NCBI GenBank assembly: GCA_946408345.1
Contig: CAMJRR010000012.1
Coordinates: 1,993 to 65,992, forward strand
Direction of reading: 5' to 3'
DNA length: 64,000 nt
DNA from: an uncultured Bacteroidales bacterium
GTDB lineage: Bacteria; Bacteroidota; Bacteroidia; Bacteroidales; F082
Shown: piece after piece, positions 1 through 64,000 of the stretch
Numbering within the stretch: position 1 is the first letter of the stretch
How the letters are laid out: each line of letters starts with the position of its first letter
Made by a program: the position numbers and the translations under genes
Notes under the pieces: model-generated
What the model saw: the letters and a program-made list of their open reading frames with translations, nothing else
Told to the model about the DNA's origin: nothing
Databases searched by the model: none

Positions 1-295
1 TGTTCCATCCAAACATGTGCCACCAAGAAGTGTATGGACCTTCTATCTTCAGCTCAATCGCTTTGGTTTTCAGCCCCTCTGCGATACGTGACATCCATAC
101 AAGCGTGTAAATAAACGCTGTAGGAATGCCCAAGAGATAAGCCACCCAATATCGTTGCGTTTTGAGTCCAAGGATTTCATCTAACTCATCCTGTAACCCA
201 CCAAAAGGCATATAGAAGAGAAAGAATAACCCAAAGGTGCAGAAGTCGATGCATCCGAGCAAAAATCCTGGTCGATTGGTGCGTTGGTATCTCAT
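1..295 (-). CDS. hypothetical small membrane protein (C-terminal part cut by window edge)
   Basis: Reverse-strand ATG at 293-295, 5 nt downstream of the ATPase gene end. Hand translation MRYQRTNRPGFLLGCIDFCTFGLFFLFYMPFGG... is hydrophobic and stays open to position 1. Confidence 0.45.
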   Translation of the reverse strand, partial: MRYQRTNRPGFLLGCIDFCTFGLFFLFYMPFGGLQDELDEILGLKTQRYWVAYLLGIPTAFIYTLVWMSRIAEGLKTKAIELKIEGPYTSWWHMFGWN

Positions 296-299
296 TTCT

Positions 300-1760
300 T
301 CAAACAAACAGGTCTTCCGCCGTCACTTCTGAATCTACAACTTCTTTGTTTGCCCCATCGGCGACTCCGAAAGTGGTGATGAAAGTGCTAATCAATCCGT
401 AAGAAACCTTCTCCTTCTCCTTGAACAGTTGAATCCTTCTGCGAACATCATCGGCGTATGATTTCTTGATGGCAAAAGGCCCCACACTGAACTTCATTTC
501 GCAAAGGTTGATGTTTCGGTCGCCCCGTTCAATCACGAGGTCAATCTGGGCCTTTTGCCCCTCTTCGTTTTTGGACGGGATATAGCGCCATGACGATGCC
601 GCCGTGGAAATGCCGGAAATTCCAAGACGCTGCCGGATTTGGGCTAGGTGCGTGAAGCAAATCAGCTCAAAAGCATGTCCCTGCCACGACTCGACGCTGT
701 GTGAATTGTAATTGTGAGTCCACCACTGCTCATCCTTGCTGTCGATGGCATCCACAAACTTGTAATAGAACAGGGTATAAAAATCCACAAGCCTGTACAA
801 AGTCCCCCGCGACTTGTTCCCGTACTGCTGGAAAGATATGATGAAGTCACAACGCTCCAAGTTCTTCAGCACTGTGGTCAGACGTTCTCCATCAAGAGAG
901 GTTGCGCCTTGGATTTCAGTATATGTCAAGCCTTCGTGGTTCCTATTCAGGAGACTCACGATCTCCAGATACTTGTCCGCCTTGTTGAATACGGCATTGT
1001 ACAGCTCGTCAAACTCCGTCCTCAGCTCAGCATTCTTGCGGAAGAAAAGACGGTCGATATTGCCGATAAGTGTCTGGCTTGGATCCAATAGACTCAGATA
1101 GAATGGTATGCCACCCATCAACATATATAGTTGCAGAATCTGGTAACGGCTCCAGGGGATGCCCTGGCTCAGCAGATATTCCTCCGTTTCCTTCAGCGTG
1201 AACGGACGGATATAGATATTGTTCGTGATTCGCGCGTGCAAGCCGCCAGGATTGTCAACCAGCTTGTCCATCATCCACGATGAGGCCGACCCACTCGCAA
1301 TCAGCATAATGTCAGACCTTCTTGCTCCCCAGCCGTTCCAAAACGACTCCAATGCTTCCACAAACTCCGACTGCGGTGTATCAATCCAAGGCATTTCATC
1401 GATGAAGATTACCTTCCGCTTCTCTTGCGGTAGCGACTCGATATATTCCTCCAGCGCATCAAATGCGTCTTCCCAAGACGAGAACTTCGGCTGAAGCTGC
1501 ATCCCGGCTGTCTTTTTCAACGCCTTCGCAAACCCTCTAAGTTGCTTCGTTTTGGACAGTTTGTGTCCTCCCACGTATGTGAAGTCATACTTCTTGTCAA
1601 AGAAAGTATCCACCAGAAACGTTTTCCCTACACGACGACGACCATACACGATGACGAACTCAGAGCGATCCGATTCATAGCAGCGTTTCAATTCCGCCAT
1701 CTCTGCCTCGCGGGCAATTATCTTCGTTTTTTTTATATCACTCATATCTTTTGCCTGCAA
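300..1760 (-). CDS. AAA+ ATPase (archaeal-ATPase/DUF234-like) with C-terminal PD-(D/E)xK-like nuclease motif
   Basis: 486-aa ORF. Walker A is GRRRVGKTF and Walker B is VIFIDEMPW. The C-terminal IDLVIERGDRNINLCEMKF matches a D...E-x-K nuclease-fold motif. Confidence 0.85.
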   Translation of the reverse strand: MQAKDMSDIKKTKIIAREAEMAELKRCYESDRSEFVIVYGRRRVGKTFLVDTFFDKKYDFTYVGGHKLSKTKQLRGFAKALKKTAGMQLQPKFSSWEDAFDALEEYIESLPQEKRKVIFIDEMPWIDTPQSEFVEALESFWNGWGARRSDIMLIASGSASSWMMDKLVDNPGGLHARITNNIYIRPFTLKETEEYLLSQGIPWSRYQILQLYMLMGGIPFYLSLLDPSQTLIGNIDRLFFRKNAELRTEFDELYNAVFNKADKYLEIVSLLNRNHEGLTYTEIQGATSLDGERLTTVLKNLERCDFIISFQQYGNKSRGTLYRLVDFYTLFYYKFVDAIDSKDEQWWTHNYNSHSVESWQGHAFELICFTHLAQIRQRLGISGISTAASSWRYIPSKNEEGQKAQIDLVIERGDRNINLCEMKFSVGPFAIKKSYADDVRRRIQLFKEKEKVSYGLISTFITTFGVADGANKEVVDSEVTAEDLFV

Positions 1761-1806
1761 AAATAACTAAAAAATTAACTCATCGCCAAAAAAGTGAGAC
1801 CTTTTT

Positions 1807-1841
1807 GTACTTTATCTCGATTAATTTGTAGGATAAAGTAC
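1807..1841. repeat. 10-bp perfect inverted repeat upstream of the ATPase gene (possible operator)
   Basis: GTACTTTATC (1807-1816) and GATAAAGTAC (1832-1841), 47-81 nt upstream of the reverse-strand start at 1760. Confidence 0.4.
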
Positions 1842-2184
1842 ATTTAGTCTATATTTAAAAAGTCGTAGATGCTGACTATGCTCTTGACCTCTTGAAAGTA
1901 AGCAAGAAATGTCGTTCAAATTTAAAGAATAGGCTGGAGAAATAGTGAATTGAGAATAAAAGATTACAAGATTAGAAACAAAGGTGTCTGTTGGCACCTT
2001 TTTTATGCCCAAAAAACAGTTGAAAGAAAAAAATGAATTTTTTTGAAATTTAGGCGCTCTAAAAACAAGAGGTGTGGGACAAATCATTCCCACACATTTT
2101 CAAGGTTTTAGCATATAAAAGGGGATTTTATCAAGGAATAAAAAAAGTAACATACTGAATTTCAGTAGGTTATCTAGGTGTTTT

Positions 2185-2213
2185 GTGGGACGTACTGGAC
2201 TCGAACCAGTGAC
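2185..2213. repeat. attL core: displaced copy of tRNA-Val 3' end
   Basis: GTGGGACGTACTGGACTCGAACCAGTGAC is identical to 60835-60863. No 5' tRNA half follows it here. Confidence 0.9.
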
Positions 2214-2291
2214 TACCGAGACCAATACCACGACTTCCATCCGTCTGAAATTCAGCCTGTTGTTATTCCTATTTTCTTCGTTTTTCCATGG

Positions 2292-2318
2292 TTTTGCGCC
2301 GTTTTTGCGCCGATTTTT
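2292..2318 (+). promoter_or_regulatory. tandem TTTTGCGCCG(A)TTTT motifs, candidate arm-type recombinase binding sites (left arm)
   Basis: TTTTGCGCCGTTTTTGCGCCGATTTTT lies ~80-105 bp inside attL. The same motif is duplicated at 60768-60793. Confidence 0.5.
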
Positions 2319-2378
2319 CATGGGCGCAATGATAGCGCATATATCTGTTAATCAGTTATTTTCGGTGGATTGTTTGTG

Positions 2379-2717
2379 TCAATTTTGTGGCGGTTTTGAT
2401 GCTACGAAAACAGGGTCTATTCCTCGCATGAAGTCCAGCAAAGCAAGCAGCCTCTTTTCGTACTCGTTGAACAATGACTTGCTGAAGCCTTTCTCATTCG
2501 CTATGGGGTTGGTTTGGTCATCATACAGCCAACACTCATTCGGCCTAATGCAATCAGGCCTGTCAGATGCTATTGATAAAAGCAGTTTGTCTTTGTCAAA
2601 CCGCTTTGGCAGATAGCCCTCGAAAATCTTTTCATATTGACGATTATAGACTTCTATCGTTTTCTCATTAAAAGCCACTTTATAAGGAAAACATTGCCTG
2701 AAAAAGTGATTGTCCAT
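2379..2717 (-). CDS. hypothetical protein (lysogeny-module cargo)
   Basis: 112-aa ORF, last gene of the reverse-strand repressor operon. It looks AT-rich and has no recognisable motif. Confidence 0.6.
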   Translation of the reverse strand: MDNHFFRQCFPYKVAFNEKTIEVYNRQYEKIFEGYLPKRFDKDKLLLSIASDRPDCIRPNECWLYDDQTNPIANEKGFSKSLFNEYEKRLLALLDFMRGIDPVFVASKPPQN

Positions 2718-2728
2718 ATTTTGTGTTT

Positions 2729-3157
2729 TTATAAATCCCTTACCATTTTGGAATGTTCAATGTCTTTCTCGTGTATCATCAGTTTTAGCCCTTTGTATGG
2801 GCAGACCCATTGATTATCTTTTATAAGTTTCCGTTTTACTAACTCTCTATAGGCAAGTAGAAACTTTCCCAAGGTTTTTTTGGGCGAATCAGAAGCGACA
2901 AGGAATAGATAATTTTTGGTTGACAAGCCATTTTCTATCCTACGACCATATATGGCTATGTATGAATCAGGAAAGGATATTTCGTGGTCGGTACGAATCA
3001 CGAAGGGCATGTAAGTGTATTCTCCCTTGTCCTCGATGTAATTAGGAAGACTGTCTATTCCATCAAGCAATTGTTGTGAATCCAGGTCTATCTTTGCGTT
3101 TTGCAAACCTTGATTGATTTCTTTTTCCAAATCTTTTTTGCTCATGGTGTTATTCAT
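2729..3157 (-). CDS. hypothetical protein (lysogeny-module cargo)
   Basis: 142-aa ORF whose start overlaps the repressor gene stop by 4 nt (3154-3157). No recognisable motif. Confidence 0.65.
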   Translation of the reverse strand: MNNTMSKKDLEKEINQGLQNAKIDLDSQQLLDGIDSLPNYIEDKGEYTYMPFVIRTDHEISFPDSYIAIYGRRIENGLSTKNYLFLVASDSPKKTLGKFLLAYRELVKRKLIKDNQWVCPYKGLKLMIHEKDIEHSKMVRDL

Positions 3158-3507
3158 TTCAGTTTATTCTGTTCGATGATTTTCAAGAGTCTATCAATCT
3201 GCTTGTCTTTTTCCTTCAGTTGTTCCCTCAAAGCCTTAATAGCCTCGTTAGAGTTTTGTGTGTTTCCACCGCTAATGTGAGAGGCATAGTTGCCATTTCC
3301 AAAAGATGAAGTTTCTTCTTCCCAACCATAAAACTCATTTGGGGAAATACCAATGAACTCACAAAGAAGGGGAACTTTAGAAAAACTCATAGTTCCATCT
3401 TCATAAGCTATTTTCCAACTGTTTTCTGCATAACCGGCAATTTTTGCAGCATCTTTTACCTTCTTTTTGTTTCTTTGAATAATTGATTTTAATTCATTGT
3501 AATTCAT
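3154..3507 (-). CDS. CI-like HTH transcriptional repressor
   Basis: 117 aa. N-terminal HTH-like segment is KVKDAAKIAGYAENSWKIAYEDGTMSFSKVPLLCEFIGISPNEFY. The C-terminal part looks coiled-coil. It is divergent from the early operon. Confidence 0.7.
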   Translation of the reverse strand: MNYNELKSIIQRNKKKVKDAAKIAGYAENSWKIAYEDGTMSFSKVPLLCEFIGISPNEFYGWEEETSSFGNGNYASHISGGNTQNSNEAIKALREQLKEKDKQIDRLLKIIEQNKLK

Positions 3508-3532
3508 ATAGATAAAAATTTTGTTGAAAAAA

Positions 3533-3570
3533 TTTCCAAAGATTTATCTTTGTTTCCAAAGATTTATCTT
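3533..3570. repeat. two 18-bp direct repeats in the immunity switch region (candidate operators)
   Basis: TTTCCAAAGATTTATCTT occurs at 3533-3550 and 3553-3570. The second copy abuts the rightward -7 box. Confidence 0.6.
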
Positions 3571-3577
3571 ACTTTTG
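3570..3577 (+). promoter_or_regulatory. Bacteroidota -7 promoter box (TAnnTTTG) for the early rightward operon
   Basis: TACTTTTG, 45 nt upstream of ATG 3622. Confidence 0.55.
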
Positions 3578-3613
3578 CAGACGAAAATACAGACGAAAAT
3601 ACAAATAAAAATC
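3578..3613 (+). repeat. 12-nt A-rich tandem repeat in the early-operon leader
   Basis: CAGACGAAAATA occurs twice (3578-3601), followed by a degenerate CAAATAAAAATC. Confidence 0.7.
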
Positions 3614-3621
3614 TTAAAGCG

Positions 3622-3843
3622 ATGAAAAAAGTGAAACTAAGAGCATTTTGGGAGTCACAGCAAGTGGCAACCAGGAACAAAATTCTTCTTGAAGTGGCTG
3701 ACAAATGCCACAACTCAATTCAAACCGTAAGGGCGTGGATGCTTGAGTATCGCAAGCCGCAAGGCCTTTATCGTGATGCCTTGGCAGAGTACCTCAAAGA
3801 AAACTTCCAAGTCGAAATCATCGAGGAAGGAGGTGCGGAATGA
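3622..3843 (+). CDS. Cro-like small HTH protein
   Basis: 73 aa, first gene of the rightward operon. HTH-like segment is NKILLEVADKCHNSIQTVRAWMLEY. The ORF is open from 3550, but ATG 3622 lies downstream of the promoter box. Confidence 0.6.
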   Translation: MKKVKLRAFWESQQVATRNKILLEVADKCHNSIQTVRAWMLEYRKPQGLYRDALAEYLKENFQVEIIEEGGAE

Positions 3844-4043
3844 ACAAGAATATTGAGGCTTTTGTCCAAAGCATAACAGAGTGCGGCGGCGACCAGTCGT
3901 ATGCCGTTGAGTTAGCGGTCGCCCTCGCTCAATCCGAGTTGGAGTCGAGGATAATACACGCCAAAACGGAATTTTCCAATGAATTGTCGAAGATGAGCTG
4001 CTGGGAGTTGCGGCAAATCATCGAGGAAGGAGGCAACCAATGA
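3840..4043 (+). CDS. hypothetical early protein
   Basis: 67 aa. GGAGG-N6-ATGA junction with the upstream gene. Confidence 0.6.
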   Translation: MNKNIEAFVQSITECGGDQSYAVELAVALAQSELESRIIHAKTEFSNELSKMSCWELRQIIEEGGNQ

Positions 4044-4156
4044 GCCGTAACTACAACCTCGATTGGGATGACTATGCCGCCATCGACGCATGGGGCGAAG
4101 GCGCTGCCGACACCTATGCCGTCGATTTCAACGGATGCTGGTACAAAAACGAATGA
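4040..4156 (+). CDS. hypothetical small early protein (38 aa)
   Basis: Hand-translated MSRNYNLDWDDYAAIDAWGEGAADTYAVDFNGCWYKNE. GGAGG-N6-ATGA junction. Confidence 0.45.
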   Translation: MSRNYNLDWDDYAAIDAWGEGAADTYAVDFNGCWYKNE

Positions 4157-4229
4157 GGTTCGGCAAAACCATAAACCGCCACACCTCTACCGAGAGTCTT
4201 CGCATTGCCCCTCGGCATGTGTGGCAAAA

Positions 4230-4305
4230 GGGTTGGTAATGGAGCAGACAGGAACTTTCTATACCATATTAACCTAGTCTGGCGGTTCGATTCCGCTCCA
4301 ACCCA
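4230..4305 (+). ncRNA. tRNA-like element, non-canonical (no assignable anticodon arm)
   Basis: 76 nt. Perfect 7-bp acceptor (GGGTTGG/CCAACCC), U8, A14 and a canonical T arm (GGCGG-TTCGATT-CCGCT). The interior instead forms ATGG/CCAT around a 21-nt loop. Confidence 0.5.
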
Positions 4306-4331
4306 CACTCTAACTCAAAATCAACAACACT

Positions 4332-4715
4332 ATGGACGAATACAAATTCAAACCCTTGGAAGACTGGCTCAAGGAAGTCAGACAAGACGACTGCGACAGC
4401 TTCGTTGCCATTGCGGTCAACAAAGACCACAAGCTCTGCGCCTCGGTGCAAACCGATTATAATGATATGGTGCTCATGCTGATGACAGCCTGCCACAAGA
4501 ACCCACCATTCGCAACAGCCATCATGACCGTGGCAACATTGCTATCCAAAGAGGCCAAACAAGGTTGCCACAACTGCCAGCACGCGGGCCTCTTAGGCGG
4601 CAACGAGAAAAACCCCGTGGCCGTGGCCCACTGCATCATCCACAAAAAGAACCACCGCCTGCCTCACGGCTGCGACGACTGGAAAAAACGCGAAGAGAAA
4701 GGAGACCAGCAATGA
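4332..4715 (+). CDS. hypothetical early protein, Cys/His-rich C-terminus
   Basis: 127-aa ORF. CHNCQH...HCIIHKKNHRLPHGC. Confidence 0.65.
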   Translation: MDEYKFKPLEDWLKEVRQDDCDSFVAIAVNKDHKLCASVQTDYNDMVLMLMTACHKNPPFATAIMTVATLLSKEAKQGCHNCQHAGLLGGNEKNPVAVAHCIIHKKNHRLPHGCDDWKKREEKGDQQ

Positions 4716-5026
4716 GCTATATCGGAGAATCAAGGCCTACCTACAAAAGCCCTTGTGAATTGGTCTTGTGCTTGAATGAATCAGATTGCAAGTTGCTCTT
4801 GAAAGCGGCAGAAAAGATTGCCATCCGTGCCCAAAAGAATTACGAGAAGTGGAGAGATATTCAAGATGGTGGCGAAATGACAGCACGGCAAGAAACCATT
4901 CTCATAAAAGCAGATGAAGCAAGGGAAAATGCCGACGCCTTGGTTGGCAATATCAAAGCTTTCCTCGCACAGGAAGCGCGATGGGAAGAACATGCAAAGC
5001 AGATTATGAAAGGAGGCCAGCAATGA
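4712..5026 (+). CDS. hypothetical early protein
   Basis: 104 aa from ATG 4712. GGAGA-N6-ATGA junction. Confidence 0.6.
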   Translation: MSYIGESRPTYKSPCELVLCLNESDCKLLLKAAEKIAIRAQKNYEKWRDIQDGGEMTARQETILIKADEARENADALVGNIKAFLAQEARWEEHAKQIMKGGQQ

Positions 5027-5589
5027 AAGGCGTGTGCAAAATATGCGGCTGCACGATGAAAAACCCGTGCTTCAGCCACAAATACGGCTTCTGCTGGTGG
5101 CCGACATTCGAGGAGGATATCTGCTCCCATTGCGCAAATCCAGAAATCAAGGATGATCCAAACGTCATCCATTGCGTCCACGGCATGGAGTTTCCCGTCC
5201 TGAGCGTCCACCAGCCCTACGCGCAGATGCTCGTGGAAGGGAAGAAGCCCTACGAATTCCGTGGATGGAAGCTGCCTGAGCGTTATGTCGGCCAACGGAT
5301 ATTCATCCACGCCACCAAGACGCTGGAAACCACCTACGACGAAGTGTTTGCCTGCGGCAACAAAGACGCTTTCGATGAATGCTGGAAAAAGGCCTTCAAC
5401 TATAATCTCCACACGATGATCATCGGCTCGGTCGTATTCGGCAAAACCATCGAGCCTCTGATAGACGTAGTGAATTTTGACGGCCAACCGGTGAAGGTCT
5501 ATAGATGGCCTGTGCAGGATCCTGTCAAACTTGACTACCCGCTGGAGTCCATCCCCGGCAAACAAGGCATTTGGAAAATAAGTTTTTGA
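5023..5589 (+). CDS. ASCH (PUA-like) domain protein with N-terminal Cys-rich region
   Basis: 188 aa. PVLSVHQPYAQMLVEGKKPYEFRGW resembles the ASCH signature. GGAGG-N6-ATGA junction. Confidence 0.6.
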   Translation: MKGVCKICGCTMKNPCFSHKYGFCWWPTFEEDICSHCANPEIKDDPNVIHCVHGMEFPVLSVHQPYAQMLVEGKKPYEFRGWKLPERYVGQRIFIHATKTLETTYDEVFACGNKDAFDECWKKAFNYNLHTMIIGSVVFGKTIEPLIDVVNFDGQPVKVYRWPVQDPVKLDYPLESIPGKQGIWKISF

Positions 5590-5780
5590 TTTCAAAATGC
5601 GTGACCAATGGACGAACACAGAGAATTGATTGGCTGTGATAGGTTGCACTTCATTTGGGTGTCTTGTGATACCACCTGCTATATGCTTAAATGCGATAAA
5701 ACAGGTTGCACCAATTACGCCATCTGCCCTTACAACACCAAAATGAATATGCCAAGTAACAATGAAAGGAGAAAAAAACA

Positions 5781-6038
5781 ATGAAATTCAACCTCGCCAA
5801 AGCTGCCACCTACGCCCGTACGACCATCGACGGAGTGACATACCGCTATGGATGGTACGAAAGCGGTCGCGCCTTCATCGCCAAAGAAGACGAACTGCTG
5901 ACCTACAAAGAAGCCTACAAGACCTTCGTGCCAAAAAACTGCTTCAATATGTATGACTATTTCTTTGATGGCCTCAGCAAATACAAAAAGACCATCGACG
6001 GCATCGTCCGCTACCTCATCGACAAATACAACAGCTAA
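5781..6038 (+). CDS. hypothetical early protein
   Basis: 85-aa ORF, co-directional with its neighbours. Confidence 0.6.
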   Translation: MKFNLAKAATYARTTIDGVTYRYGWYESGRAFIAKEDELLTYKEAYKTFVPKNCFNMYDYFFDGLSKYKKTIDGIVRYLIDKYNS

Positions 6039-6051
6039 AATTGAAACAACC

Positions 6052-6198
6052 ATGTCAAGAAAGACTTATTACATTCCTGAGCAATGCCGAGGCTGTCATA
6101 ACATCGAATCGGAATTAGTTGGCATTAACCCTAAAAGGGTAGTCTACTTTTGCTCAAATCATAATTGCCCCAACTATATTCCCCGCGAAGAAAGATGA
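6052..6198 (+). CDS. small zinc-ribbon-like protein
   Basis: 48 aa from ATG 6052. CRGC...CSNHNC forms two Cys pairs. Confidence 0.5.
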   Translation: MSRKTYYIPEQCRGCHNIESELVGINPKRVVYFCSNHNCPNYIPREER

Positions 6199-6353
6199 CC
6201 AAGCAGCAGAAATACAGCATCGTGATGGACATGCAAAACCGCTACAGCGTGGTATTGCGCGGTACCAGCATTGCAGTCTACCGAAGCGAGAACCACGGCC
6301 AAGCCGGTCTTGAAGACTGTCAGGACTGGCTGGCCAAACAGCCGGAGGAATGA
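6195..6353 (+). CDS. hypothetical small early protein
   Basis: 52 aa from ATG 6195, which overlaps the upstream stop. Confidence 0.5.
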   Translation: MTKQQKYSIVMDMQNRYSVVLRGTSIAVYRSENHGQAGLEDCQDWLAKQPEE

Positions 6354-6368
6354 CCCATAGAAAACACC

Positions 6369-6578
6369 TTGTTCGACATAGAGGAATACACCGACCCCGA
6401 AGTGCGCCGCATCATGCAGGGCAACACCTGCCGCCATTGCGCCAACCGCAAAACGATCAGGCAAGGCCAAAGCCGCCTGTCGGTTTGCCTGGCCCACAAA
6501 AGCGGCCGAACCAAGAGCGGCTATCTCCGCGTCCGCGTCGACCAACCTGCTTGCATCTTATACACAATCGAAAAATAA
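6369..6578 (+). CDS. hypothetical small protein (start uncertain)
   Basis: The ORF begins at TTG 6369 and the first in-frame ATG is 6414. CRHC...C motif. Confidence 0.45.
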   Translation: MFDIEEYTDPEVRRIMQGNTCRHCANRKTIRQGQSRLSVCLAHKSGRTKSGYLRVRVDQPACILYTIEK

Positions 6579-6587
6579 AACAAAGCA

Positions 6588-7058
6588 ATGAACCCGCTGA
6601 ACTACATCATCAAAATCAACCTGTACGGGAAGGGCGATACAGAACACCAAGTGGATAAGGTAGTTTACTATCGCTATGACTTCCCTTACATGATGATATA
6701 TCGCTGGCGGTGGTACTTTGAATACATTGCCGCCTTGGTCAAAGTGCATTATCCTCATCGTAAAGTTGAATTGATAATTGATCAAAATAGCGAAGGCTAT
6801 CTTGCTGGTCAGGACTACATAGAAAAAAAGACGAAGAGTCTTTTGACTTCTCTTCGCTCACAACTGACCAGGCTGGAAAACGGTGTCGTACAAGACGACC
6901 TTTTCGGCACGGTGTCCGAGAAAAACGAGGCGAAAAAAGAGAGGATCCGCAAAGAAATCGCAGACCTTGAAAGCGGTGTCTTTACGAGGTGGGTCCCTGA
7001 CACTTACAAAAACATAATCAAAGAAGTATTAAACAACTCAAAATCAATAAGACAATGA
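6588..7058 (+). CDS. hypothetical early protein
   Basis: 156-aa ORF. Confidence 0.65.
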   Translation: MNPLNYIIKINLYGKGDTEHQVDKVVYYRYDFPYMMIYRWRWYFEYIAALVKVHYPHRKVELIIDQNSEGYLAGQDYIEKKTKSLLTSLRSQLTRLENGVVQDDLFGTVSEKNEAKKERIRKEIADLESGVFTRWVPDTYKNIIKEVLNNSKSIRQ

Positions 7059-7438
7059 ACATTTACAATGAAATCAAGAAAAACGTTCCAGATTTGGAAC
7101 AAGCAAAACTGAACTACTCCTACATCATGAGCCGTGGAGAGGCACAGGAAAAAGTAGAGAATCTAGAAAAGCAACTCGGCGGGTTGGCCGTCTATTACGA
7201 ATTGACAGGCAAACGCCTGACAATATACTATTCTCCAGCATTGGGTAAGGAATGGGAAGGAAATATCGTCGGCAAGAAGATCCGTCTCGCCCGCACCAGC
7301 ATGGTTGGTGAGGTAACGAGCGAAAAGCCTTATTTCATCAGTGGCTCAAGATGTGTCCGTTGTCAGTTCGGCAAAGACAACGACGCTTATGACATTACAA
7401 ACCTTGAATCAGTAAAAACAGAAGGAGGTAAGAAATGA
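7055..7438 (+). CDS. hypothetical early protein
   Basis: 127-aa ORF. ATGA overlap with the upstream gene. Confidence 0.65.
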   Translation: MNIYNEIKKNVPDLEQAKLNYSYIMSRGEAQEKVENLEKQLGGLAVYYELTGKRLTIYYSPALGKEWEGNIVGKKIRLARTSMVGEVTSEKPYFISGSRCVRCQFGKDNDAYDITNLESVKTEGGKK

Positions 7439-7695
7439 TGTATTACGAAGCACAAGAACTGGCATGTGCCATCCTCGGTCTCAACTATGACGACCTTGCG
7501 GATGAAGGCAGAGAAAACGAAATCGATGAAGCTTTATACGTGAAGTTTGGAATTGATATGGAGCAATTCGTCAAAATCGTTGAAGCATTGCTGCCGTTCA
7601 CACCTGTCGTGCAGGCTGGATTAACCGGCAATAAATACCACGCTTTCGTCAACGAAAAGGAAAGCCTGATGATTGTAAAACAAAGCGCAGAATAG
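7435..7695 (+). CDS. hypothetical early protein
   Basis: 86 aa. GGAGG-N6-ATGA junction. Confidence 0.6.
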   Translation: MMYYEAQELACAILGLNYDDLADEGRENEIDEALYVKFGIDMEQFVKIVEALLPFTPVVQAGLTGNKYHAFVNEKESLMIVKQSAE

Positions 7696-7706
7696 GAGAA
7701 CGAGTA

Positions 7707-7967
7707 ATGGAAATCACACCGAGATTTAGATTTGTAGAAGGTAGCTTTGACACCCTGACAAACAAGATGCTTGTCATAGGAAGCGACAATCACGGTACCG
7801 TGGAATTGTGCTTCAAAGAAGAAGATTGTGGATGGAACATTCCTTTTGCAGAAATCAAATTGTATGACAGCGGATTATACAAGGATTTCGCTGCAACATA
7901 CAATGATGCAAAGAAATTGGGCGAGGAAATATCCCGAAGATGGAATGAATGTCCGAATAAACAATAA
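7707..7967 (+). CDS. hypothetical early protein
   Basis: 86-aa ORF. Confidence 0.6.
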   Translation: MEITPRFRFVEGSFDTLTNKMLVIGSDNHGTVELCFKEEDCGWNIPFAEIKLYDSGLYKDFAATYNDAKKLGEEISRRWNECPNKQ

Positions 7968-7979
7968 AGGAGGCGAGAA

Positions 7980-8495
7980 ATGATGTACTACAAGATTAGC
8001 AACAAAAAGAGCAAAACCTACAAAAAGTGCCACGAACTTCGCACGGAAGAACTGAAAATGGAAAAAGAAAACGCCAAGCGAGTCCGTGAGATTGTTGGCG
8101 ACGATTGGGACCACTTCTGCGGATGGAGTGGTCAACAGAACATCGACCGGGTTACTTGGTATAACGGTTTTGCCTTCAAAGACCCGTCCAAACTGTCAAA
8201 CGCATGGAAAAAGCACAAAGAGTATCCAGATATTTATGTTCCCAATACAAGGACGAAGGCTGGGAAAAAGATAAAAGAGGAATTGAATAATCTACAACGG
8301 TCGTGTTTCTATAGGGTACTGGAAATATTCGGATTGCAAGTGATTGGCAGGTTCAGCTATCCATATATGGAGATATGCGATAGTGGAGAGATAGTATTGG
8401 CCATGGATGACCAATTCAATTTTGACAATTTCCCCGAGGTCATAGAAATCACCAAGAGAGAAGCCGAAAGGCTGCTGAAAGGAGGGGAGGAATGA
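7980..8495 (+). CDS. hypothetical early protein
   Basis: 171 aa. GGAGG sits 6 nt upstream of the ATG. Confidence 0.65.
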   Translation: MMYYKISNKKSKTYKKCHELRTEELKMEKENAKRVREIVGDDWDHFCGWSGQQNIDRVTWYNGFAFKDPSKLSNAWKKHKEYPDIYVPNTRTKAGKKIKEELNNLQRSCFYRVLEIFGLQVIGRFSYPYMEICDSGEIVLAMDDQFNFDNFPEVIEITKREAERLLKGGEE

Positions 8496-10087
8496 TCCGC
8501 CTTCTCTACATCGACCTCTTTTGTGGTGCTGGTGGCACCACCACGGGCGTTGAAGCTGCCCGCATTGGCGGCAAGAAATGCGCAAAGGTGATTGCCTGCG
8601 TCAACCACGACGCCAACGCCATCCGTAGCCATGCCGCCAACCACCCCGACGCGCTCCACTTCACCGAGGACATCCGCACACTCGACATTGCGCCATTAGC
8701 CGCTCACCTGGCCAAGTGCCGCAAGCTCTATCCAGGTGCAAAGGTGGTGCTGTGGGCTTCGCTCGAATGCACCAACTTCAGCAAGGCCAAAGGTGGCTTG
8801 CCGCGTGATGCCGACAGCCGCACCCTCGCCGAACACCTCTTCCGTTACATCGAAGCCCTCAGCCCCGATTACATCCAAATCGAAAACGTGGAGGAGTTCA
8901 TGAGCTGGGGCGACATGGACGAACACGGCCACCCCATCAGCCGCGACCGTGGCCGCAGCTTCATGGCGTGGGTCAACCATGTGCGCGACTACGGCTATTA
9001 CTTCGACTACCGCATCCTCAATGCCGCCGACTATGGCGCCTACACCAGCCGCAAACGCTTCTTTGCCATCTTCGGCAAGAAAGGTCTGCCCGTGGTGTTC
9101 CCCGTGGCCACCTACGCAAAAAACGGCAACGAGGGACTGGAAATCTTCGGCGACACGATGTATCACAAATGGAAGCCCGTGCTCGAAGTTCTCGACCTTG
9201 ACGACGAAGGCACGAGCATCTTCACCCGCAAGAAACCCTTGTGCGAAAAGACCCTCAAACGCATCTATGCCGGACTGATCAAGTTTGTGGCTCACGGCAA
9301 AGACAATTTCCTCGTGAAGTACAACTCGATGAACCAAAGGGGCGAATATGTCGCGCCTGGCACTGACGAGCCAAGCCCAACCGTGGCCGTCCAGAACCGC
9401 CTTGGATTCGCCAAGGTGCAGTTCCTCAGCAAACACTTCAGCGGCGACCCCGCCAGCAAGAACACCAGCGTAGACCAGCCTGCCGGAACACTCACTTGCA
9501 AGTGCAACCAGTCGTTCATCACGGCCTATTACAGCAACGGCGACAACTGCACCCCGATTGACAGGCCGGCGCCGACCATCCCCGCCCAGGATCGTGTTGC
9601 CTTGGTCACCACGCAGTTCTACCAAAACGAGTATGGCGCAGGCGGCCAACTCTCCAGCCTTGACCAACCCAATCCCACCGTGATGCCAACACCCAAGCAG
9701 AAATTGGTGTCGGTCAAGCAGTACCTCATGAACCCCCAGTTCGACAGTGCCGGTGGCAGCATCGACCAGCCTTGTTTCACCCTCATTGCCCGCATGGATA
9801 AAATGCCGCCCTATCTCGTCACCACCAAGGAGGGTGTCGGCATTGCCATCTTTGAGGACGACTCGCCGATGACCGTCAAGATAAAGGAGTTCATGGCCTT
9901 GTATAACATCGTCGACATCCGTATGCGGATGCTGAAGGTGGACGAACTGAAGCGCATCATGGGTTTCCCGACCGACTATGTGTTAATCGGCACCCAGAGC
10001 GAACAAAAGAAATTCATCGGCAACGCGGTCGAGGTCGGCATGGCCAGGCAGCTTTGCGAAACATTAGCTAATTGTGTGAGAGTATGA
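8492..10087 (+). CDS. DNA (cytosine-5)-methyltransferase
   Basis: 531 aa. Motifs DLFCGAGG (I), LECTNFS (catalytic Cys, IV), IENV (VI) and SRKRFF (VIII). No adjacent endonuclease gene. Confidence 0.85.
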   Translation: MIRLLYIDLFCGAGGTTTGVEAARIGGKKCAKVIACVNHDANAIRSHAANHPDALHFTEDIRTLDIAPLAAHLAKCRKLYPGAKVVLWASLECTNFSKAKGGLPRDADSRTLAEHLFRYIEALSPDYIQIENVEEFMSWGDMDEHGHPISRDRGRSFMAWVNHVRDYGYYFDYRILNAADYGAYTSRKRFFAIFGKKGLPVVFPVATYAKNGNEGLEIFGDTMYHKWKPVLEVLDLDDEGTSIFTRKKPLCEKTLKRIYAGLIKFVAHGKDNFLVKYNSMNQRGEYVAPGTDEPSPTVAVQNRLGFAKVQFLSKHFSGDPASKNTSVDQPAGTLTCKCNQSFITAYYSNGDNCTPIDRPAPTIPAQDRVALVTTQFYQNEYGAGGQLSSLDQPNPTVMPTPKQKLVSVKQYLMNPQFDSAGGSIDQPCFTLIARMDKMPPYLVTTKEGVGIAIFEDDSPMTVKIKEFMALYNIVDIRMRMLKVDELKRIMGFPTDYVLIGTQSEQKKFIGNAVEVGMARQLCETLANCVRV

Positions 10088-10455
10088 ACGATTTTGGTAG
10101 CATATACAGAACGAGAAAGGCATGGAATGACACATGCCTGGCGGCTGGAATCCCTTCTATCAGCACCGACACATCCGCAAGGATCATGGCCGTGCTTTAT
10201 GTTCATGGCAATAACGAGGCGTTTACTTTCAACCAAAAGTTTGTCGCCGATATGGAATACATTCAGAAGCGCTTCCATATTGAAGGAGCAGGAACACCAT
10301 CTTGTGATTTCGTTGACTTATTGATAGAGTATGTGTCTGAACTCGAACAATACGCCCTACAGCATAAAAATGAAAGCAAGGAGGCCGTGTTTTCGGACGG
10401 CAAACCCCAATGGGCGATTGACTTATTCAAGGAAATGTATAACATCAAAATTTAA
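10084..10455 (+). CDS. hypothetical protein, paralog of 34839-35186
   Basis: 123 aa from ATG 10084 (ATGA overlap). It aligns by eye with the 115-aa product of 34839-35186: W.E/D.CL..G.P....T..SARIMA.L...GNNEA...FKEMYNI. Confidence 0.65.
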   Translation: MNDFGSIYRTRKAWNDTCLAAGIPSISTDTSARIMAVLYVHGNNEAFTFNQKFVADMEYIQKRFHIEGAGTPSCDFVDLLIEYVSELEQYALQHKNESKEAVFSDGKPQWAIDLFKEMYNIKI

Positions 10456-10459
10456 TATT

Positions 10460-11344
10460 ATGATATACGGTTATTTAAGAGTTTCATCAGACGATCAAGA
10501 TGTAAACTCGCAAAAACAAGGTGTGGAAAAGTTTGCCGAACTGCGTGGGTGGAAAATTGAAGAATATATTTCCGATGAAGGTATAAGTGGTGGTAAAGAC
10601 CCAGATAAGCGTAAACTCGGCCCGTTGCTAAAGAAACTTAAAAAAGATGATATTGTTATCGCATCTGAAATAAGTCGCCTAGGCCGTGACCTTTACATGG
10701 TGATGGACATCTTGCACTTCTGCATGAAAATGGAATGCAAGATTTACACGGTCAAAGACAACTTTGCGCTTGATGATAATATACAATCGAAGGTACTCGC
10801 TTTTGCATTTGGCCTCGCCGCTGAAATCGAGCGTCAGATGATCCGCCAACGAACCCGAGAAGGTCTGCGTCTTCGTATGAAGATGGGTGTGTTGCTTGGC
10901 AGACCAATCGGAGCAACCAACAGCGAGGAAGCACAGAAGTACGGCGAATGGAAAGACCGTGTGAAGCAAATGGTGGAATGGCAGATGCAGCCACGACAGA
11001 TTGCTGACATTATCGGTTGCGATCGTAACACCGTCAACCGCCTTGTCGCTCGTTGGGGCTTCGGAAAGGAGTGGAAGTACAAAACCGAGTGGGCAAAGAA
11101 CGATAACAAACAGCGTGGCATCACCAGACAGCCAACCTACAAAGACGAACCCTACAAGATTGTGCAACTGAATCGTGAACGTGTCCGCAAGATGATAGAA
11201 GCCGACATGACCATTCCACAGATTGCAGAAGAATTTCCCATGTACACTTACGAGCAGGTATATGACACTATTCTTTGTGACTATGAATTCAACCCCCTGT
11301 ATCGTCATCACGGTCAATTAAAAGTCAAAAAAGTAAAGAAATAA
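10460..11344 (+). CDS. serine recombinase (resolvase/invertase family) with extended C-terminus
   Basis: 294 aa. MIYGYLRVSSDDQ carries the catalytic Ser. Also EISRLGRD and the HTH RQIADIIGCDRNTVNRLV. Confidence 0.85.
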   Translation: MIYGYLRVSSDDQDVNSQKQGVEKFAELRGWKIEEYISDEGISGGKDPDKRKLGPLLKKLKKDDIVIASEISRLGRDLYMVMDILHFCMKMECKIYTVKDNFALDDNIQSKVLAFAFGLAAEIERQMIRQRTREGLRLRMKMGVLLGRPIGATNSEEAQKYGEWKDRVKQMVEWQMQPRQIADIIGCDRNTVNRLVARWGFGKEWKYKTEWAKNDNKQRGITRQPTYKDEPYKIVQLNRERVRKMIEADMTIPQIAEEFPMYTYEQVYDTILCDYEFNPLYRHHGQLKVKKVKK

Positions 11345-11520
11345 TGACAGGCGAGAAAGACAAGATACACGCATTCTTTACGACACTAACCGCCGTGCAT
11401 GTGGTGTGTGGCAAGATGACGAGAAACAAGGCCGAGAAAAAGGCTTACAAGCATCTTGTAGACATGTACGGCGAAGAATACCTTGAAGAATTGTTCAAAG
11501 ACGAAATTGAAACCCAATGA
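11344..11520 (+). CDS. hypothetical small protein (58 aa)
   Basis: Hand-translated MTGEKDKIHAFF...DEIETQ. TAATG and ATGA overlaps with both neighbours. Confidence 0.45.
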   Translation: MTGEKDKIHAFFTTLTAVHVVCGKMTRNKAEKKAYKHLVDMYGEEYLEELFKDEIETQ

Positions 11521-11993
11521 TCACCGACGGCAAACCCATATTAGACGCTTGTTGTGGCAGCCGAATGTTCTGGTTCGACAAAGACAATCCCTTCGTGGAG
11601 TTCATGGACATCCGCGATGAGGAAGTCTATTTGTCAGACGGGCAACTGGTGATAGTTCACCCGAACACCATCGGCGACTTCACCAATATGCCATATCCTG
11701 ACAACAGCTTCAAGATGGTGGTGTTCGACCCACCGCATTTGGTATGGGCTGGTAAAGCCGCCAACCTTTACAAGCGGTTCGGCAAGCTCGATAAGGACTG
11801 GAAGACGGAGTTGGCCATGGGCTTCAAGGAATGCTTCCGTGTTCTGGAACCTTACGGCGTTCTCATCTTCAAGTGGTGTGAAACCCAGCTGAAGTTGAAA
11901 ACCGTCCTCGCTTTGACAAACGAAAAGCCGCTATTTGGCCACAAGCGCGGCAAAACCTTTTGGGTGGCCTTCATGAAATTTCCAAAACAATAA
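11517..11993 (+). CDS. SAM-dependent methyltransferase, DPPH motif (putative DNA N6-A/N4-C methyltransferase)
   Basis: 158 aa. ILDACCGS (SAM-binding-like) and VVFDPPH (motif IV-like). Confidence 0.6.
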   Translation: MITDGKPILDACCGSRMFWFDKDNPFVEFMDIRDEEVYLSDGQLVIVHPNTIGDFTNMPYPDNSFKMVVFDPPHLVWAGKAANLYKRFGKLDKDWKTELAMGFKECFRVLEPYGVLIFKWCETQLKLKTVLALTNEKPLFGHKRGKTFWVAFMKFPKQ

Positions 11994-11997
11994 CGCC

Positions 11998-12162
11998 ATG
12001 GGAAAGCTAACACCACCACCAGTTGTACGCTCCAACGAAACCATTATCCCTAAATGGATGATGGATAAGATACGCTTGTCGAAACCAAAGAAAAGCGTGT
12101 GCTCCCAATGCGGTGCCCCGCTACATGGTCACACATGCGAATACTGCGGAACTGAATACTAA
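11998..12162 (+). CDS. small zinc-ribbon protein (54 aa)
   Basis: Hand-translated. Contains CSQCGAPLHGHTCEYCG. Confidence 0.45.
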   Translation: MGKLTPPPVVRSNETIIPKWMMDKIRLSKPKKSVCSQCGAPLHGHTCEYCGTEY

Positions 12163-12180
12163 CGAAAGGAGAATAACCCA

Positions 12181-12621
12181 ATGCCCACAAAATTCCCAAT
12201 CGACTACGAGCCAGGCAAAGTCCAAGCCTTCCTGATCAGCAAAGAGACAGGACAGATGATTGAAGCCACACCATTGACTGAAATCGCCCCTAAACCGTGG
12301 CCAATAGATGACATCGAAATCGAGACCGAGCCGGAACCGCCTAAGTCGCTCACCCTCTCCGGCACCTTCACGCTGAAGACAAAGATGAAGGCCAACCAAA
12401 GGCGAAAACTCATCAGAGCCTTAAGCGGCAAACAGAAGCTGCCCCGCAAGCTGAAGAAAGCCCTAAAACATGTGGGCTTCTTCCAACTCCCAATGGAACG
12501 CATAAAGACAGAAAACGGCGTCGCCTTCAAGCAAACAGTAGGATTTGGCCCCAAGGACGGCTATCCATGCACCAAATGGGTGAACCGCGCCTGCCTGAAA
12601 CTCAAAGCCGAAACATTATAA
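12181..12621 (+). CDS. hypothetical protein, basic C-terminal half
   Basis: 146-aa ORF. Confidence 0.65.
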   Translation: MPTKFPIDYEPGKVQAFLISKETGQMIEATPLTEIAPKPWPIDDIEIETEPEPPKSLTLSGTFTLKTKMKANQRRKLIRALSGKQKLPRKLKKALKHVGFFQLPMERIKTENGVAFKQTVGFGPKDGYPCTKWVNRACLKLKAETL

Positions 12622-12654
12622 TCATTGAAAAACAACTCAAAACTCCATACTGAA

Positions 12655-13524
12655 ATGAAAATCACCTATCCCGAATGCCAAATCGAAATCAGCACGGATG
12701 AAATCATCGACCTGATGGACCACTTCGTCGAAAGAACGAAATCCCGTAAGCACGAAAACCCGAAAGAACCCGACAATCACGAAGAAGATCCTGCCCCCAC
12801 CTTCGAGCCTGGCGGCATCATCAGCACCGGCGACGACATGCCACTGCCAAACCCCTATCCCAACCTGACAGACCATGAAGCCATCATCCCACGAGGCACA
12901 GGTTTCCAAGACCTCATAATGCAAGGCCTCAAGGATGCCGAAGAACAAGGCAAGCTGCCTGAAGTTATACCCACCGACGAAAGCACGTCATCCAGTAAGG
13001 ACGATAGCATGAAAGTGGAAGGAACCCCCGCCGAAAGCACGAGACCCCGAAAAGCTCACAGAAGAATGAACCCCGACAACGAATCCAAGAAAGTTGATGT
13101 CCTCTTCGATGATTACGGTTGGAAAACCTTCAACAGCGTGAGCGAAGCCGCCAGGGCCATCGACGCAAGGGTGAACCACCTCAACCACGCCTTGCTGAAC
13201 GATAAGACCTGCAACGGACATCATGTGCGCTATCACGCGCCCGATCCTGCGCCAGGCATGGAACTTCCACCGGCCAAACGCCCGGCCTACTCCGCCAGAA
13301 AAGTCGACGTGCAGGCCGCAGACGACTCCTGGACCACATTCGACACCGTGACCGAAGCCGCCTCACACATCGGAGTCAAGGCCGCAGCAATGTCCTTGGC
13401 TTGCCGCAACGAAAAGAAAGTGAAAGGCTATGCCGTGCGCTACCACTCCGATATGGACAACATCATGAAAGAGATTAAAGAATCTGACAAGAAACCTTAC
13501 CAAACCACTCCTCCAGTCCGTTAA
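12655..13524 (+). CDS. DNA-binding protein with two NUMOD1/IENR-like HTH repeats
   Basis: 289 aa from ATG 12655. An internal duplication reads KVDV..DD.W.TF.SVSEAA..I....N.K..G..VRYH. The N-terminal half is acidic. Confidence 0.55.
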   Translation: MKITYPECQIEISTDEIIDLMDHFVERTKSRKHENPKEPDNHEEDPAPTFEPGGIISTGDDMPLPNPYPNLTDHEAIIPRGTGFQDLIMQGLKDAEEQGKLPEVIPTDESTSSSKDDSMKVEGTPAESTRPRKAHRRMNPDNESKKVDVLFDDYGWKTFNSVSEAARAIDARVNHLNHALLNDKTCNGHHVRYHAPDPAPGMELPPAKRPAYSARKVDVQAADDSWTTFDTVTEAASHIGVKAAAMSLACRNEKKVKGYAVRYHSDMDNIMKEIKESDKKPYQTTPPVR

Positions 13525-13527
13525 GCC

Positions 13528-13659
13528 ATGTCTCCCGAAGAATCCGTCCTGTTCTACGAGCAACAGCAAGCCTACCGACAACGCCGCGAAGACTTCAACC
13601 AAGAAGTGCTTCGCTGGTTTGAGGAAAAATACCAACCAAAAGTATCTACAATGCAATGA
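13528..13659 (+). CDS. hypothetical small protein (43 aa)
   Basis: Hand-translated MSPEESVLFYEQQQAYRQRRED... ATGA overlap with the primase start. Confidence 0.4.
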   Translation: MSPEESVLFYEQQQAYRQRREDFNQEVLRWFEEKYQPKVSTMQ

Positions 13660-16604
13660 TCAACATCGACAAACTATATGAAGCCACCAACGGCGGCGCC
13701 GACCTCTTCAAGTTCTACTTCCCCGATTTCGATCCGGGAAAGAGTTCCAAACTGGTGAAGGTGCGCGACGACGATGACCACCCTTCAGCCAGCATCTTCC
13801 GAAGTGGCGACAAATGGCTTATCAAGGATTGGGGCGGTGCCAACAACAAAGCCTATTCGATGATAGACTTTGTGATGGAGCGCGAACACCTCGAATTCAA
13901 GGAGGCTGTCGCCTTCATCGATCGCGTGTGCCAGACCAACCTGTCGGCACAGGAAGGGGAGAAGCGTACCTTTTCCGGGGCGAAGATGACCAAGGTGGCG
14001 CCGATGAACGAGAGGGTGATCATCCGTAGGCAATCCGGAAAGTTCACCAAAAAGGAACTTTCCATCCTAGGTGCCACCGACCGCAACGGAGAGCCTTGCA
14101 TCACACAAGAGACCTGCGACCAGTTCAACCTTATCCCGCTTGACGGCTATATCAACCCGACCAAGGACGGCAATGTCTCGTGGAAGGTGGAAGCCACGGA
14201 CGACTACCCCATCATGTTCTACGACTATGGCGATTGGGGAAAGATCTATCAGCCCTTCGGCGAAGTCCGATTCATGTACTATGGAAAGAAGCCGGAGCAT
14301 TGGCTGTTTGGCTGCAACCTCTTCCAGGAAGCATGGCAGAAAGCATTGAAGGGCAGCTATCCCCATGTGCCTGAGTTCAGCGGCGGCAAGAAAGCCAAGG
14401 CTGGTGAAGACGGCTATGTGGACGAACAGGAAGAGGACGAGCGATGGGAAGCCTTGACGATATGTTCAGGCCCGTCCGATGCACTCAATGTGTATCGTGC
14501 CGGGCATGTCGTCTGCTGGCCAAACAGCGAGAGCGAACCACTGACATCGGACATCATCAAGAAACTGTTACGCCTGACCCGCAATCTCTATGTGCTCTAT
14601 GATGCCGATGCTACAGGTTTGCGTAATGCCTACGACCTGGCACTACGCAACCTCGATATCCAAATCATTAGTCTGCCCGCCGACCTTGGCGAATGGCGCA
14701 CCAACAAGCGCGACAAGGACGGCAAGCCCAAGATGTGCAAGGACATCAAAGACTTTTGTATGTTCTACAAGAAGGGCCACATTGACCCATACAAGGAATT
14801 CAAGTACCGTCTTGTTAAGTTGGCCAAGCCCTTGCGGTTCTGGATCGAGTCGACCGACAAGAACGGCAAGAAGTCTTACGAAATCAGCAACGCACACCTC
14901 TACAAATTCCTTTCGGCCAATGGTTTTCACAAGATGGTGACCAACTCTGCTGGCGGTTGGGTGTTCGTGTACGTGAAAGGCAAGGTGGTGGAGGTCATCA
15001 AGGAAGAAGACATGGTGGCCCGCGTCAAGGAGTTCCTGATCGCATTCATTATGGAGAACACGGAATACTACAGCGTCATCCTCGAAAACGCCATCCATCG
15101 CTCGAAGCAAATCAATCTTGAGTCGCTGAAGAACCTTGACAATATTGAGGTCGACCTTGACGCATTCTCAGCGAAGGCGGAGTATTTCTTTTTCCGCAAC
15201 TGCATCGTGCGCATCACCGCCGATGGCATTGAGACCATCAAGCAAGACGACTGCCCCTACTATGTGCTGAAGCACAAGGTAATCCAGCACGACCTGAAAC
15301 TATGCAAGGAATTGTATGCAGCCGACTACAGCGAGACCGGACGTTGGGCTGTCGATATGCGCGATTCGTTTACCCCCGCTTCCCCCGATTATCAGGTATG
15401 GGAGGCGAATATTGACAAATTGTCCAAAAACAATGAAATGTATAGGTGTGAGGTGAGGTCGGACTTCGACTTCGTGCGCTACATCTACAACACGAGCAAC
15501 AAGTATTGGCGCGAAGAGGCTGAAGCCAAGGCCAACGGCGGCGACCTCGAACCCACGGAGCGCAAATCCATCGAGACGAATTTCCTCAACAAAGTGACCA
15601 CACTCGGCTACATGCTCACCAAGTACAAGAGCAAAGGCGATGCCCGCGCCGTGTACTGTCTGGAAACCAACGTCATGGAAGATGACGAAGGGCAGCATAA
15701 CGGAGGCACAGGCAAGTCGCTCTACATGCGCTGCACCAACAAGGTACGCAAGGAGGTCTATATCGACGGCCAGGACATGAAGAACAAAAGCTGGGACTTC
15801 CTGTTCCAGCGTGTGGATTTCGACTCCGACCTGGTGAACATCGACGACCTCGCCAGCAGCATCGACCTGAACGCTTTCCTGAACAACATCACCGGCGACA
15901 TGATTGTCAACCAGAAGAACAAGGCCGAATTCATCATCCCCTACAGTCATTCGCCCAAAATGTGCTTCACTTCCAACCACGCCATCAAGCGTTTCGGCGG
16001 TTCACTGAAGAGGCGCATCCAGTTCGTCTCTTTCAGCGACTACTACCATTCGGCCAACGACGAGGCTGGCATTGCCAAACGCTCGCCACTCACCGAGTTC
16101 GGGCGCAACCTGATTGACGACTACGACGAGAAGGACATGAACACCTTCTACAACTTCATGCTCCAGAACGTGCACACCTACATGCGTTTCGGCCTCATCG
16201 AGCCTGACATGCCCGACATCGCCATGCGCCAGATGAAAGCTAACATCGGCCTTGACTTCATCAACTGGGCAGACCAATGGTTTGAACAAGACCTGACAGG
16301 TGAAAGCCGGTTCAACAAGAACATCAATAAGGACGAGGCCTATTCAGCTTGGAAAGCCACCCTCAACTCGAAGGAACTGGGATGGGTGACTCCCAACAAG
16401 TTCAAGAAGAAACTCCAAGGCTGGTGCAAGGTGCGCGGCCATGTCTATATCCCGGAGGAGATGCGCGCCAACATGACCAAGACCGAACGCGACCGCAACG
16501 AAATCCGCTTCAAGGATGACACGGGAAGGTATGTGTACGGCTTCTATATCGAACAAAACCCGCAAACCAAGGAGGAGACGCCGGTATGGGAAGACCCCTT
16601 CTGA
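13656..16604 (+). CDS. DNA primase / P-loop helicase fusion (TOPRIM + D5/VirE-like NTPase)
   Basis: 982 aa. TOPRIM-like LYVLYDADATG, Walker A NGGTGKS and Walker B-like LVNIDDL. Confidence 0.8.
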   Translation: MINIDKLYEATNGGADLFKFYFPDFDPGKSSKLVKVRDDDDHPSASIFRSGDKWLIKDWGGANNKAYSMIDFVMEREHLEFKEAVAFIDRVCQTNLSAQEGEKRTFSGAKMTKVAPMNERVIIRRQSGKFTKKELSILGATDRNGEPCITQETCDQFNLIPLDGYINPTKDGNVSWKVEATDDYPIMFYDYGDWGKIYQPFGEVRFMYYGKKPEHWLFGCNLFQEAWQKALKGSYPHVPEFSGGKKAKAGEDGYVDEQEEDERWEALTICSGPSDALNVYRAGHVVCWPNSESEPLTSDIIKKLLRLTRNLYVLYDADATGLRNAYDLALRNLDIQIISLPADLGEWRTNKRDKDGKPKMCKDIKDFCMFYKKGHIDPYKEFKYRLVKLAKPLRFWIESTDKNGKKSYEISNAHLYKFLSANGFHKMVTNSAGGWVFVYVKGKVVEVIKEEDMVARVKEFLIAFIMENTEYYSVILENAIHRSKQINLESLKNLDNIEVDLDAFSAKAEYFFFRNCIVRITADGIETIKQDDCPYYVLKHKVIQHDLKLCKELYAADYSETGRWAVDMRDSFTPASPDYQVWEANIDKLSKNNEMYRCEVRSDFDFVRYIYNTSNKYWREEAEAKANGGDLEPTERKSIETNFLNKVTTLGYMLTKYKSKGDARAVYCLETNVMEDDEGQHNGGTGKSLYMRCTNKVRKEVYIDGQDMKNKSWDFLFQRVDFDSDLVNIDDLASSIDLNAFLNNITGDMIVNQKNKAEFIIPYSHSPKMCFTSNHAIKRFGGSLKRRIQFVSFSDYYHSANDEAGIAKRSPLTEFGRNLIDDYDEKDMNTFYNFMLQNVHTYMRFGLIEPDMPDIAMRQMKANIGLDFINWADQWFEQDLTGESRFNKNINKDEAYSAWKATLNSKELGWVTPNKFKKKLQGWCKVRGHVYIPEEMRANMTKTERDRNEIRFKDDTGRYVYGFYIEQNPQTKEETPVWEDPF

Positions 16605-16668
16605 TCCGGCTTCCTCTTTTTTTTCGCTCTTTGAAATTTTTCACCGTCACAACCGCTCTTTCTATCTC

Positions 16669-16908
16669 TTGACATTTTGACATTTTGACATAGAAGAAAA
16701 TAAATCAATGGAAATCAATAAAATAAGTTATGTCAAAAATTTGTCAAGTCAAAAATCGCCGAAAATTTTTGACATAGAAAGCGCGAAAATTGACACGCTT
16801 GAAAATCAAGTAGTTACAAAATCCATGTCAAAATGCCGTTTTGCACGAAAAATGATTTTGACACGGCTAACACACTGAAAACCAATTGTGTCAAAATTAA
16901 TGTCAAAA
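16669..16908. repeat. array of at least 10 TTTTGACA / TGTCAAAA octamers in both orientations (iterons / origin or activator sites)
   Basis: Forward copies at 16669-16690 (three in tandem), 16767, 16789 and 16857. Reverse copies at 16731, 16748, 16826, 16889 and 16901. TCAAAATTAATGT is also duplicated at 16891-16922. Confidence 0.75.
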
Positions 16909-16990
16909 AATCAAAATTAATGTGGTATTGGAAGGTTGAACGGTGGAACATCAAGAAAACTGAATTATCAACAACAAAACGCAATACAAA

Positions 16991-17527
16991 ATGGAAGGAC
17001 TCACTGTAAAGGCCCACGTGGGCAAGAAACTGAAGAAATGGCTGGAAGACTCCTATCAGGATTCCGTGGTGCGCCCCAAGAAAGGCAGCGTGCTCGTGAC
17101 GATGATCATACCGTTCCTCGAACTCCGTCCGAAGGACTACGTTGAGGACCTGCCCGATGACGAGACCATCGAAATAGAGCTTCCCCTGAAACGCAACGAA
17201 AAAGTGTACTGTCAATCCACGGGTAAGGTGTATTATTGCAACACCATTTGGCGCAACACCCTTTCCAAAGCCGGACACAAGAAGGTGAAGTGGTTCTTTG
17301 AAACGACATTCCGCAAGGCATTCCACACCTTTATGGATGGCCATATAGAAGGACAGCACGAGAAGATGGGAGAGAAGGAGAGGCTGGAGGTGAAAGCCGC
17401 CGTTTGCGCCTTCCTCAACCAGTACCACATCGAGTACGACGAGAGGATGATCAGCAGCATGACCCGCGACTGGTGGCGTCATGTCGACGAGAACGAAAAG
17501 AACAGGGTTTCGCCAATGGTCTACTGA
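16991..17527 (+). CDS. hypothetical protein flanked by two repeat arrays (candidate regulator or replication initiator)
   Basis: 178-aa ORF. The overlapping reverse-strand 222-aa ORF has antisense-type composition. Confidence 0.6.
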   Translation: MEGLTVKAHVGKKLKKWLEDSYQDSVVRPKKGSVLVTMIIPFLELRPKDYVEDLPDDETIEIELPLKRNEKVYCQSTGKVYYCNTIWRNTLSKAGHKKVKWFFETTFRKAFHTFMDGHIEGQHEKMGEKERLEVKAAVCAFLNQYHIEYDERMISSMTRDWWRHVDENEKNRVSPMVY

Positions 17528-17533
17528 AAAACC

Positions 17534-17660
17534 GTCACTTTAATGTCACTGGAAATCAAGCCACAAAAGAGAAATTTTGGTCACTTATCCGTCACGGAAA
17601 ACCAAACCGAAAAAGAAAAATTTTGGTCACTTTGCTGTCACGGAAAAATCAAGCCGAAAA
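17534..17660 (+). repeat. three ~46-bp tandem units, each carrying GTCAC-N6-GTCAC
   Basis: GTCAC pairs at 17534/17545, 17580/17591 and 17626/17637. Each is followed by GGAAA..TCAAGCC-like sequence. Confidence 0.7.
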
Positions 17661-17692
17661 ACGCACAACAGAACATCTGAAAACCGAAAAAC

Positions 17693-18130
17693 ATGAACAA
17701 AGTAGCCCTCAAAAAGATTGGCTTCGTCGAGCAAAACGAAGTCGATGACCAATGGGACGTCGAACAAATCGATCCCGACCATCCAGCCGACAGGTCAATA
17801 CCGGTCGATGTGGTTATTCCCGGATACAAGGGGTTCCGTAGCATCGACCAAGACAATTCCTCTATGACTGAGGATCTTGATATAGGCGAGGAAGGCAACA
17901 AGTACCGCCAAGAGGTTCAGTTTGTGGTGCGTACCGAGTACGACCGCGACCTGGCGAAGAAGTACGAACGCCGCCCGCTGGTGCTCCACGTCTGGACCGT
18001 GGACGGACACCATTACAAGATAGGCACCAAATCCTATCCGGCATACCTCGTTACCGCCAAGAGCAACAGCATGGACACGGTGGCAACCGCCTTGACTGTT
18101 GGTTACGAAACCCTCACGCCCATTATGTAA
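17693..18130 (+). CDS. hypothetical protein
   Basis: 145-aa ORF followed by a terminator. Confidence 0.6.
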   Translation: MNKVALKKIGFVEQNEVDDQWDVEQIDPDHPADRSIPVDVVIPGYKGFRSIDQDNSSMTEDLDIGEEGNKYRQEVQFVVRTEYDRDLAKKYERRPLVLHVWTVDGHHYKIGTKSYPAYLVTAKSNSMDTVATALTVGYETLTPIM

Positions 18131-18170
18131 GCATCTTGATTTTTCCCATATTTGATTTTTTTTGGTTGTT

Positions 18171-18208
18171 GAAGTGCCTGCCTTTCCCAAGGTGGGCACT
18201 TCTTTTTT
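18171..18208 (+). terminator. rho-independent terminator
   Basis: GAAGTGCC (18171-18178) pairs with GGCACTTC (18195-18202), followed by TTTTTT. Confidence 0.7.
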
Positions 18209-18235
18209 AGTCACCACACACCACGGCGTGGAAAA

Positions 18236-18243
18236 TACTTTTG
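18236..18243 (+). promoter_or_regulatory. -7 promoter box (TACTTTTG) for the head operon
   Basis: Matches TAnnTTTG, 29 nt upstream of ATG 18272. Confidence 0.5.
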
Positions 18244-18271
18244 CTCACAAACCAAAGACCAAAATTTTTTC

Positions 18272-19582
18272 ATGCCCAAACTATCATTATTCAACGACAT
18301 CTTCCGCGAGCCGTGGATGATCGAGCCGCAGACCGCCGCCGCACAGAAACAGGTGCTGCAAGGTCTGCTGATGGGCTTGGAGTTCACCCAGGAGGATGAA
18401 ATGGTGCAGGCCGCCATCGGCCATAAGCAGAACCCTTCCATCCCTCGTGGCAGAAGCATCAACGTGGTCAACCTCGAAGGCACCATGCTCCGTGATGACG
18501 GACTTTGCGGCATGGTGGGCACACGCACCCTCGCCGCCTTGATCCGTGAAGCCGACGCCAAGGAGGAAGTGATTGGCCATGTCCTCTACATCGACTCCGG
18601 CGGTGGCGCCGCCAACAGCGTGCCCGACCTCGCCGAAGCCATCCAAGCCTGCCAGAAGCCCGTGGTCGCCTTCGTCGACGGCTACATGTGCAGCGCGGCC
18701 ATGTATGTCGGCAGCTACTGCCGCCACATCATAGCCAACCGCGAAGACAACAAGGTGGGCTGCATCGGCACGATGATCCAACTCGGAGACTGGCCCAAGC
18801 AAGTCAAGGACAGCGACGGCATCATTCACCTACGCGTCTATGCCGACGGAGCGGACGAAAAGAACGAGGAGTACGAGAAAGCCCTTGAAGGCAATTTCAG
18901 CCTCATCAAGGAACGTGTGCTCAATCCGCACAACGAACGCTTCAAAGCAGACATCAGAGCCAACCGACCAAACGTGAACGAAAACCAATTGAGAGGCCGC
19001 ACCTACAACGCCAAGGATGTGACCGGCTCACTTATCGATGCCATCGGCAACTTCGATAGTGCCGTGGCTAAAGTGCTTGAATTGTCAAACCTTAAAATAA
19101 CCAAGATGGACGAATATCAGAACCTGCAATCGCTCCCTGGCTGCCAAAACCTTGAAATTGTTGATGGCAGCGTGAGCCTCACCGAAGAACAGGTGTTGGA
19201 GGTTGACAAAGCCATCGGCGAAGGTATTACTGCAAAGGCCTTGAATGAGACCGACAAAAAGACCATCACCGAACAGGCAAAAACCATCACCGACCTCACT
19301 GCCGAACGTGACGAACTGAAGACCAAGGCCGACCAAGTGGAAGCCAAGGATGCCGAAATCGCCACCCTCACCACCGAACGCGACAACCTCAAAGAGGACA
19401 ACGCGAAGAAGGACGCCCGCATCGCCGAGCTGGAAGCAGCTCTCGATAAGAACCCCGACAACGACGAAGACCCGTTGCCTGCCATGCACCTCGGCAACCC
19501 TGCAAAGGAAGATACCTTCAAGGAACTCTCCGACGAGGAAGCAATGGAATACGCCCGCAAAGTCGTCAAAGGAGAAATCTAA
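18272..19582 (+). CDS. S49-family (SppA/ClpP-like) prohead protease with C-terminal coiled-coil scaffold region
   Basis: 436 aa. VLYIDSGGGAANSV and CSAAMYVGSYCRHIIAN. The C-terminal third is a charged heptad-like sequence. Confidence 0.8.
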   Translation: MPKLSLFNDIFREPWMIEPQTAAAQKQVLQGLLMGLEFTQEDEMVQAAIGHKQNPSIPRGRSINVVNLEGTMLRDDGLCGMVGTRTLAALIREADAKEEVIGHVLYIDSGGGAANSVPDLAEAIQACQKPVVAFVDGYMCSAAMYVGSYCRHIIANREDNKVGCIGTMIQLGDWPKQVKDSDGIIHLRVYADGADEKNEEYEKALEGNFSLIKERVLNPHNERFKADIRANRPNVNENQLRGRTYNAKDVTGSLIDAIGNFDSAVAKVLELSNLKITKMDEYQNLQSLPGCQNLEIVDGSVSLTEEQVLEVDKAIGEGITAKALNETDKKTITEQAKTITDLTAERDELKTKADQVEAKDAEIATLTTERDNLKEDNAKKDARIAELEAALDKNPDNDEDPLPAMHLGNPAKEDTFKELSDEEAMEYARKVVKGEI

Positions 19583-19615
19583 CCAGAAACATAACCACCA
19601 AAAACCATTACCAAA

Positions 19616-20908
19616 ATGCCTGAAGTTATCAACACCGTTTCTTTGGCTGATGCCCTGGTCCACAGTAACCATAAATTCCGTAAGGAGTGCATGCTGATTG
19701 TGATGGCCGCAGTCGAAGAAGTCACCCGCCACATGCGCGTGATCAATGGACTGAAGGGCAAGGAGACCGAGGCCACCATCGTGCCTCAGGCCAAGTTCCG
19801 CCCTTACCACTCCGAGAAGGTAGTTAGCGGCACTGGCGGCCTCACCGCCCGCACGCTCGAGACCTTCCCGCTCGAAATCCTTGAGGAGTTCGACCCCGAA
19901 AACCTCTACACCACCATCTTCGGTACCCCTGTCGATGCCGAGAAGATCAACCTCGACATCGTTCGCCGCATCCTCACCGAGGAAATGAACAACGCAAGCC
20001 GTGGCCTGTGCGACCTTATCTTCAAGGGCGTGCGTGTGGCCGATGGCACTGGAGCCCTCGATGGCTTCGACGGCTTCGACACCATCATCGCCAAGGAGAT
20101 TGCCGCTGGCAACATCAGCCTTGAAGCTGGCAACTTCACCAACCTGGGCGAAGTGAACTCCACCAACATCGGCGACCTCTGGAAGCGCATGTATCGCAAG
20201 ATGGCCGAAACCCTCCGTGGTGGCGCCACCAAGAAACTGAAGCTCATCTGCTCGTTCACCGAGTACGACATGTACAAGAACTGGTACGCCCTGCAGTTCG
20301 GAGCAGGCAACTTCGCTGGCACTCCTGAGCAGACCTACCTCGACGGCACTGCCAACAAGGTGCAAATCGTCCCGTTGCCCGGCATGGACGGTGTGGGCCA
20401 CTGCTTCGTCACCGTGCAAGAGAACATGAAGGTCGGCTTCGACGTGCTGTCCAAGTCCACCAAGTTCAACGTGCGCATCCCCGACAACCCCAACGTGGTC
20501 CAGATGCACGCGAAGATTTATGCCGGTGTTAACTTCGCCAACATCAGCAAGGACTTCCTCATGGTCGGTGCCCGTACCGTGAAGGACGACAGCGTATTTA
20601 TGGATGCCGACAAGTCTTCCGTGACCTTCGCCGACACTGCTTCCAACGCTACCAAGACCGCCAAGGTGAAGTTCTTCGGCTTCAACCTGACCGAGGCCAC
20701 CAGCCTGACCCTTGAAGGCACCAACGCCGCCAAGTTCAGCCTGAGCGCCAACAGCATCTCCGCCGCCGACGCCAACGCCACCGCTGGCAAGGAAATCACC
20801 ATCACCTTCACTCCTGGAGCCACTGGCAGCTTCACAGCCGCCCTGCGCGTGACCAATGCCACCGACAACGTGAGCATCGTCATCCCGCTGGCTGGTAAGG
20901 GAGTCTAA
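19616..20908 (+). CDS. major capsid protein with C-terminal Ig-like domain (call by position)
   Basis: 430 aa, directly after the protease/scaffold. The C-terminal ~100 aa is a T/S/A-rich beta-type repeat (KVKFFGFNLTEATSLTLEG...ITITFTPGATGSF). Confidence 0.65.
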   Translation: MPEVINTVSLADALVHSNHKFRKECMLIVMAAVEEVTRHMRVINGLKGKETEATIVPQAKFRPYHSEKVVSGTGGLTARTLETFPLEILEEFDPENLYTTIFGTPVDAEKINLDIVRRILTEEMNNASRGLCDLIFKGVRVADGTGALDGFDGFDTIIAKEIAAGNISLEAGNFTNLGEVNSTNIGDLWKRMYRKMAETLRGGATKKLKLICSFTEYDMYKNWYALQFGAGNFAGTPEQTYLDGTANKVQIVPLPGMDGVGHCFVTVQENMKVGFDVLSKSTKFNVRIPDNPNVVQMHAKIYAGVNFANISKDFLMVGARTVKDDSVFMDADKSSVTFADTASNATKTAKVKFFGFNLTEATSLTLEGTNAAKFSLSANSISAADANATAGKEITITFTPGATGSFTAALRVTNATDNVSIVIPLAGKGV

Positions 20909-20928
20909 CCGATAGGAGAGGTAAAGCT

Positions 20929-21561
20929 ATGAAAAACAAAGTTAAAGTTCAAGCAATCGTACTCGCCGTTACGTTGGCTGACATCAATTTCAAGATCGGA
21001 AGCGTGAACCCTTCTGGCATCAGCGATGAGATTTTCTACATTCCAAAACAGGATATCGTCGGATGGCCATCAATTGCAAACGACTTCGACACCGCCGAAG
21101 ACAACAATGAATACGCCTGCTATTCAGGTAATTTCACACTTGCTGCCAGTAAAGCCTGGCACCGCCTTTACAACACGCAAGGCAAAGGCAAGATCAGTTG
21201 GGAGTATCAAGGCGAGACCGACTGTAAGGTTGTGATCAACAAGGCTTCACTGAGCTATCCGAAGCTCACAGATGAAATCCGTGCCTTCGCGAAGTTCGCC
21301 TCCAATGGCGACTTCGTGTTCATGGTGAAGCATGATTCCAAGTACTACGTCATCGGTAACGATGACTACCGAGCCACCGTAACGCCTAACGGCGACAGCG
21401 GCGACGCACCTGGAAGCGCAAAGGGCGTGACCATCGACATCGAATGCCCTGACGTTACACCGCTGCCAACCTACAGCGGCACGTTGCCACTGTCTGATGG
21501 CACTCTGAACTGTGAAACTGGTGTATTTACGCCGAATCCATCCGTTAGTCCATCTAATTAA
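20929..21561 (+). CDS. hypothetical head-associated protein
   Basis: 210-aa ORF following the capsid gene. Confidence 0.6.
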   Translation: MKNKVKVQAIVLAVTLADINFKIGSVNPSGISDEIFYIPKQDIVGWPSIANDFDTAEDNNEYACYSGNFTLAASKAWHRLYNTQGKGKISWEYQGETDCKVVINKASLSYPKLTDEIRAFAKFASNGDFVFMVKHDSKYYVIGNDDYRATVTPNGDSGDAPGSAKGVTIDIECPDVTPLPTYSGTLPLSDGTLNCETGVFTPNPSVSPSN

Positions 21562-21580
21562 TGAGTTGAAAACTGACATT

Positions 21581-22453
21581 ATGAATGGATTAGGAAAGTT
21601 CAATTCCTTGGACGGCTATACCTTCGACGAGGGTATAGCCTTCCTTGTTTTGGTGAAAGCCCCATTGGGTGTGATCAACCACCTGAAAGCCACGCACAAC
21701 CGTAGCCACCTCCACAGCGAGATCCACAAACAACTTCGCATCCCCCGCGTGAAGGACATTGTGCGGAAAAACTTCGAAATCCCGAAATCGTCCACCGTCG
21801 AAAGCACGATAGCACGAAAGAACGAAATCCCGAAAGAGGAAGACAACTCTAACAAACCGAAATCGAACGAAATCGAGCCAAAATCGAACGAAATTGCGCC
21901 AAAATCGAACGAAATCAAGCCAAATTCGAACGATGACGAACCCGATTCTGACGAAACCGACCCTACCGAAATCATCCTTACCAAGGAGGATGTCCGCACC
22001 CACGCCAACACCCGCCTCGAAGACATGCCCAACGACCTGTGCCGCACCCTTTGGCAGAAACGCCAAGACGTGTACCGCGAAATGCAACAGGCACACCTCA
22101 AAATGAGGGCAGTGCCCGAAGGCGAGGAACATAACGAGGAACGCGCACATTGGCGCGATGAAGTGCTTCGACTCGATGCCGAAAACGATGCCTACTGGCA
22201 GCAAATCGACGAAGAGATAGAACGCTTCGAAAGCACGAAAGAACGTAATCCCGAAAGCACGAAAAAAGAAGCCCCCGCCTTCGACCTCTCCACCTACCGC
22301 GCCTACATCAGCAAGGCCCTCCGCAAGAAGAAACTCTCTCCCGAACAACTGGTAGAACTCCAGCATCGTGTGGATGCCATGATTGCAGCCAAGGTGGATA
22401 TGAAACCGGAGACCTTGGAAAAACTCAAAGCCATAGGCATCAACGTTGGATGA
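21581..22453 (+). CDS. hypothetical acidic protein with internal tandem repeats
   Basis: 290 aa from ATG 21581. Contains a KSNEI(E/A/K)P repeat. The 320-aa antisense ORF was rejected. Confidence 0.6.
   Translation: MNGLGKFNSLDGYTFDEGIAFLVLVKAPLGVINHLKATHNRSHLHSEIHKQLRIPRVKDIVRKNFEIPKSSTVESTIARKNEIPKEEDNSNKPKSNEIEPKSNEIAPKSNEIKPNSNDDEPDSDETDPTEIILTKEDVRTHANTRLEDMPNDLCRTLWQKRQDVYREMQQAHLKMRAVPEGEEHNEERAHWRDEVLRLDAENDAYWQQIDEEIERFESTKERNPESTKKEAPAFDLSTYRAYISKALRKKKLSPEQLVELQHRVDAMIAAKVDMKPETLEKLKAIGINVG
21857..21940 (+). repeat. intragenic 21-bp tandem repeat, 4 copies
   Basis: CC(G/A)AAATCGAACGAAAT(C/T)G(A/C)G-type units at 21857, 21878, 21899 and 21920. Confidence 0.8.
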
Positions 22454-22898
22454 ACCACTGACCATACCAGGTGTGCGCGTCAGCCGGACCAACTCAATGC
22501 AGATGCTCAGGCAAATCGTGCAGATGACGGGCAACGGCAGCAAGCTCGTCATCTTTTCCTATTCAGTCACGGATGGATGGCTTCGTCAACTGATGAAACT
22601 GAGGCAAGAATACCAGCTGCAGCACATCACTCTGGTCCTCGACCGCGCCGTGATGATACGCCACCGCGAGAAGCTGCTGCAAATCGAGCGCGTCGCCGAT
22701 GAATGCTACCTCACCGACAGCCACGCCAAGGTGTACCTCAGTCAAGGCGAAACCAAAACCATCGCGCTGATAACCTCAGCCAACGCCACGAACAATTATA
22801 GAAACGAATGCTACTATGGAACAGACCGACCCGAAGAAATCAAACAAATCGAATCAGACATCTCAGCAATTCTTGGAACTGCTTTCTGTATCGACTGA
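22446..22898 (+). CDS. single-HKD PLD-superfamily (Nuc-like) protein
   Basis: 150 aa. DSHAKVYLSQGETKTIALITSANATNN fits H-x-K...(S/G)-x-N. Confidence 0.55.
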   Translation: MDEPLTIPGVRVSRTNSMQMLRQIVQMTGNGSKLVIFSYSVTDGWLRQLMKLRQEYQLQHITLVLDRAVMIRHREKLLQIERVADECYLTDSHAKVYLSQGETKTIALITSANATNNYRNECYYGTDRPEEIKQIESDISAILGTAFCID

Positions 22899-22914
22899 CG
22901 CAGAAATCGTTGAA

Positions 22915-23163
22915 ATGTTAGCCGCGCAATTCTTCACCATAAGGCAAATAGCGCAATATATCGGTATGGATCCAGACAATCTACGCAGTATCATCAACTA
23001 CGATGAAGGTAACGACCTCGCAAAAGCCTACTGGAAAGGCAAGATGAAGACCGAAATTCTACTTCGTTTCGACACACTGAAATTTGCGGCTGCAGGAAAT
23101 CCACAAGCCAGCCAAGAGATGAAAGAATACCTATCACAACAAAATGTAGACGAAAATGCGTGA
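22915..23163 (+). CDS. possible terminase small subunit / HTH DNA-binding protein
   Basis: 82 aa from ATG 22915. The ORF is open from 22816 but would overlap the upstream gene by 83 nt. HTH-like FTIRQIAQYIGMDPDNLRSII. Called by position upstream of TerL. Confidence 0.45.
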   Translation: MLAAQFFTIRQIAQYIGMDPDNLRSIINYDEGNDLAKAYWKGKMKTEILLRFDTLKFAAAGNPQASQEMKEYLSQQNVDENA

Positions 23164-23728
23164 TGAAAATCTACAACTCATCGAGAACAATATGTTCCTC
23201 CCTGAAGAGAGTCGCAAACCTTTAACAGAAAGCCAATGCAAATTGCTTGAAGAGGTGACGGATTGCTACCACGTACAACTCCAAAAACCAATGATCAGCC
23301 GCGCGTCTCTACGTGATTATCTCATTAATAAGTACAAGCTGACTAAGACTCAGGCATACCGCGTCATCCAGTATGCTGCAGTCATCCTTGGCAACGTGCA
23401 ACCAACGCACAAAAACTTCATACGACAACGAGTTGAGTTCCTATCTGAGAAAGCCTACGAAGCCATCGAGGCTACAGATTACCGGCGTGCTGATGCTCTG
23501 ACAAAGTTGGCCAAGGTGCTCTCCAAAGCCTTTGCCACCAATATTGATGAAGGTGAGCTCATCAATGCGCAGAAGTATCTCGAAATCGATGTGGTGAACA
23601 TCACCATCGACCCCACAGCACTCGGCATCAAGACCAGCGAAGCAAAGCAAAGGGAAATCAATAAGATGCTCCGCAAATACGAGATTGAAGACGCTGAAAT
23701 CATTCCACCAGAGGAGGATAAGGAATGA
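23156..23728 (+). CDS. hypothetical protein (packaging module)
   Basis: 190-aa ORF overlapping both neighbours. Confidence 0.6.
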   Translation: MRDENLQLIENNMFLPEESRKPLTESQCKLLEEVTDCYHVQLQKPMISRASLRDYLINKYKLTKTQAYRVIQYAAVILGNVQPTHKNFIRQRVEFLSEKAYEAIEATDYRRADALTKLAKVLSKAFATNIDEGELINAQKYLEIDVVNITIDPTALGIKTSEAKQREINKMLRKYEIEDAEIIPPEEDKE

Positions 23729-25311
23729 ATAACCTCTATCTCCATCCTGGCCAACTCCGCTACAAACTGGTTGATCCACGCGATTCGGTCAACATCTGCA
23801 GCCGTCGATGGGGCAAATCCTTCATCATTGCCATGCGTATCATGGGCAACGTGCTGGAGATGCCTGGCAGCCTCGGTGTGTTCGTGGCCAGCAGTTTCCG
23901 TCAAGCCCATGCCCGCACCCTGCCTTCGGCTCTCATGGCCATGGATGCCTTCGGATGGAAGCGCGATATCCATTATGTGATTGGCCATCGACCCGACCCG
24001 CGTTTAGGCTTCAAGGAACCCATCTTCTGCCCAAGCGACCTGAAAGATGTGATATGGTTTGCCAACGGCACGATTATGATGATCGTGAGCCAGGAGGTAG
24101 TGCTGTCGGCCAACTCCCTTACCATCCACTGGCTCGTCGCCGATGAAGCCAAGGGCCTCGACTACGACAAACTTTCCAACGAGATACTCCCCGCCATCGG
24201 TGGTAGCTCCATCTACTTCAACGACCCAGCAAAATATCCTCACCTCTGGGGCACAACCTACACGACCGATATGCCGTGCAGCAAGGAAGGTTTGTGGCTT
24301 ATCAACAAGTTCGAAAACGAATGTGACCCTGAACTGTATGAAACCATCATCGGCATGGAACTCCAAAAACGCCGACTGATGACGGAGCCTCAGAACACCT
24401 ACACCAGGCAACGCATAGCCTACCTGACACGTGCCGCAAACCTCTTGCGGTCAAAGACACTCTATTACCAGGAGCGTTCCATTTTCGACAATATCGCCGT
24501 GGTTGGCCCTGACTATGTGAAACGCTGTGAACGAAGTATGCCTGCCCTTGCCTTCAGAACATCCATCCTTTGCAAACGTATCGACAAAGTGGAAGGTATG
24601 TTCTATGAGAGCTTCGAAAAGAAAGTGCACATCTACCATGCAACGGATAACAGCCGGTTGAATGATTATAAGGAACAAAAATATGACTGTCTCCTCGACA
24701 CCGACATCGTGAGAACCAAGCCAATCGCCATCAGCTTCGACTATGGCGCACTCATCAACTGGCTTGTGGCCGCCCAGGTGCAAGGCGGCACTCACAAGAC
24801 CTTGAAGAGTTTCTACACGAAACACAAGCAACGCCTTCGCGAAGTGATTCAACTCTTCTGCGAGTATTACGAAGCCCATCCCTGCAAAACGGTGTTCTAT
24901 TACTTCGACTCCACAGCCTTGGCCACCGGCTATGTCGAAGTCGGCCACGCTGCCTACGACATTGTCCACGATGAATTGCAGAAGCACTGTTGGTACGTCA
25001 AGGATAAGCCCCTCGGAAACCCGATGGAACACGACAAGAAACACAAGATCATCAACGATGCCTTCGAAGGACGAAAGAAGCTGATGCCCATGTTCAACGC
25101 CGACAACAACGAGGAACTGATCCAGGCAATGATGTTGGCTGAAGTGGTGATAGGTTCCAAAGGGGTACGCAAGGACAAATCCGGTGAAAAGACCATCGAG
25201 AGCGACACCAACCTGCCCTTGGAACTCCGCACCGATGGCACCGACGCATGGGACACCAACTTCCTCGGCTGCCTTACCCATCCTTACGATGACGATTTCA
25301 TCTATGGGTAG
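23725..25311 (+). CDS. terL: terminase large subunit
   Basis: 528 aa. Walker A-like SRRWGKS and Walker B-like HWLVADEA. Size and position are typical. Confidence 0.8.
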   Translation: MNNLYLHPGQLRYKLVDPRDSVNICSRRWGKSFIIAMRIMGNVLEMPGSLGVFVASSFRQAHARTLPSALMAMDAFGWKRDIHYVIGHRPDPRLGFKEPIFCPSDLKDVIWFANGTIMMIVSQEVVLSANSLTIHWLVADEAKGLDYDKLSNEILPAIGGSSIYFNDPAKYPHLWGTTYTTDMPCSKEGLWLINKFENECDPELYETIIGMELQKRRLMTEPQNTYTRQRIAYLTRAANLLRSKTLYYQERSIFDNIAVVGPDYVKRCERSMPALAFRTSILCKRIDKVEGMFYESFEKKVHIYHATDNSRLNDYKEQKYDCLLDTDIVRTKPIAISFDYGALINWLVAAQVQGGTHKTLKSFYTKHKQRLREVIQLFCEYYEAHPCKTVFYYFDSTALATGYVEVGHAAYDIVHDELQKHCWYVKDKPLGNPMEHDKKHKIINDAFEGRKKLMPMFNADNNEELIQAMMLAEVVIGSKGVRKDKSGEKTIESDTNLPLELRTDGTDAWDTNFLGCLTHPYDDDFIYG

Positions 25312-25699
25312 TAAAATCAAACTTGCCAATCGAAGCCGGAAGAACCGCATGTTCTTTGACCATCTCATCCGCGAGATAGCCATTTGCCTCAATGTGGGCG
25401 ACACGGCTTTGAACCGTGAGCAACTTGTACCGACCTATGTCAAACATACCCAAGCCAGAGAACTCGTTGAAGACGAGAACTACATCCAAATCACCCGCGA
25501 TACGGGCTGCCTTTACCAACCTTTGGCGCAAATCCTTCCCTGCAAGCTCCTTGACCAGATTGATGAGATGCTACAGCAAGCCCCACACAACCTGAAGGGA
25601 AGCCATTCAAGGAAACTCATCACCGACTATCTTTCCAGTTGCACCGACCTCACCGAATGCCATTATTCCGCTATGAATCTGATGCAGTCCGTTTATTGA
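25304..25699 (+). CDS. hypothetical protein
   Basis: 131 aa from ATG 25304, which overlaps the TerL stop. Confidence 0.55.
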   Translation: MGSKIKLANRSRKNRMFFDHLIREIAICLNVGDTALNREQLVPTYVKHTQARELVEDENYIQITRDTGCLYQPLAQILPCKLLDQIDEMLQQAPHNLKGSHSRKLITDYLSSCTDLTECHYSAMNLMQSVY

Positions 25700-25752
25700 C
25701 AGGGCTTTATTCGTTGATTGCCGATTAAGCGGGTTTCGCCGTGCTTAATTTG

Positions 25753-25893
25753 CAGTTTAATTTTCGGGGGTCAAAACTAAATTGGCAGTTAAGCCAAAGT
25801 AAAATATCAGTTTAATTTTCAGGGGTTAAAACTAAATTGGCAGTTAAGCCAAAGTAAAATATCAGTTTAATTTTCGGGGGTCAAAATTAAAAT
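25753..25893 (+). repeat. 55-bp tandem repeat, about 2.5 copies
   Basis: CAGTTTAATTTTCGGGGGTCAAAACTAAATTGGCAGTTAAGCCAAAGTAAAATAT starts at 25753, 25808 and 25863 (last copy partial). It is preceded by the hairpin ATTAAGC-N12-GCTTAAT. Confidence 0.85.
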
Positions 25894-25940
25894 CATCGCA
25901 AAAAAAATCGCCCAAATTGTTGCACATTCCAAAAAAGCCG

Positions 25941-25948
25941 TATATTTG
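25941..25948 (+). promoter_or_regulatory. -7 promoter box within the recurring TATATTTGCAGCG motif
   Basis: TATATTTG. The extended motif recurs at 26966 and 41284, with variants at 28937, 42739 and 42927. Confidence 0.55.
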
Positions 25949-25952
25949 CAGC

Positions 25953-26137
25953 GTTCAAACTATTCGCGGCGTAAGATGACAGCCGCACCAACAGCGGCAT
26001 TTTTTATGCCTATACATATCGATGATTAACAGAGCCAACGGCTCCGAGGGACGCGGTAGCAGTAATGCCCGTAAGGTTTGCGAATAGACCTGAACACCCC
26101 TATCGGAGCCTATTTTGTTCAATGTTCAAACTATTCG
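25953..26137 (+). promoter_or_regulatory. structured 5' leader (box / anti-box / box) of ORF 26115-26546
   Basis: The 14-mer GTTCAAACTATTCG occurs at 25953-25966 and 26124-26137. An imperfect complement lies at 26081-26095. A helix pairs 26040-26050 with 26097-26110. A terminator-like hairpin plus T-run lies at 25982-26005. Confidence 0.55.
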
Positions 26138-26546
26138 TATTATGTTCTATCCAACATCGAAGCGTTCCCAGCGTTGGGACGCCATCCAAGAGACCATCGG
26201 CGCGTGGGTCGAAAGCCGCCCCGAGCCTAAAGTGTGGAACAACAGCCTCCGCAGCCACATCTATGTAAGTTCGAAGACCCGTCGCGAGTTGCCCTACTGG
26301 GGCAGCAAGAACCCCCAAAGCACCGAGGCCATCTGCAAGCACTTCAATGAGATCATGCGCTTCGCCGTCAAGAAGGAAGAGGTGCAGCCGCATTCAGGCG
26401 CCGGCAAGCACTTCACCAAACTCATCATCCTTGAGCGCAAGATTGAGGGTTTCGGCACGGCCAAACTCACCGTGGGAGTCAACCAGGAAGGCCGCCTGAT
26501 GAATTATTGCATCACCGTGCCGCCTGCGGAGATGGCGATGGCTTGA
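26115..26546 (+). CDS. hypothetical protein (start 26115 or 26142)
   Basis: 143-aa ORF followed by a terminator. I could not defend any motif. Confidence 0.6.
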   Translation: MFNVQTIRIMFYPTSKRSQRWDAIQETIGAWVESRPEPKVWNNSLRSHIYVSSKTRRELPYWGSKNPQSTEAICKHFNEIMRFAVKKEEVQPHSGAGKHFTKLIILERKIEGFGTAKLTVGVNQEGRLMNYCITVPPAEMAMA

Positions 26547-26570
26547 GGCCGTCCCTCCTTCATCCATCCG

Positions 26571-26603
26571 AGGCGCGAGGCAATTGCCCCGCGCCTTCTT
26601 TTT
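26571..26603 (+). terminator. rho-independent terminator
   Basis: AGGCGCGAGG-caattg-CCCCGCGCCT followed by TCTTTTT. Confidence 0.7.
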
Positions 26604-26707
26604 GCCCGCGCCCCGCCGTTCCCCCGCCACCGCCGCCGCATATTTCGCAAAAAAGAGGGCTTGATTTCTAAAAAACCAAGAGGGCGGCGCGGGGTCTGAC
26701 GACGCAA

Positions 26708-26738
26708 AACGCGCCGATTTTTGCAAAATCGGCGCGTT
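26708..26738. repeat. perfect 14-bp inverted repeat carrying the GCGCCGATTTT motif
   Basis: AACGCGCCGATTTT-tgc-AAAATCGGCGCGTT. Each half-site shares 11 nt with the prophage-arm motifs. Confidence 0.8.
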
Positions 26739-26798
26739 AGGTGGTTGATGGATAGAGATTTGACTACTTTCAATTGTGAACTCTGATAATATAAAAAA

Positions 26799-26847
26799 AA
26801 TTCGCCGCCTGCGGCGTCCGGCTGGACTGGCAGGCGGCGAATTTTTG
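26799..26847. terminator. strong bidirectional terminator-type hairpin
   Basis: AATTCGCCGCCTGC (26799-26812) pairs with GCAGGCGGCGAATT (26830-26843). An A-run lies upstream and a T-run downstream. Confidence 0.75.
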
Positions 26848-26965
26848 ATGAAAAGTGGAAAATTTTCTATTTTGTAAGTGTACAAATATCAATGATTTAC
26901 AAAGATAATGAAAAATAATTGAAAAAATCTCATTTTTTTTTACTTGCTATGTTGTCAAATATGAC

Positions 26966-26973
26966 TATATTTG
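26966..26973 (+). promoter_or_regulatory. -7 promoter box (TATATTTGCAGCG) for the acidic-protein gene
   Basis: TATATTTG, 58 nt upstream of ATG 27031. Confidence 0.55.
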
Positions 26974-27030
26974 CAGCGTATTTCAATTCAAACAACAAAT
27001 AATTCGATTAAACAAAGAAAGGGTAAAAAA

Positions 27031-28164
27031 ATGAAAAACGACATCATCACCGAGAACATCAACGGACTGCAATTCAACGAACTGGTAGTAACAATGCAGA
27101 CAATGATTGAAGAATCAATCGCTTGTTTGTGGTACAATGACAAGAAAGATTATCTTTCGCAACTTGCTTGGTATAAGGATTGCAAGATGGAAGATTATTT
27201 TAATGTATGGACAGAAATTTGGGACGACGAAGATGGCAAGATAGGCGAAGGCCTTGACACTATCGCCCACAAGTTCGTCCTCAACGACGATACGAGAGAC
27301 GACTTTGAGTCCGCTTTTGAACAAGCCCGCGACGAGGCTTTCGAGGCGAGACTGAAAGAGATTGCTGAAGAAATCGAAGAAATCGACGATGACGACATCA
27401 AAGACATCGAAATAGACAATGATGGGAGTGAAGAAGAAATCGGAAGCCGTATTTCGGAAGCAAGTGACGCTATCAAAAAGCAAGGTGGAATAAGTGTCGC
27501 TTATGACAGTGACAATTGCTTGGATTTCCGCTTCGACCTTCTTCAGGAAATTTATGAAGCTGGCAATAATCTGTCATGCAGACAGATTGCGGCCTGGGCT
27601 GGAGCTAATGTTTGCATCCGTTATCAAGGCAATAATCCTTTTGATTACGTCTACGATTTTTATAGGGTTGATAAGAAAATCGAAACAGACTTGGATAATA
27701 TGACGGTTCACGCATACGGATATGATGAAAACGACAACGCCGAGGTCGAAGTCAATATGCAGAATAAAGTCGACAAGGACACTGAAAATGATGATTGCGC
27801 ATACGAAGTGATGGGTGCAGACTATGAGGAGGGAGTTTGGTATGCGAAACTCGTTGAACACTCCAAGTGCGACGAAACATTGTTTCAGATTGTGTTGGGA
27901 ATGAATAAGGAAGATTACAAGAAACAAGAGGAATTGCACGACTTTGAGGTTGAGGAAGCCTTCAATGAAGCAGAACGCAACTTCAATACGCGTGAATTTA
28001 GGGATGTGTCTGATTGCATTGCTGGCATTGAAGACTTTCAAGAGAACGCGGAGTTCGGTCAAAAGGCTTACATTGACGGCGTTACTTACTACAAAGTGCG
28101 TAATAGCGTGGATGAAGAGCCTTATACAATCTATTTTGAAGATGAACATTTGGAGATTTTGTAA
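27031..28164 (+). CDS. highly acidic protein (candidate DNA mimic / anti-restriction; function unknown)
   Basis: 377 aa from ATG 27031. Long D/E runs such as EIAEEIEEIDDDDIKDIEIDNDGSEEE. It has its own promoter and looks AT-rich. Confidence 0.65.
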   Translation: MKNDIITENINGLQFNELVVTMQTMIEESIACLWYNDKKDYLSQLAWYKDCKMEDYFNVWTEIWDDEDGKIGEGLDTIAHKFVLNDDTRDDFESAFEQARDEAFEARLKEIAEEIEEIDDDDIKDIEIDNDGSEEEIGSRISEASDAIKKQGGISVAYDSDNCLDFRFDLLQEIYEAGNNLSCRQIAAWAGANVCIRYQGNNPFDYVYDFYRVDKKIETDLDNMTVHAYGYDENDNAEVEVNMQNKVDKDTENDDCAYEVMGADYEEGVWYAKLVEHSKCDETLFQIVLGMNKEDYKKQEELHDFEVEEAFNEAERNFNTREFRDVSDCIAGIEDFQENAEFGQKAYIDGVTYYKVRNSVDEEPYTIYFEDEHLEIL

Positions 28165-28212
28165 ATAAAATCAAGTAATAGTTGCGCACGACACGTATCA
28201 GTGCATTTTTAA

Positions 28213-28578
28213 ATGATCGTAAGATCCGAATCAGGGGAAACCATCGTCGAGCGGCATCATTTCGAAGGGAAGAACATCGCGTTCTTGAATGAACACGCGA
28301 CATTCGACGGCAGTTGTTATCTGCTTTCTGACGAAGACGCAAAAACCTTCAAGATGATGAACACGAAGCACATAATATTGTGCAACAGCCTCTTTCTGCC
28401 TCGCTTTGCGAAGTTGGCAAACTGGGAGGTAGACTACGAAACAGGAAGGGTGAAAGGTGAGTATTACGACGAGAAAGAGAACGTGCATTACAGGACAAAA
28501 TGGTTCTCTTACAAGTGCCTTGAAGGATTTTTCGATGTCCTTTACACTATATGTAAATGTAAATTCGCTAAACGATAA
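28213..28578 (+). CDS. hypothetical protein
   Basis: 121-aa ORF. Confidence 0.55.
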   Translation: MIVRSESGETIVERHHFEGKNIAFLNEHATFDGSCYLLSDEDAKTFKMMNTKHIILCNSLFLPRFAKLANWEVDYETGRVKGEYYDEKENVHYRTKWFSYKCLEGFFDVLYTICKCKFAKR

Positions 28579-28582
28579 TGCT

Positions 28583-28903
28583 ATGCAAGAGATTACCGTA
28601 AAAGAGAAGATAAGAATGATTATCGAAATCAACGAGGCCGAAAACCCGGGCGAGAAGCTGGTTTCGGCAGGAACAGCCCTTGGTGGCGGAATCGGCTACA
28701 ATTTCGTTGAGAACCGCGCCTTCGTGCGTACCGACCTGCGAAAGAAGGTGATGGATAGGATAGCGGAGGAACACCTGAACAGGCGCGAGGTGGCGAGGGC
28801 AATAGGCTTCGACTACCAGAATTTTTACAACTTCCTGCAAGGCAAACGCGGCCTGCCTTACGAGAAGGTGGAGGAATTGCTTGCCCTCTTGGGCATAGCG
28901 TAA
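28583..28903 (+). CDS. XRE-like HTH protein
   Basis: 106 aa from ATG 28583. C-terminal LNRREVARAIGFDYQNFYNFLQGKRGLPYEKVEELL. Confidence 0.6.
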   Translation: MQEITVKEKIRMIIEINEAENPGEKLVSAGTALGGGIGYNFVENRAFVRTDLRKKVMDRIAEEHLNRREVARAIGFDYQNFYNFLQGKRGLPYEKVEELLALLGIA

Positions 28904-28936
28904 CGAAAAATTTGTTGCGCATTCGGAAATAATGCG

Positions 28937-28944
28937 TACCTTTG
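28937..28944 (+). promoter_or_regulatory. -7 promoter box (TACCTTTGCAGCG)
   Basis: TACCTTTG, 34 nt after the HTH gene stop. Confidence 0.5.
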
Positions 28945-28949
28945 CAGCG

Positions 28950-29093
28950 CAATTGTCGACGGGGGCAACCCCTGTTTAATCGAACCATATGGAATTGAAA
29001 TACCATTTCTGACAGTTGCAGGTGGGCAATTTCTACTATCGTAGATACAAACTTCACCAAAATGAGCGAGGCTTCGGCTTCGCTCTTTTTTTT
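28950..29093 (+). ncRNA. candidate stand-alone small RNA (~140 nt), promoter to terminator, no ORF
   Basis: Bounded by the -7 box at 28937-28944 and the terminator GAGCGAGGC-ttcg-GCTTCGCTC plus T8 (29064-29093). The 5' GCAATTGTC is complementary to GACAGTTGC about 60 nt downstream. Confidence 0.5.
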
Positions 29094-29119
29094 GTCACTT
29101 GCATTGCTTTCGTGGTGGA

Positions 29120-29127
29120 TATTTTTG
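29120..29127 (+). promoter_or_regulatory. -7 promoter box (TATTTTTG) for the portal operon
   Basis: 23 nt upstream of ATG 29150. Confidence 0.5.
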
Positions 29128-29149
29128 CTCGTAACCAAAAACCATATCA

Positions 29150-29374
29150 ATGATTCACGAAAGCAAATTGTTTGAATTGGTTCAAACGCATCCTTCGTTT
29201 TCGCTGACTTATGTGTCGAAGAGCGGGGAGCTGATTGCAGTGGACGAATGCCGCTGCACCTCGTTCCACAGCTCAGGCAAAACGATGAACATATTGATTG
29301 CCGCCTCAGGGCTGGTGCGTAAGGTGAACCGTAAGACCGTCACGGCCTTCAACGGAAAGGAGGTATTCCTATGA
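29150..29374 (+). CDS. hypothetical small protein
   Basis: 74-aa ORF whose stop overlaps the portal start. Confidence 0.55.
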   Translation: MIHESKLFELVQTHPSFSLTYVSKSGELIAVDECRCTSFHSSGKTMNILIAASGLVRKVNRKTVTAFNGKEVFL

Positions 29375-30750
29375 ATATTCCCGAAGAAGAGATGGTCTCC
29401 TGGGTGGGTGACAAGATTGCACTCTATAAGACAGCTTGCGTCGTTCTTGGCAACGATACGCTGACCCTTTTCGATGAAAAAGACCTGCAACCTGTCAGTG
29501 TGCATGGGTATCGCGTCGCGCCGTGGGGCGTGAATAACGACCTGCCACAACAGGTGATGGCCAAGATTGACGCGGCTGAAATCGTTGGCACCAACGCCAA
29601 CTTCAACTGGAAGGTGGCCTACGGATTAGGCCCGAAGCTCGTGGAGGTCATCCGCGACCCCGAAACCAACCGCGTGAAGGACTTCAAGGAAGTGATTGAA
29701 GGCGAGGCCTACGATTGGTATATGCGTAACAACGTGCCGCTGCTGTTGCAGGAAATCATGACCGACCTTTCCTATTTCGGCAACGCTTTCCCGCTCCTGA
29801 TTGCAGGCCCGAAGGATAAAGACGGGAAAAAGCGTGTCGGCATTCGCGGCATCGTGCACCGCGAAGCGATGTTCAGCCGTTGGGGCCTCACGAAAAAGGA
29901 TTTGATCAGCCGGCACCTGTATTGCGCCAAGTGGGACGACAGCCCGACGAAGGAGGAAATCCAGGATTCCTACGTGATTGACGAATACAACGCCGTTGAC
30001 GACATCAACAACAGGCTGCTGCTGGGCAAAGACACAAGGATGTGCTTCCCCATCTACATCACTTCGCCCGGGCGACCCTACTACAGCTATCCCAACTGGT
30101 GGAGCATCTTCCGCTCGGGATGGTACGACCAACTGACCAGCATCCCCGCACTGAAAAAGGCCATCCTGAAGCACAACCTCGGCGTTCGCCATATCATCTA
30201 CATTGCTGATGAGTATTTCGCGGAAAAAGAGGAGCTGCTGAAGATTAACAAGGATGACAAGAAGAGCCGCAAGGAGCTTTACGATGAGGTGGTGAAGCAA
30301 CTGTGCGAACAGGTGACAGGGGAGGAGAATGCCGGAAAGGCCGTTGTGTCGAAGATGAAGTTCATGCCCAACGGCAACAGTGCATCGTTCGAGAAGATGA
30401 TGAGTGTTGATACCATTAAAAATGATATCAGCGGTGGCGAATACTTGACCGACTACGAGACGGGAGCCAACATCATCAGCTACGCCATGGATGTCCACCC
30501 CTCGTTAATCGGTGCCACACCTGGCAAGAACTCCAACAGCCTTTCGGGCAGCAACATCCGAGAGATCTTCATCATGAAGCAGAGCCTCAGCAAGCCGATG
30601 GCGTACCTGGCCCTGCAATGGTGGCCGGTGGTGAGGAAGATTAACGGCTGGAACAATAACCTCGAAATCATGATCCAAGACAGCCTGTTCACGACCCTCG
30701 ACCAGTCGAAATCAGGCGAAGTGAAAACCGCAAACAATCCTACGCAATGA
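29371..30750 (+). CDS. portal protein (call by size and position)
   Basis: 459-aa ORF, the largest head-module protein apart from the terminase, protease and capsid genes. Confidence 0.55.
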   Translation: MNIPEEEMVSWVGDKIALYKTACVVLGNDTLTLFDEKDLQPVSVHGYRVAPWGVNNDLPQQVMAKIDAAEIVGTNANFNWKVAYGLGPKLVEVIRDPETNRVKDFKEVIEGEAYDWYMRNNVPLLLQEIMTDLSYFGNAFPLLIAGPKDKDGKKRVGIRGIVHREAMFSRWGLTKKDLISRHLYCAKWDDSPTKEEIQDSYVIDEYNAVDDINNRLLLGKDTRMCFPIYITSPGRPYYSYPNWWSIFRSGWYDQLTSIPALKKAILKHNLGVRHIIYIADEYFAEKEELLKINKDDKKSRKELYDEVVKQLCEQVTGEENAGKAVVSKMKFMPNGNSASFEKMMSVDTIKNDISGGEYLTDYETGANIISYAMDVHPSLIGATPGKNSNSLSGSNIREIFIMKQSLSKPMAYLALQWWPVVRKINGWNNNLEIMIQDSLFTTLDQSKSGEVKTANNPTQ

Positions 30751-31616
30751 TTCTCAAAAACATAACCCAAGCACAGAAGTTTCTGCCGTCGCTGAACCTG
30801 ACGCTGGAAAACAGCCGCTTCGACGACTTCTTCATCCGCGCCCAAGAATGGCTGGTGAGCCACATCGTGGGCAGCGACATCGAGGGCGTTTTGGAGGTTG
30901 ACGTCAGTATCGCGAATGTTGACCTACACAAGGAACTGCGCACTTTGTGCCAGCGCGTCATTGCCGAGAAAGCCATGCTCGATGCCATCCCGGAGATGGA
31001 CATGCAGCTGACCGAGGCGGGCTTTGCCGTGCAGAACAACCACGATTTCAGCCCTGCATCGGCCCAGCGAGTTGACCGCCTGTTGGCCAAGATGCCGGAG
31101 CGGATCGCCCAAGACATTGATGCTCTTGTTCGCTTCCTGATGAAAACCAGCACAGGAAATGGCGCATACGGCTATTGGCGAAGCTCCGACCAGTTCAACT
31201 ACCTGACAGCGGCATTCATGCCCTTGTGCGAGGAATACACGGCCTTTTGCAACGGGCTTCAGCTCGACAAAAAGCCATCGATGAACTACGATGACTACTA
31301 CGCCGCCATCCCGATGATGGGCAGGGAGCTCAGGAGCGTGGCCGACTACTACGTGAGCCGTGCCGAGATTGACCGCCTCGTTGAGCTGTATCGCGACAAC
31401 GACCTTTTGGAAATCCACCGCAAGGCCATCGTGAGCCTGAAGGATTGCGCCGTGGCCGCGTTGCGCTACGACATAAACCGTGCCCGCAACGCCGCCGTGC
31501 AAGCCCGCGAGGTGATGCTTTCGGACCCCGACAGCTTCACCGCCTTCAAGGCTTCGAGTGCCTACAACACGCCGACCGTCAACCTTGACGGCGGCAAAAT
31601 GGTGAACCTTTTATAA
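30747..31616 (+). CDS. hypothetical head-module protein
   Basis: 289-aa ORF, ATGA-overlapped with the portal gene. Confidence 0.65.
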   Translation: MILKNITQAQKFLPSLNLTLENSRFDDFFIRAQEWLVSHIVGSDIEGVLEVDVSIANVDLHKELRTLCQRVIAEKAMLDAIPEMDMQLTEAGFAVQNNHDFSPASAQRVDRLLAKMPERIAQDIDALVRFLMKTSTGNGAYGYWRSSDQFNYLTAAFMPLCEEYTAFCNGLQLDKKPSMNYDDYYAAIPMMGRELRSVADYYVSRAEIDRLVELYRDNDLLEIHRKAIVSLKDCAVAALRYDINRARNAAVQAREVMLSDPDSFTAFKASSAYNTPTVNLDGGKMVNLL

Positions 31617-31677
31617 TATTGAACTGTTGAAGTTCGACAACAACAATTAAACGATTAAACAACCAACAATCAACAAA

Positions 31678-32403
31678 ATGAGAATCGACCTGAAGACACC
31701 CACCTGCTGGAAAGAACTGACCACGGAGCAACTTCGCGAGGTGGTGGAACTGGCTTTGATGGGCTTGGACCGCGAGGAGTACCTGCTGGTGCTGTTTTGC
31801 AAGTTCGCCAATGTTGTGATGCTGGTTGCCTCTTCGACTGACCCAGAGGCCGTGAAGAACCGCTTCAGGGATAGCGAAGGCCAGGAGTTTGAACTTGAAG
31901 ACTGGCAGGTGGCCGAATTTTGCGGACGGTTGTCGTTTGTTCTCGACGAACAAATGCCCATGGAAGTGGCGTGGCCGTGGAAATGGGACCTCCATCTGCT
32001 GGACACCAGCTTCGGCGACTGGTTCCATGCCGACGCGCAAATGCTTGGCTTTGCCTTGGACGGCAACCCCGAGCGGCTGAAGGGTGCGATGAAAGACCTT
32101 GGCGACCCGCCCGAAACGCTGGAGCCGAGCGACATCACGCTCTTGCTGCGATGGTACGAGTGCTTCAAGGACTATCTGCAACAGACCTATCCGCTCGTTT
32201 TCCAGAAAGCGGAACCAGGCGCGAATAGCCCGACCTCTCCCATTGAGGCCCGCCAGAACATTATGCTGATGCTCAATGAAGGGCATCCACAAGACAACGA
32301 GGCTATCGAGAAAACCAACGTGCATGACGTGTTGGCTGCATTGCAGCACAAGATTGAGTATGACAAACAGATTGAACAACAAATGAGCAAATACAAACAC
32401 TAA
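31678..32403 (+). CDS. hypothetical protein
   Basis: 241-aa ORF. The antisense 273-aa ORF was rejected. Confidence 0.6.
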   Translation: MRIDLKTPTCWKELTTEQLREVVELALMGLDREEYLLVLFCKFANVVMLVASSTDPEAVKNRFRDSEGQEFELEDWQVAEFCGRLSFVLDEQMPMEVAWPWKWDLHLLDTSFGDWFHADAQMLGFALDGNPERLKGAMKDLGDPPETLEPSDITLLLRWYECFKDYLQQTYPLVFQKAEPGANSPTSPIEARQNIMLMLNEGHPQDNEAIEKTNVHDVLAALQHKIEYDKQIEQQMSKYKH

Positions 32404-32609
32404 TGAAACGAGGAAAAATCAAAGAAGCATTGACCGACCTGTTCAAGGCGATGGACCTAAACGGCTACAAGCAATGCGAAATCATGGAGTTGAATATGAA
32501 AACCTGCATCACCTCAAAGGCTGAATTGTTTGTACATGTGGAAGCCACCATCTGCGAACCAGTCGCGGACGGGAAAACCTTCAAGGTAGAGAAAGACTTC
32601 GATTTATGA
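32403..32609 (+). CDS. hypothetical small protein
   Basis: 68-aa ORF. Confidence 0.55.
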   Translation: MKRGKIKEALTDLFKAMDLNGYKQCEIMELNMKTCITSKAELFVHVEATICEPVADGKTFKVEKDFDL

Positions 32610-32767
32610 GTAATCACTGTATAGATGTGACCTGCCCAGTGTGCGGTGAGGAGTATGATGCACGGCTGCATTATTACCGGTGCCCCGTGTGCGGCTTCGA
32701 CCGCGAAAAACTGTCACTCCAACGTCAGCGGCAATTGCCACCTTTGCAGCGCAAAGCAAAGCAATAG
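32606..32767 (+). CDS. small zinc-ribbon protein (53 aa)
   Basis: Hand-translated MSNHCIDVTCPVCGEEYDARLHYYRCPVCGF... Confidence 0.45.
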   Translation: MSNHCIDVTCPVCGEEYDARLHYYRCPVCGFDREKLSLQRQRQLPPLQRKAKQ

Positions 32768-32841
32768 ACGTGACGACCGCCGTCCATCCGCGAGGCCAGA
32801 TGGCGGTTTTTTCTGAAAACAAACACAAACACATCACAATT

Positions 32842-33909
32842 ATGAAAAGAATCTTCCTCTTCATCGCGTTGGTCGTCCTGGCCGTGGGGGCCAGCGCACA
32901 AGGGCGCTACAATTACGATAGTGGCCACAAATACGGCTTTTTCTCGAACTGGACATTGGGCATTGCCGGGCAATATGCCAACCAACACGGCGTGTCGGAC
33001 ATCGGCATCAGCGCATTGGCAACGAAGCGCGTGGGCGACTTCTGGCGCTTGCGCTATGAGGCCTCCATCAACGGGCTGAAGAAGGCTAAAGGTTTCGACC
33101 GCTACGGTACCGCGATGGCTGGCGTTTCGCTCGACTTCGTTGAATGGGCTTATCTCTTCGGCGACGCTGGAGCGATATACAACCCCTCGATGAAGGCGAA
33201 GCTCGGACTTGCCGCCGATGCCGGTCTCGGGCTGAATGTCAACTTCGGGAAACACTCAATACTTTACATCGAAGGTGGCAGCGACCTGGTGCAACGCAAC
33301 GCCAGTTGGGACAATACCTTTTTCGCCCGCCTCGGCTACCAGGCCAGACTGGGCATCACCGAGCGCGACCGCGTGGATATCGATATCGACAGGCATATGC
33401 GCGAAGGCTATGGCGAGCTGAAGCAGGAAAACCAGCTGATAAAGACCGAACTGAAGAGGAAACAGGTGGAGATAGACACGCTGATGTCGATCCAAAACAG
33501 GTCGTTGGCCCTCATGGCAAGACTGGAGAAGCGACTTGACGACTGCAACGAACAAGTGGCCAAGGCCGCACAGTCCAACCCGGTGCCCGCCAACTCGTTT
33601 TCGCAGATCTTCTTCAACAAGGGCAGCGCAGAGATATCGCCCATTGAGGCGGCGAAGGTGAGGCAGTTGGCCGACTATATCAACAGCACCGATGGCGACT
33701 TCCTCATTGAGGGCTATGCCAGCCCTGAAGGCTCGCCCTCCGTCAACGAGCAACTGAGCGCCGACCGTGCCCGAGCGGTGTATTGGCTGCTGATTGAGTT
33801 GGGCGTTGACATCGACCGCCTCGTGCCGATGACGGGCGGCATCTCGACGCAATACGGCGACGACTCGCCGCTGAACCGGATGGTGGTGGTGAGTGCCAGC
33901 CCTTACTGA
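32842..33909 (+). CDS. OmpA-family outer-membrane protein (signal peptide, beta-rich N-domain, coiled coil, OmpA C-domain)
   Basis: 355 aa from ATG 32842. MKRIFLFIALVVLAVGASAQ signal peptide. C-terminal IEGYASPEGSPSVNEQLSADRARAV. Confidence 0.8.
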   Translation: MKRIFLFIALVVLAVGASAQGRYNYDSGHKYGFFSNWTLGIAGQYANQHGVSDIGISALATKRVGDFWRLRYEASINGLKKAKGFDRYGTAMAGVSLDFVEWAYLFGDAGAIYNPSMKAKLGLAADAGLGLNVNFGKHSILYIEGGSDLVQRNASWDNTFFARLGYQARLGITERDRVDIDIDRHMREGYGELKQENQLIKTELKRKQVEIDTLMSIQNRSLALMARLEKRLDDCNEQVAKAAQSNPVPANSFSQIFFNKGSAEISPIEAAKVRQLADYINSTDGDFLIEGYASPEGSPSVNEQLSADRARAVYWLLIELGVDIDRLVPMTGGISTQYGDDSPLNRMVVVSASPY

Positions 33910-34148
33910 TGTTCTTTGACAAAGCTGTTTCATAATTTATAGATTTTGAGTTAGTGCGCCGCCCAAGGCCATCTCCATAGTTGTTGATGGCACAGGCGGC
34001 AAAAACACGCTCCAAGGCTTGTGGGTGCCGCCGTTGCCCTTGTCGTAACGGATTGCACCACGTCTGACCGCAAGCATACTTTGGAGCGAACAACACTCCC
34101 CGAAGGATGGACATCCCGAAAATTTGGCGCATTCCTGAGGGGAGACGA

Positions 34149-34221
34149 TGCGGGGTAGAGCAGCGGCCAGCTCACTGGGCTCATATCCCAGAGGTCGGCG
34201 GTTCGAATCCGTCCCCCGCTA
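34149..34221 (+). tRNA. tRNA-Met(CAT), initiator type
   Basis: The cloverleaf fits standard numbering. T1:T72 is mismatched, A11:T24 pairs, and three G:C pairs (29-31/39-41) close the anticodon stem. The loop is CTCATAT and the T loop TTCGAAT. No CCA is encoded. Confidence 0.85.
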
Positions 34222-34296
34222 CAAGGAGAGCGTTTAGATGTCCCGGCAAACTCCTAACCAAACAGGCAACATCAAGTGAGTGAGAATCTCACAAAC

Positions 34297-34401
34297 GGGG
34301 ATGTCGCCCAGAGGCAGGGCATTCCGTGTAAAGGGTAGCAGAACAGAAGCACGGAGTAATAGTTCGCTTGAGAGACGCGGGTTCGAATCCCGCTTTCCCC
34401 A
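34297..34401 (+). ncRNA. aberrant 105-nt tRNA-like element
   Basis: Good D arm (GCCC-AGAGGCA-GGGC) and T arm (GCGGG-TTCGAAT-CCCGC). The acceptor GGGGATG/TTTCCCC is imperfect. The anticodon position holds an 8-bp stem with a 21-nt loop, followed by a 20-nt linker. Confidence 0.45.
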
Positions 34402-34838
34402 CCGTTCCTTCAGCCGTAGGGATATGGCTGTCGCAAAGAGACAACACATTATTATTCACTTAATCAAAGCCGGTGCAAAAGGACACCGTCGGGTGCGAGC
34501 CCCGCGATTTTCTTTTTGTTGTGACAAATGAGATGCAGAGTATAGATGGCGTTGTCTTCTGATTTTTCCACACTCGCAGCTACGGGCAACGGGCGACGGC
34601 AACGCCGCCCTGGTCCCACAAAAGCTACGAAGACAAACGGAAGGGTTAGACCTCCAAAGGGGAGGTGAGATAAGTACCCCATGGTGTGCAGGTTTGGATT
34701 AAAGTGCTCGGGACTGCACACCACGCTTACCGGAAGCTTGGCCCGCCGTTCGACTCGGCACCCTTCCACGTTCTGGACTCGCCAAAACTCGACTACTACT
34801 AACAAGAAAGCTCACCGCCCGCCAAGGCCAGCTTATCA

Positions 34839-35186
34839 ATGTCCAAAGGTGGTACAGCGGGCAACTTTGAAACGATGGACAATTTGAGGGAACAATGGAA
34901 TGAAGCATGCCTGCAAACCGGGCTACCCGCCTTGACACTTGCAACGAGCGCAAGGCTGATGGCGATACTGATGCACTTCGGCAACAACGAAGCCCTGGTG
35001 CTTTCGCCCAACTTCCGCGCCGACTGCAAATACATAAAGATCCGCTACCATTTGCGAGGTAGCGAGGTGCCCGACCCCGAATTTGCGGAGGCGTTCAGAC
35101 CTGTAGAGAAAGAGTTGCGAGACCTTGACCAACCGCCTGAATGGGCCGTCAGACTGATGAAAGAAATGTATAATATCAACCTATAA
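34839..35186 (+). CDS. hypothetical protein, paralog of 10084-10455
   Basis: 115 aa. Shared blocks include SARLMAILMHFGNNEA and LMKEMYNI. Confidence 0.65.
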   Translation: MSKGGTAGNFETMDNLREQWNEACLQTGLPALTLATSARLMAILMHFGNNEALVLSPNFRADCKYIKIRYHLRGSEVPDPEFAEAFRPVEKELRDLDQPPEWAVRLMKEMYNINL

Positions 35187-35326
35187 TGCAAGACCTCGAC
35201 TACCAGAATATCATACAAGAGCACGAGGACTACCCCGGACGCTCGGGCTGCGGCCCCATCCTCATCACGCTTGTCATCATCGCCGTGTTTTGGGCGGTGG
35301 TCGGCGGTATCTACCTGTTCACGTAA
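35186..35326 (+). CDS. holin-like small membrane protein (46 aa)
   Basis: Hand-translated MQDLDYQNIIQEHEDYPGRSGCGPILITLVIIAVFWAVVGGIYLFT. It has one TM segment and lies directly upstream of the endolysin candidate. Confidence 0.5.
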   Translation: MQDLDYQNIIQEHEDYPGRSGCGPILITLVIIAVFWAVVGGIYLFT

Positions 35327-35359
35327 TTATCAATTATCAATTCCCAATTCCCAATTATA
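35325..35359 (+). repeat. heptanucleotide tandem repeat (5 units)
   Basis: AATTATC x2, AATTCCC x2 and AATTATA. The last unit overlaps ATG 35359. Confidence 0.85.
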
Positions 35360-35823
35360 TGAAGCTGACACTCGAACGACGCTACAAATGCAACGGCTAC
35401 ACCATTGGCCGCCTCCTCGTTGACGGGAAATACTTCTGCGACACGCTGGAAGACACCGACCGCGGCCTGTCGGACGACATGACCAAGGCCGAAATACATG
35501 CACGAAAGCTGAAGCACATCACCGCCATCCCGACAGGGGTGTACTACATCACGCTTGGCGTGTTGTCGCCCAAGTTCGGCAGCGACTTGTTCTATAAGGT
35601 GGTATGCAAGGGTATGTTGCCCAGGCTGATGGGCGTGAAGGGCTTCGACGGTATCCTCATCCATTGCGGCAACACGGCCAAGGATACCGACGGCTGTATC
35701 ATCGTAGGAGAAAACAAGGTGAAAGGCCAGGTGATCAATTCGAAGACCACCTTCCGCAGGCTCTATCCCCTGCTGTGGAAGGCTTGGAAAGAGGAGGGAA
35801 TCATAACCATCACCGTGAAATGA
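35359..35823 (+). CDS. DUF5675-like cell-wall enzyme (endolysin candidate)
   Basis: 154 aa. GRLLVDGKYFCDTLED and ILIHCGNTAKDTDGCIIVG, an H-x-GN...D-x-GC motif reminiscent of YkuD-type L,D-transpeptidase/carboxypeptidase active sites. Confidence 0.6.
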   Translation: MKLTLERRYKCNGYTIGRLLVDGKYFCDTLEDTDRGLSDDMTKAEIHARKLKHITAIPTGVYYITLGVLSPKFGSDLFYKVVCKGMLPRLMGVKGFDGILIHCGNTAKDTDGCIIVGENKVKGQVINSKTTFRRLYPLLWKAWKEEGIITITVK

Positions 35824-36347
35824 GAAAGATTTTTTTCGTCATAATGCTATTATTGATTGGTTTTCTCCCCGGTTGCCGAGGCCAACGGCAGATGGATACC
35901 ACCGCAACGCAGCAGCACACCGAGGAGATAGGCGTGGAGTTCCACGACCTGCAAAGGTTTTGGAACTCCCTCGCTGAACGGCTGCATTACAAGATTGAGT
36001 TCTACCCTCCGATAATCGACCAAGGGGCTACCAAACCTACCGACCCTACAAATTGCACCGTCATCGACCCGAACGCATCTGTTCCACCTGCGTACAATAC
36101 TGCGAACGCTGGATGCGGAATCGGCTCGGTGAAAAGCATCGAGTTCGGCAGCGAACGCATCGCGGCTGACTCGTCGTTTGCACAGACCGACAGCACAGCG
36201 GACTTTAAATCCGCAGAGGCTTCGGACGAGCATACTGAAAAAGCGTCGGAGCTGCGGCAGGACAATGGCACAGTGGCAACAGTGTGCATTGTCTTTGCCG
36301 TGGCCGCCTTGATATACATAATGTTTCGCCAATTCCTGAAGAAATGA
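35820..36347 (+). CDS. lipoprotein with C-terminal TM segment (unimolecular-spanin-like)
   Basis: 175 aa from ATG 35820. Lipobox LLLIGFLPGC and C-terminal TVATVCIVFAVAALIYIMF. Confidence 0.55.
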   Translation: MRKIFFVIMLLLIGFLPGCRGQRQMDTTATQQHTEEIGVEFHDLQRFWNSLAERLHYKIEFYPPIIDQGATKPTDPTNCTVIDPNASVPPAYNTANAGCGIGSVKSIEFGSERIAADSSFAQTDSTADFKSAEASDEHTEKASELRQDNGTVATVCIVFAVAALIYIMFRQFLKK

Positions 36348-36499
36348 TGCGTTGGCTGCAAATAGACAGGGATGTAGTGGTGCTACAGTACGAGGAACAC
36401 GACGGAAAGATTACGCCAGGCCGCCTACAGGTGATGCCTGTTGGCGTTTGGATGAACATACTAAAACGAATGAGAGATGAAGAGATACAAAGACCCTAA
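36344..36499 (+). CDS. hypothetical small protein
   Basis: 51 aa from ATG 36344 (ATGA overlap). Confidence 0.45.
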   Translation: MMRWLQIDRDVVVLQYEEHDGKITPGRLQVMPVGVWMNILKRMRDEEIQRP

Positions 36500-36722
36500 G
36501 AACGACCGCTACCAGTTTCTGGTGCGCGAGACCCTGAATGGCTACAGCATCGAGGTGCTGATAGTGCCAACGGGCGACATCGTGGGCCTCACGCTTTCGA
36601 ATGCCGCAAGCATTCACGTGACCATTCCGAAGCCCTACCGGCTGCAGAGCTGCACCGAAGAGGCCGCCGAGAAGCAGCTCGATGAACTGGCCGCGCTCAA
36701 TGGATGGGCGGCAATCGAATAA
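36477..36722 (+). CDS. hypothetical protein
   Basis: 81-aa ORF followed by a terminator. Confidence 0.55.
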   Translation: MKRYKDPKNDRYQFLVRETLNGYSIEVLIVPTGDIVGLTLSNAASIHVTIPKPYRLQSCTEEAAEKQLDELAALNGWAAIE

Positions 36723-36757
36723 GAAACGCTTTTTTTTTCATACTTTATATTGTTTTT

Positions 36758-36792
36758 CCTCCGTGGTTCGCCCGAATCGCGGAGGTTTTTTT
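36758..36792 (+). terminator. rho-independent terminator
   Basis: CCTCCG...CGGAGG stem followed by TTTTTTT. Confidence 0.65.
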
Positions 36793-36865
36793 GTGCCTGA
36801 AGAAAAAAATGCACTTTTTTTTGAAAAAAAATGGGGAAAATTGTTGTTAGTACGAATATTTGTAT

Positions 36866-36873
36866 TATCTTTG
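36866..36873 (+). promoter_or_regulatory. -7 promoter box (TATCTTTG)
   Basis: 31 nt upstream of ATG 36904. Confidence 0.5.
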
Positions 36874-36903
36874 CATCGTCTTAATCAATCAAACACAACA
36901 ACA

Positions 36904-37053
36904 ATGAAAACAGTAAAAGTAGAACTAACAGAAAAAGAAAACGACTTGATCCAAGCCATCAGAAATTACAGAAAGAGTTACATCTTCTCAAGCCGCCAGA
37001 TTGAGCTTTTCATCGAGACAACCCTTGCGGAACTGATGGCAGGCGAAGAATGA
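36904..37053 (+). CDS. hypothetical small protein
   Basis: 49 aa from ATG 36904, downstream of the promoter box. Confidence 0.45.
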   Translation: MKTVKVELTEKENDLIQAIRNYRKSYIFSSRQIELFIETTLAELMAGEE

Positions 37054-37105
37054 CAAACCAACGGGTTCCACCGCACGGTGGAACCCTCTCAAAAACAATA
37101 TCATC

Positions 37106-37363
37106 ATGGCAACAATGACACTGAAAGAATCCCAACAGGGAACGATGAAGAAACAAATGGAAGACATACTTTTGGCCATATCATGGCGCGAACTCTCGAC
37201 TCGCTATTTCGGGAAATCATGCTCGTGGCTATACCACAAACTTGACGGCGTGGATGGCAATAAGAAGCCGACCGACTTCACTACTGAAGAGCGCTTCCAA
37301 TTGAAAGGGGCGTTGGTGGACCTGGCCGACCGCATTCGCCGTGCCGCCGATACCATCCAATAA
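37106..37363 (+). CDS. DUF5053-like protein
   Basis: 85 aa. ISWRELSTRYFGKSCSWLYHKLDG...FTTEE resembles the Bacteroidales DUF5053 pattern (from memory, not searched). Confidence 0.5.
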   Translation: MATMTLKESQQGTMKKQMEDILLAISWRELSTRYFGKSCSWLYHKLDGVDGNKKPTDFTTEERFQLKGALVDLADRIRRAADTIQ

Positions 37364-37428
37364 GCCCACGGCCGTTGTGTGCCGTTGATTAAGACAGAAG
37401 CCGCCGCCAGGGCTTGCGGCGCAGATTG

Positions 37429-37453
37429 GCCCGTGCTTCGGCATGGGCTTTTT
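37429..37453 (+). terminator. rho-independent terminator
   Basis: GCCCGTGC-ttcg-GCATGGGC followed by TTTTT. Confidence 0.7.
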
Positions 37454-37457
37454 CTTT

Positions 37458-37485
37458 ATCATTTTCCTGACGTCAGGAAGATGAT
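37458..37485. repeat. 28-bp near-perfect palindrome with a 16-bp perfect core TTCCTGACGTCAGGAA
   Basis: The core spans 37464-37479. The perfect palindrome ATGATATCAT is adjacent at 37481-37490. Confidence 0.85.
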
Positions 37486-37727
37486 ATCATATTGCTGACG
37501 CCAGCAAAATGATACTTTGCTCCCGACATCAATGTCGCCAGCAAAGCCTTATGTTACTTTTTCGCGGAAAATGTAACATAACGCCTCCATCATGTTCGAT
37601 TTTTCACATTTTCTGTACCTGAAAAGCGGCTTTTTTACACATTATCGACAGAATATGTACCCAAAACAGCGTTTTAGGGTACATGTTTAGCGGCAATTTT
37701 TGTCATTCCTTTCACAATTCGCCTTTC

Positions 37728-37765
37728 TACTTTTGCTATCCGAAAGCGGAAAACACCGCTTTCGG
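37728..37765 (+). promoter_or_regulatory. -7 box (TACTTTTG) followed by a 10-bp perfect hairpin at the transcript 5' end
   Basis: The box lies at 37728-37735. CCGAAAGCGG (37740-37749) pairs with CCGCTTTCGG (37756-37765). Confidence 0.55.
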
Positions 37766-37805
37766 ACCAATAACCTATTTATCAACCATTTAAATTCTTA
37801 AAGCT

Positions 37806-38261
37806 ATGAGAATTAAGACATCAGACGGGGAAGTGAACGTGACTCCCCAAGGACAAGGAACGCTGGCTTTGGTGCTCGGCGCCGTCGGCACCCTCGGCAC
37901 TTTGATGAGCGGCGGCAACCTGCTCGGACTCGGTGGCGGCAACAACAACCGCCCGCAACCTGCTGAAGGCGACCGCCCCGTGACCCGCTACGAAATGGGC
38001 CTCATCCGCGAGAGCATCGCCAAGGACACCGAGATTGCCATGCTGAAAGGACAGCAGTACACCGACCGCGCCATGGCAGGCGTGCAGCAGCAAATCGGGA
38101 TGCAGCAGACCTGGAACGCCGTCCAGCAGCAGAACATCGCCATGATGAAGAAGCAACTGGGCGACATCACCAAGTTCGTGGTGCCGATCACATCCATCGA
38201 CCCTGTCCCGACCACGGGCACGACCACCCAAACCACCCAACAGCAGGGAGGCGGACAATAA
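37806..38261 (+). CDS. hypothetical protein, Gly-rich hydrophobic N-region and Q/T-rich C-terminus
   Basis: 151-aa ORF. Confidence 0.6.
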   Translation: MRIKTSDGEVNVTPQGQGTLALVLGAVGTLGTLMSGGNLLGLGGGNNNRPQPAEGDRPVTRYEMGLIRESIAKDTEIAMLKGQQYTDRAMAGVQQQIGMQQTWNAVQQQNIAMMKKQLGDITKFVVPITSIDPVPTTGTTTQTTQQQGGGQ

Positions 38262-38329
38262 TCATTGAATCATCGGCAAAGTGCCGCGCCAATCGCGCTG
38301 CGGCACTTCGCCATTAATATCAACACACT

Positions 38330-38764
38330 ATGTACAGCAACACGGAAATCCTCACGGCAGTCATCGTCACTTGGGCAAAGCCCATGGTGGACGAAATCGT
38401 GGCCAACAGGCTCGGCAACCTCCAGCCCGTGGCCACCGCAAGCGAATGGGTGAAGAAATACTTCCCCGTGCCCAACAACTACAGCATCGTCAACGACCTC
38501 AGCTTCCTCGCCGTGCCAGCCTCGGAGATGATGGTGGGCAACTTTGTCCGTCAGGGCCTCGAAAAGTTGAACGTGAAGGACCAGGACGTTCCGGCCTACG
38601 CCGCGCGAATCGTAGACTCGCTGATTGAAGAGGCCGACAAGAAGGGCTGCGTCTCTCTTTTCAACACCATCGAACTGGAAAAGAGCGACCTTGAGAAGCT
38701 GCGCTACCTGCTGCGTAAGAACCTGCCTGTCGGGGAATTCACCAAGTACGAAGTTGTACAATAA
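38330..38764 (+). CDS. hypothetical structural protein
   Basis: 144-aa ORF. Confidence 0.6.
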   Translation: MYSNTEILTAVIVTWAKPMVDEIVANRLGNLQPVATASEWVKKYFPVPNNYSIVNDLSFLAVPASEMMVGNFVRQGLEKLNVKDQDVPAYAARIVDSLIEEADKKGCVSLFNTIELEKSDLEKLRYLLRKNLPVGEFTKYEVVQ

Positions 38765-38781
38765 CCTAAAACCGAAACAAT

Positions 38782-39258
38782 ATGCTGAACTATAAGGAAT
38801 TGATTCAATCCTCGCAAGGCGGCGAGGATAAGATGTGGGAGTCGGTCGACCGTGTGTGCCACTTGCTCGACGAGCTGAAGGATACCCATCCCGAGATGGT
38901 CCGCAAGTTTATGGAGAAGGAGTATGAAGCCCTCAACGGCCAGCACCTCAACGAGTGGATTGCACGGAAGATGGTGCAGATGATGCACCACACCGCCACC
39001 GACGGCAGCACCGTGAAAGGCGAGGCCGTCACGCCCGAAGAGGCCATGACCCTCATTGCCGACAAGCCCGCCGAAAAGCAGGCCAAGTGCAAGTGGGACA
39101 CCTACGTTGCCGCCAACGCCTTCGCCCACGACCTTGGCGCAACCGGCATGTCCAAAGCCGACATTATGAAGGCCGCCAAGGCTTTCTGGTTCCACGACGA
39201 AGACCTTGGCAACAAGCACAAGGTCTACTGGTACTTCAAGGACTGGATTTTCGAATAA
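38782..39258 (+). CDS. hypothetical structural protein
   Basis: 158-aa ORF. Confidence 0.6.
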   Translation: MLNYKELIQSSQGGEDKMWESVDRVCHLLDELKDTHPEMVRKFMEKEYEALNGQHLNEWIARKMVQMMHHTATDGSTVKGEAVTPEEAMTLIADKPAEKQAKCKWDTYVAANAFAHDLGATGMSKADIMKAAKAFWFHDEDLGNKHKVYWYFKDWIFE

Positions 39259-39311
39259 GCCTAACCACGGAAGCCCTGCCCCACGGCGGGGCTTCCACAT
39301 AACAGAACACT

Positions 39312-39770
39312 ATGATCACCATCGACTACCTGAAGAAAACATTGCGCGGTTTCGTACTTTCAGACGGCCAGACCGTTGACACGAACCGTATCCTCGTTGA
39401 CGCGCCCGACATCCAGGAAGGCCTCACGCAACTCTGCCAGAAGAAGGAACCGCCGATAGCCATCCTCTTCGAGGAAGCCTTCCACTATGACGACGACGAC
39501 CGCAACGACGTGCCCTACACCCGATTCGAGCAATCGATCTACGTGATGCGCATGGTGCGAAGCGAGAAAGGCAGCCGCGCCGAGGAACTGAAATGCTTCG
39601 CCGACGTGAAGCGCATCCGCGCCCTGCTGCTCAAAAAGCAATACGAGGGCGACGAGGAACTGAAGGGCTGGAACCGCACCGCCCGCCGCGACTTCGTGAG
39701 CGGAGCCGCCAACTATGTGGGCTGGAAGCTGAAGCTGCCCTTTGTGGAAGAAGAAAGCTGGGAATTGTAG
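39312..39770 (+). CDS. hypothetical neck/tail protein
   Basis: 152-aa ORF. Confidence 0.6.
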   Translation: MITIDYLKKTLRGFVLSDGQTVDTNRILVDAPDIQEGLTQLCQKKEPPIAILFEEAFHYDDDDRNDVPYTRFEQSIYVMRMVRSEKGSRAEELKCFADVKRIRALLLKKQYEGDEELKGWNRTARRDFVSGAANYVGWKLKLPFVEEESWEL

Positions 39771-39773
39771 GCT

Positions 39774-40262
39774 ATGGCACAGAATTACGGCACAAGGGGC
39801 AATGCGGACGAGTTTCGCGTCAACTGGGACCGCTTCGGCGAGATTGTCATAGAGAAATGGCAGAAGAAGCTGCTCGAAAAGGATGTCTATGACACGGGCA
39901 ACCTCTACCGCTCCATCGAGTACGGCTACCGCGCCACCAACGCCTTGAACCAAGTGGTGGGGCGCGGCCACGCCTCTGAGGTGAAGGCGGGCACCGTTCC
40001 CGATGTGTTCACCTTCAAGTTCCCGTTGTACGGAATTTATGTGGAGCGCGGCGTGGGGCGCGGCTACACGCGGGGCAACGGCGGCGACCTGGTGAAGTTC
40101 CGTGGCACGGGACGAGGCAGGGAGAGGCGCACCTGGTACTACCGTATCTTCGCCCACGAGCGGCACCGCCTTGGCGAACTCGTTGCCGAGCAATACGGAC
40201 GCGCCGCGGCCTCGATGATACATACTATTGAGGTGAAGAAGTTGTATTTCAGCGGGGGTTAG
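39774..40262 (+). CDS. HK97 gp10-like head-tail joining / tail completion protein
   Basis: 162 aa. DTGNLYRSIEY...FPLYGIYVERGVGRG resembles the gp10-family pattern. Confidence 0.5.
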   Translation: MAQNYGTRGNADEFRVNWDRFGEIVIEKWQKKLLEKDVYDTGNLYRSIEYGYRATNALNQVVGRGHASEVKAGTVPDVFTFKFPLYGIYVERGVGRGYTRGNGGDLVKFRGTGRGRERRTWYYRIFAHERHRLGELVAEQYGRAAASMIHTIEVKKLYFSGG

Positions 40263-40330
40263 GGTTTAGAGTTTAGAGTTTAGGGTTTAGGGTAGTTGGT
40301 AGTTGGTAGTTGGCAGTTGGCAGTTGGGAG
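40261..40330 (+). repeat. ten consecutive heptanucleotide units in two families
   Basis: AGGGTTT, AGAGTTT, AGAGTTT, AGGGTTT, AGGGTAG, then TTGGTAG x2, TTGGCAG x2 and TTGGGAG. Confidence 0.85.
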
Positions 40331-40377
40331 TTCTTTTGTAAAATTTTCGTTTCGCAATGCGGAACGAAAATAATTTG

Positions 40378-40385
40378 TATTTTTG
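40378..40385 (+). promoter_or_regulatory. -7 promoter box (TATTTTTG), preceded by a hairpin at 40346-40368
   Basis: TTCGTTTCGC-aat-GCGGAACGAA hairpin, followed by the box. Confidence 0.5.
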
Positions 40386-40393
40386 CCGCGTTA

Positions 40394-40429
40394 TTACAAA
40401 CGAAACTACAAACGAGATTACAAACGAAA
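40394..40429 (+). repeat. 12-nt A-rich tandem repeat x3 in a leader
   Basis: TTACAAACGAAA / CTACAAACGAGA / TTACAAACGAAA. Confidence 0.8.
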
Positions 40430-40440
40430 AGATTGTTGTC

Positions 40441-40641
40441 ATGAGAAAGCAGAACTACAGGACCGATTTCTTGTTTGCCAAGTCATCTTTTGCGATGGGT
40501 ATGGGTAGCCTTATGGGCATCTTTTCGGAATACTACACCTTCAACACTTCCGACACCGAGGCCAAGGCCGACCGAAAGGCTATGGAATCCGACTTTGCCG
40601 TTGCCGGAAGCGACCTGTACTCCGCATTGCTTGCGCTCTAA
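40441..40641 (+). CDS. hypothetical small protein
   Basis: 66 aa from ATG 40441. The ORF is open from ATG 40357, but that start lies upstream of the promoter box. Confidence 0.5.
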   Translation: MRKQNYRTDFLFAKSSFAMGMGSLMGIFSEYYTFNTSDTEAKADRKAMESDFAVAGSDLYSALLAL

Positions 40642-40654
40642 AACCGAGAACGAC

Positions 40655-41179
40655 ATGGAAGAAGCCCGCGTTATCCCCAATGAAAAAGAACAGGAGTTGC
40701 CTGCCGGAGAGAAGCAGGCAATCGATCCCGCGATTGAGGCCGTGCTGAAAGCCGTCCCCGACGACAAGAAAGAGGAGGCTATCAAGGCCATGGCCGTTAT
40801 CCAGCAGGAAATATTCTCAGGTCCCATCCCGCATCCGCGCCTGTTGGCTGAGTATGAGAAACTGATGCCGGGCAGCATGGACCGCTTTATGAAGATGGCA
40901 GAGCGGCAGCAAGCGCACCGCATGAAACTGGAAGACGCAGCCATCGAATCGCAACTGAAAACGAACAATCGTGGGCAGGTCTTTGGCTTCATACTGGCGG
41001 CGCTTGTCGTGCTTGGAGGAATAGGGATGGCCCTTATGGGAATGCCGTGGTTCGGCGTTCCGCTCACCGTGGGTATGATGGCCGTGCTTGTGGTGCTGTT
41101 CACCAAGGGCAAAATCCACATGGATGCCGACCTGAAAGGTAAGAAAGCGTCTGTCGATACTCAGTCAGCCGAAGAATAG
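40655..41179 (+). CDS. DUF2335-like membrane protein
   Basis: 174 aa from ATG 40655. FSGPIPHPRLLAEYEKLMPGSMDRFMKMAERQQAHR is followed by two TM segments. Confidence 0.6.
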   Translation: MEEARVIPNEKEQELPAGEKQAIDPAIEAVLKAVPDDKKEEAIKAMAVIQQEIFSGPIPHPRLLAEYEKLMPGSMDRFMKMAERQQAHRMKLEDAAIESQLKTNNRGQVFGFILAALVVLGGIGMALMGMPWFGVPLTVGMMAVLVVLFTKGKIHMDADLKGKKASVDTQSAEE

Positions 41180-41283
41180 CTTTGTTACAACCTTGAAAAC
41201 GACAAAGTTCCCACAAACCGGGAGCTTTTCCTTTTTTTTCCGCAATTTTCCCACAAAAATTGTTGCACAATTGAAATAAGCTG

Positions 41284-41291
41284 TATATTTG
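41284..41291 (+). promoter_or_regulatory. -7 promoter box (TATATTTGCAGCG)
   Basis: TATATTTG. Confidence 0.55.
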
Positions 41292-41295
41292 CAGC

Positions 41296-41500
41296 GTCTA
41301 CAACATGATAGTTAGTCTATCTCGCAGGGGCGGCGGAAACAGCCCAAGACATACCGAGGGCTTTTTTTATTGCCCTCTCCGAGTAAGACCTCTGCGGTCG
41401 CCTTTCGTAACATAAAGTCCCCTCGTGGTAGACAGTCATGTTGTAGACAGCGAAACGGCGACCGCTTTCTTGTTGCCCAAACCTAAATGTCTACAACATG
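41296..41500 (+). promoter_or_regulatory. structured ~200-nt 5' leader (box / anti-box / box) occluding start codon 41498
   Basis: GTCTACAACATG occurs at 41296-41307 and 41489-41500, and the second copy contains the ATG. Its exact complement CATGTTGTAGAC lies at 41437-41448. Further helices pair 41394-41407 with 41451-41465 and 41352-41360 with 41419-41430. Confidence 0.6.
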
Positions 41501-41683
41501 CAAAATTCACAGAAGACAGCCGGAGAGACGGCGAAGACGAAGCCCGCATGGGGCGTTGTTTTAATCATCGGGATGGCGGCGGCCTGCACCATCGAAGGCA
41601 GCTTCATCGTAACGGCCATTGCAGTGGCCCTGTTCGGCCTCGGTGCCTGGCTGGGCGGTTACATGAAAGGAGGTGCGGCATGA
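41498..41683 (+). CDS. small two-TM membrane protein
   Basis: 61 aa. WGVVLIIGMAAACTI and IVTAIAVALFGLGAWLGG. Confidence 0.6.
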   Translation: MQNSQKTAGETAKTKPAWGVVLIIGMAAACTIEGSFIVTAIAVALFGLGAWLGGYMKGGAA

Positions 41684-41958
41684 CACAGCAAATGCCCCGC
41701 GCCATGCGCAAGAAAGTCCGCGTCGCCGAAGGCAAGCACCAGGGCGAGCCTACCTGCGACAACTGCGGCCTGATGACCATCGTCACCTCGGGCAGCGGCA
41801 CCCACCGCCACTGCGACCTCATGGGCCTCTACATCCCCGACTGGGAGATGTTCCCAACTTGCAGCCTACACACCTGGCAGAACCGAACCTCACGCGAGCA
41901 GGCACGACACAACTTGCGCTGGGAAACCACCATCGTCGGGGAAGGAGGTGAGAGATGA
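41680..41958 (+). CDS. hypothetical Cys/His-containing small protein
   Basis: 92 aa from ATG 41680. GGAGG-N6-ATGA junction. CDNC...HRHC. Confidence 0.55.
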   Translation: MTQQMPRAMRKKVRVAEGKHQGEPTCDNCGLMTIVTSGSGTHRHCDLMGLYIPDWEMFPTCSLHTWQNRTSREQARHNLRWETTIVGEGGER

Positions 41959-42263
41959 AACTTTTGTCAATCAGAATGCGCGAAATCCAGCCAGGCGATA
42001 TAGACGCTCCGTTGGACTTGAACACGGCCAAAAACGGATTCCATCGCACTTCGGCGTGGAAGTTTGTGGAGGACTATGAAGCAGAGGTTTACGAACATGG
42101 GCGGTTTCGCTTTGAGTCAACGCCCGACAATCCAATCTATGCCGCAGAGGGTTACAGGGGACGCGAAAACGACGGCAAGGTAATGTACTGCCTTGTTCGC
42201 CCGCACCACAAGAAAAACCAGTTCTTTTGCATTTACTTGGATAAGGAAGGAGGTGAGCAATGA
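41955..42263 (+). CDS. hypothetical protein
   Basis: 102 aa. GGAGG-N6-ATGA junction. Confidence 0.6.
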   Translation: MKLLSIRMREIQPGDIDAPLDLNTAKNGFHRTSAWKFVEDYEAEVYEHGRFRFESTPDNPIYAAEGYRGRENDGKVMYCLVRPHHKKNQFFCIYLDKEGGEQ

Positions 42264-42571
42264 GCACACTGAAGATTAGCGACATCCCGACCCTTGCCCG
42301 CTGGACGGAGGTGGGAGTGAACGAGAACGACAACGCCCTCAACGGCTACATCAGCTCTCTGAAAGACAGGATAAGCGAACTTGTATTGCTCGAAGACGAC
42401 AACGCGCCATGCGGCAACCACGAGCCTTCGCCTGAATACGTGGCTCTCAACAAGAGTTGCCGCCTGTTGGCCAACCTGCTCAGTGACCTGAAGAACATCC
42501 GCAGCGAAGTGAAGGCCGCCCGCCTCATCAACGGCACCGGCCTCAAGGTGACGAAAGGAGGTGAGGAATGA
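42260..42571 (+). CDS. hypothetical protein
   Basis: 103 aa. GGAGG-N6-ATGA junction. Confidence 0.6.
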   Translation: MSTLKISDIPTLARWTEVGVNENDNALNGYISSLKDRISELVLLEDDNAPCGNHEPSPEYVALNKSCRLLANLLSDLKNIRSEVKAARLINGTGLKVTKGGEE

Positions 42572-42771
42572 TGACCAAGCTCGAAGTCACCGTCTTCATG
42601 GCCGAATGGGTGGCTAACCTCGAAACGCAGCGCGAAGCCCTTCAGGTGATGATCGACCAAGGCAAGCAGTTCATCACGGAATTGCAGGAAGATTCGGGTT
42701 GCAACATTGCAACCTGTCGACAAACGGAACGGAAATTGTATATTTGCAGCAAGAAAGGACAAAAAAAATGA
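42568..42771 (+). CDS. hypothetical protein
   Basis: 67 aa. GGAGG-N6-ATGA junction. Its 3' end contains the next promoter box. Confidence 0.55.
   Translation: MMTKLEVTVFMAEWVANLETQREALQVMIDQGKQFITELQEDSGCNIATCRQTERKLYICSKKGQKK
42739..42746 (+). promoter_or_regulatory. -7 promoter box, copy 1 of a duplicated promoter-leader
   Basis: The 24-nt TTGTATATTTGCAGCAAGAAAGGA (42736-42759) matches 42924-42947 with 2 mismatches. Confidence 0.5.
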
Positions 42772-42908
42772 TTGAAATCATCGTCATAGCAGCATTCGTC
42801 ATCATTATCTGGCGTGAAATAAGGAAAGAGGACAAAGACCCCTCTTATCGCTCGTGGATGGATGGCAGTCATTGGGACCACTGGAATCACAGGGAATACG
42901 GTGACTGA
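42768..42908 (+). CDS. small single-TM protein (46 aa)
   Basis: MIEIIVIAAFVIIIW, followed by a charged, His/Trp-rich tail. Confidence 0.5.
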   Translation: MIEIIVIAAFVIIIWREIRKEDKDPSYRSWMDGSHWDHWNHREYGD

Positions 42909-42926
42909 CAATGACGGAAAAAGTTG

Positions 42927-42934
42927 TATGTTTG
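42927..42934 (+). promoter_or_regulatory. -7 promoter box, copy 2 of the duplicated promoter-leader
   Basis: TATGTTTG within TTGTATGTTTGCGGCAAGAAAGGA. Confidence 0.5.
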
Positions 42935-42957
42935 CGGCAAGAAAGGAGATACAAAAA

Positions 42958-43188
42958 ATGTGGGCATTCGTTGATATAGGATTTGCGGGCGGCATCGTAG
43001 CCATCATCCTGTTTGTGGTTTGGGCGATAAAAGATTATCGCGAGCATAAGCCCGTCAAACCTCATGACTATGCCCACGACAAAGAGTTCCAAAAGTATAT
43101 CGAAGAAGAATCGGCCAAGGTAGACGAATTCTATAACAAGGTCAAGGCTGATTGGGAAAAGAAGTACGGTCGTTCTTGGGACGAATAG
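42958..43188 (+). CDS. small single-TM protein (76 aa)
   Basis: MWAFVDIGFAGGIVAIILFVVWAI, followed by a charged tail. Confidence 0.55.
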   Translation: MWAFVDIGFAGGIVAIILFVVWAIKDYREHKPVKPHDYAHDKEFQKYIEEESAKVDEFYNKVKADWEKKYGRSWDE

Positions 43189-43215
43189 GAAAGACTTCCT
43201 TTTTTTTGTCACTGC

Positions 43216-43257
43216 AAAATAAGGTTTGGCGCATAGTTTTGCGTCAAACCTTATTTT
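43216..43257 (+). terminator. 13-bp perfect stem-loop abutting the tape-measure start codon
   Basis: AAAATAAGGTTTG (43216-43228) pairs with CAAACCTTATTTT (43245-43257). The ATG is at 43259. Confidence 0.6.
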
Positions 43258-43258
43258 T

Positions 43259-46200
43259 ATGGCAGACAATAGAGATACTTTTGTTTCCGAGATTTACGTC
43301 AACAACGAGCAGGCCAACGATGCCATTGCCGAGATGACAAAGCAGCTTACCAAGCTGACCGACAAATACGACGACCTTGCGGCAAAGAACGAGATACTGG
43401 CCGCGAAAACAAACAAGGCCAAGGCCGCGATGGAAGAAACGGCCAAGGCCTTGGAGGGGATGAAGGAAGGCACCGAGGAATACGCCAAGACTTCGAAGAA
43501 ACTCAAAGAACAGGAAAAGGCATACAACGACCTTGCCAAGAAACTCGAAATCAGCAAGCACAAGACCGACCAGGCGAAGCGTGAGATGGATTCGATGCAA
43601 GAGAGTATCAAGAGGGCTGACGATGGTGTCAAGAAGTTCGGCAAAGCCATGGAAAACCTTACTGGGAAAAGCATGGAGAACCTTGTGAGGATGCAGCGCC
43701 AGTTGAGATCGGAACTTGACAAGACGAAACCCAATACCAAGGAATGGGACGAATTGGCCAAGAAATACCAGCAGGTGACTGCCGAAATGAAGCGGCTTGA
43801 AGCAGTCCAAAGCGGTGTTGTGATAAAACAGCAGGGATGGCTGCAAAGGCTTAACGGCGTTTCGAGTGCCTTCCTTTTCCTCGGTCAGGCTGCGAGGACT
43901 GCTATTGCACTTGCGCGCCGCTTCGCCGATGCCTACAAGACCATCTCCAACTTCGAGCAGGCCAACGCCAACCTTTCCACCATCCTCGGCGTAAACCGCG
44001 ACCAGATGAAGGCTTTGGAGGATGCCGCCCTTGAACTGGGCAGCACCACGCGCTACACGGCCTCGGAGGTGACCAACCTGCAAACCGAGTTGGCCAAGTT
44101 GGGTTTCACACAGAAGGAAATCCTCGACATGGGCCCGTCGGTGCTGAACTTCGCCACGGCGGTGGGAACCGACTTGGCGAGTGCGGCGGCAATGGCGGGT
44201 GTGGCCTTGCGCTCGTTTGAGATGCAAAGCGACCAGACCGAAGACGTGCTGGGCACGATGGCGGTGGCCTGCAACAAATCGGCGCTTTCCTTTGAATATT
44301 TGCAAAACGCCTTCAGCACCATTGCGCCAGTGGCGAAGAGCTACGGCCTCGGCTTGAAGGACACGGTGGCCCTGTTGGGCACCTTGGCCAATGCCGGATT
44401 CGACGCCAGCAGCGCGGCCACGGCAACGAGAAACATCCTTTTGAAGATGGTGAACACCAACGGCGAATTGGCGAAGAGTCTCGGCGGATCGGTGAAGACA
44501 TTCGACGACATCATGGACGGGATGATCAAGTTGCGCGATTCGGGACTTGACCTTGCCGGAGCTTTCGAGCTTACCGACCAAAGGAGCGTTTCGGCCTTCA
44601 GCACCTTCCTTCGCGGCGCGGAGAGCGCGAAGGAGCTGCGGGCATCCATCGATGACGTGAACGGCGCGTTGGCGGCCACCGCCGAAGTGCGTGCCGACAC
44701 GGTTGAAGGTGCCATTGCAGGACTGCAAAGCGCATGGGAGGGATTCATCTTGAGTTTCCGCAACTCATCGGGCACGGTGAAGGAGATGATTAAGACCCTG
44801 ACGGAGATTGTGCGCAAGTTGCCGCAATACTCCGACGGCATTGTGAAGGTGACGCAGGCGGTTGTGATTGTGGTGGCCGCAATCAAAACGTGGACTTTGT
44901 TGGAAAAGGCAAAGAACGCAGTGGTGGCGGCGGGAAGCAAACTGGCTGCCGCAAGGGTGGTGATAGTGGAATCGGTGCGGCTGGCCTACTTCAAGCTGAC
45001 AGGCAACACCATAAAAGCCGCCGCAGCGCAAACGGCATTGAACACGGCTATGGCGGCCAACCCCTTCGGAGCGGTAGTGGCCATTGTGGGAGTGCTGTCG
45101 GTGGCTATCAGCCGCTTGGTGGGCAGGCAGCGTGAGGCCACGGAACAGACAGATGCCTTGGCTGAAGCCGAGAAACGCGCCAACGAGGAATACGGCGAAC
45201 AGGCGGGCAAGGTTCGCGCCTTGACTTCCATTGTCGAAAACAACAATATCGCTCTCGGCGAGCGCAAGAAAGCCCTTGAGGAACTGAAAAGCATCGTTCC
45301 TGGTTACCACGGCGACCTGACCGAAGAAGGCAGACTTATAAATTCCAACAAAGAAGCCATCGACGAGTACTGCAAGAGCCTCCGTGAGCAAATCCGGCTA
45401 GAAGCCCGCAAGGAAAAACTCGTTGAATTGGAGAAACAAATTGCCGAGCTTGAAGACCAAAAAGCAGATGCGCAGGAAAGGCAGCATCAGGCCTTGGTGG
45501 AATCGGGCGGCGACCATACTGAAATACAGTGGAAGAAAGCGCCTCTGCTTGGAAAAAACGCAAAGAAGGGAAAATTCACTCCTTATGGACAAGCCAAAAA
45601 AGACGAAGCTGACATTGACAAACTGCTTGCGCCTTTGTATGAGCAGGAGAAAAAGATTAGCGAAAAAATCGGCAAGATATTCACCGACCCGATTGACAAA
45701 GTCATGGCTGAATACGAGGCCATGTTTGACCAAATCCGAAAGGAAAGCGTCGACAACCCCAAGGCCGCCAACGAGGAAATCAACCGCCTGCGGGAGGAAC
45801 GAGACCTGAAAATCGCGGAACTAAAGAAAACGGCTGATGAAACCAAGAAAGTGGTTTCGGAAGAAAACGCCATCCTCACCCAAGCCCAGTTCGATTTCCT
45901 TGAAGGCCGTTACGACAAACTCACCAAGAAAGAGAAAGCGATGGTGGATGCCGGATATGCCACCCTTTCGGATGAGGACTCCAAAGCCCTCAAAGCGCGA
46001 TATGACAAGCTGATGAAGGCCGACAACAAGGCCGCCGACCAACGCTACCAAGCCGACATGAAAAGCATCGAGCAACACCAACGCGCCGAACAGAACCTTA
46101 TCAACGCCCAGTTCTTTAACCGCGATATTACAGCAGAGCAACACGAGGAGAAACTGGTGGAAATCAAGGTGAAGTATCTGGAGGAGAAGAAGGCCCTTGC

Positions 46201-47728
46201 CGAGAGATACGGCCAAGACACCAGCACCATCGAGGAACAGCTGCTGGCCGCAGAGGTGGCACGCCACAAGTTCTACTACGACAAAGAGATGAAGCTGTGC
46301 GAGAAACGCTGGATGGAGGAAGAGATTGGGCTGAGGCAGCAACTGTCGGCCAACGCCATTACACAGGAGGAGTTCGACAAGCGTATGCTCGAAAACAAGG
46401 AGAAACACCTGCGTGAGCAGCAAGAATTGGCCTTGGGCTACAACCAGGACGGCAGCGGCATACAGCTGAAGGATATCGAAGCTCGGCAGAAGGAGGAGGA
46501 ACGCGCCCTGAAGCAGAGACTTATGTCACAGAAGGTGACGCAAGAGGAATACGACCGCCAGATGCTCGAAACCAAGCTGAAATACCTGCAACAGCGTCTC
46601 CAGCTTGCCCGTCAGGGCGGACAGGACGAAACCGCCATCCTTCAGGAGATCCTGGCAGCCCAGGTGGAAGCCGAGGAACTGGCCATGAAGCAGATGGCGA
46701 AGCTGAAGGAAGACGCGAAGAAGGTCATCGCCGGACTTGACCCTTCCTCAGCACGCAAGTCGGAACTGGAAGAGCAACTGAAGCAGCTGCAAGTGCTGCA
46801 CGATGCCAAGCTGCTTTCAGAGGAACAATTTAGGAAAGCCGTAAAGAGACTAAACAAACAGTATGACTCAGATGAACTGAAGGAGAGATTGGCCAACGTA
46901 CGGAATTACGCCGAGCTGTCCAACAGCGTTATGTCAGAAGCCTCCAACTTCGTCACCGCCCTGAAAGAAGCCGAATCGGCGCAACTGGAAGCCGAATATC
47001 AGAAGCAACTCACGGCAGCGGGCGACAATGCCGAAAAGCGCGAGCAAATCGAGGCAGAATACGAGCAGAAGAAGCTCGACCTGCAAAAGAAGTATGCCGA
47101 CACGGAGATGGTGATCAACATCGCCAAGACCGTGGCCAACGGTGCGGCTGCCGCCGTGAAGGCTTATTTGGACGGTGGCGTGTTCGCAGGCCCTGTTTTG
47201 GCTGCTTTGGTCGCCGCCACCACTGCCGCCGAGGTGGCCACCATCGTCGCGCAACGCAACGCTATCAAGAATGCGAGCGTCAGCAGCGGTGGAGGCTCTT
47301 CGTCGGCTCCCACGACAGGCGAACGCAAGATGACCGGCTACGGAGATGGCGGGTTTACGGACCGTGCGGCCAACGACCACAAGGTTGTGGGCGTGGTCCA
47401 TGCCAACGAGTATGTCGCTCCAGCGTGGATGGTGAGGGAAAACCCTACCGTGTTCGCCAACTTGGAGCAATACCGCAAGAACGGAAGCCACGGTCGCAGC
47501 GGCTCAGTGAGCCAGGGCTTCGCCGATGGTGGCTTCACCCTCGGCAACGGCGGTGGCCTTGGCGGTGCCATAGGCGCACAGCCCGACATCGAAGCCGCCG
47601 TGGAGGCTGCCATCCGCCGCGTGATGGCCGACGGTGCCATCCGCGCCTATCTGGTCCGCAAAGACCTCACTGAACTCGATAACCAAACCCAACGCTTCAA
47701 AAAACAAACTTCAAGATGGAACTCGTAA
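43259..47728 (+). CDS. tail tape measure protein
   Basis: 1489 aa from ATG 43259. Long coiled-coil stretches, central hydrophobic segments and a Gly-rich C-terminus. Confidence 0.85.
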   Translation: MADNRDTFVSEIYVNNEQANDAIAEMTKQLTKLTDKYDDLAAKNEILAAKTNKAKAAMEETAKALEGMKEGTEEYAKTSKKLKEQEKAYNDLAKKLEISKHKTDQAKREMDSMQESIKRADDGVKKFGKAMENLTGKSMENLVRMQRQLRSELDKTKPNTKEWDELAKKYQQVTAEMKRLEAVQSGVVIKQQGWLQRLNGVSSAFLFLGQAARTAIALARRFADAYKTISNFEQANANLSTILGVNRDQMKALEDAALELGSTTRYTASEVTNLQTELAKLGFTQKEILDMGPSVLNFATAVGTDLASAAAMAGVALRSFEMQSDQTEDVLGTMAVACNKSALSFEYLQNAFSTIAPVAKSYGLGLKDTVALLGTLANAGFDASSAATATRNILLKMVNTNGELAKSLGGSVKTFDDIMDGMIKLRDSGLDLAGAFELTDQRSVSAFSTFLRGAESAKELRASIDDVNGALAATAEVRADTVEGAIAGLQSAWEGFILSFRNSSGTVKEMIKTLTEIVRKLPQYSDGIVKVTQAVVIVVAAIKTWTLLEKAKNAVVAAGSKLAAARVVIVESVRLAYFKLTGNTIKAAAAQTALNTAMAANPFGAVVAIVGVLSVAISRLVGRQREATEQTDALAEAEKRANEEYGEQAGKVRALTSIVENNNIALGERKKALEELKSIVPGYHGDLTEEGRLINSNKEAIDEYCKSLREQIRLEARKEKLVELEKQIAELEDQKADAQERQHQALVESGGDHTEIQWKKAPLLGKNAKKGKFTPYGQAKKDEADIDKLLAPLYEQEKKISEKIGKIFTDPIDKVMAEYEAMFDQIRKESVDNPKAANEEINRLREERDLKIAELKKTADETKKVVSEENAILTQAQFDFLEGRYDKLTKKEKAMVDAGYATLSDEDSKALKARYDKLMKADNKAADQRYQADMKSIEQHQRAEQNLINAQFFNRDITAEQHEEKLVEIKVKYLEEKKALAERYGQDTSTIEEQLLAAEVARHKFYYDKEMKLCEKRWMEEEIGLRQQLSANAITQEEFDKRMLENKEKHLREQQELALGYNQDGSGIQLKDIEARQKEEERALKQRLMSQKVTQEEYDRQMLETKLKYLQQRLQLARQGGQDETAILQEILAAQVEAEELAMKQMAKLKEDAKKVIAGLDPSSARKSELEEQLKQLQVLHDAKLLSEEQFRKAVKRLNKQYDSDELKERLANVRNYAELSNSVMSEASNFVTALKEAESAQLEAEYQKQLTAAGDNAEKREQIEAEYEQKKLDLQKKYADTEMVINIAKTVANGAAAAVKAYLDGGVFAGPVLAALVAATTAAEVATIVAQRNAIKNASVSSGGGSSSAPTTGERKMTGYGDGGFTDRAANDHKVVGVVHANEYVAPAWMVRENPTVFANLEQYRKNGSHGRSGSVSQGFADGGFTLGNGGGLGGAIGAQPDIEAAVEAAIRRVMADGAIRAYLVRKDLTELDNQTQRFKKQTSRWNS

Positions 47729-49809
47729 CTGAAAACGGAAAACTCGACCTGCCCCGCGACTTTTCTCTGAATATGGAACGCACCAACCCGCTCCTTTCGG
47801 GCGAAGGCGATGCCAGCGTCCCGGCTACGCTGCCTTCCTCATCAAGGAACCTGGCAGCTCTCGGTCACCGCGAACGCATCGACCGCGCTGACCGATATAT
47901 AAATAAGGTAGATGCCATTCTTCAGGTCGGTCCCGTACAAAAGCGAGGACAGTTGGTCATCGACACCTTGCACCGTCACGATGGCATAGATGCCTCGTTT
48001 GCCATCGACAGCAGCGACCTCTACGTGAAATCGAAGTCGAAGACGCTGAAAGAGATATTTGCTGATGCCGTTTATGAAGCCGTCAACCATGAGGATTTCG
48101 GCACTCTGGCCGCTGCCATGACTAGGATGCAAGCCATATATGGTGGCAACGATACCTACGACTACACAATCTTCCCAGTGGCCATCGCAAAATACGAGAC
48201 CGAAAGTAACGGCACGAAGACGGAACACTACCAGTACAACAACGAGGATGACGGCTCGCACAACTTGGTCTATCAGGCACGCACCGTGCATGAAGGAGAT
48301 GTCCTTATGAGTGTTCCAGCCGGTTACGGCATTGCGCCCTTCCTAAAGCTGCACCGTTTGATGGCTCGTTTGTTTGAGGCGATGGGCTACACCGTGGTCT
48401 CAAACTGCTTCGCCGAAACGCCTTTTTCCAACCTGACCATCGTGCACAACTGCTCCGACTGCATTTGCAACCCGTCAGTCACCTTATATTATAAGGATAT
48501 GGCGCCGAGTTGCACAATGAGTGAGTTCCTTGAATGGTTGTTGGCCAAGTTCCACGCCCAACCGGTGGTGAACAGCGAGACCAAACAGGTGAAAATCGTA
48601 CTGATGGAAGATATGCTTGGCGCATCAACCGACATCGATATCAGCGGCAAAGTGGAAGGAGAATTCTCCGTCCAGCTCAATCCCACGAAGCGCATAGTGC
48701 TGACACCGACCAACAGCATTGAAGGCACTGAACCTGCCGCCGAGAGCTTCGAGGAACTGGTGGCCAGGTATGGAGGATTTGTGGAAGTGGATGAGGATGG
48801 GTATGATTCTCTTGAAGGCAATAACCCGGTCTGCAACGACTGCCTTGTGCTTCGGAAGACCACAGGACAATTCTACTCCCTCAACTACGACATCTCAACG
48901 AATTTGCAGAAGCGCGAGCTGAAAGGCACCAACCATTTCATCTACGACAGGAAAAACAGTGACGAGACGGAGGATTTCAGCCAGAACGATGTGATGCCGC
49001 TGATGTTGGCTGGTGTAGAGCGCAAGAGAGAGGTTTGCCCTTTCATCGGCGAAAGGCTTCATTACCACACCTCCTACGAAGGCAAGAAAGAAGACGACAA
49101 ACAGGACATCATTGTCGTGCAAAAGGTGTACAATAACCTTTTTGCTAACCCAACCACCGGCACCACGCAGAAATACATCCCTTACGCTGTAGCGCAATCA
49201 GGCTCAAACGGCATGGACCTCGACCTAGGGTTGACCAATTTTATGGCTTACAAGTACTTTTGGCAGGCTTACAATAATCTACTGCTGAACAACCTAACGA
49301 GGCTGAAAGGGAGGGTGGACTACGACTTAGGCGAGTTTCTCGGCATCGACATGAGCCGTCCGAAATTCTGCAACGGGCAAAAGCTAATCCCAGTGTCGGC
49401 AGCGGCAGTCTTGGGCGACCATTTTGGATTGAGCGATACCGAGTTCTTGTTGGTGAAGTCCTTTGTTGACGGCATTTACGATACTGAAATTGAGCCTATA
49501 CAAGGCAATGGGTTAAAGTGGAGTGCGTCCGACAACGTGGAAGATATCGCCCGCGAGCTATATGCCAACGAAATCGCCTTGCCCAATGGTGCTACCCAAT
49601 ATGTAAGTTATGAGTTCTCATTGAATGAAAGCTTATCACCTGGAATGCCGTCATACCTTAACGAAGTCAGAACTGTATCAGTGCAAGCGAGTATTACTAT
49701 TCATTACAGAGAGAGAGAGATAGAAGGCGGTCAAGTCCATTGGACAAACGAATTCGAAATCTTCAACAACCAAACCGTCACCGTCACCTTCACGGCCGTG
49801 CCAGCATAA
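47716..49809 (+). CDS. tail protein (distal tail / baseplate, by position)
   Basis: 697-aa ORF overlapping the tape-measure gene end. Confidence 0.6.
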   Translation: MELVTENGKLDLPRDFSLNMERTNPLLSGEGDASVPATLPSSSRNLAALGHRERIDRADRYINKVDAILQVGPVQKRGQLVIDTLHRHDGIDASFAIDSSDLYVKSKSKTLKEIFADAVYEAVNHEDFGTLAAAMTRMQAIYGGNDTYDYTIFPVAIAKYETESNGTKTEHYQYNNEDDGSHNLVYQARTVHEGDVLMSVPAGYGIAPFLKLHRLMARLFEAMGYTVVSNCFAETPFSNLTIVHNCSDCICNPSVTLYYKDMAPSCTMSEFLEWLLAKFHAQPVVNSETKQVKIVLMEDMLGASTDIDISGKVEGEFSVQLNPTKRIVLTPTNSIEGTEPAAESFEELVARYGGFVEVDEDGYDSLEGNNPVCNDCLVLRKTTGQFYSLNYDISTNLQKRELKGTNHFIYDRKNSDETEDFSQNDVMPLMLAGVERKREVCPFIGERLHYHTSYEGKKEDDKQDIIVVQKVYNNLFANPTTGTTQKYIPYAVAQSGSNGMDLDLGLTNFMAYKYFWQAYNNLLLNNLTRLKGRVDYDLGEFLGIDMSRPKFCNGQKLIPVSAAAVLGDHFGLSDTEFLLVKSFVDGIYDTEIEPIQGNGLKWSASDNVEDIARELYANEIALPNGATQYVSYEFSLNESLSPGMPSYLNEVRTVSVQASITIHYREREIEGGQVHWTNEFEIFNNQTVTVTFTAVPA

Positions 49810-49853
49810 AATGTCACTCGTTTCAAAAACAACCAAAATATCTTTACTACATC

Positions 49854-51281
49854 ATGAGTGCAATAATATCACCGACATACAGACCGACCAACAATACCTG
49901 GTACGCCAAAAACACCGTGCCGAAGCTCTTGATTGAGGCCACGGAGAATGTCACCGTGACACTCTATTTCAAGGACCAGGAGGCACAAGAGTGGCAACCC
50001 TATATCGCCTTCAGGGGCAGCTATTCGCCCGACTTCAACGGCGAAATCTGGGTTGACTTCAATGGTGTGTACGACAGCTTCATCTCCACCAAGATGCCCA
50101 CTGCCAGCCAGACAAGCCTGGTGCAAGATAAGATATGGTACTATTTCCGCGTCGTCGTGGTCGACAGCAGCGGCGACAATGTGGGAACGGCCATCACCTG
50201 GCAGGTGTTCAACGCCAAACTGAACTCGGCCACACCGTTCCAGACATGGAGCCAACAGAATTTCCTGACCAACCAGCCGATGGAAAAGACCACCAACTAC
50301 GAGGCGCCGGAATGGCTGACCTACCTCGACCTTGACGACAAAGGCGACAGGATAGTGATTGGACGATTCTATCCAAAAGAGGGTGGGGCGGTGGACTGCA
50401 TCGTGAATGACGACGCGTGTTCAGGATGCTTCAGCGTCAACGTGAATTACGCACGCCTGATACCGATGGTCGACAGGCTGCCTCACCAGCTGAAAGGCTA
50501 TTATGACATCGTCCTTACCGACGGCAACCTCAACGAGATTTGCCGCCAACGCTACATATACAAGGAACGCAGCGGACGAGAGAAATACTTCCTCTTCGTG
50601 AATGCCTTGGGCGGCATCGACACGCTGATCTGCAAGGGTGAGAACGTGCTCGCGCCCGACATCACCCACAACATCGGTCGATTTGGCCGCCAATACCGCG
50701 CCTTGGACGATACCAACGACATGCGTAAGTGGACACAGCACATCGGTCAGGTGCCCAACCACCAACGCAATTGGATCTACGAATTGCTGACCGCCAAGCA
50801 AGGTGCCGAGAAATACGACCCCGAGACCATGGAATACCTCGAAATCGTGGTCGACAGCTCAGAACTCTCCATGAGCGACTTCGGCCAGTTGGCAGGCTCG
50901 CCGTTCAGCTATATCCTGAACGATACCGAGAATGTGGTGGCCGACACCGAGCGACCCGACCGCAGCCTGCACCAATCAGTGGCAGACCAGGCCGAGGAAC
51001 TCAACGACAGGACGACGAAGGTGACGGTGACGTTCGTCCACGGGGCAACCGAACCCGTAATCATTCATTCCGATGCGCTATACGTCTTGTTTGATAGCGA
51101 AAAAGGGGCGAATGCGTCGGTGTATTATTTTACCGACGGCATTAAGGCAGGAGAATTCAAGCCAGGCGTGGACGAAAGCCCGGTGCGGATCACAATCAAG
51201 GAGGGCGCAAGCGTACACTTCGAGACCGAGGGCTTGGTGCGGTCGCTGGAACTCAGATATTACCCGACAAACAACATATAG
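49854..51281 (+). CDS. tail protein (by position)
   Basis: 475 aa from ATG 49854. Confidence 0.6.
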   Translation: MSAIISPTYRPTNNTWYAKNTVPKLLIEATENVTVTLYFKDQEAQEWQPYIAFRGSYSPDFNGEIWVDFNGVYDSFISTKMPTASQTSLVQDKIWYYFRVVVVDSSGDNVGTAITWQVFNAKLNSATPFQTWSQQNFLTNQPMEKTTNYEAPEWLTYLDLDDKGDRIVIGRFYPKEGGAVDCIVNDDACSGCFSVNVNYARLIPMVDRLPHQLKGYYDIVLTDGNLNEICRQRYIYKERSGREKYFLFVNALGGIDTLICKGENVLAPDITHNIGRFGRQYRALDDTNDMRKWTQHIGQVPNHQRNWIYELLTAKQGAEKYDPETMEYLEIVVDSSELSMSDFGQLAGSPFSYILNDTENVVADTERPDRSLHQSVADQAEELNDRTTKVTVTFVHGATEPVIIHSDALYVLFDSEKGANASVYYFTDGIKAGEFKPGVDESPVRITIKEGASVHFETEGLVRSLELRYYPTNNI

Positions 51282-51283
51282 CC

Positions 51284-51601
51284 ATGGCAAAGATCCTGAA
51301 AGTGGTAGACTGGTACGTGCACCTTGCGATGATAGTGTCAATCGGGATAGGCATCGCGGCCTTCTTCACCCCCCCGATGGCGGTGATTGACCGCAGTGTG
51401 CTGTCGTTTATCGCCGAGATAACGGGAGCAGCCGCACTGTTGACTTTCCTGGTCAAGCTGCCCGAGTACATCGAGAAAGGAGGGACGGCAAGAGTGACGA
51501 AAGGAAGCACCACGATCGAGGTCGGCGGCAAGGGCCACCCCAGCCGAGGCGAGTCCATCCGGGAAAACGACAACACGGAAGAAAACATTGAAGAGATATG
51601 A
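51284..51601 (+). CDS. hypothetical membrane-associated protein
   Basis: 105 aa with two hydrophobic segments. Confidence 0.55.
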   Translation: MAKILKVVDWYVHLAMIVSIGIGIAAFFTPPMAVIDRSVLSFIAEITGAAALLTFLVKLPEYIEKGGTARVTKGSTTIEVGGKGHPSRGESIRENDNTEENIEEI

Positions 51602-51948
51602 TCAGGAAACAAATCATTGCGGGGGACACGTTCCCCATCATCTATATGCACAAACCAAACGGCGTGCTCGAAGACCTTCCGGCAGGCTACGACTACATCA
51701 TAGGACTGCGCCCTGAAGGCAGCGAAAGGCCGATGGTGTTCAGCTACCAGGACGGCGACATCGCCAACCCGGAGACTGGCGTCTACAGGTGGGAATGCCC
51801 GCACGAGCTGTCGAAGACGCTCAAAGGCAACATCATCGTTGAGATGGTAATCTACAGCCGCGATGCAAGCTTTGTGAAACACAGTAACGAATCCGTAGTG
51901 CTGGAGGTGACACCCAGCTTCATGAACGAAGAATTGGACTATGAGTGA
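51598..51948 (+). CDS. hypothetical tail-module protein
   Basis: 116-aa ORF. Confidence 0.55.
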   Translation: MIRKQIIAGDTFPIIYMHKPNGVLEDLPAGYDYIIGLRPEGSERPMVFSYQDGDIANPETGVYRWECPHELSKTLKGNIIVEMVIYSRDASFVKHSNESVVLEVTPSFMNEELDYE

Positions 51949-52177
51949 CATCATTATCGAGACCAGCGTTTTCACAGTCGGCGAGATCCACATCCTCACA
52001 GGCGATTTCGTAGAGGAGTCGAACGAAAGGGACGCGCAACTCGACTTCTTGACGGAGTTTGCCGACACGCGGACTTCTTTCGTGTACTTCGGGCCAGCGT
52101 TGCCCGCCGTTGAAGGCGAGTGGAGCACCGACGCGTGGTTCCGCAATGACGGATGGTTTGCAGAAGAAACTTGGTAA
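51941..52177 (+). CDS. hypothetical tail-module protein
   Basis: 78-aa ORF. Confidence 0.5.
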   Translation: MSDIIIETSVFTVGEIHILTGDFVEESNERDAQLDFLTEFADTRTSFVYFGPALPAVEGEWSTDAWFRNDGWFAEETW

Positions 52178-52196
52178 ATCAAAATAACGAAACAAT

Positions 52197-55100
52197 ATGG
52201 CAAAGAAAGTAAAGATTACAGGTAAGAACCTGCTGAACAGCATCGAAGACGACTGGGGAGGCAAGAACGAGACCTCAGAGGCAATTGACGTTTATGGTAC
52301 CCAAGTGCCTGCCGGGCAGGAATGGGGCATGAACCGTGGCGAGGTGGAACGCTTCGTGAAGGAAAAGCTGCAAGAGCACGATGAAGGCATCGAAACGCTT
52401 GGCGAAGAAGCAATCGGCGATGTCGAGGAAGGACCGTTCAACCCGGTGACAAACAGGAAACCCATATATTTCTACAAGGTCGACGACCCCGGCCACGAGC
52501 ATCCCATCACAATCGAGGTGTCCGGGCAGGTCGGAGGCGAGGAGAAGATACCGAGGGTCAGCGTCTTGCTCAACACCCCAGGCACAATCAAGAAAGGCGA
52601 CACAATAGACTTCGACTGGGTCTACGACTTCATCCACAAGATTGACGGCGAGGAGCAGACGGGAGGCTTAAGGCCGACACCGTCAAGTGTCGCCATCGAA
52701 GTGAAGGCGGGTAACACCTTGATATATAGCGACACGATAAACGGCGGAGTGGTGGAGGACCAGCATTACAACGTCAGGTTCGCCAACCCCAACGCGACGG
52801 GACAGGTCACCATCACAGTGGTGGCCACGGTCATCATCGACGGTCAGATTGTCGAGGCCATAGGCGGCGAAGTGGTGACCATCGTGGAGATGCGCCTTTC
52901 CACCGACTTCAACCCCGCCCGCTCGCTCTCCGCCGGCGGAATCGCCCCGCGAGACGTAAGCGTCGCATGCGCGTACCGCGTGCCAAGCGGATCGGTGCTA
53001 TACGTTTGGCTCGACGGCGTGTTGTTCGACAATCCTTCCATCGGGACAAACAGCACTTATTTCTTCGGCGACAGAAACATCAACGACGGAAACGGGCTGG
53101 CCGCAGGCAGGCACAACCTGCAATTCGTGGCACGGAACGGGACGCTGCTGAGCAACCTTCTCATAGTCGATTTCCTGGTCAGCGGTTCGGATAGCGACTA
53201 TCTCGGCATCAGGTACTCCTGCGATGTCGACGCGTTAGAAAGCCTTCCGCTCAATCATCTGTACGGAGAAACAGCATATCCCGCAACCGTCGAAAGGTTC
53301 AGCGATTTGCAACTGTTATACGCGGCATGGAATGTCGCGTCGCCTGAAAGCAATGTTAAGGTTTACGTCTGTGAGCAAACAGGAGACGAAGAGCCCGTAT
53401 CGACACTGGCGCAAGACCTGAATGTCGACAGGACGGCGCAGACCTTGAGGCAGCGATTTGACGACACGACGCAAAAAGGACTCGTGTTGGCGATGGGGAC
53501 TGCAAGCATCGGGTTCGATGTCAGCGTTACGGCAGCCTCTGAGCTCGACATATCCATCGCCGCCAACCCCTACGAGGAACTACTCGCCGACGGGAAGTCG
53601 AACAGCCAGTCGGACAGGGAAGACTGGGGCGGCATCACCACGTTCGAGGGCGTGAACTGGAACACCAACGGTTGGGTGACGGATTCTGAAGGCATCACAT
53701 CGCTTCTCCTCACCAACGGGGCAAGGGCGGTGATTGGCATGAAGCCGTTTGCCGCCGGCGAAAACAGCCCGCAACAGGCAGGTATGGCTTTCCAGATGAA
53801 GTTCAAGGTAAGCCATGTGACGCAACGCGGCGCGACCGTCATCAGTTGCCTTTCCGAAAACCAAGGCAACGAGGGATGGCCTACGGGGTTCAGGGTTACG
53901 GCAGCCGAGGCGGGCCTGCTGTTTGGAGGCAAGGAGGAGATATCGACAACCGAGAAAAAGACCTACAACGGCATACATAACGGGGTGGAGATGGAAACCT
54001 ACATTGACGGCAACGGGGTGGAGGTACACATAGGTGACTTCCTCGACGACAACGACAATTGGGTCCCCGAAAGCCAGGCGGCCGTACTCAAGATCGAGAA
54101 GCCCTATGGCGTGACGATGGACATAGCCACGGACAAGTGGGTCGACCTGATGCTCGTGGTCTACACGCCCGCGCAAGTCGATGCCATGTTCGAAGGACAA
54201 GACATCATTACCAGCCAGGGAGAGTACGGCATCGCAATGCTGTACCTTAACGGGGTTTTGAGCCGCGTGAACAGATACTCAAAAAACAAGGTCATCACCC
54301 AGGAGTCTCCTGTCGCAATCACCATCGACAGCGACCATGCAAACGTGAACGTGAGGCTGATACGCTGGTACACACGCTTCCTGAAGGCGGACGAGACCCT
54401 CAACAACTGGATCCTTGGCCTTGACACGCAAGGCGACATGGTGACGGCCTACAACCGCAACGCCGTGGGCGACGGCCAGACAGCCGACGCAGACCAAAAC
54501 ATTGCAATAAGCATCGAATCTCTTGGGGCGAAGCGCAAGGGAAGGCTCACTTTCGTGAAGAGCAGCGCAGACTACGGAGGCGGAGCCACCGGCATAGAGG
54601 AACTCTTTGCAGACGGCGTCGGCAAAAGCACCAACTTCCACGCCGACTTGGTGAGGTGGGAGCCGCCACAAGACGAAAACGGTACGCCTGTGGGCGAAGG
54701 ATTCGAGGCGCGCAACGTGAGGATAAGGATACAAGGCACGTCGAGCGTGAACTATCCTTACAAGAACATCCGCGTCTATCTCACCACACCTTTCAGCAAG
54801 AATGCAGGCTGCTCGCTGAAGATAGGCAGCACCTTATACACTTACGATCCAGGAAGCGGCAAGCTCAAGGACAGCCAGGGGAAGACTTGCCAAGGCTACT
54901 GCATCAGGGGAGCGGAAAAATCACGCCCGCAAACGGTGCTTTGCGCGAAGACCGATTTCGTGGACTCGTCACTGGCACTGAACACGGGCGGTGCCCACCT
55001 TTTCAACGACGTGATGGTCGCGCTCGGACTGCGCACGCCGCCGATGGAGCACGACGACCGTGTGAGGCAAGCCATTGACGGCATACCTTGCGATGTCTTT

Positions 55101-58100
55101 GCGGCTACGAGCGAGAGCGAGGCGCCGTCGTATTTCGGCCAGTTCGTGCTGAACAACGAGAAGTCGAAGTCGGGCAAGATATTCGGGATGGAGGGCAACG
55201 ATGAATCCGTTTTCGTGCCGACGTGCCCCATAGCCTTGGAATCGCTCGAGAACAAGTACGCCTTCACGCTGTTTCAGGCGGCAGGCAGCGCAGACAGCCC
55301 AGAACTGGAGGCGCAGATGATGGATTCATTCGACGACGCGTTTGAGTTCAACTACCCCGAGGACGTGTTCTATAACGAGCAAAAGGCCATCGCGAGCCTC
55401 GGCAACGACTACGACCCTGACAAGAACCTTGCGACAGCGCAGCAGCGCACGGCCATCAAGAGGCTTATGGGATTCATCCACGACAGCGTGGCGGCAAGCG
55501 AGGTGGACATGAACGAACCCCAATATGGCGGGCACGGCGAATGGGCTTCTGCCGACAAACAAAAATGGGCAAGCCAATACTTCAAAGACCATGCAGCGGA
55601 ATACTTCGATGTGAACTACCTGCTGATATATTACATCATCACCGACTATTGGGCCAGCGTAGACCAACGCGCAAAGAACATCCTTTGGCGCACATGGGAC
55701 GGGATGAAATGGTATCCGACCTATTACGACGGCGACACGGCAATGGGCGTGCGCAACGACGCCTTCCTTGTGTACAAGTACGACGTGACGCGCGACTTCT
55801 GGGACACTGAGCGGGGCAAATACGCTTTCGAGGGGCACGATTCGTGGCTGTGGTGCCTCGTGCTGGCCAACTACGAGGAAGAGATGACACTGCTTGCCGA
55901 CAGCCTGCGGAGAGGAGGATATATGAGCAACACGGAGATGCTGAGGGAGTTCAACGAGGTGATGATGGGCAACTGGAGCGAGCGACAGTACAACAAGAGC
56001 GGAAAACTGAAGTATGTCGACACGATGTTCAAAAGCACAAAATACTTCCCGTTCACGCTGCAAGGCAACAAGGAGTTGCACAGGACACAGTTCATAACGG
56101 AAAGGGCAGCCCTGCTTGACGCTCGATACAATACAGAAAACTACCGTGGCGACATCATGACGTTGAGAATCAACCGTGCCGCAAACGATGCGCCCGACAG
56201 TCTCACGATTGTCAGCGGCGACCTCTACTATTACGGATGGAGGGAAAACAACACGACGAAGCTGCGACCCGTGCGCGTGAACAACGGGGAGACCTACCAG
56301 ATGATGTTCGCGCAGGCAATCAACGCGGGCTCGTCTTATGTCGCGGTGATGGGTGCCAGCAAGATAAAGGAACTCTACCTTACAGGCCTCGGCAACCATC
56401 TTGTCACCGAATTGCAACTCGGAAACTGCACGATGCTCACGAAACTCGTTGCAAGGGCCGACAACGGCATCGCGTTGAACGTGAACATGACGCTTGGCGG
56501 CATGGACACGCTGGAACACATCGACCTGACTGGGCAGACGAGCCTCTACACTGGCAGCAGCGGTTTGCTGAACGTGTCGGGGCAAGGCAGGCTGCGAACG
56601 CTTCTCGCCGGAAACACCAACTTCACCATCGTCAACCTTCCCGAAGGCGCACCTTTGTCGGAACTTGTGCTGCCTCCGACGCTAACAACCCTGACGCTGC
56701 GCTACCTTCCACAACTCACCCATAGCGGCCTGACGATACAAGGCTACGGCAGCATCACGGGCTTCAACTTCGCCGAATGCCCCGACATCGACTGGAAGGA
56801 CATACTCGACCGCTGCCAGAACCTTCAGAGGGTGCGCGTTGAAGGTGTCTCAGGGAAAGTGGACCCCGCTTGGTTGACAGAACTGAAAAACCGGAATGTG
56901 AAAGGCTATGACAGGAACGGAAACCCAGTGGAATACCCTTGCCTGGTCGGTTCGGTGATGCTTTCAAAGGTCATCGCAGACGAAGATCTTGCCGCGCTAA
57001 GGTCGCATTTCCAACAAGGCGGGCTTGTCATCGCCGAGTGCCAATACTCTGTCTATGAGATTGACGACACGTTGGCCTACGACGGTGTGTTGACATCCGC
57101 CTGCGTCAAGAACCTGGAAAACGGCAGTATGGCAACCGACGCGACCGGCGAGGGCTATGTGCCCACCGGACACGCGGTGCTCGTGCGAAACAGGATGAAG
57201 CCGGTGTGGGGCGGGACGAACCAAAACGGAGAGTGGGTAGGCGAGGAAATCAGCGGCTCCGACTACAAGAGACTTGCCGACGGCAACGAATACGACCACG
57301 CTGACATTCTCAACGCCGGCAAAGACGCGATGATGCTATTGCCGCACTGTTGGTATAAGGGCGTGAACGACTTCATCCACCAGAAAAAGTACATCATTTG
57401 GAGCAGCATAGAGAACGGGGATGGCATCCCGCCACAATCGAGCGCACGCCACTGCGTAATAAAAAAACTGTCTGAAACCGAGGACGAGGCACAAATGCTT
57501 GTGCGCCTTTCGGCGGGCGTCAATGTGGGCTACATCGAACCGGGAGTGAGCGGCATCGCTACGGACGGTGTCATCGACTCATCCGACGCTGCCGCGACGT
57601 ACAATGTCTATAAGATCGACATCGAGGGGATGAGACAAGTCAGGTGGCCGGGAATCAACGACGCCACCTACGGCGCGTGCTTCCTGGACGCAGACGGAGT
57701 GGTGATCTCGAAACACAACATGGCCGTCAACGGAGGCGATTTCGATTTCCAGGCAGACGAATGCGATTACCTGTACCTGCCCGTTCCCACAGGGGCAAAA
57801 CACTTTGTCTTCACGACGAGAGCGGCAAACACAAGCGACCCGCGCAGCCTGGTCGTGGCCGTCGACAGCGACGAAGTCGAAGCGATCGAGCCGGACTGGG
57901 TCGAGCACAAGGAGTGCCTGGTCGGTTTGTACCACGCCAGCGTCGACGGGAACAACCGAATCCGTTCCTTGACAGGCAAGACCGTCACGAAAGGAACGAC
58001 AACCCAAGAAGGCAGCACTTCGCCCAATTGGACCTACGACGAAAACGGCGACCCGACCAACGCGTCCGTCCCATCCAACCTCAAGTATTCGATGAAAGAC

Positions 58101-58775
58101 CTGCAGAACCTTTCGCGCAGGCGCGGCAAAGGCTACCAGCTGCAGGACTACGAGATGACGAAGTTCGTCGCCATCCTGTTCTATTGCCTTACCGGAACGC
58201 TCGACTCGCAGTCCGTGTGCGGTGCAGGCCGAAGCTATTCCTTGACCGGGACGCGCGACGAAATCGGGAACCGCAGCACTACCAATCTTGAATTTTCGAG
58301 CAGTGCAGGCAAGACAAACAAATGCCTTGGCCTCGAAAGCTGGTTCGGCTGCATAGCCGATTTCGTCGACAATGTGGGGGTGAACGTCACCGGCTACGTC
58401 GACTTCTACAAGAGCCAGATGGCAAACGCGGGTGAAGTCAACGGGAGGTGGTGGATCTATGACCCCGACGAAGAAGAGGAACGATATGTAAAGGGGGTCG
58501 CTGTAAACATTAGCAACAGCTATGTCAAGAGAGTCAGGCACGGACGGCATTGCGACATTGTACCGTCCATCGTGGGTGGCACCTCAACCTCAAGGTATGC
58601 CGACACGTACTCATACAATCCTGTTCCAAATCGAGTGCTCGTGAGGTCTGATGCCAACGGAGGAGCCACCGGCGGTATCGCCTACGCAACCGCGACATTC
58701 TCGTCATCGATTGCGATCGGTTATTGCGGGACGCGGCTGGCATTTAGGGGGCGAATAAAGCTGTCAAACGAATAA
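52197..58775 (+). CDS. giant tail fiber / receptor-binding protein with CotH-like and leucine-rich-repeat regions
   Basis: 2192 aa. VRIRIQGTSSVNYPYKNIRVYL and AKNILWRTWDGMKWYPTYYDGDTAMG resemble CotH-family blocks (~54700-55900). LxxLxL-type repeats lie at ~56370-56830. Confidence 0.7.
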   Translation: MAKKVKITGKNLLNSIEDDWGGKNETSEAIDVYGTQVPAGQEWGMNRGEVERFVKEKLQEHDEGIETLGEEAIGDVEEGPFNPVTNRKPIYFYKVDDPGHEHPITIEVSGQVGGEEKIPRVSVLLNTPGTIKKGDTIDFDWVYDFIHKIDGEEQTGGLRPTPSSVAIEVKAGNTLIYSDTINGGVVEDQHYNVRFANPNATGQVTITVVATVIIDGQIVEAIGGEVVTIVEMRLSTDFNPARSLSAGGIAPRDVSVACAYRVPSGSVLYVWLDGVLFDNPSIGTNSTYFFGDRNINDGNGLAAGRHNLQFVARNGTLLSNLLIVDFLVSGSDSDYLGIRYSCDVDALESLPLNHLYGETAYPATVERFSDLQLLYAAWNVASPESNVKVYVCEQTGDEEPVSTLAQDLNVDRTAQTLRQRFDDTTQKGLVLAMGTASIGFDVSVTAASELDISIAANPYEELLADGKSNSQSDREDWGGITTFEGVNWNTNGWVTDSEGITSLLLTNGARAVIGMKPFAAGENSPQQAGMAFQMKFKVSHVTQRGATVISCLSENQGNEGWPTGFRVTAAEAGLLFGGKEEISTTEKKTYNGIHNGVEMETYIDGNGVEVHIGDFLDDNDNWVPESQAAVLKIEKPYGVTMDIATDKWVDLMLVVYTPAQVDAMFEGQDIITSQGEYGIAMLYLNGVLSRVNRYSKNKVITQESPVAITIDSDHANVNVRLIRWYTRFLKADETLNNWILGLDTQGDMVTAYNRNAVGDGQTADADQNIAISIESLGAKRKGRLTFVKSSADYGGGATGIEELFADGVGKSTNFHADLVRWEPPQDENGTPVGEGFEARNVRIRIQGTSSVNYPYKNIRVYLTTPFSKNAGCSLKIGSTLYTYDPGSGKLKDSQGKTCQGYCIRGAEKSRPQTVLCAKTDFVDSSLALNTGGAHLFNDVMVALGLRTPPMEHDDRVRQAIDGIPCDVFAATSESEAPSYFGQFVLNNEKSKSGKIFGMEGNDESVFVPTCPIALESLENKYAFTLFQAAGSADSPELEAQMMDSFDDAFEFNYPEDVFYNEQKAIASLGNDYDPDKNLATAQQRTAIKRLMGFIHDSVAASEVDMNEPQYGGHGEWASADKQKWASQYFKDHAAEYFDVNYLLIYYIITDYWASVDQRAKNILWRTWDGMKWYPTYYDGDTAMGVRNDAFLVYKYDVTRDFWDTERGKYAFEGHDSWLWCLVLANYEEEMTLLADSLRRGGYMSNTEMLREFNEVMMGNWSERQYNKSGKLKYVDTMFKSTKYFPFTLQGNKELHRTQFITERAALLDARYNTENYRGDIMTLRINRAANDAPDSLTIVSGDLYYYGWRENNTTKLRPVRVNNGETYQMMFAQAINAGSSYVAVMGASKIKELYLTGLGNHLVTELQLGNCTMLTKLVARADNGIALNVNMTLGGMDTLEHIDLTGQTSLYTGSSGLLNVSGQGRLRTLLAGNTNFTIVNLPEGAPLSELVLPPTLTTLTLRYLPQLTHSGLTIQGYGSITGFNFAECPDIDWKDILDRCQNLQRVRVEGVSGKVDPAWLTELKNRNVKGYDRNGNPVEYPCLVGSVMLSKVIADEDLAALRSHFQQGGLVIAECQYSVYEIDDTLAYDGVLTSACVKNLENGSMATDATGEGYVPTGHAVLVRNRMKPVWGGTNQNGEWVGEEISGSDYKRLADGNEYDHADILNAGKDAMMLLPHCWYKGVNDFIHQKKYIIWSSIENGDGIPPQSSARHCVIKKLSETEDEAQMLVRLSAGVNVGYIEPGVSGIATDGVIDSSDAAATYNVYKIDIEGMRQVRWPGINDATYGACFLDADGVVISKHNMAVNGGDFDFQADECDYLYLPVPTGAKHFVFTTRAANTSDPRSLVVAVDSDEVEAIEPDWVEHKECLVGLYHASVDGNNRIRSLTGKTVTKGTTTQEGSTSPNWTYDENGDPTNASVPSNLKYSMKDLQNLSRRRGKGYQLQDYEMTKFVAILFYCLTGTLDSQSVCGAGRSYSLTGTRDEIGNRSTTNLEFSSSAGKTNKCLGLESWFGCIADFVDNVGVNVTGYVDFYKSQMANAGEVNGRWWIYDPDEEEERYVKGVAVNISNSYVKRVRHGRHCDIVPSIVGGTSTSRYADTYSYNPVPNRVLVRSDANGGATGGIAYATATFSSSIAIGYCGTRLAFRGRIKLSNE

Positions 58776-58802
58776 GGACGTAAAAGCTAAATAACGAGTA
58801 AA

Positions 58803-59318
58803 ATGATTATAGACGATTTCCGCAAGTATTACGATTCGGAAGCCGAAAGCGGCAAGATTATCCGAATAGCGAAAAGCCACTACATCCTGTTTTACGGCAA
58901 AGGAGTGGACGAAGGTAACGAAGGCGCCGTGTTCGTGTGGCGCAAGGACTACGACCACCTCCCATCGCGATCGGAGGCAAGGGCCGATGTCGAAGCCCTC
59001 GTCAACGGAATGACAGACAAGCGCATTTTGGAAGGCTTCGTCTGGAATGGGATGCCTGTCTGGCTGTCCACGGAAAACCAGTTCAACTTCAAGGCAGCCT
59101 ACGACCTGGCTTTCCAGTCAGGAGGCGCCAACCTTCCAGCAAGGTACAAACTTGGAGAGGACCGGAACGGCAATCCAATCTACTACGATTTCGAGGACGT
59201 GGCGACATTACAAGACTTCTATCTCGGCTGCATAGGGTGGATTCGGCAGTGCATAGCCGAAGGCTGGGACGAAAAAGACAGAGTGGACTATGACAGCATG
59301 TTTGGAAGGTTGGAATGA
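58803..59318 (+). CDS. hypothetical protein (tail-fiber accessory by position)
   Basis: 171-aa ORF. Confidence 0.55.
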   Translation: MIIDDFRKYYDSEAESGKIIRIAKSHYILFYGKGVDEGNEGAVFVWRKDYDHLPSRSEARADVEALVNGMTDKRILEGFVWNGMPVWLSTENQFNFKAAYDLAFQSGGANLPARYKLGEDRNGNPIYYDFEDVATLQDFYLGCIGWIRQCIAEGWDEKDRVDYDSMFGRLE

Positions 59319-59536
59319 TTAGTGCGTCCCGGCCAAGGCCGTCGGGCTAATCAAAATCAGTTTCACCTTTTTATATTATGGCTACTACGTGGATGCCGGA
59401 GCGGGTCCTGGCTACCGTTTGCCCAAAAGATGGTTTAATAGGATTTACTGGCGAGAGTTCAACCAGTTGGGTCGACTGATGGCAGCGCAGTACGGCCAAG
59501 AATGGATTGACGAGGTAATGAAGTCCATCGAGACAA

Positions 59537-60709
59537 TCAACCTTCACGGCTGAATGCCGGTGCCTTCGTGCTGATGGTATCAACCAATCGAGGATCCGCG
59601 TGGTTGGCATAGCGCGTGGTTATGCTCAGGTCGTGGTGGTCGGCGTGCTGCATGACGCTCAGCGCGTCAATGCCGCCTTTAAGCATCTCGTTGATACCAG
59701 TGTCGCGCAATGAATACAGCTGCATCTCGTCAGGCAACCCCAACGCCTCACGCATGTCCTGCCAATCCTTGCGGAATCGGCTGTAGGCCATCTGTTTCTT
59801 CCCTGGCATGTAGCCGTCGGAAAAGAGGTAGTCGCTCTTGTTGGCGTGTCGCGTCATCTTCTCCAGCCTCGTGACGAGTTCCGGAGTGAGTGACGGACTT
59901 CGCCGATAGTGTGTCTTGCTGTCATCCTCGCTTACCTCTATATATCGGTCGGCCAGCATCAGGTCTGACACATGCAGCCGCCAACACTCCTTCGGGCGTA
60001 TCAACGCCGAGAATACCAGTTCGCAAAGGACAATGTAATTCTCGTTGCGCTCCGACCAATACTTGTAGATTTCCTTCCTGACCTCGTGAGGCACCATGAT
60101 ACGCTTCTTGCCTTCCTCGCGCTTAGTCTTGATGGAGGCAAAGGGGTTTTCTTTGCAATAGAATTTCTCTATGGCGTAGGTGAAGAATGCCCGTGCTTGC
60201 TTCAGACGGTTGTTGTAGCTTCGACCATGCAAGCCTTTTTCCTGCACGATGAAGTCCATGAAGTTGGTGGCCATCACGCGGTTGAAGCCCGAAATGGCAA
60301 TCTTGCCATAGTTCTTTTCCACCCATTCCTTAAACACCTTGACGAAAGAGCGGTAATTGATCAAGGTGTCGGGGCGCACGTCGCCCGCTTTGTCGACCAG
60401 GTATTTGTCGAGCACGGCATTGATGGGTGTCAGCTCACGCGAATTGCCGGCACATCCCTCGAAGGGATTCCAGCCCGTGGCCAACTGTGTGTTTAGCCTG
60501 GTGATGACATCGGCGCAATAGGCCTTGAAGTCGGAGACTCTCGAATACTTCTTACGGATGCGGTTCATCTTGATCACCCGTCTTTCCATCGCATTGAAAG
60601 CCGGATTGAACACGCGGTATTCGATGGTCCAGCCATGCGCCGTGTATTTCAGCGATGCCGGAAGGTAGCTGATGAGAGGTTGAGAGTTTTGGGTTTTGAC
60701 GAGACACAT
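59537..60709 (-). CDS. int: tyrosine-type site-specific integrase
   Basis: 390 aa. ALIRPKE (Arg), YSLRDTG and HADHHDLSITTRY (His...Tyr). It is adjacent to attR and the tRNA. Confidence 0.85.
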   Translation of the reverse strand: MCLVKTQNSQPLISYLPASLKYTAHGWTIEYRVFNPAFNAMERRVIKMNRIRKKYSRVSDFKAYCADVITRLNTQLATGWNPFEGCAGNSRELTPINAVLDKYLVDKAGDVRPDTLINYRSFVKVFKEWVEKNYGKIAISGFNRVMATNFMDFIVQEKGLHGRSYNNRLKQARAFFTYAIEKFYCKENPFASIKTKREEGKKRIMVPHEVRKEIYKYWSERNENYIVLCELVFSALIRPKECWRLHVSDLMLADRYIEVSEDDSKTHYRRSPSLTPELVTRLEKMTRHANKSDYLFSDGYMPGKKQMAYSRFRKDWQDMREALGLPDEMQLYSLRDTGINEMLKGGIDALSVMQHADHHDLSITTRYANHADPRLVDTISTKAPAFSREG

Positions 60710-60767
60710 TTTTTTTTCTTCTTTTGTAGCCGAAACCTCAAAAGAATGAAAGTCAGTGTGTTACAAA

Positions 60768-60793
60768 TTTTGCGCCGATTTTGCGCCGATTTA
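60768..60793 (+). promoter_or_regulatory. tandem TTTTGCGCCGATTT motifs, candidate arm-type sites (right arm)
   Basis: TTTTGCGCCGATTTTGCGCCGATTT, 42-67 bp from the attR core, in the same orientation as 2292-2318. Confidence 0.5.
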
Positions 60794-60799
60794 AACTCA

Positions 60800-60826
60800 G
60801 AAAGTCAGCGTAAATCGCTGACTTTC
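60800..60826 (-). terminator. 11-bp perfect hairpin just downstream of the reconstituted tRNA-Val 3' end
   Basis: GAAAGTCAGCG-taaat-CGCTGACTTTC. This is phage-side sequence. Confidence 0.5.
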
Positions 60827-60834
60827 AGATTGTA

Positions 60835-60863
60835 GTGGGACGTACTGGACTCGAACCAGTGAC
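60835..60863. repeat. attR core (within the tRNA-Val 3' end)
   Basis: Identical to 2185-2213. Confidence 0.9.
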
Positions 60864-60910
60864 CTCTGCCGTGTGAAGGCAGCGCTCTAAACCAACTGGG
60901 CTAACGTCCC
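60836..60910 (-). tRNA. tRNA-Val (anticodon CAC)
   Basis: 75-nt cloverleaf on the reverse strand. Acceptor GGGACGT/ACGTCCC, anticodon arm CTGCC-TTCACAC-GGCAG and T loop TTCGAGT. Confidence 0.9.
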
Positions 60911-60947
60911 TCCGTTGATACAAAAGACGCTTTGCAGCGTCTTTAAG

Positions 60948-61022
60948 TGGGGCGAACAAGGATCGAACTTGTGACCTCATGCCTGTCAAGCATGCGCTCT
61001 AAACCAACTGAGCTACCGTCCC
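60948..61022 (-). tRNA. tRNA-Val (anticodon GAC)
   Basis: 75 nt. Anticodon arm CATGC-TTGACAG-GCATG and T loop TTCGATC. There is one A4:C69 acceptor mismatch. Confidence 0.8.
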
Positions 61023-61116
61023 ATTTAACTGCGTTGAACCTCTTGGTTTGCAGGTGCAAAAATACGGCTTTTTTGGAAACCGACAAGAAAAATTCTTTCT
61101 TTTTTTGAAAAAATTA

Positions 61117-61124
61117 TATCTTTG
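61117..61124 (+). promoter_or_regulatory. -7 promoter box (TATCTTTG) for the DPP-IV gene
   Basis: 21 nt upstream of ATG 61145. Confidence 0.5.
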
Positions 61125-61144
61125 TGGAATCAAATCTATTCGTT

Positions 61145-63364
61145 ATGAAGTTTAAATACCTATTAGTCAGCTTGTTCCTTGTTTTTGGAACGCTTTCGGC
61201 TACGGCCCAAGAGAAGAAAAACTTTGATTTGGAAGACCTGTATATGCGTCCGACGTTCTATGCCAAGAGCGTCAGAGGTATGAATTCGATGAAGGATGGA
61301 AAGACTTACGCCTCCTTCGAGAAAGGTCAACTCAACATTTACAACTACAAGACAGGAAAATTGGAGAAGACCTTGTTCGGCATCGCTGACCTTACCCTGC
61401 ATCCTGACTCATTGCCTATCGGAATGCAAGACTATGAGTTGAGTGCCAATGAAGATAAGATGTTATGCGCTACCGAAATGGAGAGCATCTATCGCCATTC
61501 GTATCACGCTACCTATTATGTCTATGATTTCAACACGAAGACCTTGCAACCGCTTTCAGAGAACGGCAAGCAGCGCCTCGCCACGTTCTCGCCCGATGCA
61601 ACAAAGGTTGCTTTCATGCGCGACAATAACTTGTTCATCAAGGACCTGAAGACAGGGGAGGAGAAGCAATTCACCAAAGATGGCCTCTACAACCATATCA
61701 TCAACGGTGCACCCGACTGGGTCTATGAGGAGGAATTCAGTTTCTCTCAGGGTTTCTATTGGTCACCCGACAGCAAGAAGATCGCTTTCATGAAGTTTGA
61801 CGAGAGCAAGGTGCGTGAGTTCCAGATGGAGGAGTTTGAAGGCCTCTATCCCGACTGGTATAGCTTCAAATATCCTAAGGCTGGCGAGGACAACTCCATC
61901 GTCGAGATTTATGTATACGACCTCGAAAGCGGCAAGACGGTGAAGATGGACACGGGCAAGGAAACCGACATTTATCTGCCCCGCATCGCTTGGACGAAGG
62001 ATGCCAATGTGCTGGCCATCCAACGCCTCAACCGTCATCAGAACCATCTTGAAATCCTGGCCGCCGATGCAAGCACGGGCAAGAGTCGCGTGTTTTACGA
62101 TGAGACCAACGAATATTACATCGACATCACCGATGATTGGCATTTCCTTGAGGATGGCAAGCGTTTCCTTATGACATCAGAGAGAAGTGGCTACAACCAC
62201 ATCTACCTTTGCAACCTCGATGGCACGGAAGCAAAACAACTCACCAACGGCCCTTGGGACGTGACCAGCGTTTATGGCTTCGACGGCAAGGAAGTGTATT
62301 TTCAAGCTGCAAAGAATACGCCTGTTGACCGCCAGATTTATGCTGTCAACCTGAAAGGCAAGATGCGCGAGGTGATTGGTCGCGAAGGCACCAACCAAGC
62401 CACTTTCAGCAATGACTTCAGCTACCTTATTAATATAAACAGCACCATCAACCAACCGCGCCAATTCGAGCTTTACACCAATAAGGGCAAGTTGGTGCGT
62501 GTGTTGGAAGACAACCATGAGTTTGCCGAGAAGCTGAAGACCTTCAACCTTGGCGAGAAGAAACTGATGAAGATCAGTGACCCAGCTTTCACTTTGCCTG
62601 ATGGTACCCAAGTCGATGTTGACGCTTGGCAAATCCTGCCTCCCGACTTTGATCCTTCGAAGAAATACCCCGTGTTGATCTATGTGTACGGTGGTCCTGG
62701 CCATCAGACGGTCAGCAACTCTTGGGCCAACAGCGACTATTGGTGGATGCAACTGCTGGCTCAGCATGGCATCATCAGCGTTTCGATTAACAACCGTGGT
62801 AGCGGCGCTCAGGGTGAGGTCTTCAAGAAGATGACCTACCTGCAACTGGGCAAGTATGAGACTGAGGACATGATTACTCTTGCCAAGTACATGGCCAAGC
62901 AGCCTTACGTGGATGGAAGCAGAATTGGCATCTATGGTTGGAGTTACGGCGGCTTTATGGCAGCCAATGGTATCACCAAGGGCGCCGACGTCATCAGCAC
63001 GGCTGTTTCTGTGGCTCCCGTGACCAACTGGCGTTATTATGACAATGTCTATACCGAGCGTTTTATGCGTACTCCTCAAGAGAATCCTGATGGATATGAC
63101 CTTAATTCGCCCGTTCACAATACGGAGATGATTAAAGGTAACTACTTGCTTTGCCATGGCAGTGGTGATGACAATGTCCACTATCAGAACGCTATGGAAC
63201 TCATTAAAGCTATGATTTCCAATGGTAAGCAGTTCGACCTGATGATTTATCCCAATAAGAACCACGGCATCTACGGTGGATATGAATATGGCAGTGGAGA
63301 ATGTCGTATGCACCTCTTCAACAAGATTGATGACTTCTTGTTTGAGCATTTGCTAGGAGAATAA
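61145..63364 (+). CDS. dipeptidyl-peptidase IV (S9B serine peptidase), secreted
   Basis: 739 aa from ATG 61145. MKFKYLLVSLFLVFGTLSATAQ signal peptide. Catalytic triad context GWSYGGF, GSGDDNVH and KNHGI. Confidence 0.9.
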   Translation: MKFKYLLVSLFLVFGTLSATAQEKKNFDLEDLYMRPTFYAKSVRGMNSMKDGKTYASFEKGQLNIYNYKTGKLEKTLFGIADLTLHPDSLPIGMQDYELSANEDKMLCATEMESIYRHSYHATYYVYDFNTKTLQPLSENGKQRLATFSPDATKVAFMRDNNLFIKDLKTGEEKQFTKDGLYNHIINGAPDWVYEEEFSFSQGFYWSPDSKKIAFMKFDESKVREFQMEEFEGLYPDWYSFKYPKAGEDNSIVEIYVYDLESGKTVKMDTGKETDIYLPRIAWTKDANVLAIQRLNRHQNHLEILAADASTGKSRVFYDETNEYYIDITDDWHFLEDGKRFLMTSERSGYNHIYLCNLDGTEAKQLTNGPWDVTSVYGFDGKEVYFQAAKNTPVDRQIYAVNLKGKMREVIGREGTNQATFSNDFSYLININSTINQPRQFELYTNKGKLVRVLEDNHEFAEKLKTFNLGEKKLMKISDPAFTLPDGTQVDVDAWQILPPDFDPSKKYPVLIYVYGGPGHQTVSNSWANSDYWWMQLLAQHGIISVSINNRGSGAQGEVFKKMTYLQLGKYETEDMITLAKYMAKQPYVDGSRIGIYGWSYGGFMAANGITKGADVISTAVSVAPVTNWRYYDNVYTERFMRTPQENPDGYDLNSPVHNTEMIKGNYLLCHGSGDDNVHYQNAMELIKAMISNGKQFDLMIYPNKNHGIYGGYEYGSGECRMHLFNKIDDFLFEHLLGE

Positions 63365-63385
63365 TTTTAGGAATACAGATTACTT

Positions 63386-63427
63386 AATGCGGAATGGAGT
63401 CAAAGGCTCCGTTCCGCATTCTTTTTC
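63386..63427 (+). terminator. rho-independent terminator
   Basis: AATGCGGAATGGAG (63386-63399) pairs with CTCCGTTCCGCATT (63407-63420), followed by a T-run. Confidence 0.75.
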
Positions 63428-63598
63428 TAAAATGTAACCGTCTTCTAGTCAAATCAAAAACACAAATGATGATGTGTTGGTGCTGTGTTTCGTCATGAAA
63501 CCAAATATCGTTTCTGGACGGATATTTGCAACCCAGTTGCAAAACTTTTGCCGCATTTTTGCATCGTGATTTAAAGAAATAAATAAAAACTGCAAAAT

Positions 63599-64000
63599 AT
63601 GGCACATAATCATCATTCCGAGCACGAATGCTGCTCACACGAACACCATCATGAACACGACATTCAACAGGGTCGTGAACAGGCACACCACCATCATCAC
63701 TGCGAGAGCGGTCTTAAAGGCCAAATTGTCAAGATTGTCGCTACGGTGATGCTGCTTGTTGCCTCTGTCATCATAGAGAAAAAGTGTAACCTATCCGTAT
63801 GGCAGATGCTTCTTGTCTTTCTGATTCCTTATTTACTCATTGGCTTCGACACGCTCAAGGAAGCCGCTGAAGGTTTGGTACACGGCGATGCTTTCAACGA
63901 GCATTTTCTGATGTCTGTTGCCACTATTGGAGCACTCTGTATTGGTTTCTTTCCTGGAGCTGAGACTCAGTTTCCCGAAGCGGTCTTCGTTATGTTGTTT
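63599..64000 (+). CDS. heavy-metal-translocating P-type ATPase, N-terminal fragment (runs off the window)
   Basis: Hand translation MAHNHHSEHECCSHEHHHEHD...HHHHHCESG (His/Cys-rich metal-binding tail) is followed by TM segments ending ...FLMSVATIGALCIGFFPGAETQFPEAVFVMLF. The catalytic motifs lie outside the window. Confidence 0.7.
   Translation, partial: MAHNHHSEHECCSHEHHHEHDIQQGREQAHHHHHCESGLKGQIVKIVATVMLLVASVIIEKKCNLSVWQMLLVFLIPYLLIGFDTLKEAAEGLVHGDAFNEHFLMSVATIGALCIGFFPGAETQFPEAVFVMLF

Follow-up and report, generated by a model that had tools for sequence, protein, structure and literature searches.

The 105-nt element at positions 34297-34401 of the window, by which we mean the whole 64,000-nt stretch of DNA analysed here, is well supported by sequence comparison as a phage-encoded tRNA mimic that would not decode. 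Five natural variants show a predicted fold that is conserved and selected, in which the tRNA body has been kept and a usable anticodon loop removed. The best explanation, to which we assign a probability of about 0.5, is that the RNA is processed as a tRNA and works in trans, as decoy or adaptor towards a factor that binds tRNA.

An intact tRNA body

The element and its parts are as follows.

34297-34401, forward strand: tRNA-like RNA of 105 nt, variant B1 of a family we call 'B', ending at discriminator A34401
34297-34303, forward strand: acceptor 5' strand GGGGATG, pairing with TTTCCCC at 34394-34400
34306-34320, forward strand: D arm GCCC-AGAGGCA-GGGC, with U8, A14 and G18G19 in place
34321-34357, forward strand: long helix of TTCCGTG (34322-34328) with CACGGAG (34350-34356), plus A34321-T34357
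34337-34344, forward strand: pseudoknot 5' strand AGC-(A bulge)-GAAC, in the loop, pairing with 34362-34368
34362-34368, forward strand: pseudoknot 3' strand GTTC-GCT, inserted between tRNA positions 43 and 44
34369-34376, forward strand: junction TGAGAGAC, invariant in all B variants
34377-34393, forward strand: T arm GCGGG-TTCGAAT-CCCGC, read from the sequence

The 5' half reads GGGGATG / TC / GCCC-AGAGGCA-GGGC / A / TTCCGTG, followed by the 21-nt loop TAAAGGGTAGCAGAACAGAAG, and the 3' half reads CACGGAG / T / AATAGTTCGCTTGAGAGAC / GCGGG-TTCGAAT-CCCGC / TTTCCCC / A. The Rfam tRNA model RF00005 matches exactly 34297-34401 with 40.3 bits against a gathering score of 29, aligning full length over model positions 1-71 (E = 4.6e-5 for the 64-kb window). 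Together with the covarying variants described below, this match bears out the claim of an earlier sequence-only reading that a tRNA-like RNA lies at these positions. Copies of B2 and of the B3 type scored 31-39 bits against the same model, and no match to B4 was reported at threshold. Default ARAGORN did not call the element; its calls in the window were a tRNA-Met at 34149-34222 and two tRNA-Val genes.

All the conserved bases of tRNA tertiary structure (U8, A14, G18G19 and T54-C56) are present in the element, and the canonical D arm, T arm and acceptor that the sequence-only reading had proposed are confirmed by the sequence, with stems that either covary or are invariant between variants. 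That reading had called the acceptor mostly paired, which holds and can be made specific: B1 has four G-C pairs, an A-U pair, a U6.U67 mismatch and a G7.U66 wobble. The acceptor is also weakened in other copies, by A3.C70 in L005 and by U5.U68 in L003 and L024. Such mismatches might impair the RNase P or CCA steps in the copies that carry them. In B1-B3 the discriminator is followed by an encoded CCG rather than CCA, and the host tRNA-Val gene likewise lacks an encoded CCA.

A rebuilt anticodon arm tied to the core by a pseudoknot

A tRNA would be expected to have a 5-bp anticodon stem closing a 7-nt loop with U33 and an anticodon, and the element has neither. The long helix of B1 closes a 21-nt loop (34329-34349), and in all five variants a helix of 7 bp (plus one) with a loop of 20-22 nt stands in place of the anticodon stem, in agreement with the earlier proposal that a long helix and a large loop replace the anticodon arm. 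The proposed 8-bp helix with a 20-nt linker holds in part, since counting 8 bp leaves a linker of 19 nt.

What the sequence-only reading overlooked is a predicted 7-bp pseudoknot between loop and linker, so that these two segments are not independent. Its plan is constant and its register fixed: 3 bp, a bulge of 0-1 nt, and 4 bp. In the bulged variants B1, B3 and B4, loop positions 9-16 pair with linker positions 6-12; B2 and B5 form the same seven pairs without a bulge, one flanking G.U having been added by the script. The conserved TAATA (34357-34361) lies directly 5' of the pseudoknot 3' strand, and the whole insertion between positions 43 and 44 amounts to 12-13 nt. The last five bases of the junction, GAGAC, constitute an ordinary variable loop (positions 44-48) and also form the variable loop of normal phage tRNAs (L036, L044). 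The gene can therefore be described, from its sequence, as a tRNA altered in two ways, by enlargement of the anticodon arm and by an insertion after position 43 that pairs with it.

Because the 3' strand of the pseudoknot opens only 4-5 nt past the long helix, we infer that the second helix lies near the core, at the site where the variable arm of a class II tRNA would emerge and that the loop strands would have to run back alongside the long helix. It is well supported that the pseudoknot ties the loop to the core and that the 7-nt anticodon loop is eliminated. As judged from this fold, decoding by the element is almost certainly excluded, because the stem is 7-8 bp long and the loop is sequestered.

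The unpaired segments are kept as UAAWGGRU, ARWAG (AAAGAG in B4), UAAWA and UGAGAGAC, and the loop always opens with a U-turn-like UAAW. In other words, loops and junctions remain constant while the stems change.

Five variants support all helices by compensatory change

Relatives were gathered via a neighbouring OmpA-like gene and via DNA patterns, of which the productive one combined the invariant TGAGAGAC with the T loop; D-arm patterns returned nothing beyond a few contigs that had already been found. An exact-match search of IMG/VR with the B1 loop gave no match, and blastn against GenBank phages found no B-family copy. Five sequence variants emerged from at least three phage lineages, with three of the five (B1-B3) coming from one lineage.

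B1, in the window and in L005, L006, L011 and L014: window's prophage lineage, after tRNA-Met; long helix TTCCGTG / CACGGAG; pseudoknot AGC-A-GAAC : GTTC-GCT
B2, in L003, L012, L017-L019, L021, L024 and L025: window's prophage lineage, after tRNA-Met; long helix TGGTGCG / CGCACCG; pseudoknot TGCTGAC : GTCAGCA
B3, in L022: window's prophage lineage, after tRNA-Met; long helix TGGTGCG / CGCACCG; pseudoknot GAC-A-CTAC : GTAG-GTC
B4, in L026: a separate IMG/VR contig, after tRNA-Arg; long helix TTGCACA / TGTGCAG; pseudoknot GGC-T-CCAC : GTGG-GCC
B5, in L045: between tRNA-Asn and a phage tmRNA; long helix TGTGATG / CATCACG; pseudoknot AGCTGAC : GTCAGCT

Across the five variants, and with the gap in B2 moved from its MAFFT position to the bulge column and B5 added, 35/35 pseudoknot cells are Watson-Crick pairs, with double compensatory changes at 4/7 positions. 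By the same count the long helix is paired in 35/35 cells and shows compensation at 6/7 positions, so that the homologue alignment suggested by the sequence-only reading does reveal covariation in this helix; its first pair is U.G in every variant. Compensation is also evident in the acceptor (GGGGGAG/TTCCCCC in B3, TGCCCCG/CGGGGCA in B4 and TCTCTGA/TCAGAGA in B5). The D stem is identical in B1-B4 and becomes GCTC/GAGC in B5, and the T stem becomes GCTGG/CCAGC in B5 and carries one G.U pair in B4; both stems thus show compensation in B5. The discriminator is A, G or U depending on the variant, and no identity rule can consequently be read from it.

In a MAFFT alignment of B1-B4 (eight sequences, without B5), 95.1% of cells were paired and 15 pairs had changed on both sides, a result matched by 0/500 shuffles, and sliding the 3' partners by 1-3 columns lowered pairing to 40-51%. 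Per-sequence shuffle tests of the pseudoknot alone gave p = 0.03-0.17. As these values are modest, we take the support for the pseudoknot from its fixed register and from compensation across variants. A covariance model (R1) built from the B family scores the window element at 125.8 bits, the element itself being among the sequences used to build it.

Two open reading frames overlap the element (34234-34449 on the reverse strand and 34280-34531 on the forward strand). Both were rejected as the source of the conservation, since 1-2-nt indels and compensatory paired substitutions among the variants rule out coding constraint. On neither strand did the window contain a near-match to the loop, as an antisense target would be, outside the element itself. 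No Pistol, hatchet or hammerhead ribozyme and no pseudoknot riboswitch in Rfam matched the element at E <= 10.

The element occupies an exchangeable slot in a prophage tRNA cassette locus

The following features place the element in its surroundings.

2185-2213 and 60835-60863: 29-nt exact direct repeat, the 3' end of tRNA-Val(CAC)
59537-60709, reverse strand: tyrosine integrase
43226-47728: tape-measure protein
34149-34222, forward strand: initiator-type tRNA-Met(CAT), called by ARAGORN, 60.7 bits with the Rfam tRNA model
34276-34292, forward strand: leader hairpin GTGAG-TGAGAAT-CTCAC just 5' of the element, whose reverse strand was flagged as a hairpin
34402-34517, forward strand: conserved 3' trailer beginning with CCGTTCCTTCA, its first hairpin at 34411-34430

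The att-type repeat, the integrase and the phage genes, which also include those for an S49 prohead protease, a C5 methylase, a resolvase and a primase-like protein, indicate that the element resides within a prophage of approximately 58.6 kb integrated at tRNA-Val, about 32 kb away from the att sites. The host flank codes for a Dpp5-like S9 peptidase, and rumen 'uncultured Bacteroidia' MAGs contain the genome copies nearest to this type of phage. Within the prophage, the element lies in a non-coding stretch between the OmpA-like gene (32680-33909) and the lysis region, which encodes DUF5675 in the window and Amidase_2, glucosaminidase, GH108 or NlpC/P60 in relatives. Among the genes close to the locus in relatives are some of Tad2-like, HicA and Gp49/HTH type. 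Searches with Pfam, PHROGs and NCBIfam revealed no tRNA-related enzyme among selected prophage ORFs and the neighbours of the E-group (described below) and B4 copies.

The tRNA-Met is the first gene of the cassette locus and bears the initiator hallmarks of a U1.U72 mismatch, A11-U24, and GGG/CCC at the bottom of the anticodon stem. The initiator type assigned by the sequence-only reading therefore stands, and its 75-nt spacing is to be corrected, as the real gap to the element is 74 nt. The leader hairpin takes the form GTGAG-AGC-CTCAC in relatives and is replaced by a different hairpin in L005. Behind its first hairpin, the trailer continues with an A/U-rich spacer, a hairpin with an AAAAGGA loop, a terminator-like hairpin (34487-34506) and a T-run. 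In relatives it follows the last tRNA or tRNA-like gene of each unit and its first hairpin covaries; B4 and B5 are without it. Neither the flanks of the element nor the trailer nor a downstream tRNA-like RNA gave a match to any known RNA family. Upstream of the tRNA cluster we found a conserved CATACTTTGG, which we take to resemble the Bacteroidetes -7 promoter element TAnnTTTG; a sigma-70 scan is unsuitable for this locus.

In relatives the slot is filled by varying mixtures of genuine and odd tRNA-like genes, the latter comprising the following types.

78-nt type with a G3.U70 acceptor: L001 (5772), L002 (5719), L023 (4249)
tRNA with a 6-nt anticodon loop: L005, L017
type with a 7-bp anticodon stem: L001 (6243)
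degenerate type: L028

Some close relatives hold the element and others have a different odd tRNA-like cassette in its place. The element is an accessory gene.

A proposed role in trans

According to the explanation we favour, the element and the upstream tRNA would be transcribed together from a tRNA cassette locus with a terminator of its own, and the element would be excised by RNase P and RNase Z before CCA is added. We infer the last step because the gene has CCG and the host tRNA-Val is likewise made without an encoded CCA. The parts that would be retained for the L-shape and for maturation are the acceptor, U8/A14, the D arm with G18G19, the GAGAC core and the TTCGAAT T arm. The product would accumulate as a stable, tRNA-shaped, non-decoding molecule whose effect in trans would be to occupy some protein with specificity for the tRNA body. 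The likeliest target would be a nuclease or toxin of host defence that attacks tRNAs, or else an enzyme that modifies or charges them, and the conserved single-stranded UAAWGGRU, ARWAG, UAAWA and UGAGAGAC together with the invariant U.G pair may provide a specific surface. A role as decoy against a host defence effector is suggested by analogy and by genomic context, because the element is an exchangeable accessory cassette and has anti-defence and toxin-antitoxin neighbours in relatives.

It is rather unlikely, in our view, that the element is instead an aminoacylatable carrier, in which the pseudoknot mimics a class II arm for a synthetase such as SerRS that does not read the anticodon; the aminoacyl group would then be used outside decoding, or the synthetase would be titrated. 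The pseudoknot helix does start 4-5 nt past the long helix, at the site of a class II arm, the core and elbow are intact, and the alanine-type G3.U70 acceptors of other cassettes (L001, L002, L023) hint at charging. However, acceptor and discriminator vary without a conserved identity set, several copies have mismatches in the acceptor, and no aminoacyl-transferase-like gene was present among the scanned ORFs.

The conserved, structured trailer behind every terminal tRNA or tRNA-like gene could also be taken to mean that the element is a cis signal for RNase P/Z processing or stability of neighbouring RNAs, releasing or protecting the upstream tRNA, or the trailer as a small RNA, and having no role once freed. 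Processing signals of a tRNA-like kind operate elsewhere, as in MALAT1 mascRNA and the tRNA-miRNA units of MHV68. We nevertheless hold this to be unlikely: the trailer also follows an ordinary tRNA-Met (L001, L005), so that a pseudoknotted version would not be needed, B4 and B5 keep the whole fold without the trailer, and neither the conservation of the loops nor the covariation in the pseudoknot would be accounted for.

A minimal tmRNA-like molecule, made up of a tRNA-like domain, a helix and a pseudoknot with no coding part, that binds SmpB or stalled ribosomes, or that modulates the phage's own tmRNA, has still lower odds. The Rfam tmRNA model aligns to the element from end to end, with P2 falling on the long helix, and the element of L045 lies 7 nt 5' of a phage tmRNA gene. 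The alignment scores 25.3 bits, with an E-value (1.6e-8) that is small because only 401 bases were searched, but the RF00023 threshold is far higher, at 47. Moreover, the 3:70 pair is G-C, C-G or U-A and in no variant G3.U70, a true D stem is present, ARAGORN in tmRNA mode calls nothing, and 4/5 variants are not adjacent to a tmRNA.

We regard as very unlikely that the element is a decoding tRNA with a short intron or an oversized anticodon loop, which after removal or rearrangement would read a UUU or AUU-type codon by way of the conserved U-AAW that opens the loop. Real tRNA genes surround it, the U-turn-like UAAW always begins the loop, and once introns are allowed ARAGORN calls the variants Phe(AAA) or Ile(AAU). 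These calls are inconsistent with one another, however, the supposed intron shifting in position and length between variants (35/16, 38/15, 36/16, 38/17 and 39/15), and allowing an intron did not turn the element into the standard tRNA that the sequence-only reading had named as the outcome that would count against it. The supposed intron also covaries with the supposed exon, namely the linker, and even with it removed, 19-20 nt of variable region would stay unpaired and the stem would keep its 7 bp. Bacteria are not known to use A34 anticodons for Phe or Ile, nor is a splicing route known for bacterial tRNA introns of 15-17 nt. Group I introns exceed 200 nt, and the insert is, as had been noted earlier, too short to be one, the supposed introns measuring 15-17 nt.

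Finally, a tRNA pseudogene in decay, or a remnant of an integration site, that acquired an insertion by chance, which the lack of a default ARAGORN call, the acceptor mismatches and the tRNA fragments that prophages often hold at att sites (here 2185-2213) might suggest, is highly improbable given compensation in four helices, five variants in different phage lineages, invariant unpaired motifs and att sites 32 kb off. An att-site remnant was rejected on the same positional grounds, the att repeats being at 2185-2213 and 60835-60863.

Comparison with known tRNAs and tRNA mimics

With canonical tRNA (RF00005) the element shares a 7-bp acceptor, a 4-bp D stem, a 5-bp T stem and a location in tRNA clusters. 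It differs in the 7-8-bp helix, the 20-22-nt loop and the 12-13-nt insertion that pairs with that loop, and in being called by ARAGORN only with the intron option. Like tmRNA it has an acceptor and a T arm of tRNA type, a long helix at the site of the anticodon stem with a pseudoknot after it, and no anticodon; some phages, moreover, encode tmRNA, and B5 adjoins one. Unlike tmRNA, the element is only 105 nt long, with no room for a tag ORF and no mRNA-like frame, and it has a real D stem, no G3.U70 and a score of 25.3 bits versus 47.

Several other RNAs, among them YrlA, the 3' tRNA-like structures of plant viruses and mascRNA, are non-decoding and copy the elbow and acceptor for tRNA enzymes or partners, and YrlA-type RNAs occur in phages too. 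The ends of YrlA lie on its 'anticodon' side and it has a Ro-binding stem, unlike the element, and the plant-virus structures have their pseudoknot in the acceptor stem, again unlike the element. We know of no such tRNA mimic with a pseudoknot between anticodon loop and variable region.

Class II tRNAs (Ser, Leu, Tyr, Sec) and the allo-tRNAs of Mukai et al. 2017 (PMC5389517) resemble the element in having an extra helix that leaves the body between anticodon stem and T arm and a length of roughly 85-105 nt. Class II tRNAs have a self-contained variable-arm hairpin and a normal anticodon loop, whereas the extra helix of the element uses the anticodon loop, and its acceptor/T branch is the ordinary 7/5 rather than 8/4 or 9/3. 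A class II tRNA was accordingly rejected: the linker's own hairpin is at most 3 bp, and the linker pairs with the loop of the anticodon arm instead. The sequence-only reading had likewise been unable to fit a type-II fold for Sec, Leu, Ser or Tyr, and the linker indeed has no self-contained hairpin arm.

In Rfam 15 only the tRNA and tmRNA models match the element at E <= 10. Full-text literature searches found no description of it, and where a survey of structured RNAs from viruses touches on the subject, it names no more than generic 'tRNA-like' candidates (PMC10690425). The B family thus appears to be a new RNA family, absent from Rfam and from the papers searched, and its anticodon-loop/variable-region pseudoknot a new architectural feature within tRNA mimics.

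tRNA finders miss such genes, or mislabel them as Phe or Ile tRNAs when introns are allowed, and both outcomes distort phage tRNA inventories and arguments about codon usage. A compact, strongly covarying fold recurs here among phages that are unrelated to one another, from Bacteroidia-type communities of gut and rumen, at loci that exchange odd tRNA-like cassettes. Should the element serve as a decoy against immunity directed at tRNAs, or hijack a tRNA enzyme, it would represent an RNA-only strategy in the conflict between phage and host, and a naturally stabilised, ready-made RNA scaffold. The hypothesis is directly testable because the natural variants supply compensatory mutants.

A looser group of related elements

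The pattern of TGAGAGAC plus T loop also retrieved further long tRNA-like elements from IMG/VR, which we call the 'E group'; one copy lies in an unannotated faecal phage contig (MT835773.1). They have ordinary acceptor, D and T arms and a covarying stem of 5-7 bp (AGGTC/GACCT, AGACCAA/TTGGTCT, AGACTAA/TTGGTCT, AGGCCG/CGGCCT and AGGGCTT/AAGCCCT). Their loops of 21-53 nt are followed by TTAAAA(A), a segment of 3-5 nt and TGAGAGAC, and the loop finds the pairing partner of its 3' end in this segment (CCA:TGG, CCAG:CTGG, CCAC:GTGG and CCTGC:GCAGG). From their sequences, the E elements seem to follow the plan of the B family more loosely, with weaker support than for B. They are without tRNA neighbours, and the scanned ORFs flanking them showed no known function in Pfam, PHROGs or NCBIfam.

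A wider reading, which we offer as a tentative possibility and on balance doubt, is that gut and rumen phages carry a superfamily of pseudoknot-locked, anticodon-less tRNA mimics, swapped as cassettes and serving as RNA counter-defence. It would comprise the B family, the E group and possibly other long tRNA-like genes of phage arrays, and would decoy or inhibit host effectors directed at the tRNA body, such as anticodon nucleases and toxins that modify the acceptor end, or else tRNA enzymes. If so, it would constitute a new functional class of viral non-coding RNA.

A second tRNA-like element in the window

The sequence-only reading had linked the element to another one in the same window (element A, 4230-4305) through a shared loop motif, AGCAGAACAGAA, and a shared loop length of 21 nt. 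Neither link is supported. The motif is mostly the 5' strand of the pseudoknot and covaries freely, being replaced by TGCTGAC, GACACTAC, GGCTCCAC or AGCTGAC in other variants, and is therefore not a conserved signature; B-family loops range from 20 to 22 nt. The string common to element A and B1 (AGCAGA..CAG..AA) corresponds to this variable strand, and the R1 model found no match to element A even at E <= 10.

Of the tRNA parts, element A shows the acceptor, with 7 bp, and the T arm, and it has no D arm. It can be drawn as an ATGG/CCAT hairpin whose 21-nt loop pairs with the linker (CAGAC-AGG : CCT-A-GTCTG), and its architecture is possibly convergent with, or distantly related to, that of the B family. 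An exact pattern for element A was absent from IMG/VR, and no homologues were found among relatives of its downstream gene. At the corresponding spot, one relative carries a different tRNA-like cassette and another a small ORF.

A shared 3' trailer and other occupants of the cassette slot

The 105-nt pseudoknotted tRNA-like RNA of the prophage, variant B1 of the B family (34297-34401, +), is followed directly by a conserved trailer, which also occurs in eight related loci (L001-L003, L015, L022-L024 and L028):
34402-34517, +, conserved 3' trailer

In each unit the trailer stands after the last tRNA or tRNA-like gene, irrespective of the type of that gene. Its parts are, in order, CCGTTCCTTCA, a GGGA-loop hairpin that covaries, an A/U-rich spacer, an AAAAGGA-loop hairpin and, last, a terminator-like hairpin trailed by a T-run. 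The trailer might represent a small RNA of its own, or a module for recombination and termination in cassette exchange.

Three of these relatives carry a 78-nt tRNA-like gene in the slot of the B1 element, and further aberrant tRNAs were found in related loci:
L001 5772-5849, L002 5719-5797 and L023 4249-4326, 78-nt tRNA-like genes
L005 6714-6786, L017 4250-4322 and L011, aberrant tRNA with a 6-nt anticodon loop (TCCTAA) and the T loop TGCGGTT
L001 6243-6320, aberrant tRNA with a 7-bp anticodon stem (GCGGCTT/AAGCCGT) and the loop TCGCGCG

The 78-nt genes combine an alanine-type acceptor containing G3.U70 (GGGCTGY/RCGGTCC) with a 5-bp stem that covaries; their 'anticodon' loop is irregular, reading TGATGAG or TGAAGAG, and lacks U33. 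ARAGORN labels them tRNA-His(ATG). The tRNA with the 6-nt anticodon loop received the ARAGORN label '???(ct)'.

Approximately 240 nt 3' of the B1 element, beyond the next promoter-like region, lies a second tRNA-like RNA that is distinct from B1:
34639-34768, +, 130-nt tRNA-like RNA

Besides an 8-bp acceptor (GGAAGGGT/ACCCTTCC), it has three hairpins in its interior and an arm that resembles a T arm (GCCG-TTCGACT-CGGC). The RNA is kept in five relatives (L005, L006, L011, L017 and L022), with covariation in the T stem and in one inner hairpin, and the L022 copy has CCA at its end. Rfam held no matching family for this RNA and ARAGORN made no call.

tRNA-like genes in other phages and at a second hot spot

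The plan of the B family is shared by the E group, a looser set of long solitary tRNA-like genes of 104-139 nt hosted by other gut phage contigs:
L047 4948-5051, -
L038 1705-1812, -
L042 7333-7439, -
L035 1692-1830, -
L050 401-508

Loop-to-linker pairing possibly extends to a 116-nt tRNA-like gene within a phage tRNA array (L034 4005-4120), where GTACAG:CTGTAT is a candidate pairing. On a small IMG/VR contig (L045 400-963), variant B5 stands back to back with tRNA-Asn on one side and, on the other, a complete phage tmRNA that has the tag GKTAKVVSMTHRTVALRAAA and G3.U70.

A second cassette hot spot, close to early HTH genes, is the site of element A (4230-4305, +), which combines an acceptor with a T arm, lacks a D arm, and can be drawn with a predicted pseudoknot of its own between a hairpin loop and the downstream linker. 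The same spot is occupied by a different tRNA-like RNA of ~110 nt in one relative (L049 1840-1965) and by a 51-aa ORF in another (L048).

Other features of the prophage

The prophage boundaries are marked by an exact repeat corresponding to the 3' end of tRNA-Val(CAC):
2185-2213 and 60835-60863, 29-nt att repeat
59537-60709, -, tyrosine integrase, adjoining the intact tRNA-Val(CAC)
60947-61022, second tRNA-Val(GAC), next after tRNA-Val(CAC)

Within the prophage we additionally identified:
26040-26112, +, c4-2 antisense-RNA match (Rfam, 46.1 bits; threshold 41)
25914-25966 and 41257-41309, duplicated ~41-53-nt sequence (AAATTGTTGCACA...AGCYGTATATTTGCAGCGT), copies 15 kb apart
32680-33909, +, OmpA-like gene (mechanical ORF, 409 aa, GTG start)

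The c4-2 match is shared with relative L005 and is preceded on its 5' side by three 55-nt tandem repeats (25753-25917). Since the duplicated sequence includes a -7 promoter motif of the Bacteroidetes type (TATATTTG), it is probably a phage promoter or operator that is reused. The OmpA-like ORF is probably ~54 codons too long as called; its homologues all measure 350-355 aa, with a conserved MKRI at the start. In several relatives a Tad2-like gene (anti-Thoeris family) lies immediately 5' of the OmpA-like gene; the window appears to have no such gene.

Follow-up and report, generated by a model that had tools for sequence, protein, structure and literature searches.

What does a leader RNA do that carries one short sequence at its 5' end and again across a start codon, with the exact complement of both copies in between? 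The locus that raises this question, leader B, lies in the tail-gene region of a prophage, beside the tape-measure gene, within the 64,000-nucleotide stretch of gut Bacteroidales DNA analysed here (the window). In our reading, to which we assign a probability of about 0.7, it is a control cassette that works by antisense RNA of the c4/CI type and belongs to a temperate phage of Bacteroidales. The arrangement of three sites is the one known as a1b1/a'b'/a2b2 in P1 c4 and as seqA/seqB/seqC in P4 CI, and we regard leader B as a structural variant within the c4/CI/IsrK kind, carried on a different RNA fold.

Architecture of the leader and its operon

The setting is that of a temperate phage, with an integrase gene (59540-60709, minus strand) that adjoins two tRNA-Val genes, followed by a host peptidase (DPP-IV) gene. 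The same prophage carries a second cassette, leader A, in which Rfam recognizes a c4-2 RNA (26040-26112, 46.1 bits) and which runs from the same promoter (25940) through a 5' box and a terminator to the RNA, and on to a box shortly before the ATG. At least 11 further loci related to leader B were found in IMG/VR phage contigs and Bacteroidales MAGs, giving 12 aligned sequences with the window; the first two patterns used on IMG/VR were loose and drew mostly noise, and the matches listed were then filtered by blastn. Comparison of the leader, and of the 12 kb around it, with GenBank phages by blastn gave no match, and a scan of JGI metagenomes with the pattern TGCGGTCGCC...CCCCTCGTGGT returned 39 matches, all of them chance occurrences in unrelated GC-rich DNA. 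The features of leader B and its surroundings are these:

41204-41238, plus strand: intrinsic terminator of the upstream gene (terminator scan), a 9-bp stem at 41204-41228 followed by TCCTTTTTTT
41260-41291, plus strand: Bacteroidetes-type promoter, made up of a TTG in the -33 region (41260-41262) and the -7 box TATATTTG (41284-41291)
41296-41308, plus strand: box 1 (GTCTACAACATGA), equivalent to a1/seqA, left unpaired in the fold predicted for the short 5' RNA
41307-41321, plus strand: leader hairpin Ha (GATAG-TTAGT-CTATC), overlapping the 3' end of box 1
41317-41331, plus strand: b1-like segment (CTATCTCGCAGGGGC), complementary to core hairpin H1
41335-41368, plus strand: T1, a hairpin resembling a terminator (GGAAAC-AGCCC...GGGCT) with a U7 run behind it, placed between box 1 and the core
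41356-41377, plus strand: alternative hairpin (GAGGGC-T-rich-GCCCTC), sharing GGGC with the 3' arm of T1
41394-41465, plus strand: core RNA, c4-like antisense, 72 nt (69-74 nt in 11 relatives)
41394-41407 with 41451-41465, plus strand: closing stem P1
41408-41413, plus strand: 5' strand of P2 (TAACAT), a fourth, partial copy of the box, pairing with the 5' half of the anti-box (ATGTTG, 41438-41443)
41417-41433, plus strand: hairpin H1 (GTCCCC-TCGT-GGTAGAC), b'-like
41436-41449, plus strand: anti-box (TCATGTTGTAGACA), equivalent to a'/seqB
41444-41450, plus strand: 3' half of the anti-box (TAGACAG), 7 unpaired nt between P2 and P1, proposed seed or toehold
41466-41474, plus strand: U-rich tail (TTTCTTGTT), directly 3' of the GC-rich closing stem and kept in relatives
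41488-41500, plus strand: box 2 (TGTCTACAACATG), equivalent to a2/seqC, with the start codon (41498-41500) inside
41498-41683, plus strand: ORF1, 61 aa, two hydrophobic segments, overlapping ORF2 by 4 nt (ATGA)
41519-41532, plus strand: hairpin GCCG-GAGAGA-CGGC within the first 13 codons, part of the conserved leader module
41680-42771, plus strand: ORF2 to ORF5 (92, 102, 103 and 67 aa), each with GGAGG ahead of its start, which overlaps the stop of the ORF before it

The box GTCTACAACATG occurs on the plus strand at 41296-41307 and 41489-41500, with its exact reverse complement at 41437-41448. Counting flanking bases, the anti-box forms 13 of 13 pairs with each copy (41296-41308 with 41436-41448; 41437-41449 with 41488-41500), so that the positions reported in the earlier note, that of TATATTTG included, and the 13-bp complementarity it described all hold in the sequence. 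The 12-mer has no further exact copy within the 64 kb, against a chance expectation of about 0.008 on both strands (128,000/4^12). Its sole copy with one mismatch (11452-11463, minus strand) lies antisense within an ORF and, as a candidate target in trans, looks like chance. ORF1 begins at the ATG of box 2, and in every relative the ATG falls within box 2 or at most 3 nt after it.

Leader B is marked as a separate transcription unit by the terminator of a gene for a DUF2335 membrane protein that lies upstream. Its promoter motif GTATATTTGCA, allowing at most one mismatch, occurs 8 times in the window against 0.9 expected, and all 12 aligned sequences read TAT(A/C)TTTG; the Bacteroidetes promoter consensus is TAnnTTTG (PMC7366714). 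Since box 1 follows the -7 motif by only 4 nt, it should lie at or near the 5' end of the transcript.

The operon behind box 2 is translationally coupled, as had been proposed, at every junction checked in the sequence. The starts at 41680 (ATGA) and 41955 overlap the stops at 41683 and 41958, with GGAGGTG before each; ORF coordinates alone place the starts at 42260 and 42568 over the stops at 42263 and 42571. Within ORF1, the first ~13 codons are kept even where the remainder of the gene is unrelated, and RNAalifold pairs columns 263-266 with 273-276 as the early-ORF hairpin, with a compensatory change to GCUG/CAGC in two relatives (L298 and L299). The encoded proteins are less constant. Eight of the ten type-B relatives (those with the leader B kind of RNA) that have a readable ORF1 encode a soluble 'RDCH' protein there, and cargo genes differ between loci. 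The suggestion that the leader gates a holin or toxin is thus unsupported: the 61-aa membrane protein is not a conserved first gene and has no family matches. Scans of 17 cassette and neighbour proteins against Pfam, PHROGs and PADLOC placed no operon protein, here or in relatives, above threshold, and at these thresholds revealed no antirepressor or other recognizable function downstream. Two ORFs downstream of leader A were included in these scans and, sub-threshold noise aside, the one protein-family match was that of the upstream neighbour (DUF2335/phrog_3996). The gated operons, beside the tape-measure gene, encode small proteins without family matches.

The 72-nt core, a likely 5' RNA and a proposed switch

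The anti-box sits in a discrete structured RNA of 72 nt that probably acts in trans too. The core is more stable than its shuffled versions (z-scores of -4.2 to -5.6 in all, and of -4.2 to -4.3 for 41394-41465), and a covariance model built on it, R1, scores 83-104 bits on all 12 sequences; R1 found nothing beyond these 12 training-type loci, passing over leader A, the c4-2 RNA of a relative (L003) and P1 c4. The closing stem P1 of the earlier note (41394-41407 with 41451-41465) is real, with 15 pairs, 98.8% of alignment cells paired and compensatory changes at two pairs (TTTCG/CGAAA versus TTACG/CGTAA, and C-G versus U-A). A second helix had been overlooked. P2, which is predicted to cover the 5' half of the anti-box, forms 5-6 bp in all 10 distinct cores, in five co-varying versions (TAACAT/ATGTTG, AAGAT/ATCTT, TGAGA/TCTCG, TCGAT/ATCGG and TAGAT/ATCTG), and only 22% of non-cognate combinations reach 5 bp. 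It appears in the minimum free energy (MFE) fold of nine of the ten cores and in the centroid fold of the window. The remaining TAGACAG is unpaired in that centroid fold and, among the homologues, in 9 of 10 MFE folds. H1 is predicted in all cores, its inner pairs invariant or nearly so (pair 31:44 is CG, UG or UA). The U-rich tail could be a second terminator (T2) or the 3' end of the core RNA.

Upstream of the core, Ha is predicted in all 10 homologues folded and its arms co-vary (GATAG/CTATC, GATGAG/CTCATC, GATGGT/ACCATC and GATGA/TCATC). T1 is present in all 12 aligned sequences with a run of U6-7, its pairs (columns 42-55 with 71-87) nowhere broken, and forms in the predicted short-RNA fold of every homologue; a simple terminator scanner does not flag it, the loop in the window exceeding 8 nt and the stem in L001 having an interior loop. 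T1 and its U7 run lie between box 1 and the core, which makes a free 5' RNA of 70-75 nt likely. The hairpin at 41356-41377, which had been put forward as a competitor, is present in the MFE fold of the window, with only partial conservation: 6 bp in the window and in L297, L300, L236 and L296, and 4 bp in L001-type relatives. Another proposed helix, 41352-41360 with 41419-41430, is absent from the consensus fold. There RNAalifold instead has CCCCTCGTGG paired to the 5' leader, which reads CTCGCAGGGG in the window and, in most relatives, CACGCAGGGG. It pairs columns 27-41, listed for the b1-like segment, with columns 140-155. This segment is almost invariant and its covariation weak (28:154 is CG, UA or UG).

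The complementarity of the 5' leader to the core extends over ~27-30 nt, beyond the 13 of the earlier note. The leader-to-core duplex is predicted at -42 to -48 kcal/mol in all 11 sequences, energies that are indicative only, pairing of the P1-closed loop with an outside strand being a pseudoknot and beyond the folding programs. In the full-length MFE fold, the anti-box is paired with the 5' leader and box 2 is largely open, so the read-through transcript may be ON by default; the comparison of ON and OFF energies is not decisive here, RNAfold and cofold forming these pairings only by opening P1. Copies of box 1 per transcript are at least as many as those of the anti-box. Taken by itself, the box 2 region shows no significant structure (z = 0.24), and the anti-box, which pairs with box 2 once the 5' leader is removed, is the sole predicted occluder of the start codon. 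That the anti-box can either occlude the start codon or be titrated by the 5' end, as first suggested, is a fair statement of the possible logic.

On this basis we propose the following sequence of events. Transcription would start from the host-type promoter with the -7 box at 41284-41291, such that the first bases of the RNA are box 1. T1 probably stops many transcripts, yielding the 70-75-nt RNA with box 1 as a free 5' seed, and read-through would produce the 72-nt core (41394-41465), its 13-nt anti-box half under P2 and half exposed. The exposed seed could then nucleate on box 2 (41488-41500), the duplex spreading over the start codon of ORF1 and blocking ribosome binding. Such a block should silence the whole operon, because ORF2 to ORF5 start within the stop codons of their predecessors. 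The 5' leader, comprising box 1 and the b1-like segment, would compete for the anti-box. It could thereby act as a decoy and relieve repression, or else offer the core RNA a site for feedback on the transcript that carries it.

A more far-reaching version, which we hold tentatively and at somewhat below even odds for the whole together with its parts, is that the 72-nt core is an independently evolved new RNA class, not a diverged c4, which fills the c4 niche in Bacteroidales prophages as a 'programmable' toehold switch. It would combine a fixed scaffold with a hypervariable address of 12-14 nt written four times per cassette (5' seed of the short sRNA, partial internal lid, anti-box and start-codon site) and a three-RNA circuit of sponge, antisense and target. 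Mutually orthogonal c4-2-type and type-B cassettes would lie in one prophage, each gating its own small-ORF operon in the structural gene region.

The same pairings could also be read in the opposite sense, as IsrK-type activation. Pairing of the anti-box with box 2 would then hold the mRNA off in cis, and an abundant short 5' RNA ending at T1 would be the regulator, binding the anti-box in trans to turn ORF1 on, with the core as a cis-inhibitory element. In all relatives the short 5' RNA does fold as a canonical sRNA (single-stranded 5' seed, hairpin, terminator), its complementarity to the core far exceeds that between core and box 2, and in P1 the Rfam isrK model hits a1b1 together with its terminator. 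There is also the precedent of Gifsy-1, in which short IsrK switches on the read-through mRNA from its own locus, orf45 and anrP being coupled (Hershko-Shalev et al. 2016, PMC4825925). However, the full-length fold places the cis 5' leader on the anti-box, which leaves no predicted occlusion of box 2 in cis, and the isrK model gives no match to leader B. We regard this activation scheme as unlikely, at perhaps one chance in seven.

Less probable still is an effect that is mainly transcriptional, as in P4 CI, in which the core would pair with box 1 and box 2 on the nascent RNA and bring about premature termination at T1, T2 or through Rho. P4 CI likewise opposes one antisense segment to one upstream and one downstream site, seqA/seqB/seqC (PMC4825925). 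In leader B two terminator-like elements flank the core, and an invariant GGGGC...GCCC upstream of T1 could, judging by sequence, be an anti-terminator that core binding removes. Yet T1 forms by default in the predicted nascent leader of every relative, seemingly with no need of a helper, and the putative anti-terminator, being invariant, offers no covariation to read. The position of box 2 exactly on the start codon in all relatives points to translational control.

Co-variation of the boxes

The 11 further loci and the window share a common scaffold with 10 different box sequences in all, and in each of these 10 sets box 1, anti-box and box 2 stay complementary, indels of 1-2 nt included. 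Cognate combinations form 10.9 and 10.8 standard pairs of 11, against 7.2 of 11 for non-cognate ones, and none of 20,000 permutations reaches the observed pairing total. At least two standard pair types occur at 10 or 11 of the 12 box positions. Unprompted, RNAalifold recovers the helix between box 1 and anti-box, with changes on both sides at 7 pairs of the box helix and at 11 pairs of the fold overall. Covariation beyond the boxes and P2 is thin, the scaffold being highly conserved (3 of 500 shuffles reach the observed score). The covariation that the earlier note had asked for is thus present as a triple across all 10 box sets, with some G·U pairs, in agreement with its view that the three boxes interact as RNA.

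Identical DNA repeats would co-vary too, and we considered whether the boxes could be recombinase sites, flanking an invertible segment that flips a terminator, or operators of a co-evolving DNA-binding protein. Invertible switches are common in Bacteroidales, the boxes form 13-bp inverted repeats separated by 127 bp and 38 bp, and the window encodes a serine recombinase (10331-11341). The inter-box segment nevertheless has one orientation in all 12 assembled sequences, and no conserved DNA-binding protein accompanies the cassette, the cargo varying by locus. Of five positions at which box copies differ, three have changed from A to G or from C to U and still pair as G·U, and a U·G pair at 30:152 is kept in 12 of 12 sequences; such positions would be mismatches in DNA and are pairs in RNA, which argues for pairing of the plus-strand RNA rather than for DNA sites. 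The complementarity moreover continues with bulges over ~30 nt. At one locus (L003) a bona fide structured RNA, c4-2 (49.7 bits), takes the place of the type-B RNA before a homologous ORF1-ORF2 pair and, since one is swapped for the other at the same position, the two RNA types are interchangeable. A DNA-level element is therefore very improbable. An insertion with target-site duplication is more improbable again. The two identical 12-nt direct repeats lie 193 bp apart, and on this view a small mobile element would fill the space between them. Yet no empty site occurs among the 11 further loci, all of which keep the interval while the repeats differ, and duplication leaves the internal complementary copy and the partial fourth copy unexplained.

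Antisense control at the start codon, as the preferred reading, would have consequences beyond this prophage. The ten 'addresses' on one scaffold form a natural compensatory-mutation series, with the same type of change as between P1 and P7 immunity. To our knowledge, the function of the upstream a1b1 copy has not been settled even in P1. Leader B, with complementarity that is much longer on the upstream than on the downstream side, opens its role to testing. Short, orthogonal RNA switches that target start codons and are native to Bacteroidales could also serve gene control in gut commensals. Gut commensals of this kind lack classical Shine-Dalgarno-based control.

Comparison with c4, CI and IsrK systems

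We compared leader B with the RNAs of Rfam clan CL00128. The Infernal/Rfam search proposed in the earlier note gave no family match: cmscan of 41150-41750 at E<=10 found no member of the clan (RF01695, RF02944, RF03163), and among eight homologous loci at E<=0.5 the only match was the c4-2 RNA of L003. The positive controls were recovered, leader A at 46.1 bits and P1 c4 at 68.8 bits. The kinship of leader B with the c4 clan is one of architecture only. That architecture comprises an RNA of 70-80 nt in which a long stem closes the fold and an antisense segment stays unpaired (here with P1 98.8% paired and P2 co-varying), an upstream and a downstream site that co-vary with this segment, a target over the place where translation of a small first ORF begins, coupling of that ORF to the gene behind it, and a location in a temperate phage. 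The principle of P1 c4, P4 CI and IsrK thus reaches phages of Bacteroidota on a scaffold outside current Rfam models and, because no such model detects this scaffold, model-based scans undercount the regulatory class.

Within the same prophage the nearest counterpart is c4-2 (RF02944), likely a distant homologue of c4 (Weinberg et al. 2017, PMC5737381). It shares with leader B a near-identical promoter, a 5' box, a terminator (in leader B the terminator-like T1), the RNA, a U-rich tail and a box at the ATG. Its fold is different, with a 10-bp outer stem, a 4-bp inner stem, two hairpins and the antisense bases in the loop of hairpin 2, whereas the type-B antisense bases lie in a junction half-covered by P2. 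The models of type B and c4-2 miss each other.

Gifsy-1 isrK (RF01394), which the scheme proposed for leader B resembles, produces a short 5' RNA that ends at a terminator, with read-through giving the mRNA. The short RNA can pair with a stretch further downstream in the long one, whose small first ORF is coupled to the next gene. STnc1160, a processed RNA downstream, is complementary to IsrK and has been likened to P4 CI (PMC4825925); by analogy, it would be the counterpart of c4. In Gifsy-1 the long isrK RNA is intrinsically inactive, whereas the full-length fold of leader B leaves the start codon largely open. P4 CI, compared here by description, is the closest match to the single-box logic of leader B, with seqA, seqB and seqC in the places of box 1, anti-box and box 2 and the antisense segment in a processed leader RNA; it differs in acting through premature transcription termination and in having targets that are not on the start codon.

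The most detailed comparison is with immI of P1 and P7 (RF01695 C4, RF03163 c4-a1b1, CL00128), and it begins with differences. No covariance-model match is found in either direction. The c4 RNA has two hairpins, and the core of leader B has one hairpin and the self-pairing P2. P1 uses two antisense segments with two partners each, whereas the one anti-box of leader B has both partners and its b'-like H1 has an upstream partner only. The target of leader B is one contiguous site of 12-14 nt on the start codon, in contrast to a2 and b2 of 7-8 nt each in P1, where b2 lies on the Shine-Dalgarno sequence; leader B lacks b2, with no second downstream target near box 2. Its host phylum is Bacteroidota, in which first-gene mRNAs lack a Shine-Dalgarno sequence. 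P1 c4 and P4 CI are RNAs excised by RNase P from the primary transcript that work in trans; in leader B the 3' flank is U-rich (TTTCTTGTT), without the CCA-like tail that follows P1 c4. Unlike in P1, the cargo includes no antirepressor recognizable in family scans, here or in relatives, and the cassette lies in the tail-gene region.

Against these differences stands a shared order of parts. P1 immI runs from promoter through a1, b1, an isrK-type terminator, the 77-nt c4, a2 and b2 to icd and ant1, and leader B presents the same succession of constitutive-type promoter, upstream sites, terminator-like hairpin, RNA and target. In both, the upstream complementary sites lie 30-50 nt into the transcript and are followed by a hairpin with a U-run, a terminator in P1 and terminator-like in leader B. 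The RNA is 72-77 nt long and holds its antisense segment in the 3' junction adjoining a long closing stem, the a' segment of P1 c4 occupying, in the Rfam alignment, the same 3'-junction position as our proposed seed. The target lies over a small first ORF (icd, 73 aa, in P1; 61 aa in leader B) that overlaps the next gene by 4 nt, as ant1 overlaps icd. P1 and P7 are heteroimmune, and both systems belong to temperate phages in which specificity varies among relatives.

Box sets of leader B and its relatives

The earlier note had proposed that, in leader B (about 41284–41500), a 5′ box and a second box containing a start codon compete for one complementary site in RNA. Both box copies and their complement were confirmed, the inverted pairs (box 1:anti-box and box 2:anti-box) each matching at 13 of 13 positions when one flanking base is added.

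Features of leader B
41204–41228: terminator closing the upstream gene (terminator scan)
41284–41291, + strand: −7 promoter box TATATTTG (sequence)
41296–41307, + strand: box 1, GTCTACAACATG (sequence)
41335–41368: T1, hairpin between an A-tract and a U6–7 run (predicted fold)
41394–41465: core, 72 nt
41408–41413 with 41438–41443: helix P2, 5′ junction TAACAT with ATGTTG (5′ half of the anti-box)
41417–41433: hairpin H1, within the core
41437–41448: anti-box, reverse complement of GTCTACAACATG (sequence)
41489–41500, + strand: box 2, GTCTACAACATG (sequence)

Given that the terminator at 41204–41228 ends the upstream gene, leader B forms its own transcription unit. Its −7 motif, a known Bacteroidetes sigma-ABfr signal (PMC7366714), ends 4 nt before box 1. 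The promoter word GTATATTTGCA has eight matches in the window against 0.9 expected; further matches lie at 26965–26975, 42738–42748, 61055–61065 (−) and 63520–63530, those at 26965 and 42738 directly upstream of ORFs (ATG 27031 and 42768) and with no box/anti-box system there. No further exact copy of GTCTACAACATG occurs within the 64-kb window, and a one-mismatch copy at 11452–11463, antisense within an ORF, looks like chance.

Box 2 ends in ATG, the start codon of the 61-aa ORF1 (41498–41683), which overlaps ORF2 by ATGA (41680–41683), with GGAGGTG upstream of the ORF2 start; coupling of this kind runs through five ORFs. The small ORFs in the window (41660–42771) and in related loci (L001, L002, L003, L207, L236 and others) each end in ...GG(A/E)x because the GGAGG Shine–Dalgarno sequence of the next ORF is embedded in their last codons, together with a start/stop overlap. 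Such strong Shine–Dalgarno sequences are unusual for Bacteroidetes genes. Of ten type-B loci read, eight have a short conserved protein at the end of the overlapping run (MT(R/K/H)(L/T/M)EI(I/T)T(R/K)L(C/A)E... in seven, MMTKLEVTVF in the window).

Leader B had no match among GenBank phages. Searches of IMG/VR and GTDB genomes, anchored on proteins or using sequence patterns, yielded another 11 loci with leader identities of 75–92%, on IMG/VR contigs (L001, L002, L207, L236, L298, L299, L300 and L301) and in MAGs (L297, Candidatus Limimorpha sp.; L296, Bacteroidia, RUG14786; L281, Bacteroidales, roe deer). The leader scaffold is nearly invariant among them and the boxes are variable, falling into ten different sets (GTCTACAACATG, GCTAACAAGATG, GCTAAACAAGATG, GCTATCGAGATG, GCTATCCGATG, GCTATACAGAT, GTCTTACAGATG, GCTTAACAGAT, GTCTATCAGATG and GCTTTACAGATG). 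In every locus the same set stands at box 1, anti-box and box 2, including length differences of 1–2 nt. Cognate helices hold 10.9 (box 1:anti-box) and 10.8 (box 2:anti-box) standard pairs out of 11, non-cognate ones 7.2, and none of 20,000 permutations reached the observed pairing total. Each box helix has 12 positions, of which ten or eleven show two or more standard pair types. RNAalifold, given a MAFFT alignment, found the box 1:anti-box helix unaided, with both sides changed at 7 pairs in that helix and at 11 in the whole fold. Three of the five differences between copies within a locus are A-to-G or C-to-U and keep a G·U pair, and a U·G pair (alignment columns 30:152) is present in 12 of 12 sequences. 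This pattern fits a plus-strand RNA, not protein-binding or recombination sites. The RNA-pairing idea of the earlier note was largely right.

Predicted folds of the core and the 5′ RNA

The core is closed by a 15-bp stem, P1 (98.8% paired, compensatory changes at two pairs). Helix P2, absent from the earlier description, is present in each of the ten distinct cores and has five co-varying versions; of the non-cognate combinations, only 22% give as much as 5 bp. The 5′ junction thus repeats part of the box a fourth time. Beside P2, the remaining 3′ half of the anti-box, TAGACAG (41444–41450), stays an unpaired asymmetric loop and is a plausible candidate, on the modelled fold, for a seed or toehold. 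A U-rich tail (TTTCTTGTT), conserved among relatives, directly follows P1, and box 2 lies 23 nt further downstream. The conserved module extends about 45 nt into ORF1, whose first ~13 codons (MQNSQKTAGETAK) are conserved even where the remainder encodes an unrelated protein. Within codons 8–12 lies a hairpin, GCCG-GAGAGA-CGGC (41519–41532), kept in L298 and L299 by the compensatory change GCUG/CAGC; this hairpin may belong to the leader module as an RNA element. Beyond the module, ORF1 of eight loci encodes a soluble 'RDCH' protein, and that of the window, L299 and L003 (a related phage contig) a membrane protein of 61–63 aa.

The 5′ RNA, from box 1 to a U7 run (41296–41368; 70–75 nt in relatives), is predicted in every homologue to leave box 1 single-stranded, followed by a small hairpin (Ha) whose arms co-vary and by T1; so modelled, it is built like a canonical sRNA with a 5′ seed. 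A simple terminator scanner did not flag T1, because its loop exceeds 8 nt in the window and its stem is broken by an interior loop in L001, and its terminator function is therefore one that we infer. Complementarity of the 5′ leader reaches far beyond the anti-box: the segment pairing with H1 and anti-box comprises box 1, the 3′ arm of Ha and CACGCAGGGGC (CTCGCAGGGGC in the window). In 11 of 11 sequences this amounts to 27–30 bp and −42 to −48 kcal/mol, against −20 to −30 kcal/mol for core:box 2, energies that are only indicative as the P1-closed loop and an outside strand form a pseudoknot, modelled only by opening P1.

Proposed control and genomic setting

The best-supported reading is that the core RNA is an antisense repressor, with a probability of about 0.7 for the kind of system and about 0.5 for the sign. 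The exposed anti-box seed would nucleate on box 2, P2 would then open, and a duplex of 12–14 bp would form over the start codon, blocking ORF1 and then, through coupling, the whole operon; the 5′ leader, or a T1-terminated short RNA, would compete for the anti-box. Around box 2 no intrinsic structure is predicted (z = 0.24), and the anti-box:box 2 helix is the predicted fold once the 5′ leader is removed. In the full-length MFE the leader takes the anti-box and box 2 is largely free, so the read-through transcript alone may be ON; repression, on these models, may depend on free core RNA in excess.

Two alternatives belong to the same kind of system. One is activation by the short 5′ RNA, as for IsrK, where terminator read-through yields an inactive isrK-orf45-anrP mRNA that the short IsrK RNA activates in trans (PMC4825925). 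The other is control of termination as in P4, to which the IsrK locus has been likened and where the CI RNA pairs with upstream seqA and downstream seqC (PMC4825925). DNA inversion, operator sites or target-site duplication are unlikely explanations, given that the inter-box segment has the same orientation in 12 of 12 sequences, box copies differ in ways that G·U pairing tolerates, the complementarity runs over an extended stretch with bulges, and no empty site was found among relatives.

Judged from its genes, the window is a prophage, with terminase, portal-region and tape-measure ORFs and the following end.

Prophage end and flanking genes
59540–60709, − strand: tyrosine integrase
60835–60910 and 60947–61022, − strand: two tRNA-Val genes adjoining the integrase
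61124–63361: host DPP-IV/S9 peptidase gene, beyond the tRNA-Val genes

Its early region encodes a C-5 cytosine DNA methylase (8492–10084) and a serine recombinase/resolvase with HTH domains (10331–11341). A tRNA-Met gene (34149–34222) lies inside the prophage; a 105-nt Rfam tRNA-like match at 34297–34401 (40 bits), not called by ARAGORN, might be a degenerate copy or a tRNA carrying an insertion.

The leader B cassette has tail-region genes on one side and the 1500-aa tape-measure gene on the other, and in relatives it lies at a slightly different place within the same tail module; it therefore behaves as a mobile, moron-like unit. Proteins of 152 and 162 aa (39312–40262) are encoded upstream of the cassette in the window and have counterparts downstream of it, directly before the tape-measure gene, in L001 (3567–4507), L297, L301, L207 and L236, so the cassette occupies different tail-module slots. 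Cassette proteins had no above-threshold match in Pfam, PHROGs or PADLOC, and nothing supports the earlier suggestion of holin or toxin control.

Leader A and the c4, CI and IsrK systems

An Rfam scan of the window identified a c4-2 RNA (RF02944, 46.1 bits) at 26040–26112, within the earlier note's other leader.

Features of leader A (25940–26145)
Within 25940–26145: promoter GTATATTTGCAGCG, the same as that of leader B
25955 and 26124: box TTCAAACTATTCG, second copy 5 nt upstream of the ATG
~25983–26006: terminator-like hairpin and T-run
26142: downstream ATG

The complementary bases lie in a hairpin loop, and a U-rich tail follows the structured RNA. Leader A being a cassette of leader B design, the prophage holds two of them, each with its own address. 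Directly upstream of the leader A promoter, at 25753–25891, is a 55-nt tandem repeat (2.5 copies, 94% identical). In L003 a c4-2 RNA (49.7 bits) stands exactly in the type-B position, before homologues of ORF1 and ORF2; c4-2 and type-B RNAs are interchangeable modules. About 1 kb upstream of that cassette lies an RT-3 RNA (RF03068, 71.7 bits, L003 1624–1793), a motif named for its reverse-transcriptase association.

Layout in phage P1 (NC_005856 annotation)
48195–48223: promoter P1c4
48255–48261: a1
48269–48276: b1
48343–48419: c4 RNA (77 nt)
48423–48429: a2
48452–48459: b2
48470–48691: icd (73 aa)
From 48688: ant1, overlapping icd by 4 nt

On this stretch Rfam returned C4 (68.8 bits), c4-a1b1 (51 bits) and isrK (35 bits, E = 6e-6). 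The isrK match spans the a1b1 hairpins and the intrinsic terminator, so in phage P1, too, a terminator separates c4 from the upstream sites. The Rfam alignment places a′ of phage P1 c4 in the 3′ junction beside the closing stem, like the anti-box of leader B. From the layouts of phage P1, IsrK and P4, box 1/anti-box/box 2 corresponds to the established a1b1/a′b′/a2b2 or seqA/seqB/seqC plan.

No Rfam family detectably includes leader B, and no Rfam 15 model matches its scaffold; the c4 clan gave no match in the window's leader B at E ≤ 10 or, the c4-2 RNA of L003 apart, in type-B RNAs of eight homologous loci at E ≤ 0.5. A covariance model built from 11 cores scores 83–104 bits on all type-B sequences and matches neither leader A, the L003 c4-2 RNA nor phage P1 c4. 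Whereas c4 and c4-2 have two hairpins and a downstream target of two short sites around the Shine–Dalgarno sequence, the type-B core has one hairpin and a self-pairing P2 lid, and its downstream target is one contiguous 12–14-nt site on the start codon; its H1, the b′-like segment, has an upstream partner only. With no Rfam match and a differing fold, leader B is therefore classed among the c4/CI/IsrK systems as a structurally new variant; by analogy it would work like these systems, homology not being demonstrable. The regulatory architecture is a known one, of which leader B is a new variant; no new principle is involved. The relatives of leader B, a natural series of ten addresses, make it well suited to working out the role of the upstream copy in c4-type systems.

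Follow-up and report, generated by a model that had tools for sequence, protein, structure and literature searches.

Genomic setting and family membership

The window, a 64,000-nucleotide stretch of DNA from an uncultured Bacteroidales bacterium, includes the right end of a prophage, marked by a tyrosine integrase with two tRNA-Val genes beside it (Table 1). The final structural or late gene of this prophage lies between the genes for the tape measure and tail tip, on its 5' side, and the integrase. It is a single uninterrupted ORF of 6.6 kb with an ATG start, as the ORF listing and translation confirm and as a preliminary description of this DNA had proposed. All seven peptides quoted in that description occur where it placed them, and the quoted motifs are invariant in 30 family members and 97–100% conserved in 124 diverse representatives. 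Its designation of the product as a tail protein agrees both with the position of the gene, past the tape measure and last among the structural genes, and with the detection of the Hankyphage homologue by mass spectrometry in particle preparations. The 2192-aa product serves a prophage of a gut or rumen Bacteroidales bacterium as its receptor-binding tail fibre.

Table 1. Genes, protein modules and motifs at the locus, with nucleotide positions in the window and residues of the giant tail protein
Feature	Position (nt)	Strand	Residues (aa)	Basis or remark
Tape measure protein	43226..47728	+		PHROG and Pfam PhageMin_Tail matches
Giant tail-fibre gene (P0001)	52197..58775	+	2192 aa	ORF listing and translation
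N-terminal region	52197..53576	+	1–460	Conserved in family alignment A8
Concanavalin-A-like lectin / Laminin_G_3-type domain	53577..54596	+	~461–800	
CotH kinase-like domain	54723..55967	+	843–1257	hhalign, Foldseek, conserved residues
RIQGTSS block			841–862	
KTDFVDSS block			919–940	
DQRAKN...YDGD block			1156–1184	
Predicted catalytic loop DQRAKN and metal-binding YDGD	55662..55736	+	D1156, K1160, N1161; D1178, D1180	
Small beta-sandwich linker domain	56154..56348	+	~1320–1384	
Leucine-rich-repeat (LRR) solenoid	56349..56996	+	~1385–1600	
LRR-like blocks			1395–1507	
Beta-sandwich, carbohydrate-binding-module (CBM)-like region	57054..57896	+	~1620–1900	
C-type-lectin-fold tip, TaqVP/Mtd-like	57897..58772	+	~1900–2192	
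Equivalent of former variable repeat (VR)	58629..58760	+	~2145–2188	Now without template
Quoted C-terminal end			2172–2192	
Junction where relatives hold TR and reverse transcriptase (~1.7–2.0 kb in most)	58776..58802			27 nt
Conserved 171-aa ORF accompanying the giant gene	58803..59318	+	171 aa	phrog_19239, PHROG match 2e-41
Tyrosine integrase, right prophage end	59537..60709	-		Pfam Phage_integrase 3.2e-16
Two tRNA-Val genes adjoining the integrase	60835–61022			ARAGORN

The DGR target of Bacteroides Hankyphage (p00, 'tail fiber'; BK010646, 31489-38226), the family member known best, is a full-length homologue, 30% identical across 97% of the length. The two proteins share their domain order, CotH motifs and CLec tip, and each gene is trailed by a homologous ORF of ~170 aa, which in the window is 39% identical to its Hankyphage counterpart and 69% identical to the ORF that follows the reverse transcriptase (RT) in the relative L043. 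With homology from end to end, a place in the tail module and the same trailing ORF, the gene belongs to the Hankyphage-type giant tail-fibre family. The phage backbones differ, that of Hankyphage being Mu-like and transposable whereas the window holds a tyrosine-integrase prophage at tRNA-Val, and the upstream tail genes of the two are unrelated. At least 642 close homologues of ~2100–2250 aa were found.

The preliminary description had considered the combination of domains unusual. On the contrary, it defines a very large family, comprising no fewer than 1445 clusters when grouped at 50% identity, that has been described in DGR surveys. Phage proteins of >2000 aa that combine CotH, carbohydrate-binding, LRR and CLec modules appear in Wu 2018, Roux 2020, Benler 2021 and Macadangdang 2024, where they are described as unstudied; the Hankyphage protein corresponds to category f1 of Wu et al. 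2018, PC_00012 of Roux et al. 2020 and domain group 3 of Macadangdang et al. 2024. The preliminary description had recognized neither the relationship to the Hankyphage DGR target nor the lack of a DGR in this copy.

The CotH kinase-like domain

The preliminary description had also placed a CotH-like region at the centre of the protein and an LRR block after it. Plain Pfam scans did not bear this out: the CotH (PF08757) score was 12.9 bits where the cut-off is 23.8 (E 0.076, aa 1126-1194 only), a PF08757 scan of the genome found two host CotH genes and missed the giant gene, and no Pfam LRR family matched this protein at E<=1. On such scans alone, the description came close to refutation by its own terms. 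Both assignments are nevertheless rescued, because deeper profile and structure tests succeed beyond the plain HMM scan. For CotH, hhalign against 31 genuine CotH domains gave 97.5% probability (E 4.9e-12) over 274 columns, spanning CotH positions 1-292 of 330, and among 26 distant superfamily members, 19 matched Pfam CotH with E<=0.01, the best of them at 6.6e-13. The AF2 model of the region (pLDDT 80.7) contains large insertions, modelled with low confidence, at residues 360-394 and 440-471 of the model. Its top two PDB matches in Foldseek were the Bacillus cereus CotH kinase structures 5JD9/5JDA (E 1.4e-4, prob 1.00), the only ones to reach E<=1e-3, with a moderate TM-target of 0.54–0.55.

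In Bacillus, CotH acts as a Ser/Thr kinase, and in the B. subtilis protein D228 is catalytic and D251 metal-binding (PMC7821199). The domain described here shares with Bacillus CotH (PF08757; 5JD9/5JDA) a protein-kinase-like fold, the catalytic Asp, the metal-binding DxD and the N-lobe G/S/K, but identity is ~15% and the Pfam match stays under the gathering score. It also differs in size, at ~480 aa with large insertions against ~330 aa, and in being embedded in a 2192-aa protein where Bacillus CotH is a free coat protein of ~360 aa. All 124 diverse family representatives have D1156, D1178 and D1180, which align to CotH Asp columns that are themselves conserved at 100%, 100% and 87%; the N-lobe residues G847, S850 and K856 are 97–99% conserved in the same representatives. 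Identity across the superfamily is only 17–40% outside the conserved CotH residues. Judged by its sequence, this is a CotH-type atypical kinase domain that retains the full set of predicted catalytic residues.

In comparison with the closest relative, L044 (dS 0.63), dN/dS was 0.147 for the whole gene, 0.067 for the CotH domain and 0.064 for the lectin-like domain. The gene stays under purifying selection, and this is strongest on these two domains. Loss of catalytic residues is the norm in pseudokinases, and the retention of the three CotH-universal Asp and the N-lobe G/S/K at 97–100% therefore argues against a reading that denies the CotH-like domain any catalytic activity, leaves it a scaffolding or ligand-binding part and makes the protein purely an adhesin, as does a dN/dS that is nearly the lowest in the gene. 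Such a reading would accord with the high divergence from canonical CotH, evident in the low identity and sub-threshold Pfam score, with the low-confidence insertions, and with the scarcity of ATP outside cells; a ligand-binding, non-catalytic role has been proposed for the CotH invasins of Mucorales. On balance we consider a dead domain unlikely.

Lectin, LRR and C-terminal modules

The N-terminal region gave no Pfam or PDB sequence match, and its position suggests that it probably serves in attachment to the tail tip. The lectin-like domain that follows was recognized through Laminin_G_3 Pfam matches at the homologous position in two relatives (P0085, 3.6e-10; P0010, 4.4e-6) and through a match of its segment profile (A7) to the CBM40 lectin domain of NanA (4c1w, E 2.5e-4).

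Beyond the CotH domain, a small linker is modelled as all-beta (AF2 model residues 501-566, pLDDT >88) and has weak CBM35-like Foldseek matches. The LRR block predicted to lie after CotH was borne out by several approaches. Alignment A5 has a periodic L-rich pattern, and the corresponding segment profile matched BRI1 (2.3e-4) and CD180 (3e-4), with LRR proteins making up 15 of its 16 PDB matches. The region is modelled by AF2 as regular short strands (pLDDT >90) and matched a 'Leucine-rich repeat protein' of BFVD at 1.5e-20; Foldseek matches to LRR structures in the PDB were weak (E 0.02–0.5). Among the 26 relatives, Pfam detected LRR_5 in seven, LRR_8 in four and LRR_4 in four, and P0010 has a weak LRR_EndoS match at the homologous position. 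Phage proteins annotated in BFVD as 'Spore coat protein', 'CotH kinase protein' or 'Leucine-rich repeat protein', including those of the crAss-like phages cr124_1 and cr52_1 and gp353 of Bacillus phage G, have the same structural core of CotH plus LRR (E 6e-33 to 1e-9) but are mostly ~700–1300 aa long and carry other flanking modules. The beta-sandwich region downstream of the solenoid is modelled by AF2 at a pLDDT mostly above 85 and weakly matches CBM51 and CBM35 modules in Foldseek.

The C-terminal end proved to be a separate module, as had been suggested, and has the C-type-lectin fold of TaqVP and Mtd. Its model (pLDDT 84.4, pTM 0.88) matched two DGR variable proteins, Thermus TaqVP (5VF4, E 3.7e-8) and Mtd of Bordetella phage BPP-1 (1YU0, prob 1.00, E 2.5e-3; 1YU0-1YU4, prob 0.99–1.00), in Foldseek, and aa 1903-2183 matched phrog_5302, 'tail protein'. 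In all three cases a phage tail protein has this fold at its tip, although similarity to Mtd and TaqVP is absent at the sequence level, and Mtd is a protein of 381 aa whereas the tip described here belongs to a multi-domain fibre of 2192 aa. Residues ~2145–2188 align onto the VRs of Hankyphage and L043.

Loss of the DGR cassette

The DGR is a mutagenic retroelement that most relatives possess. Hankyphage has a template repeat (TR), an RT and Avd, none of which is present here. The RT is found in 43 of 53 assessable relatives, beginning 370–560 nt past the stop of the giant gene, and the small ORF begins ~1.7–2.0 kb past it in nearly all; in the window the small ORF begins 28 nt past the stop. 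VR/TR pairs in the relatives are 110–117 nt long and their mismatches are A-specific (461 of 527 at TR adenines). A search for a further copy of the 3' end, which could represent a TR, found none in the window or in the genome, a MAG that is 86% complete with 7% contamination, and no DGR RT was present within 5 kb downstream or in the MAG. Because the host genome is such a MAG, a trans-acting DGR may lie elsewhere. The window and L044, which comes from an independent sample and has the same DGR-less layout, form a pair nested within the DGR-bearing L045 and L043. These comparisons show that the TR/RT cassette between the giant gene and the ~170-aa ORF was lost, in a recent secondary event. Since the DGR is missing, the sequence of the tip is fixed and this copy is not diversified.

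The missing cassette, together with a dN/dS of 0.32 in the VR equivalent, the highest and most relaxed value in the gene, might be taken as a sign of a defective prophage in which the gene, once its DGR had gone, decays as a remnant without current function. This is most improbable: the 6.6-kb ORF is unbroken, the low dN/dS values over the gene as a whole and over the lectin-like and CotH domains were obtained with a relative at considerable distance (dS 0.63), L044 is likewise intact, and the family tree shows at least eight recurrences of DGR absence in which the ORFs have remained intact.

Discussion

We propose, with good confidence, that the product is the distal fibre with which a temperate tailed phage, integrated at tRNA-Val, binds its receptor, and that this fibre is of the giant Hankyphage type, carries a CotH kinase domain and has lost its DGR. 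The proposed order of modules runs from the N-terminal region through the ConA-like lectin, CotH, a small beta-sandwich, the LRR solenoid and CBM-like beta-sandwiches to the Mtd/TaqVP-like tip, and the lectin-fold tip, LRR and lectin modules would bind ligands on the host surface. The kinase activity of Bacillus CotH (PMC7821199), and the suggestion of Roux et al. 2020 that PC_00012 manipulates host signalling, could instead be read as pointing to a non-structural phage effector kinase that acts on signalling inside the cell. We regard this as improbable, given that the gene is the last late gene of the tail module, directly past the tape measure and tail-tip genes, that its product has lectin, CBM and LRR binding modules and ends in a receptor-binding fold of Mtd/TaqVP type, and that the Hankyphage homologue is present in particle preparations.

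Within the receptor-binding fibre that we favour, the CotH domain would be a putative active phosphotransferase carried on the virion. Two sites of action can be envisaged. It might act in the cytoplasm of the producer cell during assembly, phosphorylating itself or tail components much as CotH does with spore-coat proteins, or it might act in the host envelope at adsorption, modifying an envelope component on contact; catalysis at the host surface is disfavoured because extracellular ATP is scarce. That the domain is an active virion-borne phosphotransferase needed for infection or tail assembly is a possibility that we put forward tentatively, at clearly less than even chances.

Hankyphage reportedly occurs in 34% of whole-community metagenomes and in 21% of human-associated viromes, and giant fibres are among the commonest tail proteins of Bacteroidales prophages from the human gut and rumen. 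Their domain architecture is already in the literature, and the locus itself is a further member of a described family. What is new is that the catalytic residues are universally kept and that CotH shares with one other domain the tightest constraint in the gene; that the giant gene travels between unrelated phage backbones together with the small ORF behind it, as one module; and that repeated losses of the DGR have left the gene undecayed. These points make an active enzyme a concrete, testable hypothesis, and they leave this particular locus unsurprising. If the hypothesis of an active virion-borne kinase is true, this family of at least 1445 clusters would be the first case of receptor-binding proteins that have a kinase chemistry of their own, and its DGR-less copies, being fixed in sequence, would lend themselves more easily to study.

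The giant gene at the end of the prophage

The giant gene is a single unbroken ORF of 2192 codons by ORF listing and translation. From the sequence alone, the preliminary description had proposed a tail protein combining a CotH-like region, leucine-rich repeats (LRRs) and a distinct C-terminal module, and each of the peptides quoted there was found at its position in the translation. PHROGs assigned the full protein to phrog_14959 (E 0), a family without annotation, and its final 280 aa to phrog_5302 'tail protein'. Upstream lie the tape measure gene and four ORFs, which had no Pfam or PHROG matches and whose position is that of distal-tail or baseplate genes; downstream, in order, are a 171-aa ORF, a minus-strand tyrosine integrase gene, two tRNA-Val genes and the host DPP-IV gene. 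This order makes the giant gene the final structural gene of the integrated prophage, at its right end. The window is part of contig 12, and the host MAG comprises 3.07 Mb at 86% completeness.

Features of the prophage (window coordinates) and host CotH loci (contig:coordinates)
Feature	Position	Length	Remarks
tRNA-Met (CAT) gene	34149-34222		within prophage
Tape measure	43226-47728		upstream of giant gene
Four ORFs between tape measure and giant gene	47716-49809, 49740-51281, 51284-51948	697, 513, 105, 116 aa	
Giant gene	52197-58775 (+)	2192 aa	
171-aa ORF	58803-59318	171 aa	phrog_19239; directly 3' of giant gene
Host CotH locus L011	C16:21825-22865	685 aa	Pfam 168 bits
Host CotH locus L012	C8:37604-38527	616 aa	132 bits

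A CotH-like domain in the centre of the protein

A Pfam scan of the giant protein gave a sub-threshold CotH match restricted to aa 1126-1194 (E 0.076; 12.9 bits, cut-off 23.8). An NCBIfam scan and a phmmer search of PDB sequences gave no match for this protein, and searches of PDB sequences with the A2 profile and with a host CotH protein failed to bring up 5JD9/5JDA at sequence level. When 26 diverse superfamily members were scanned singly, 19 matched the CotH family of Pfam at E<=0.01, the best at 6.6e-13. A profile built from 124 sequences of the phage domain was aligned by hhalign to 31 genuine CotH domains, taken from genomes within the same order. The probability was 97.5% (E 4.9e-12) over 274 aligned columns, which place positions 1-292 of the 330 in CotH against aa 843-1257; the alignment was convincing only with this deeper profile, as the shallow full-family profile A1 yielded a probability of 36% (E 3.7e-4) against the same domains. 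Three aspartates (D1156, D1178 and D1180) are conserved at 100%, 100% and 87%, respectively, among the 31 CotH domains and at 100% in the phage family, and the N-lobe residues G847, S850 and K856 are likewise common to both. The counterparts of these aspartates in Bacillus subtilis CotH, D228 and D251, are catalytic and metal-binding residues (PMC7821199).

In a fold search with an AlphaFold2 model of aa 820-1620 (pLDDT 80.7, pTM 0.74), the only significant PDB matches were two entries, 5JD9 and 5JDA, for the CotH kinase of B. cereus. Their probability was 1.00 at E 1.4e-4, with a TM-score on the target of 0.54-0.55. In a viral structure library, the best matches of the model were phage proteins named 'Spore coat protein', 'CotH kinase protein' and 'Leucine-rich repeat protein', and crAss-like phages and Bacillus phage G gp353 were among the matches. 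The profile alignment, the fold match and the hits among relatives bear out the proposed CotH-like centre, and the three motifs picked out by eye coincide with conserved CotH motifs. The phage domain is a homologue of CotH and may be enzymatically active. Two canonical CotH-family proteins are encoded elsewhere in the host genome, and CotH genes are present in 34/61 sampled genomes of the order, frequently in multiple copies.

Lectin, leucine-rich repeat and C-terminal modules

A ConA-like lectin domain lies upstream of the CotH domain, at aa ~461-800, where relatives match Laminin_G_3 (down to 3.6e-10) and the segment profile matches the NanA CBM40 domain (2.5e-4). No LRR families were detected in the Pfam scan of the giant protein, and the A1 profile, because its diversity was too low, produced only a match to BRI1 at E 0.44 in the PDB. 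An alignment of aa 1385-1625 alone made a periodic leucine pattern visible, and the profile of this segment matched BRI1 (2.3e-4) and CD180 (3e-4) in the PDB, with 15/16 matches being LRR proteins. The same stretch forms short regular strands with pLDDT >90 in the AlphaFold2 model. Periodicity, segment profile and modelled strands together uphold the LRR assignment.

For the C-terminal module, a search of PDB sequences with the C-terminal profile A6 found nothing meaningful and matches came from the fold search alone. The model of aa 1601-2192 (pLDDT 84.4, pTM 0.88) resembles two variable proteins of DGRs, TaqVP (5VF4) at E 3.7e-8 and the Mtd of BPP-1 at probability 1.00, and the stretch ahead of the C-type-lectin (CLec) fold has weak matches to CBM51/CBM35-like sandwiches. 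This fold bears out a distinct C-terminal module, whose tip probably binds the receptor.

A family shared with Hankyphage

A tblastn search of phage genomes detected Bacteroides Hankyphage and relatives at ~30% identity across 97% of the length, whilst megablast of phage genomes gave no match. The Hankyphage gene matched is the one bearing the annotated DGR variable repeat (VR), to which aa 2145-2188 align. At least 642 homologues, mostly of 2100-2250 aa, occur in a large protein database; an exhaustive HMMER search with aa 820-1390 found, at E<=1e-3, at least 1445 clusters formed at 50% identity, and the matches listed were almost all giant proteins. Synteny with the upstream tail genes of Hankyphage was considered and rejected: there was no similarity to its minor tail protein, and the four ORFs at 47716-51948 are unrelated to its tail-tip proteins. 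Hankyphage is, moreover, Mu-like, whereas the prophage here has a tyrosine integrase. Together with the small trailing ORF, the giant gene therefore behaves as a module common to different phages and exchanged among them.

Loss of the DGR

In relatives, the giant gene with its VR is followed by the template repeat (TR), the reverse transcriptase (RT) and an ORF of ~170 aa. An RT is present in 43/53 assessable loci, and 461/527 VR/TR mismatches in these 43 fall at template adenines. Here the 171-aa ORF begins 28 nt past the giant-gene stop codon; it has 69% identity to the post-RT ORF of L043, a locus with a relative of the giant gene, and 39% to the Hankyphage counterpart. Neither a second copy of the giant-gene 3' end nor a DGR reverse transcriptase was found in the window or in the 86%-complete genome, and a trans-acting DGR elsewhere in this MAG was rejected as no TR copy or RT was found. 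The DGR is kept in relatives at 71% and 82% identity, and the relative at 93% identity (L044) has the same DGR-less layout as the window. In the family tree, at least eight changes are needed for the DGR-less state, and the window pairs with L044, at 100% support, within a group of DGR-bearing sequences. The DGR was lost from this locus secondarily and recently, as it was in many other cases.

Certain cases lacking an RT may be assembly artefacts. Giant proteins encoded by the two viral contigs L101 and L111 do not differ before the last 70 residues (VR tip excluded from the comparison), and only L111 has a downstream RT and TR, a difference due either to very recent loss or to assembly. Another locus, L053 (IMGVR_UViG_3300037400_004252), has a 111-nt VR/TR pair with 8/8 mismatches at TR adenines, no reverse transcriptase downstream of the giant gene and a ~170-aa ORF starting just 444 nt past the stop; this locus appears to be partway through losing the DGR. 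The ~170-aa ORF (phrog_19239) lies directly, or ~1.3-2.0 kb, 3' of the giant gene in 49/53 assessable loci and accompanies it with or without a DGR; the product of the 171-aa ORF may act as a chaperone for the fibre or as an assembly factor.

Selection and mosaicism

Against L044, the closest relative, dN/dS is 0.147 for the whole giant gene and, by region, 0.064 (lectin-like), 0.067 (CotH), 0.14 (LRR), 0.20 (CLec body) and 0.32 (VR-equivalent). The gene is maintained under purifying selection, with the tightest constraint on its lectin-like and kinase-like domains. In the same comparison, the 3' third (window 57000-58775) has a dS of 1.1-1.4, ~3x the 0.33 of the CotH region (54700-56150), suggesting that the receptor-binding end has recombined or is mosaic.

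Relation to published families

Both the observation and the domain reading of the preliminary description were right, and their elements have appeared in several studies. DGR targets of ~2000 aa with weak CotH and Laminin_G_3 matches were described by Wu et al. 2018 (PMC5758913), and CotH-like viral targets (PC_00012) by Roux et al. 2020 (bioRxiv 10.1101/2020.04.01.020958), who proposed that the CLec tip is faced by the kinase cleft. Benler et al. 2021 (PMC8008677) reported fusions of CotH kinase domains with hypervariable C-type lectins in phages and termed them 'currently unstudied', and Macadangdang et al. 2024 (bioRxiv 10.1101/2024.11.15.621889) described proteins of >2000 aa with CotH (5JDA) motifs alongside carbohydrate-binding motifs and LRRs. 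The Hankyphage study (PMC12135933) named the homologue a tail fibre, showed the DGR to be active and listed the protein among those detected in preparations of particles; B. thetaiotaomicron carrying Hankyphage, with repC silenced, offers a tractable system for laboratory work (PMC12135933). The giant protein of the present phage is presumably also located in the virion. The architecture of CotH, lectin, LRR and CLec domains is already published, and the locus described here belongs to that family and lacks the DGR.
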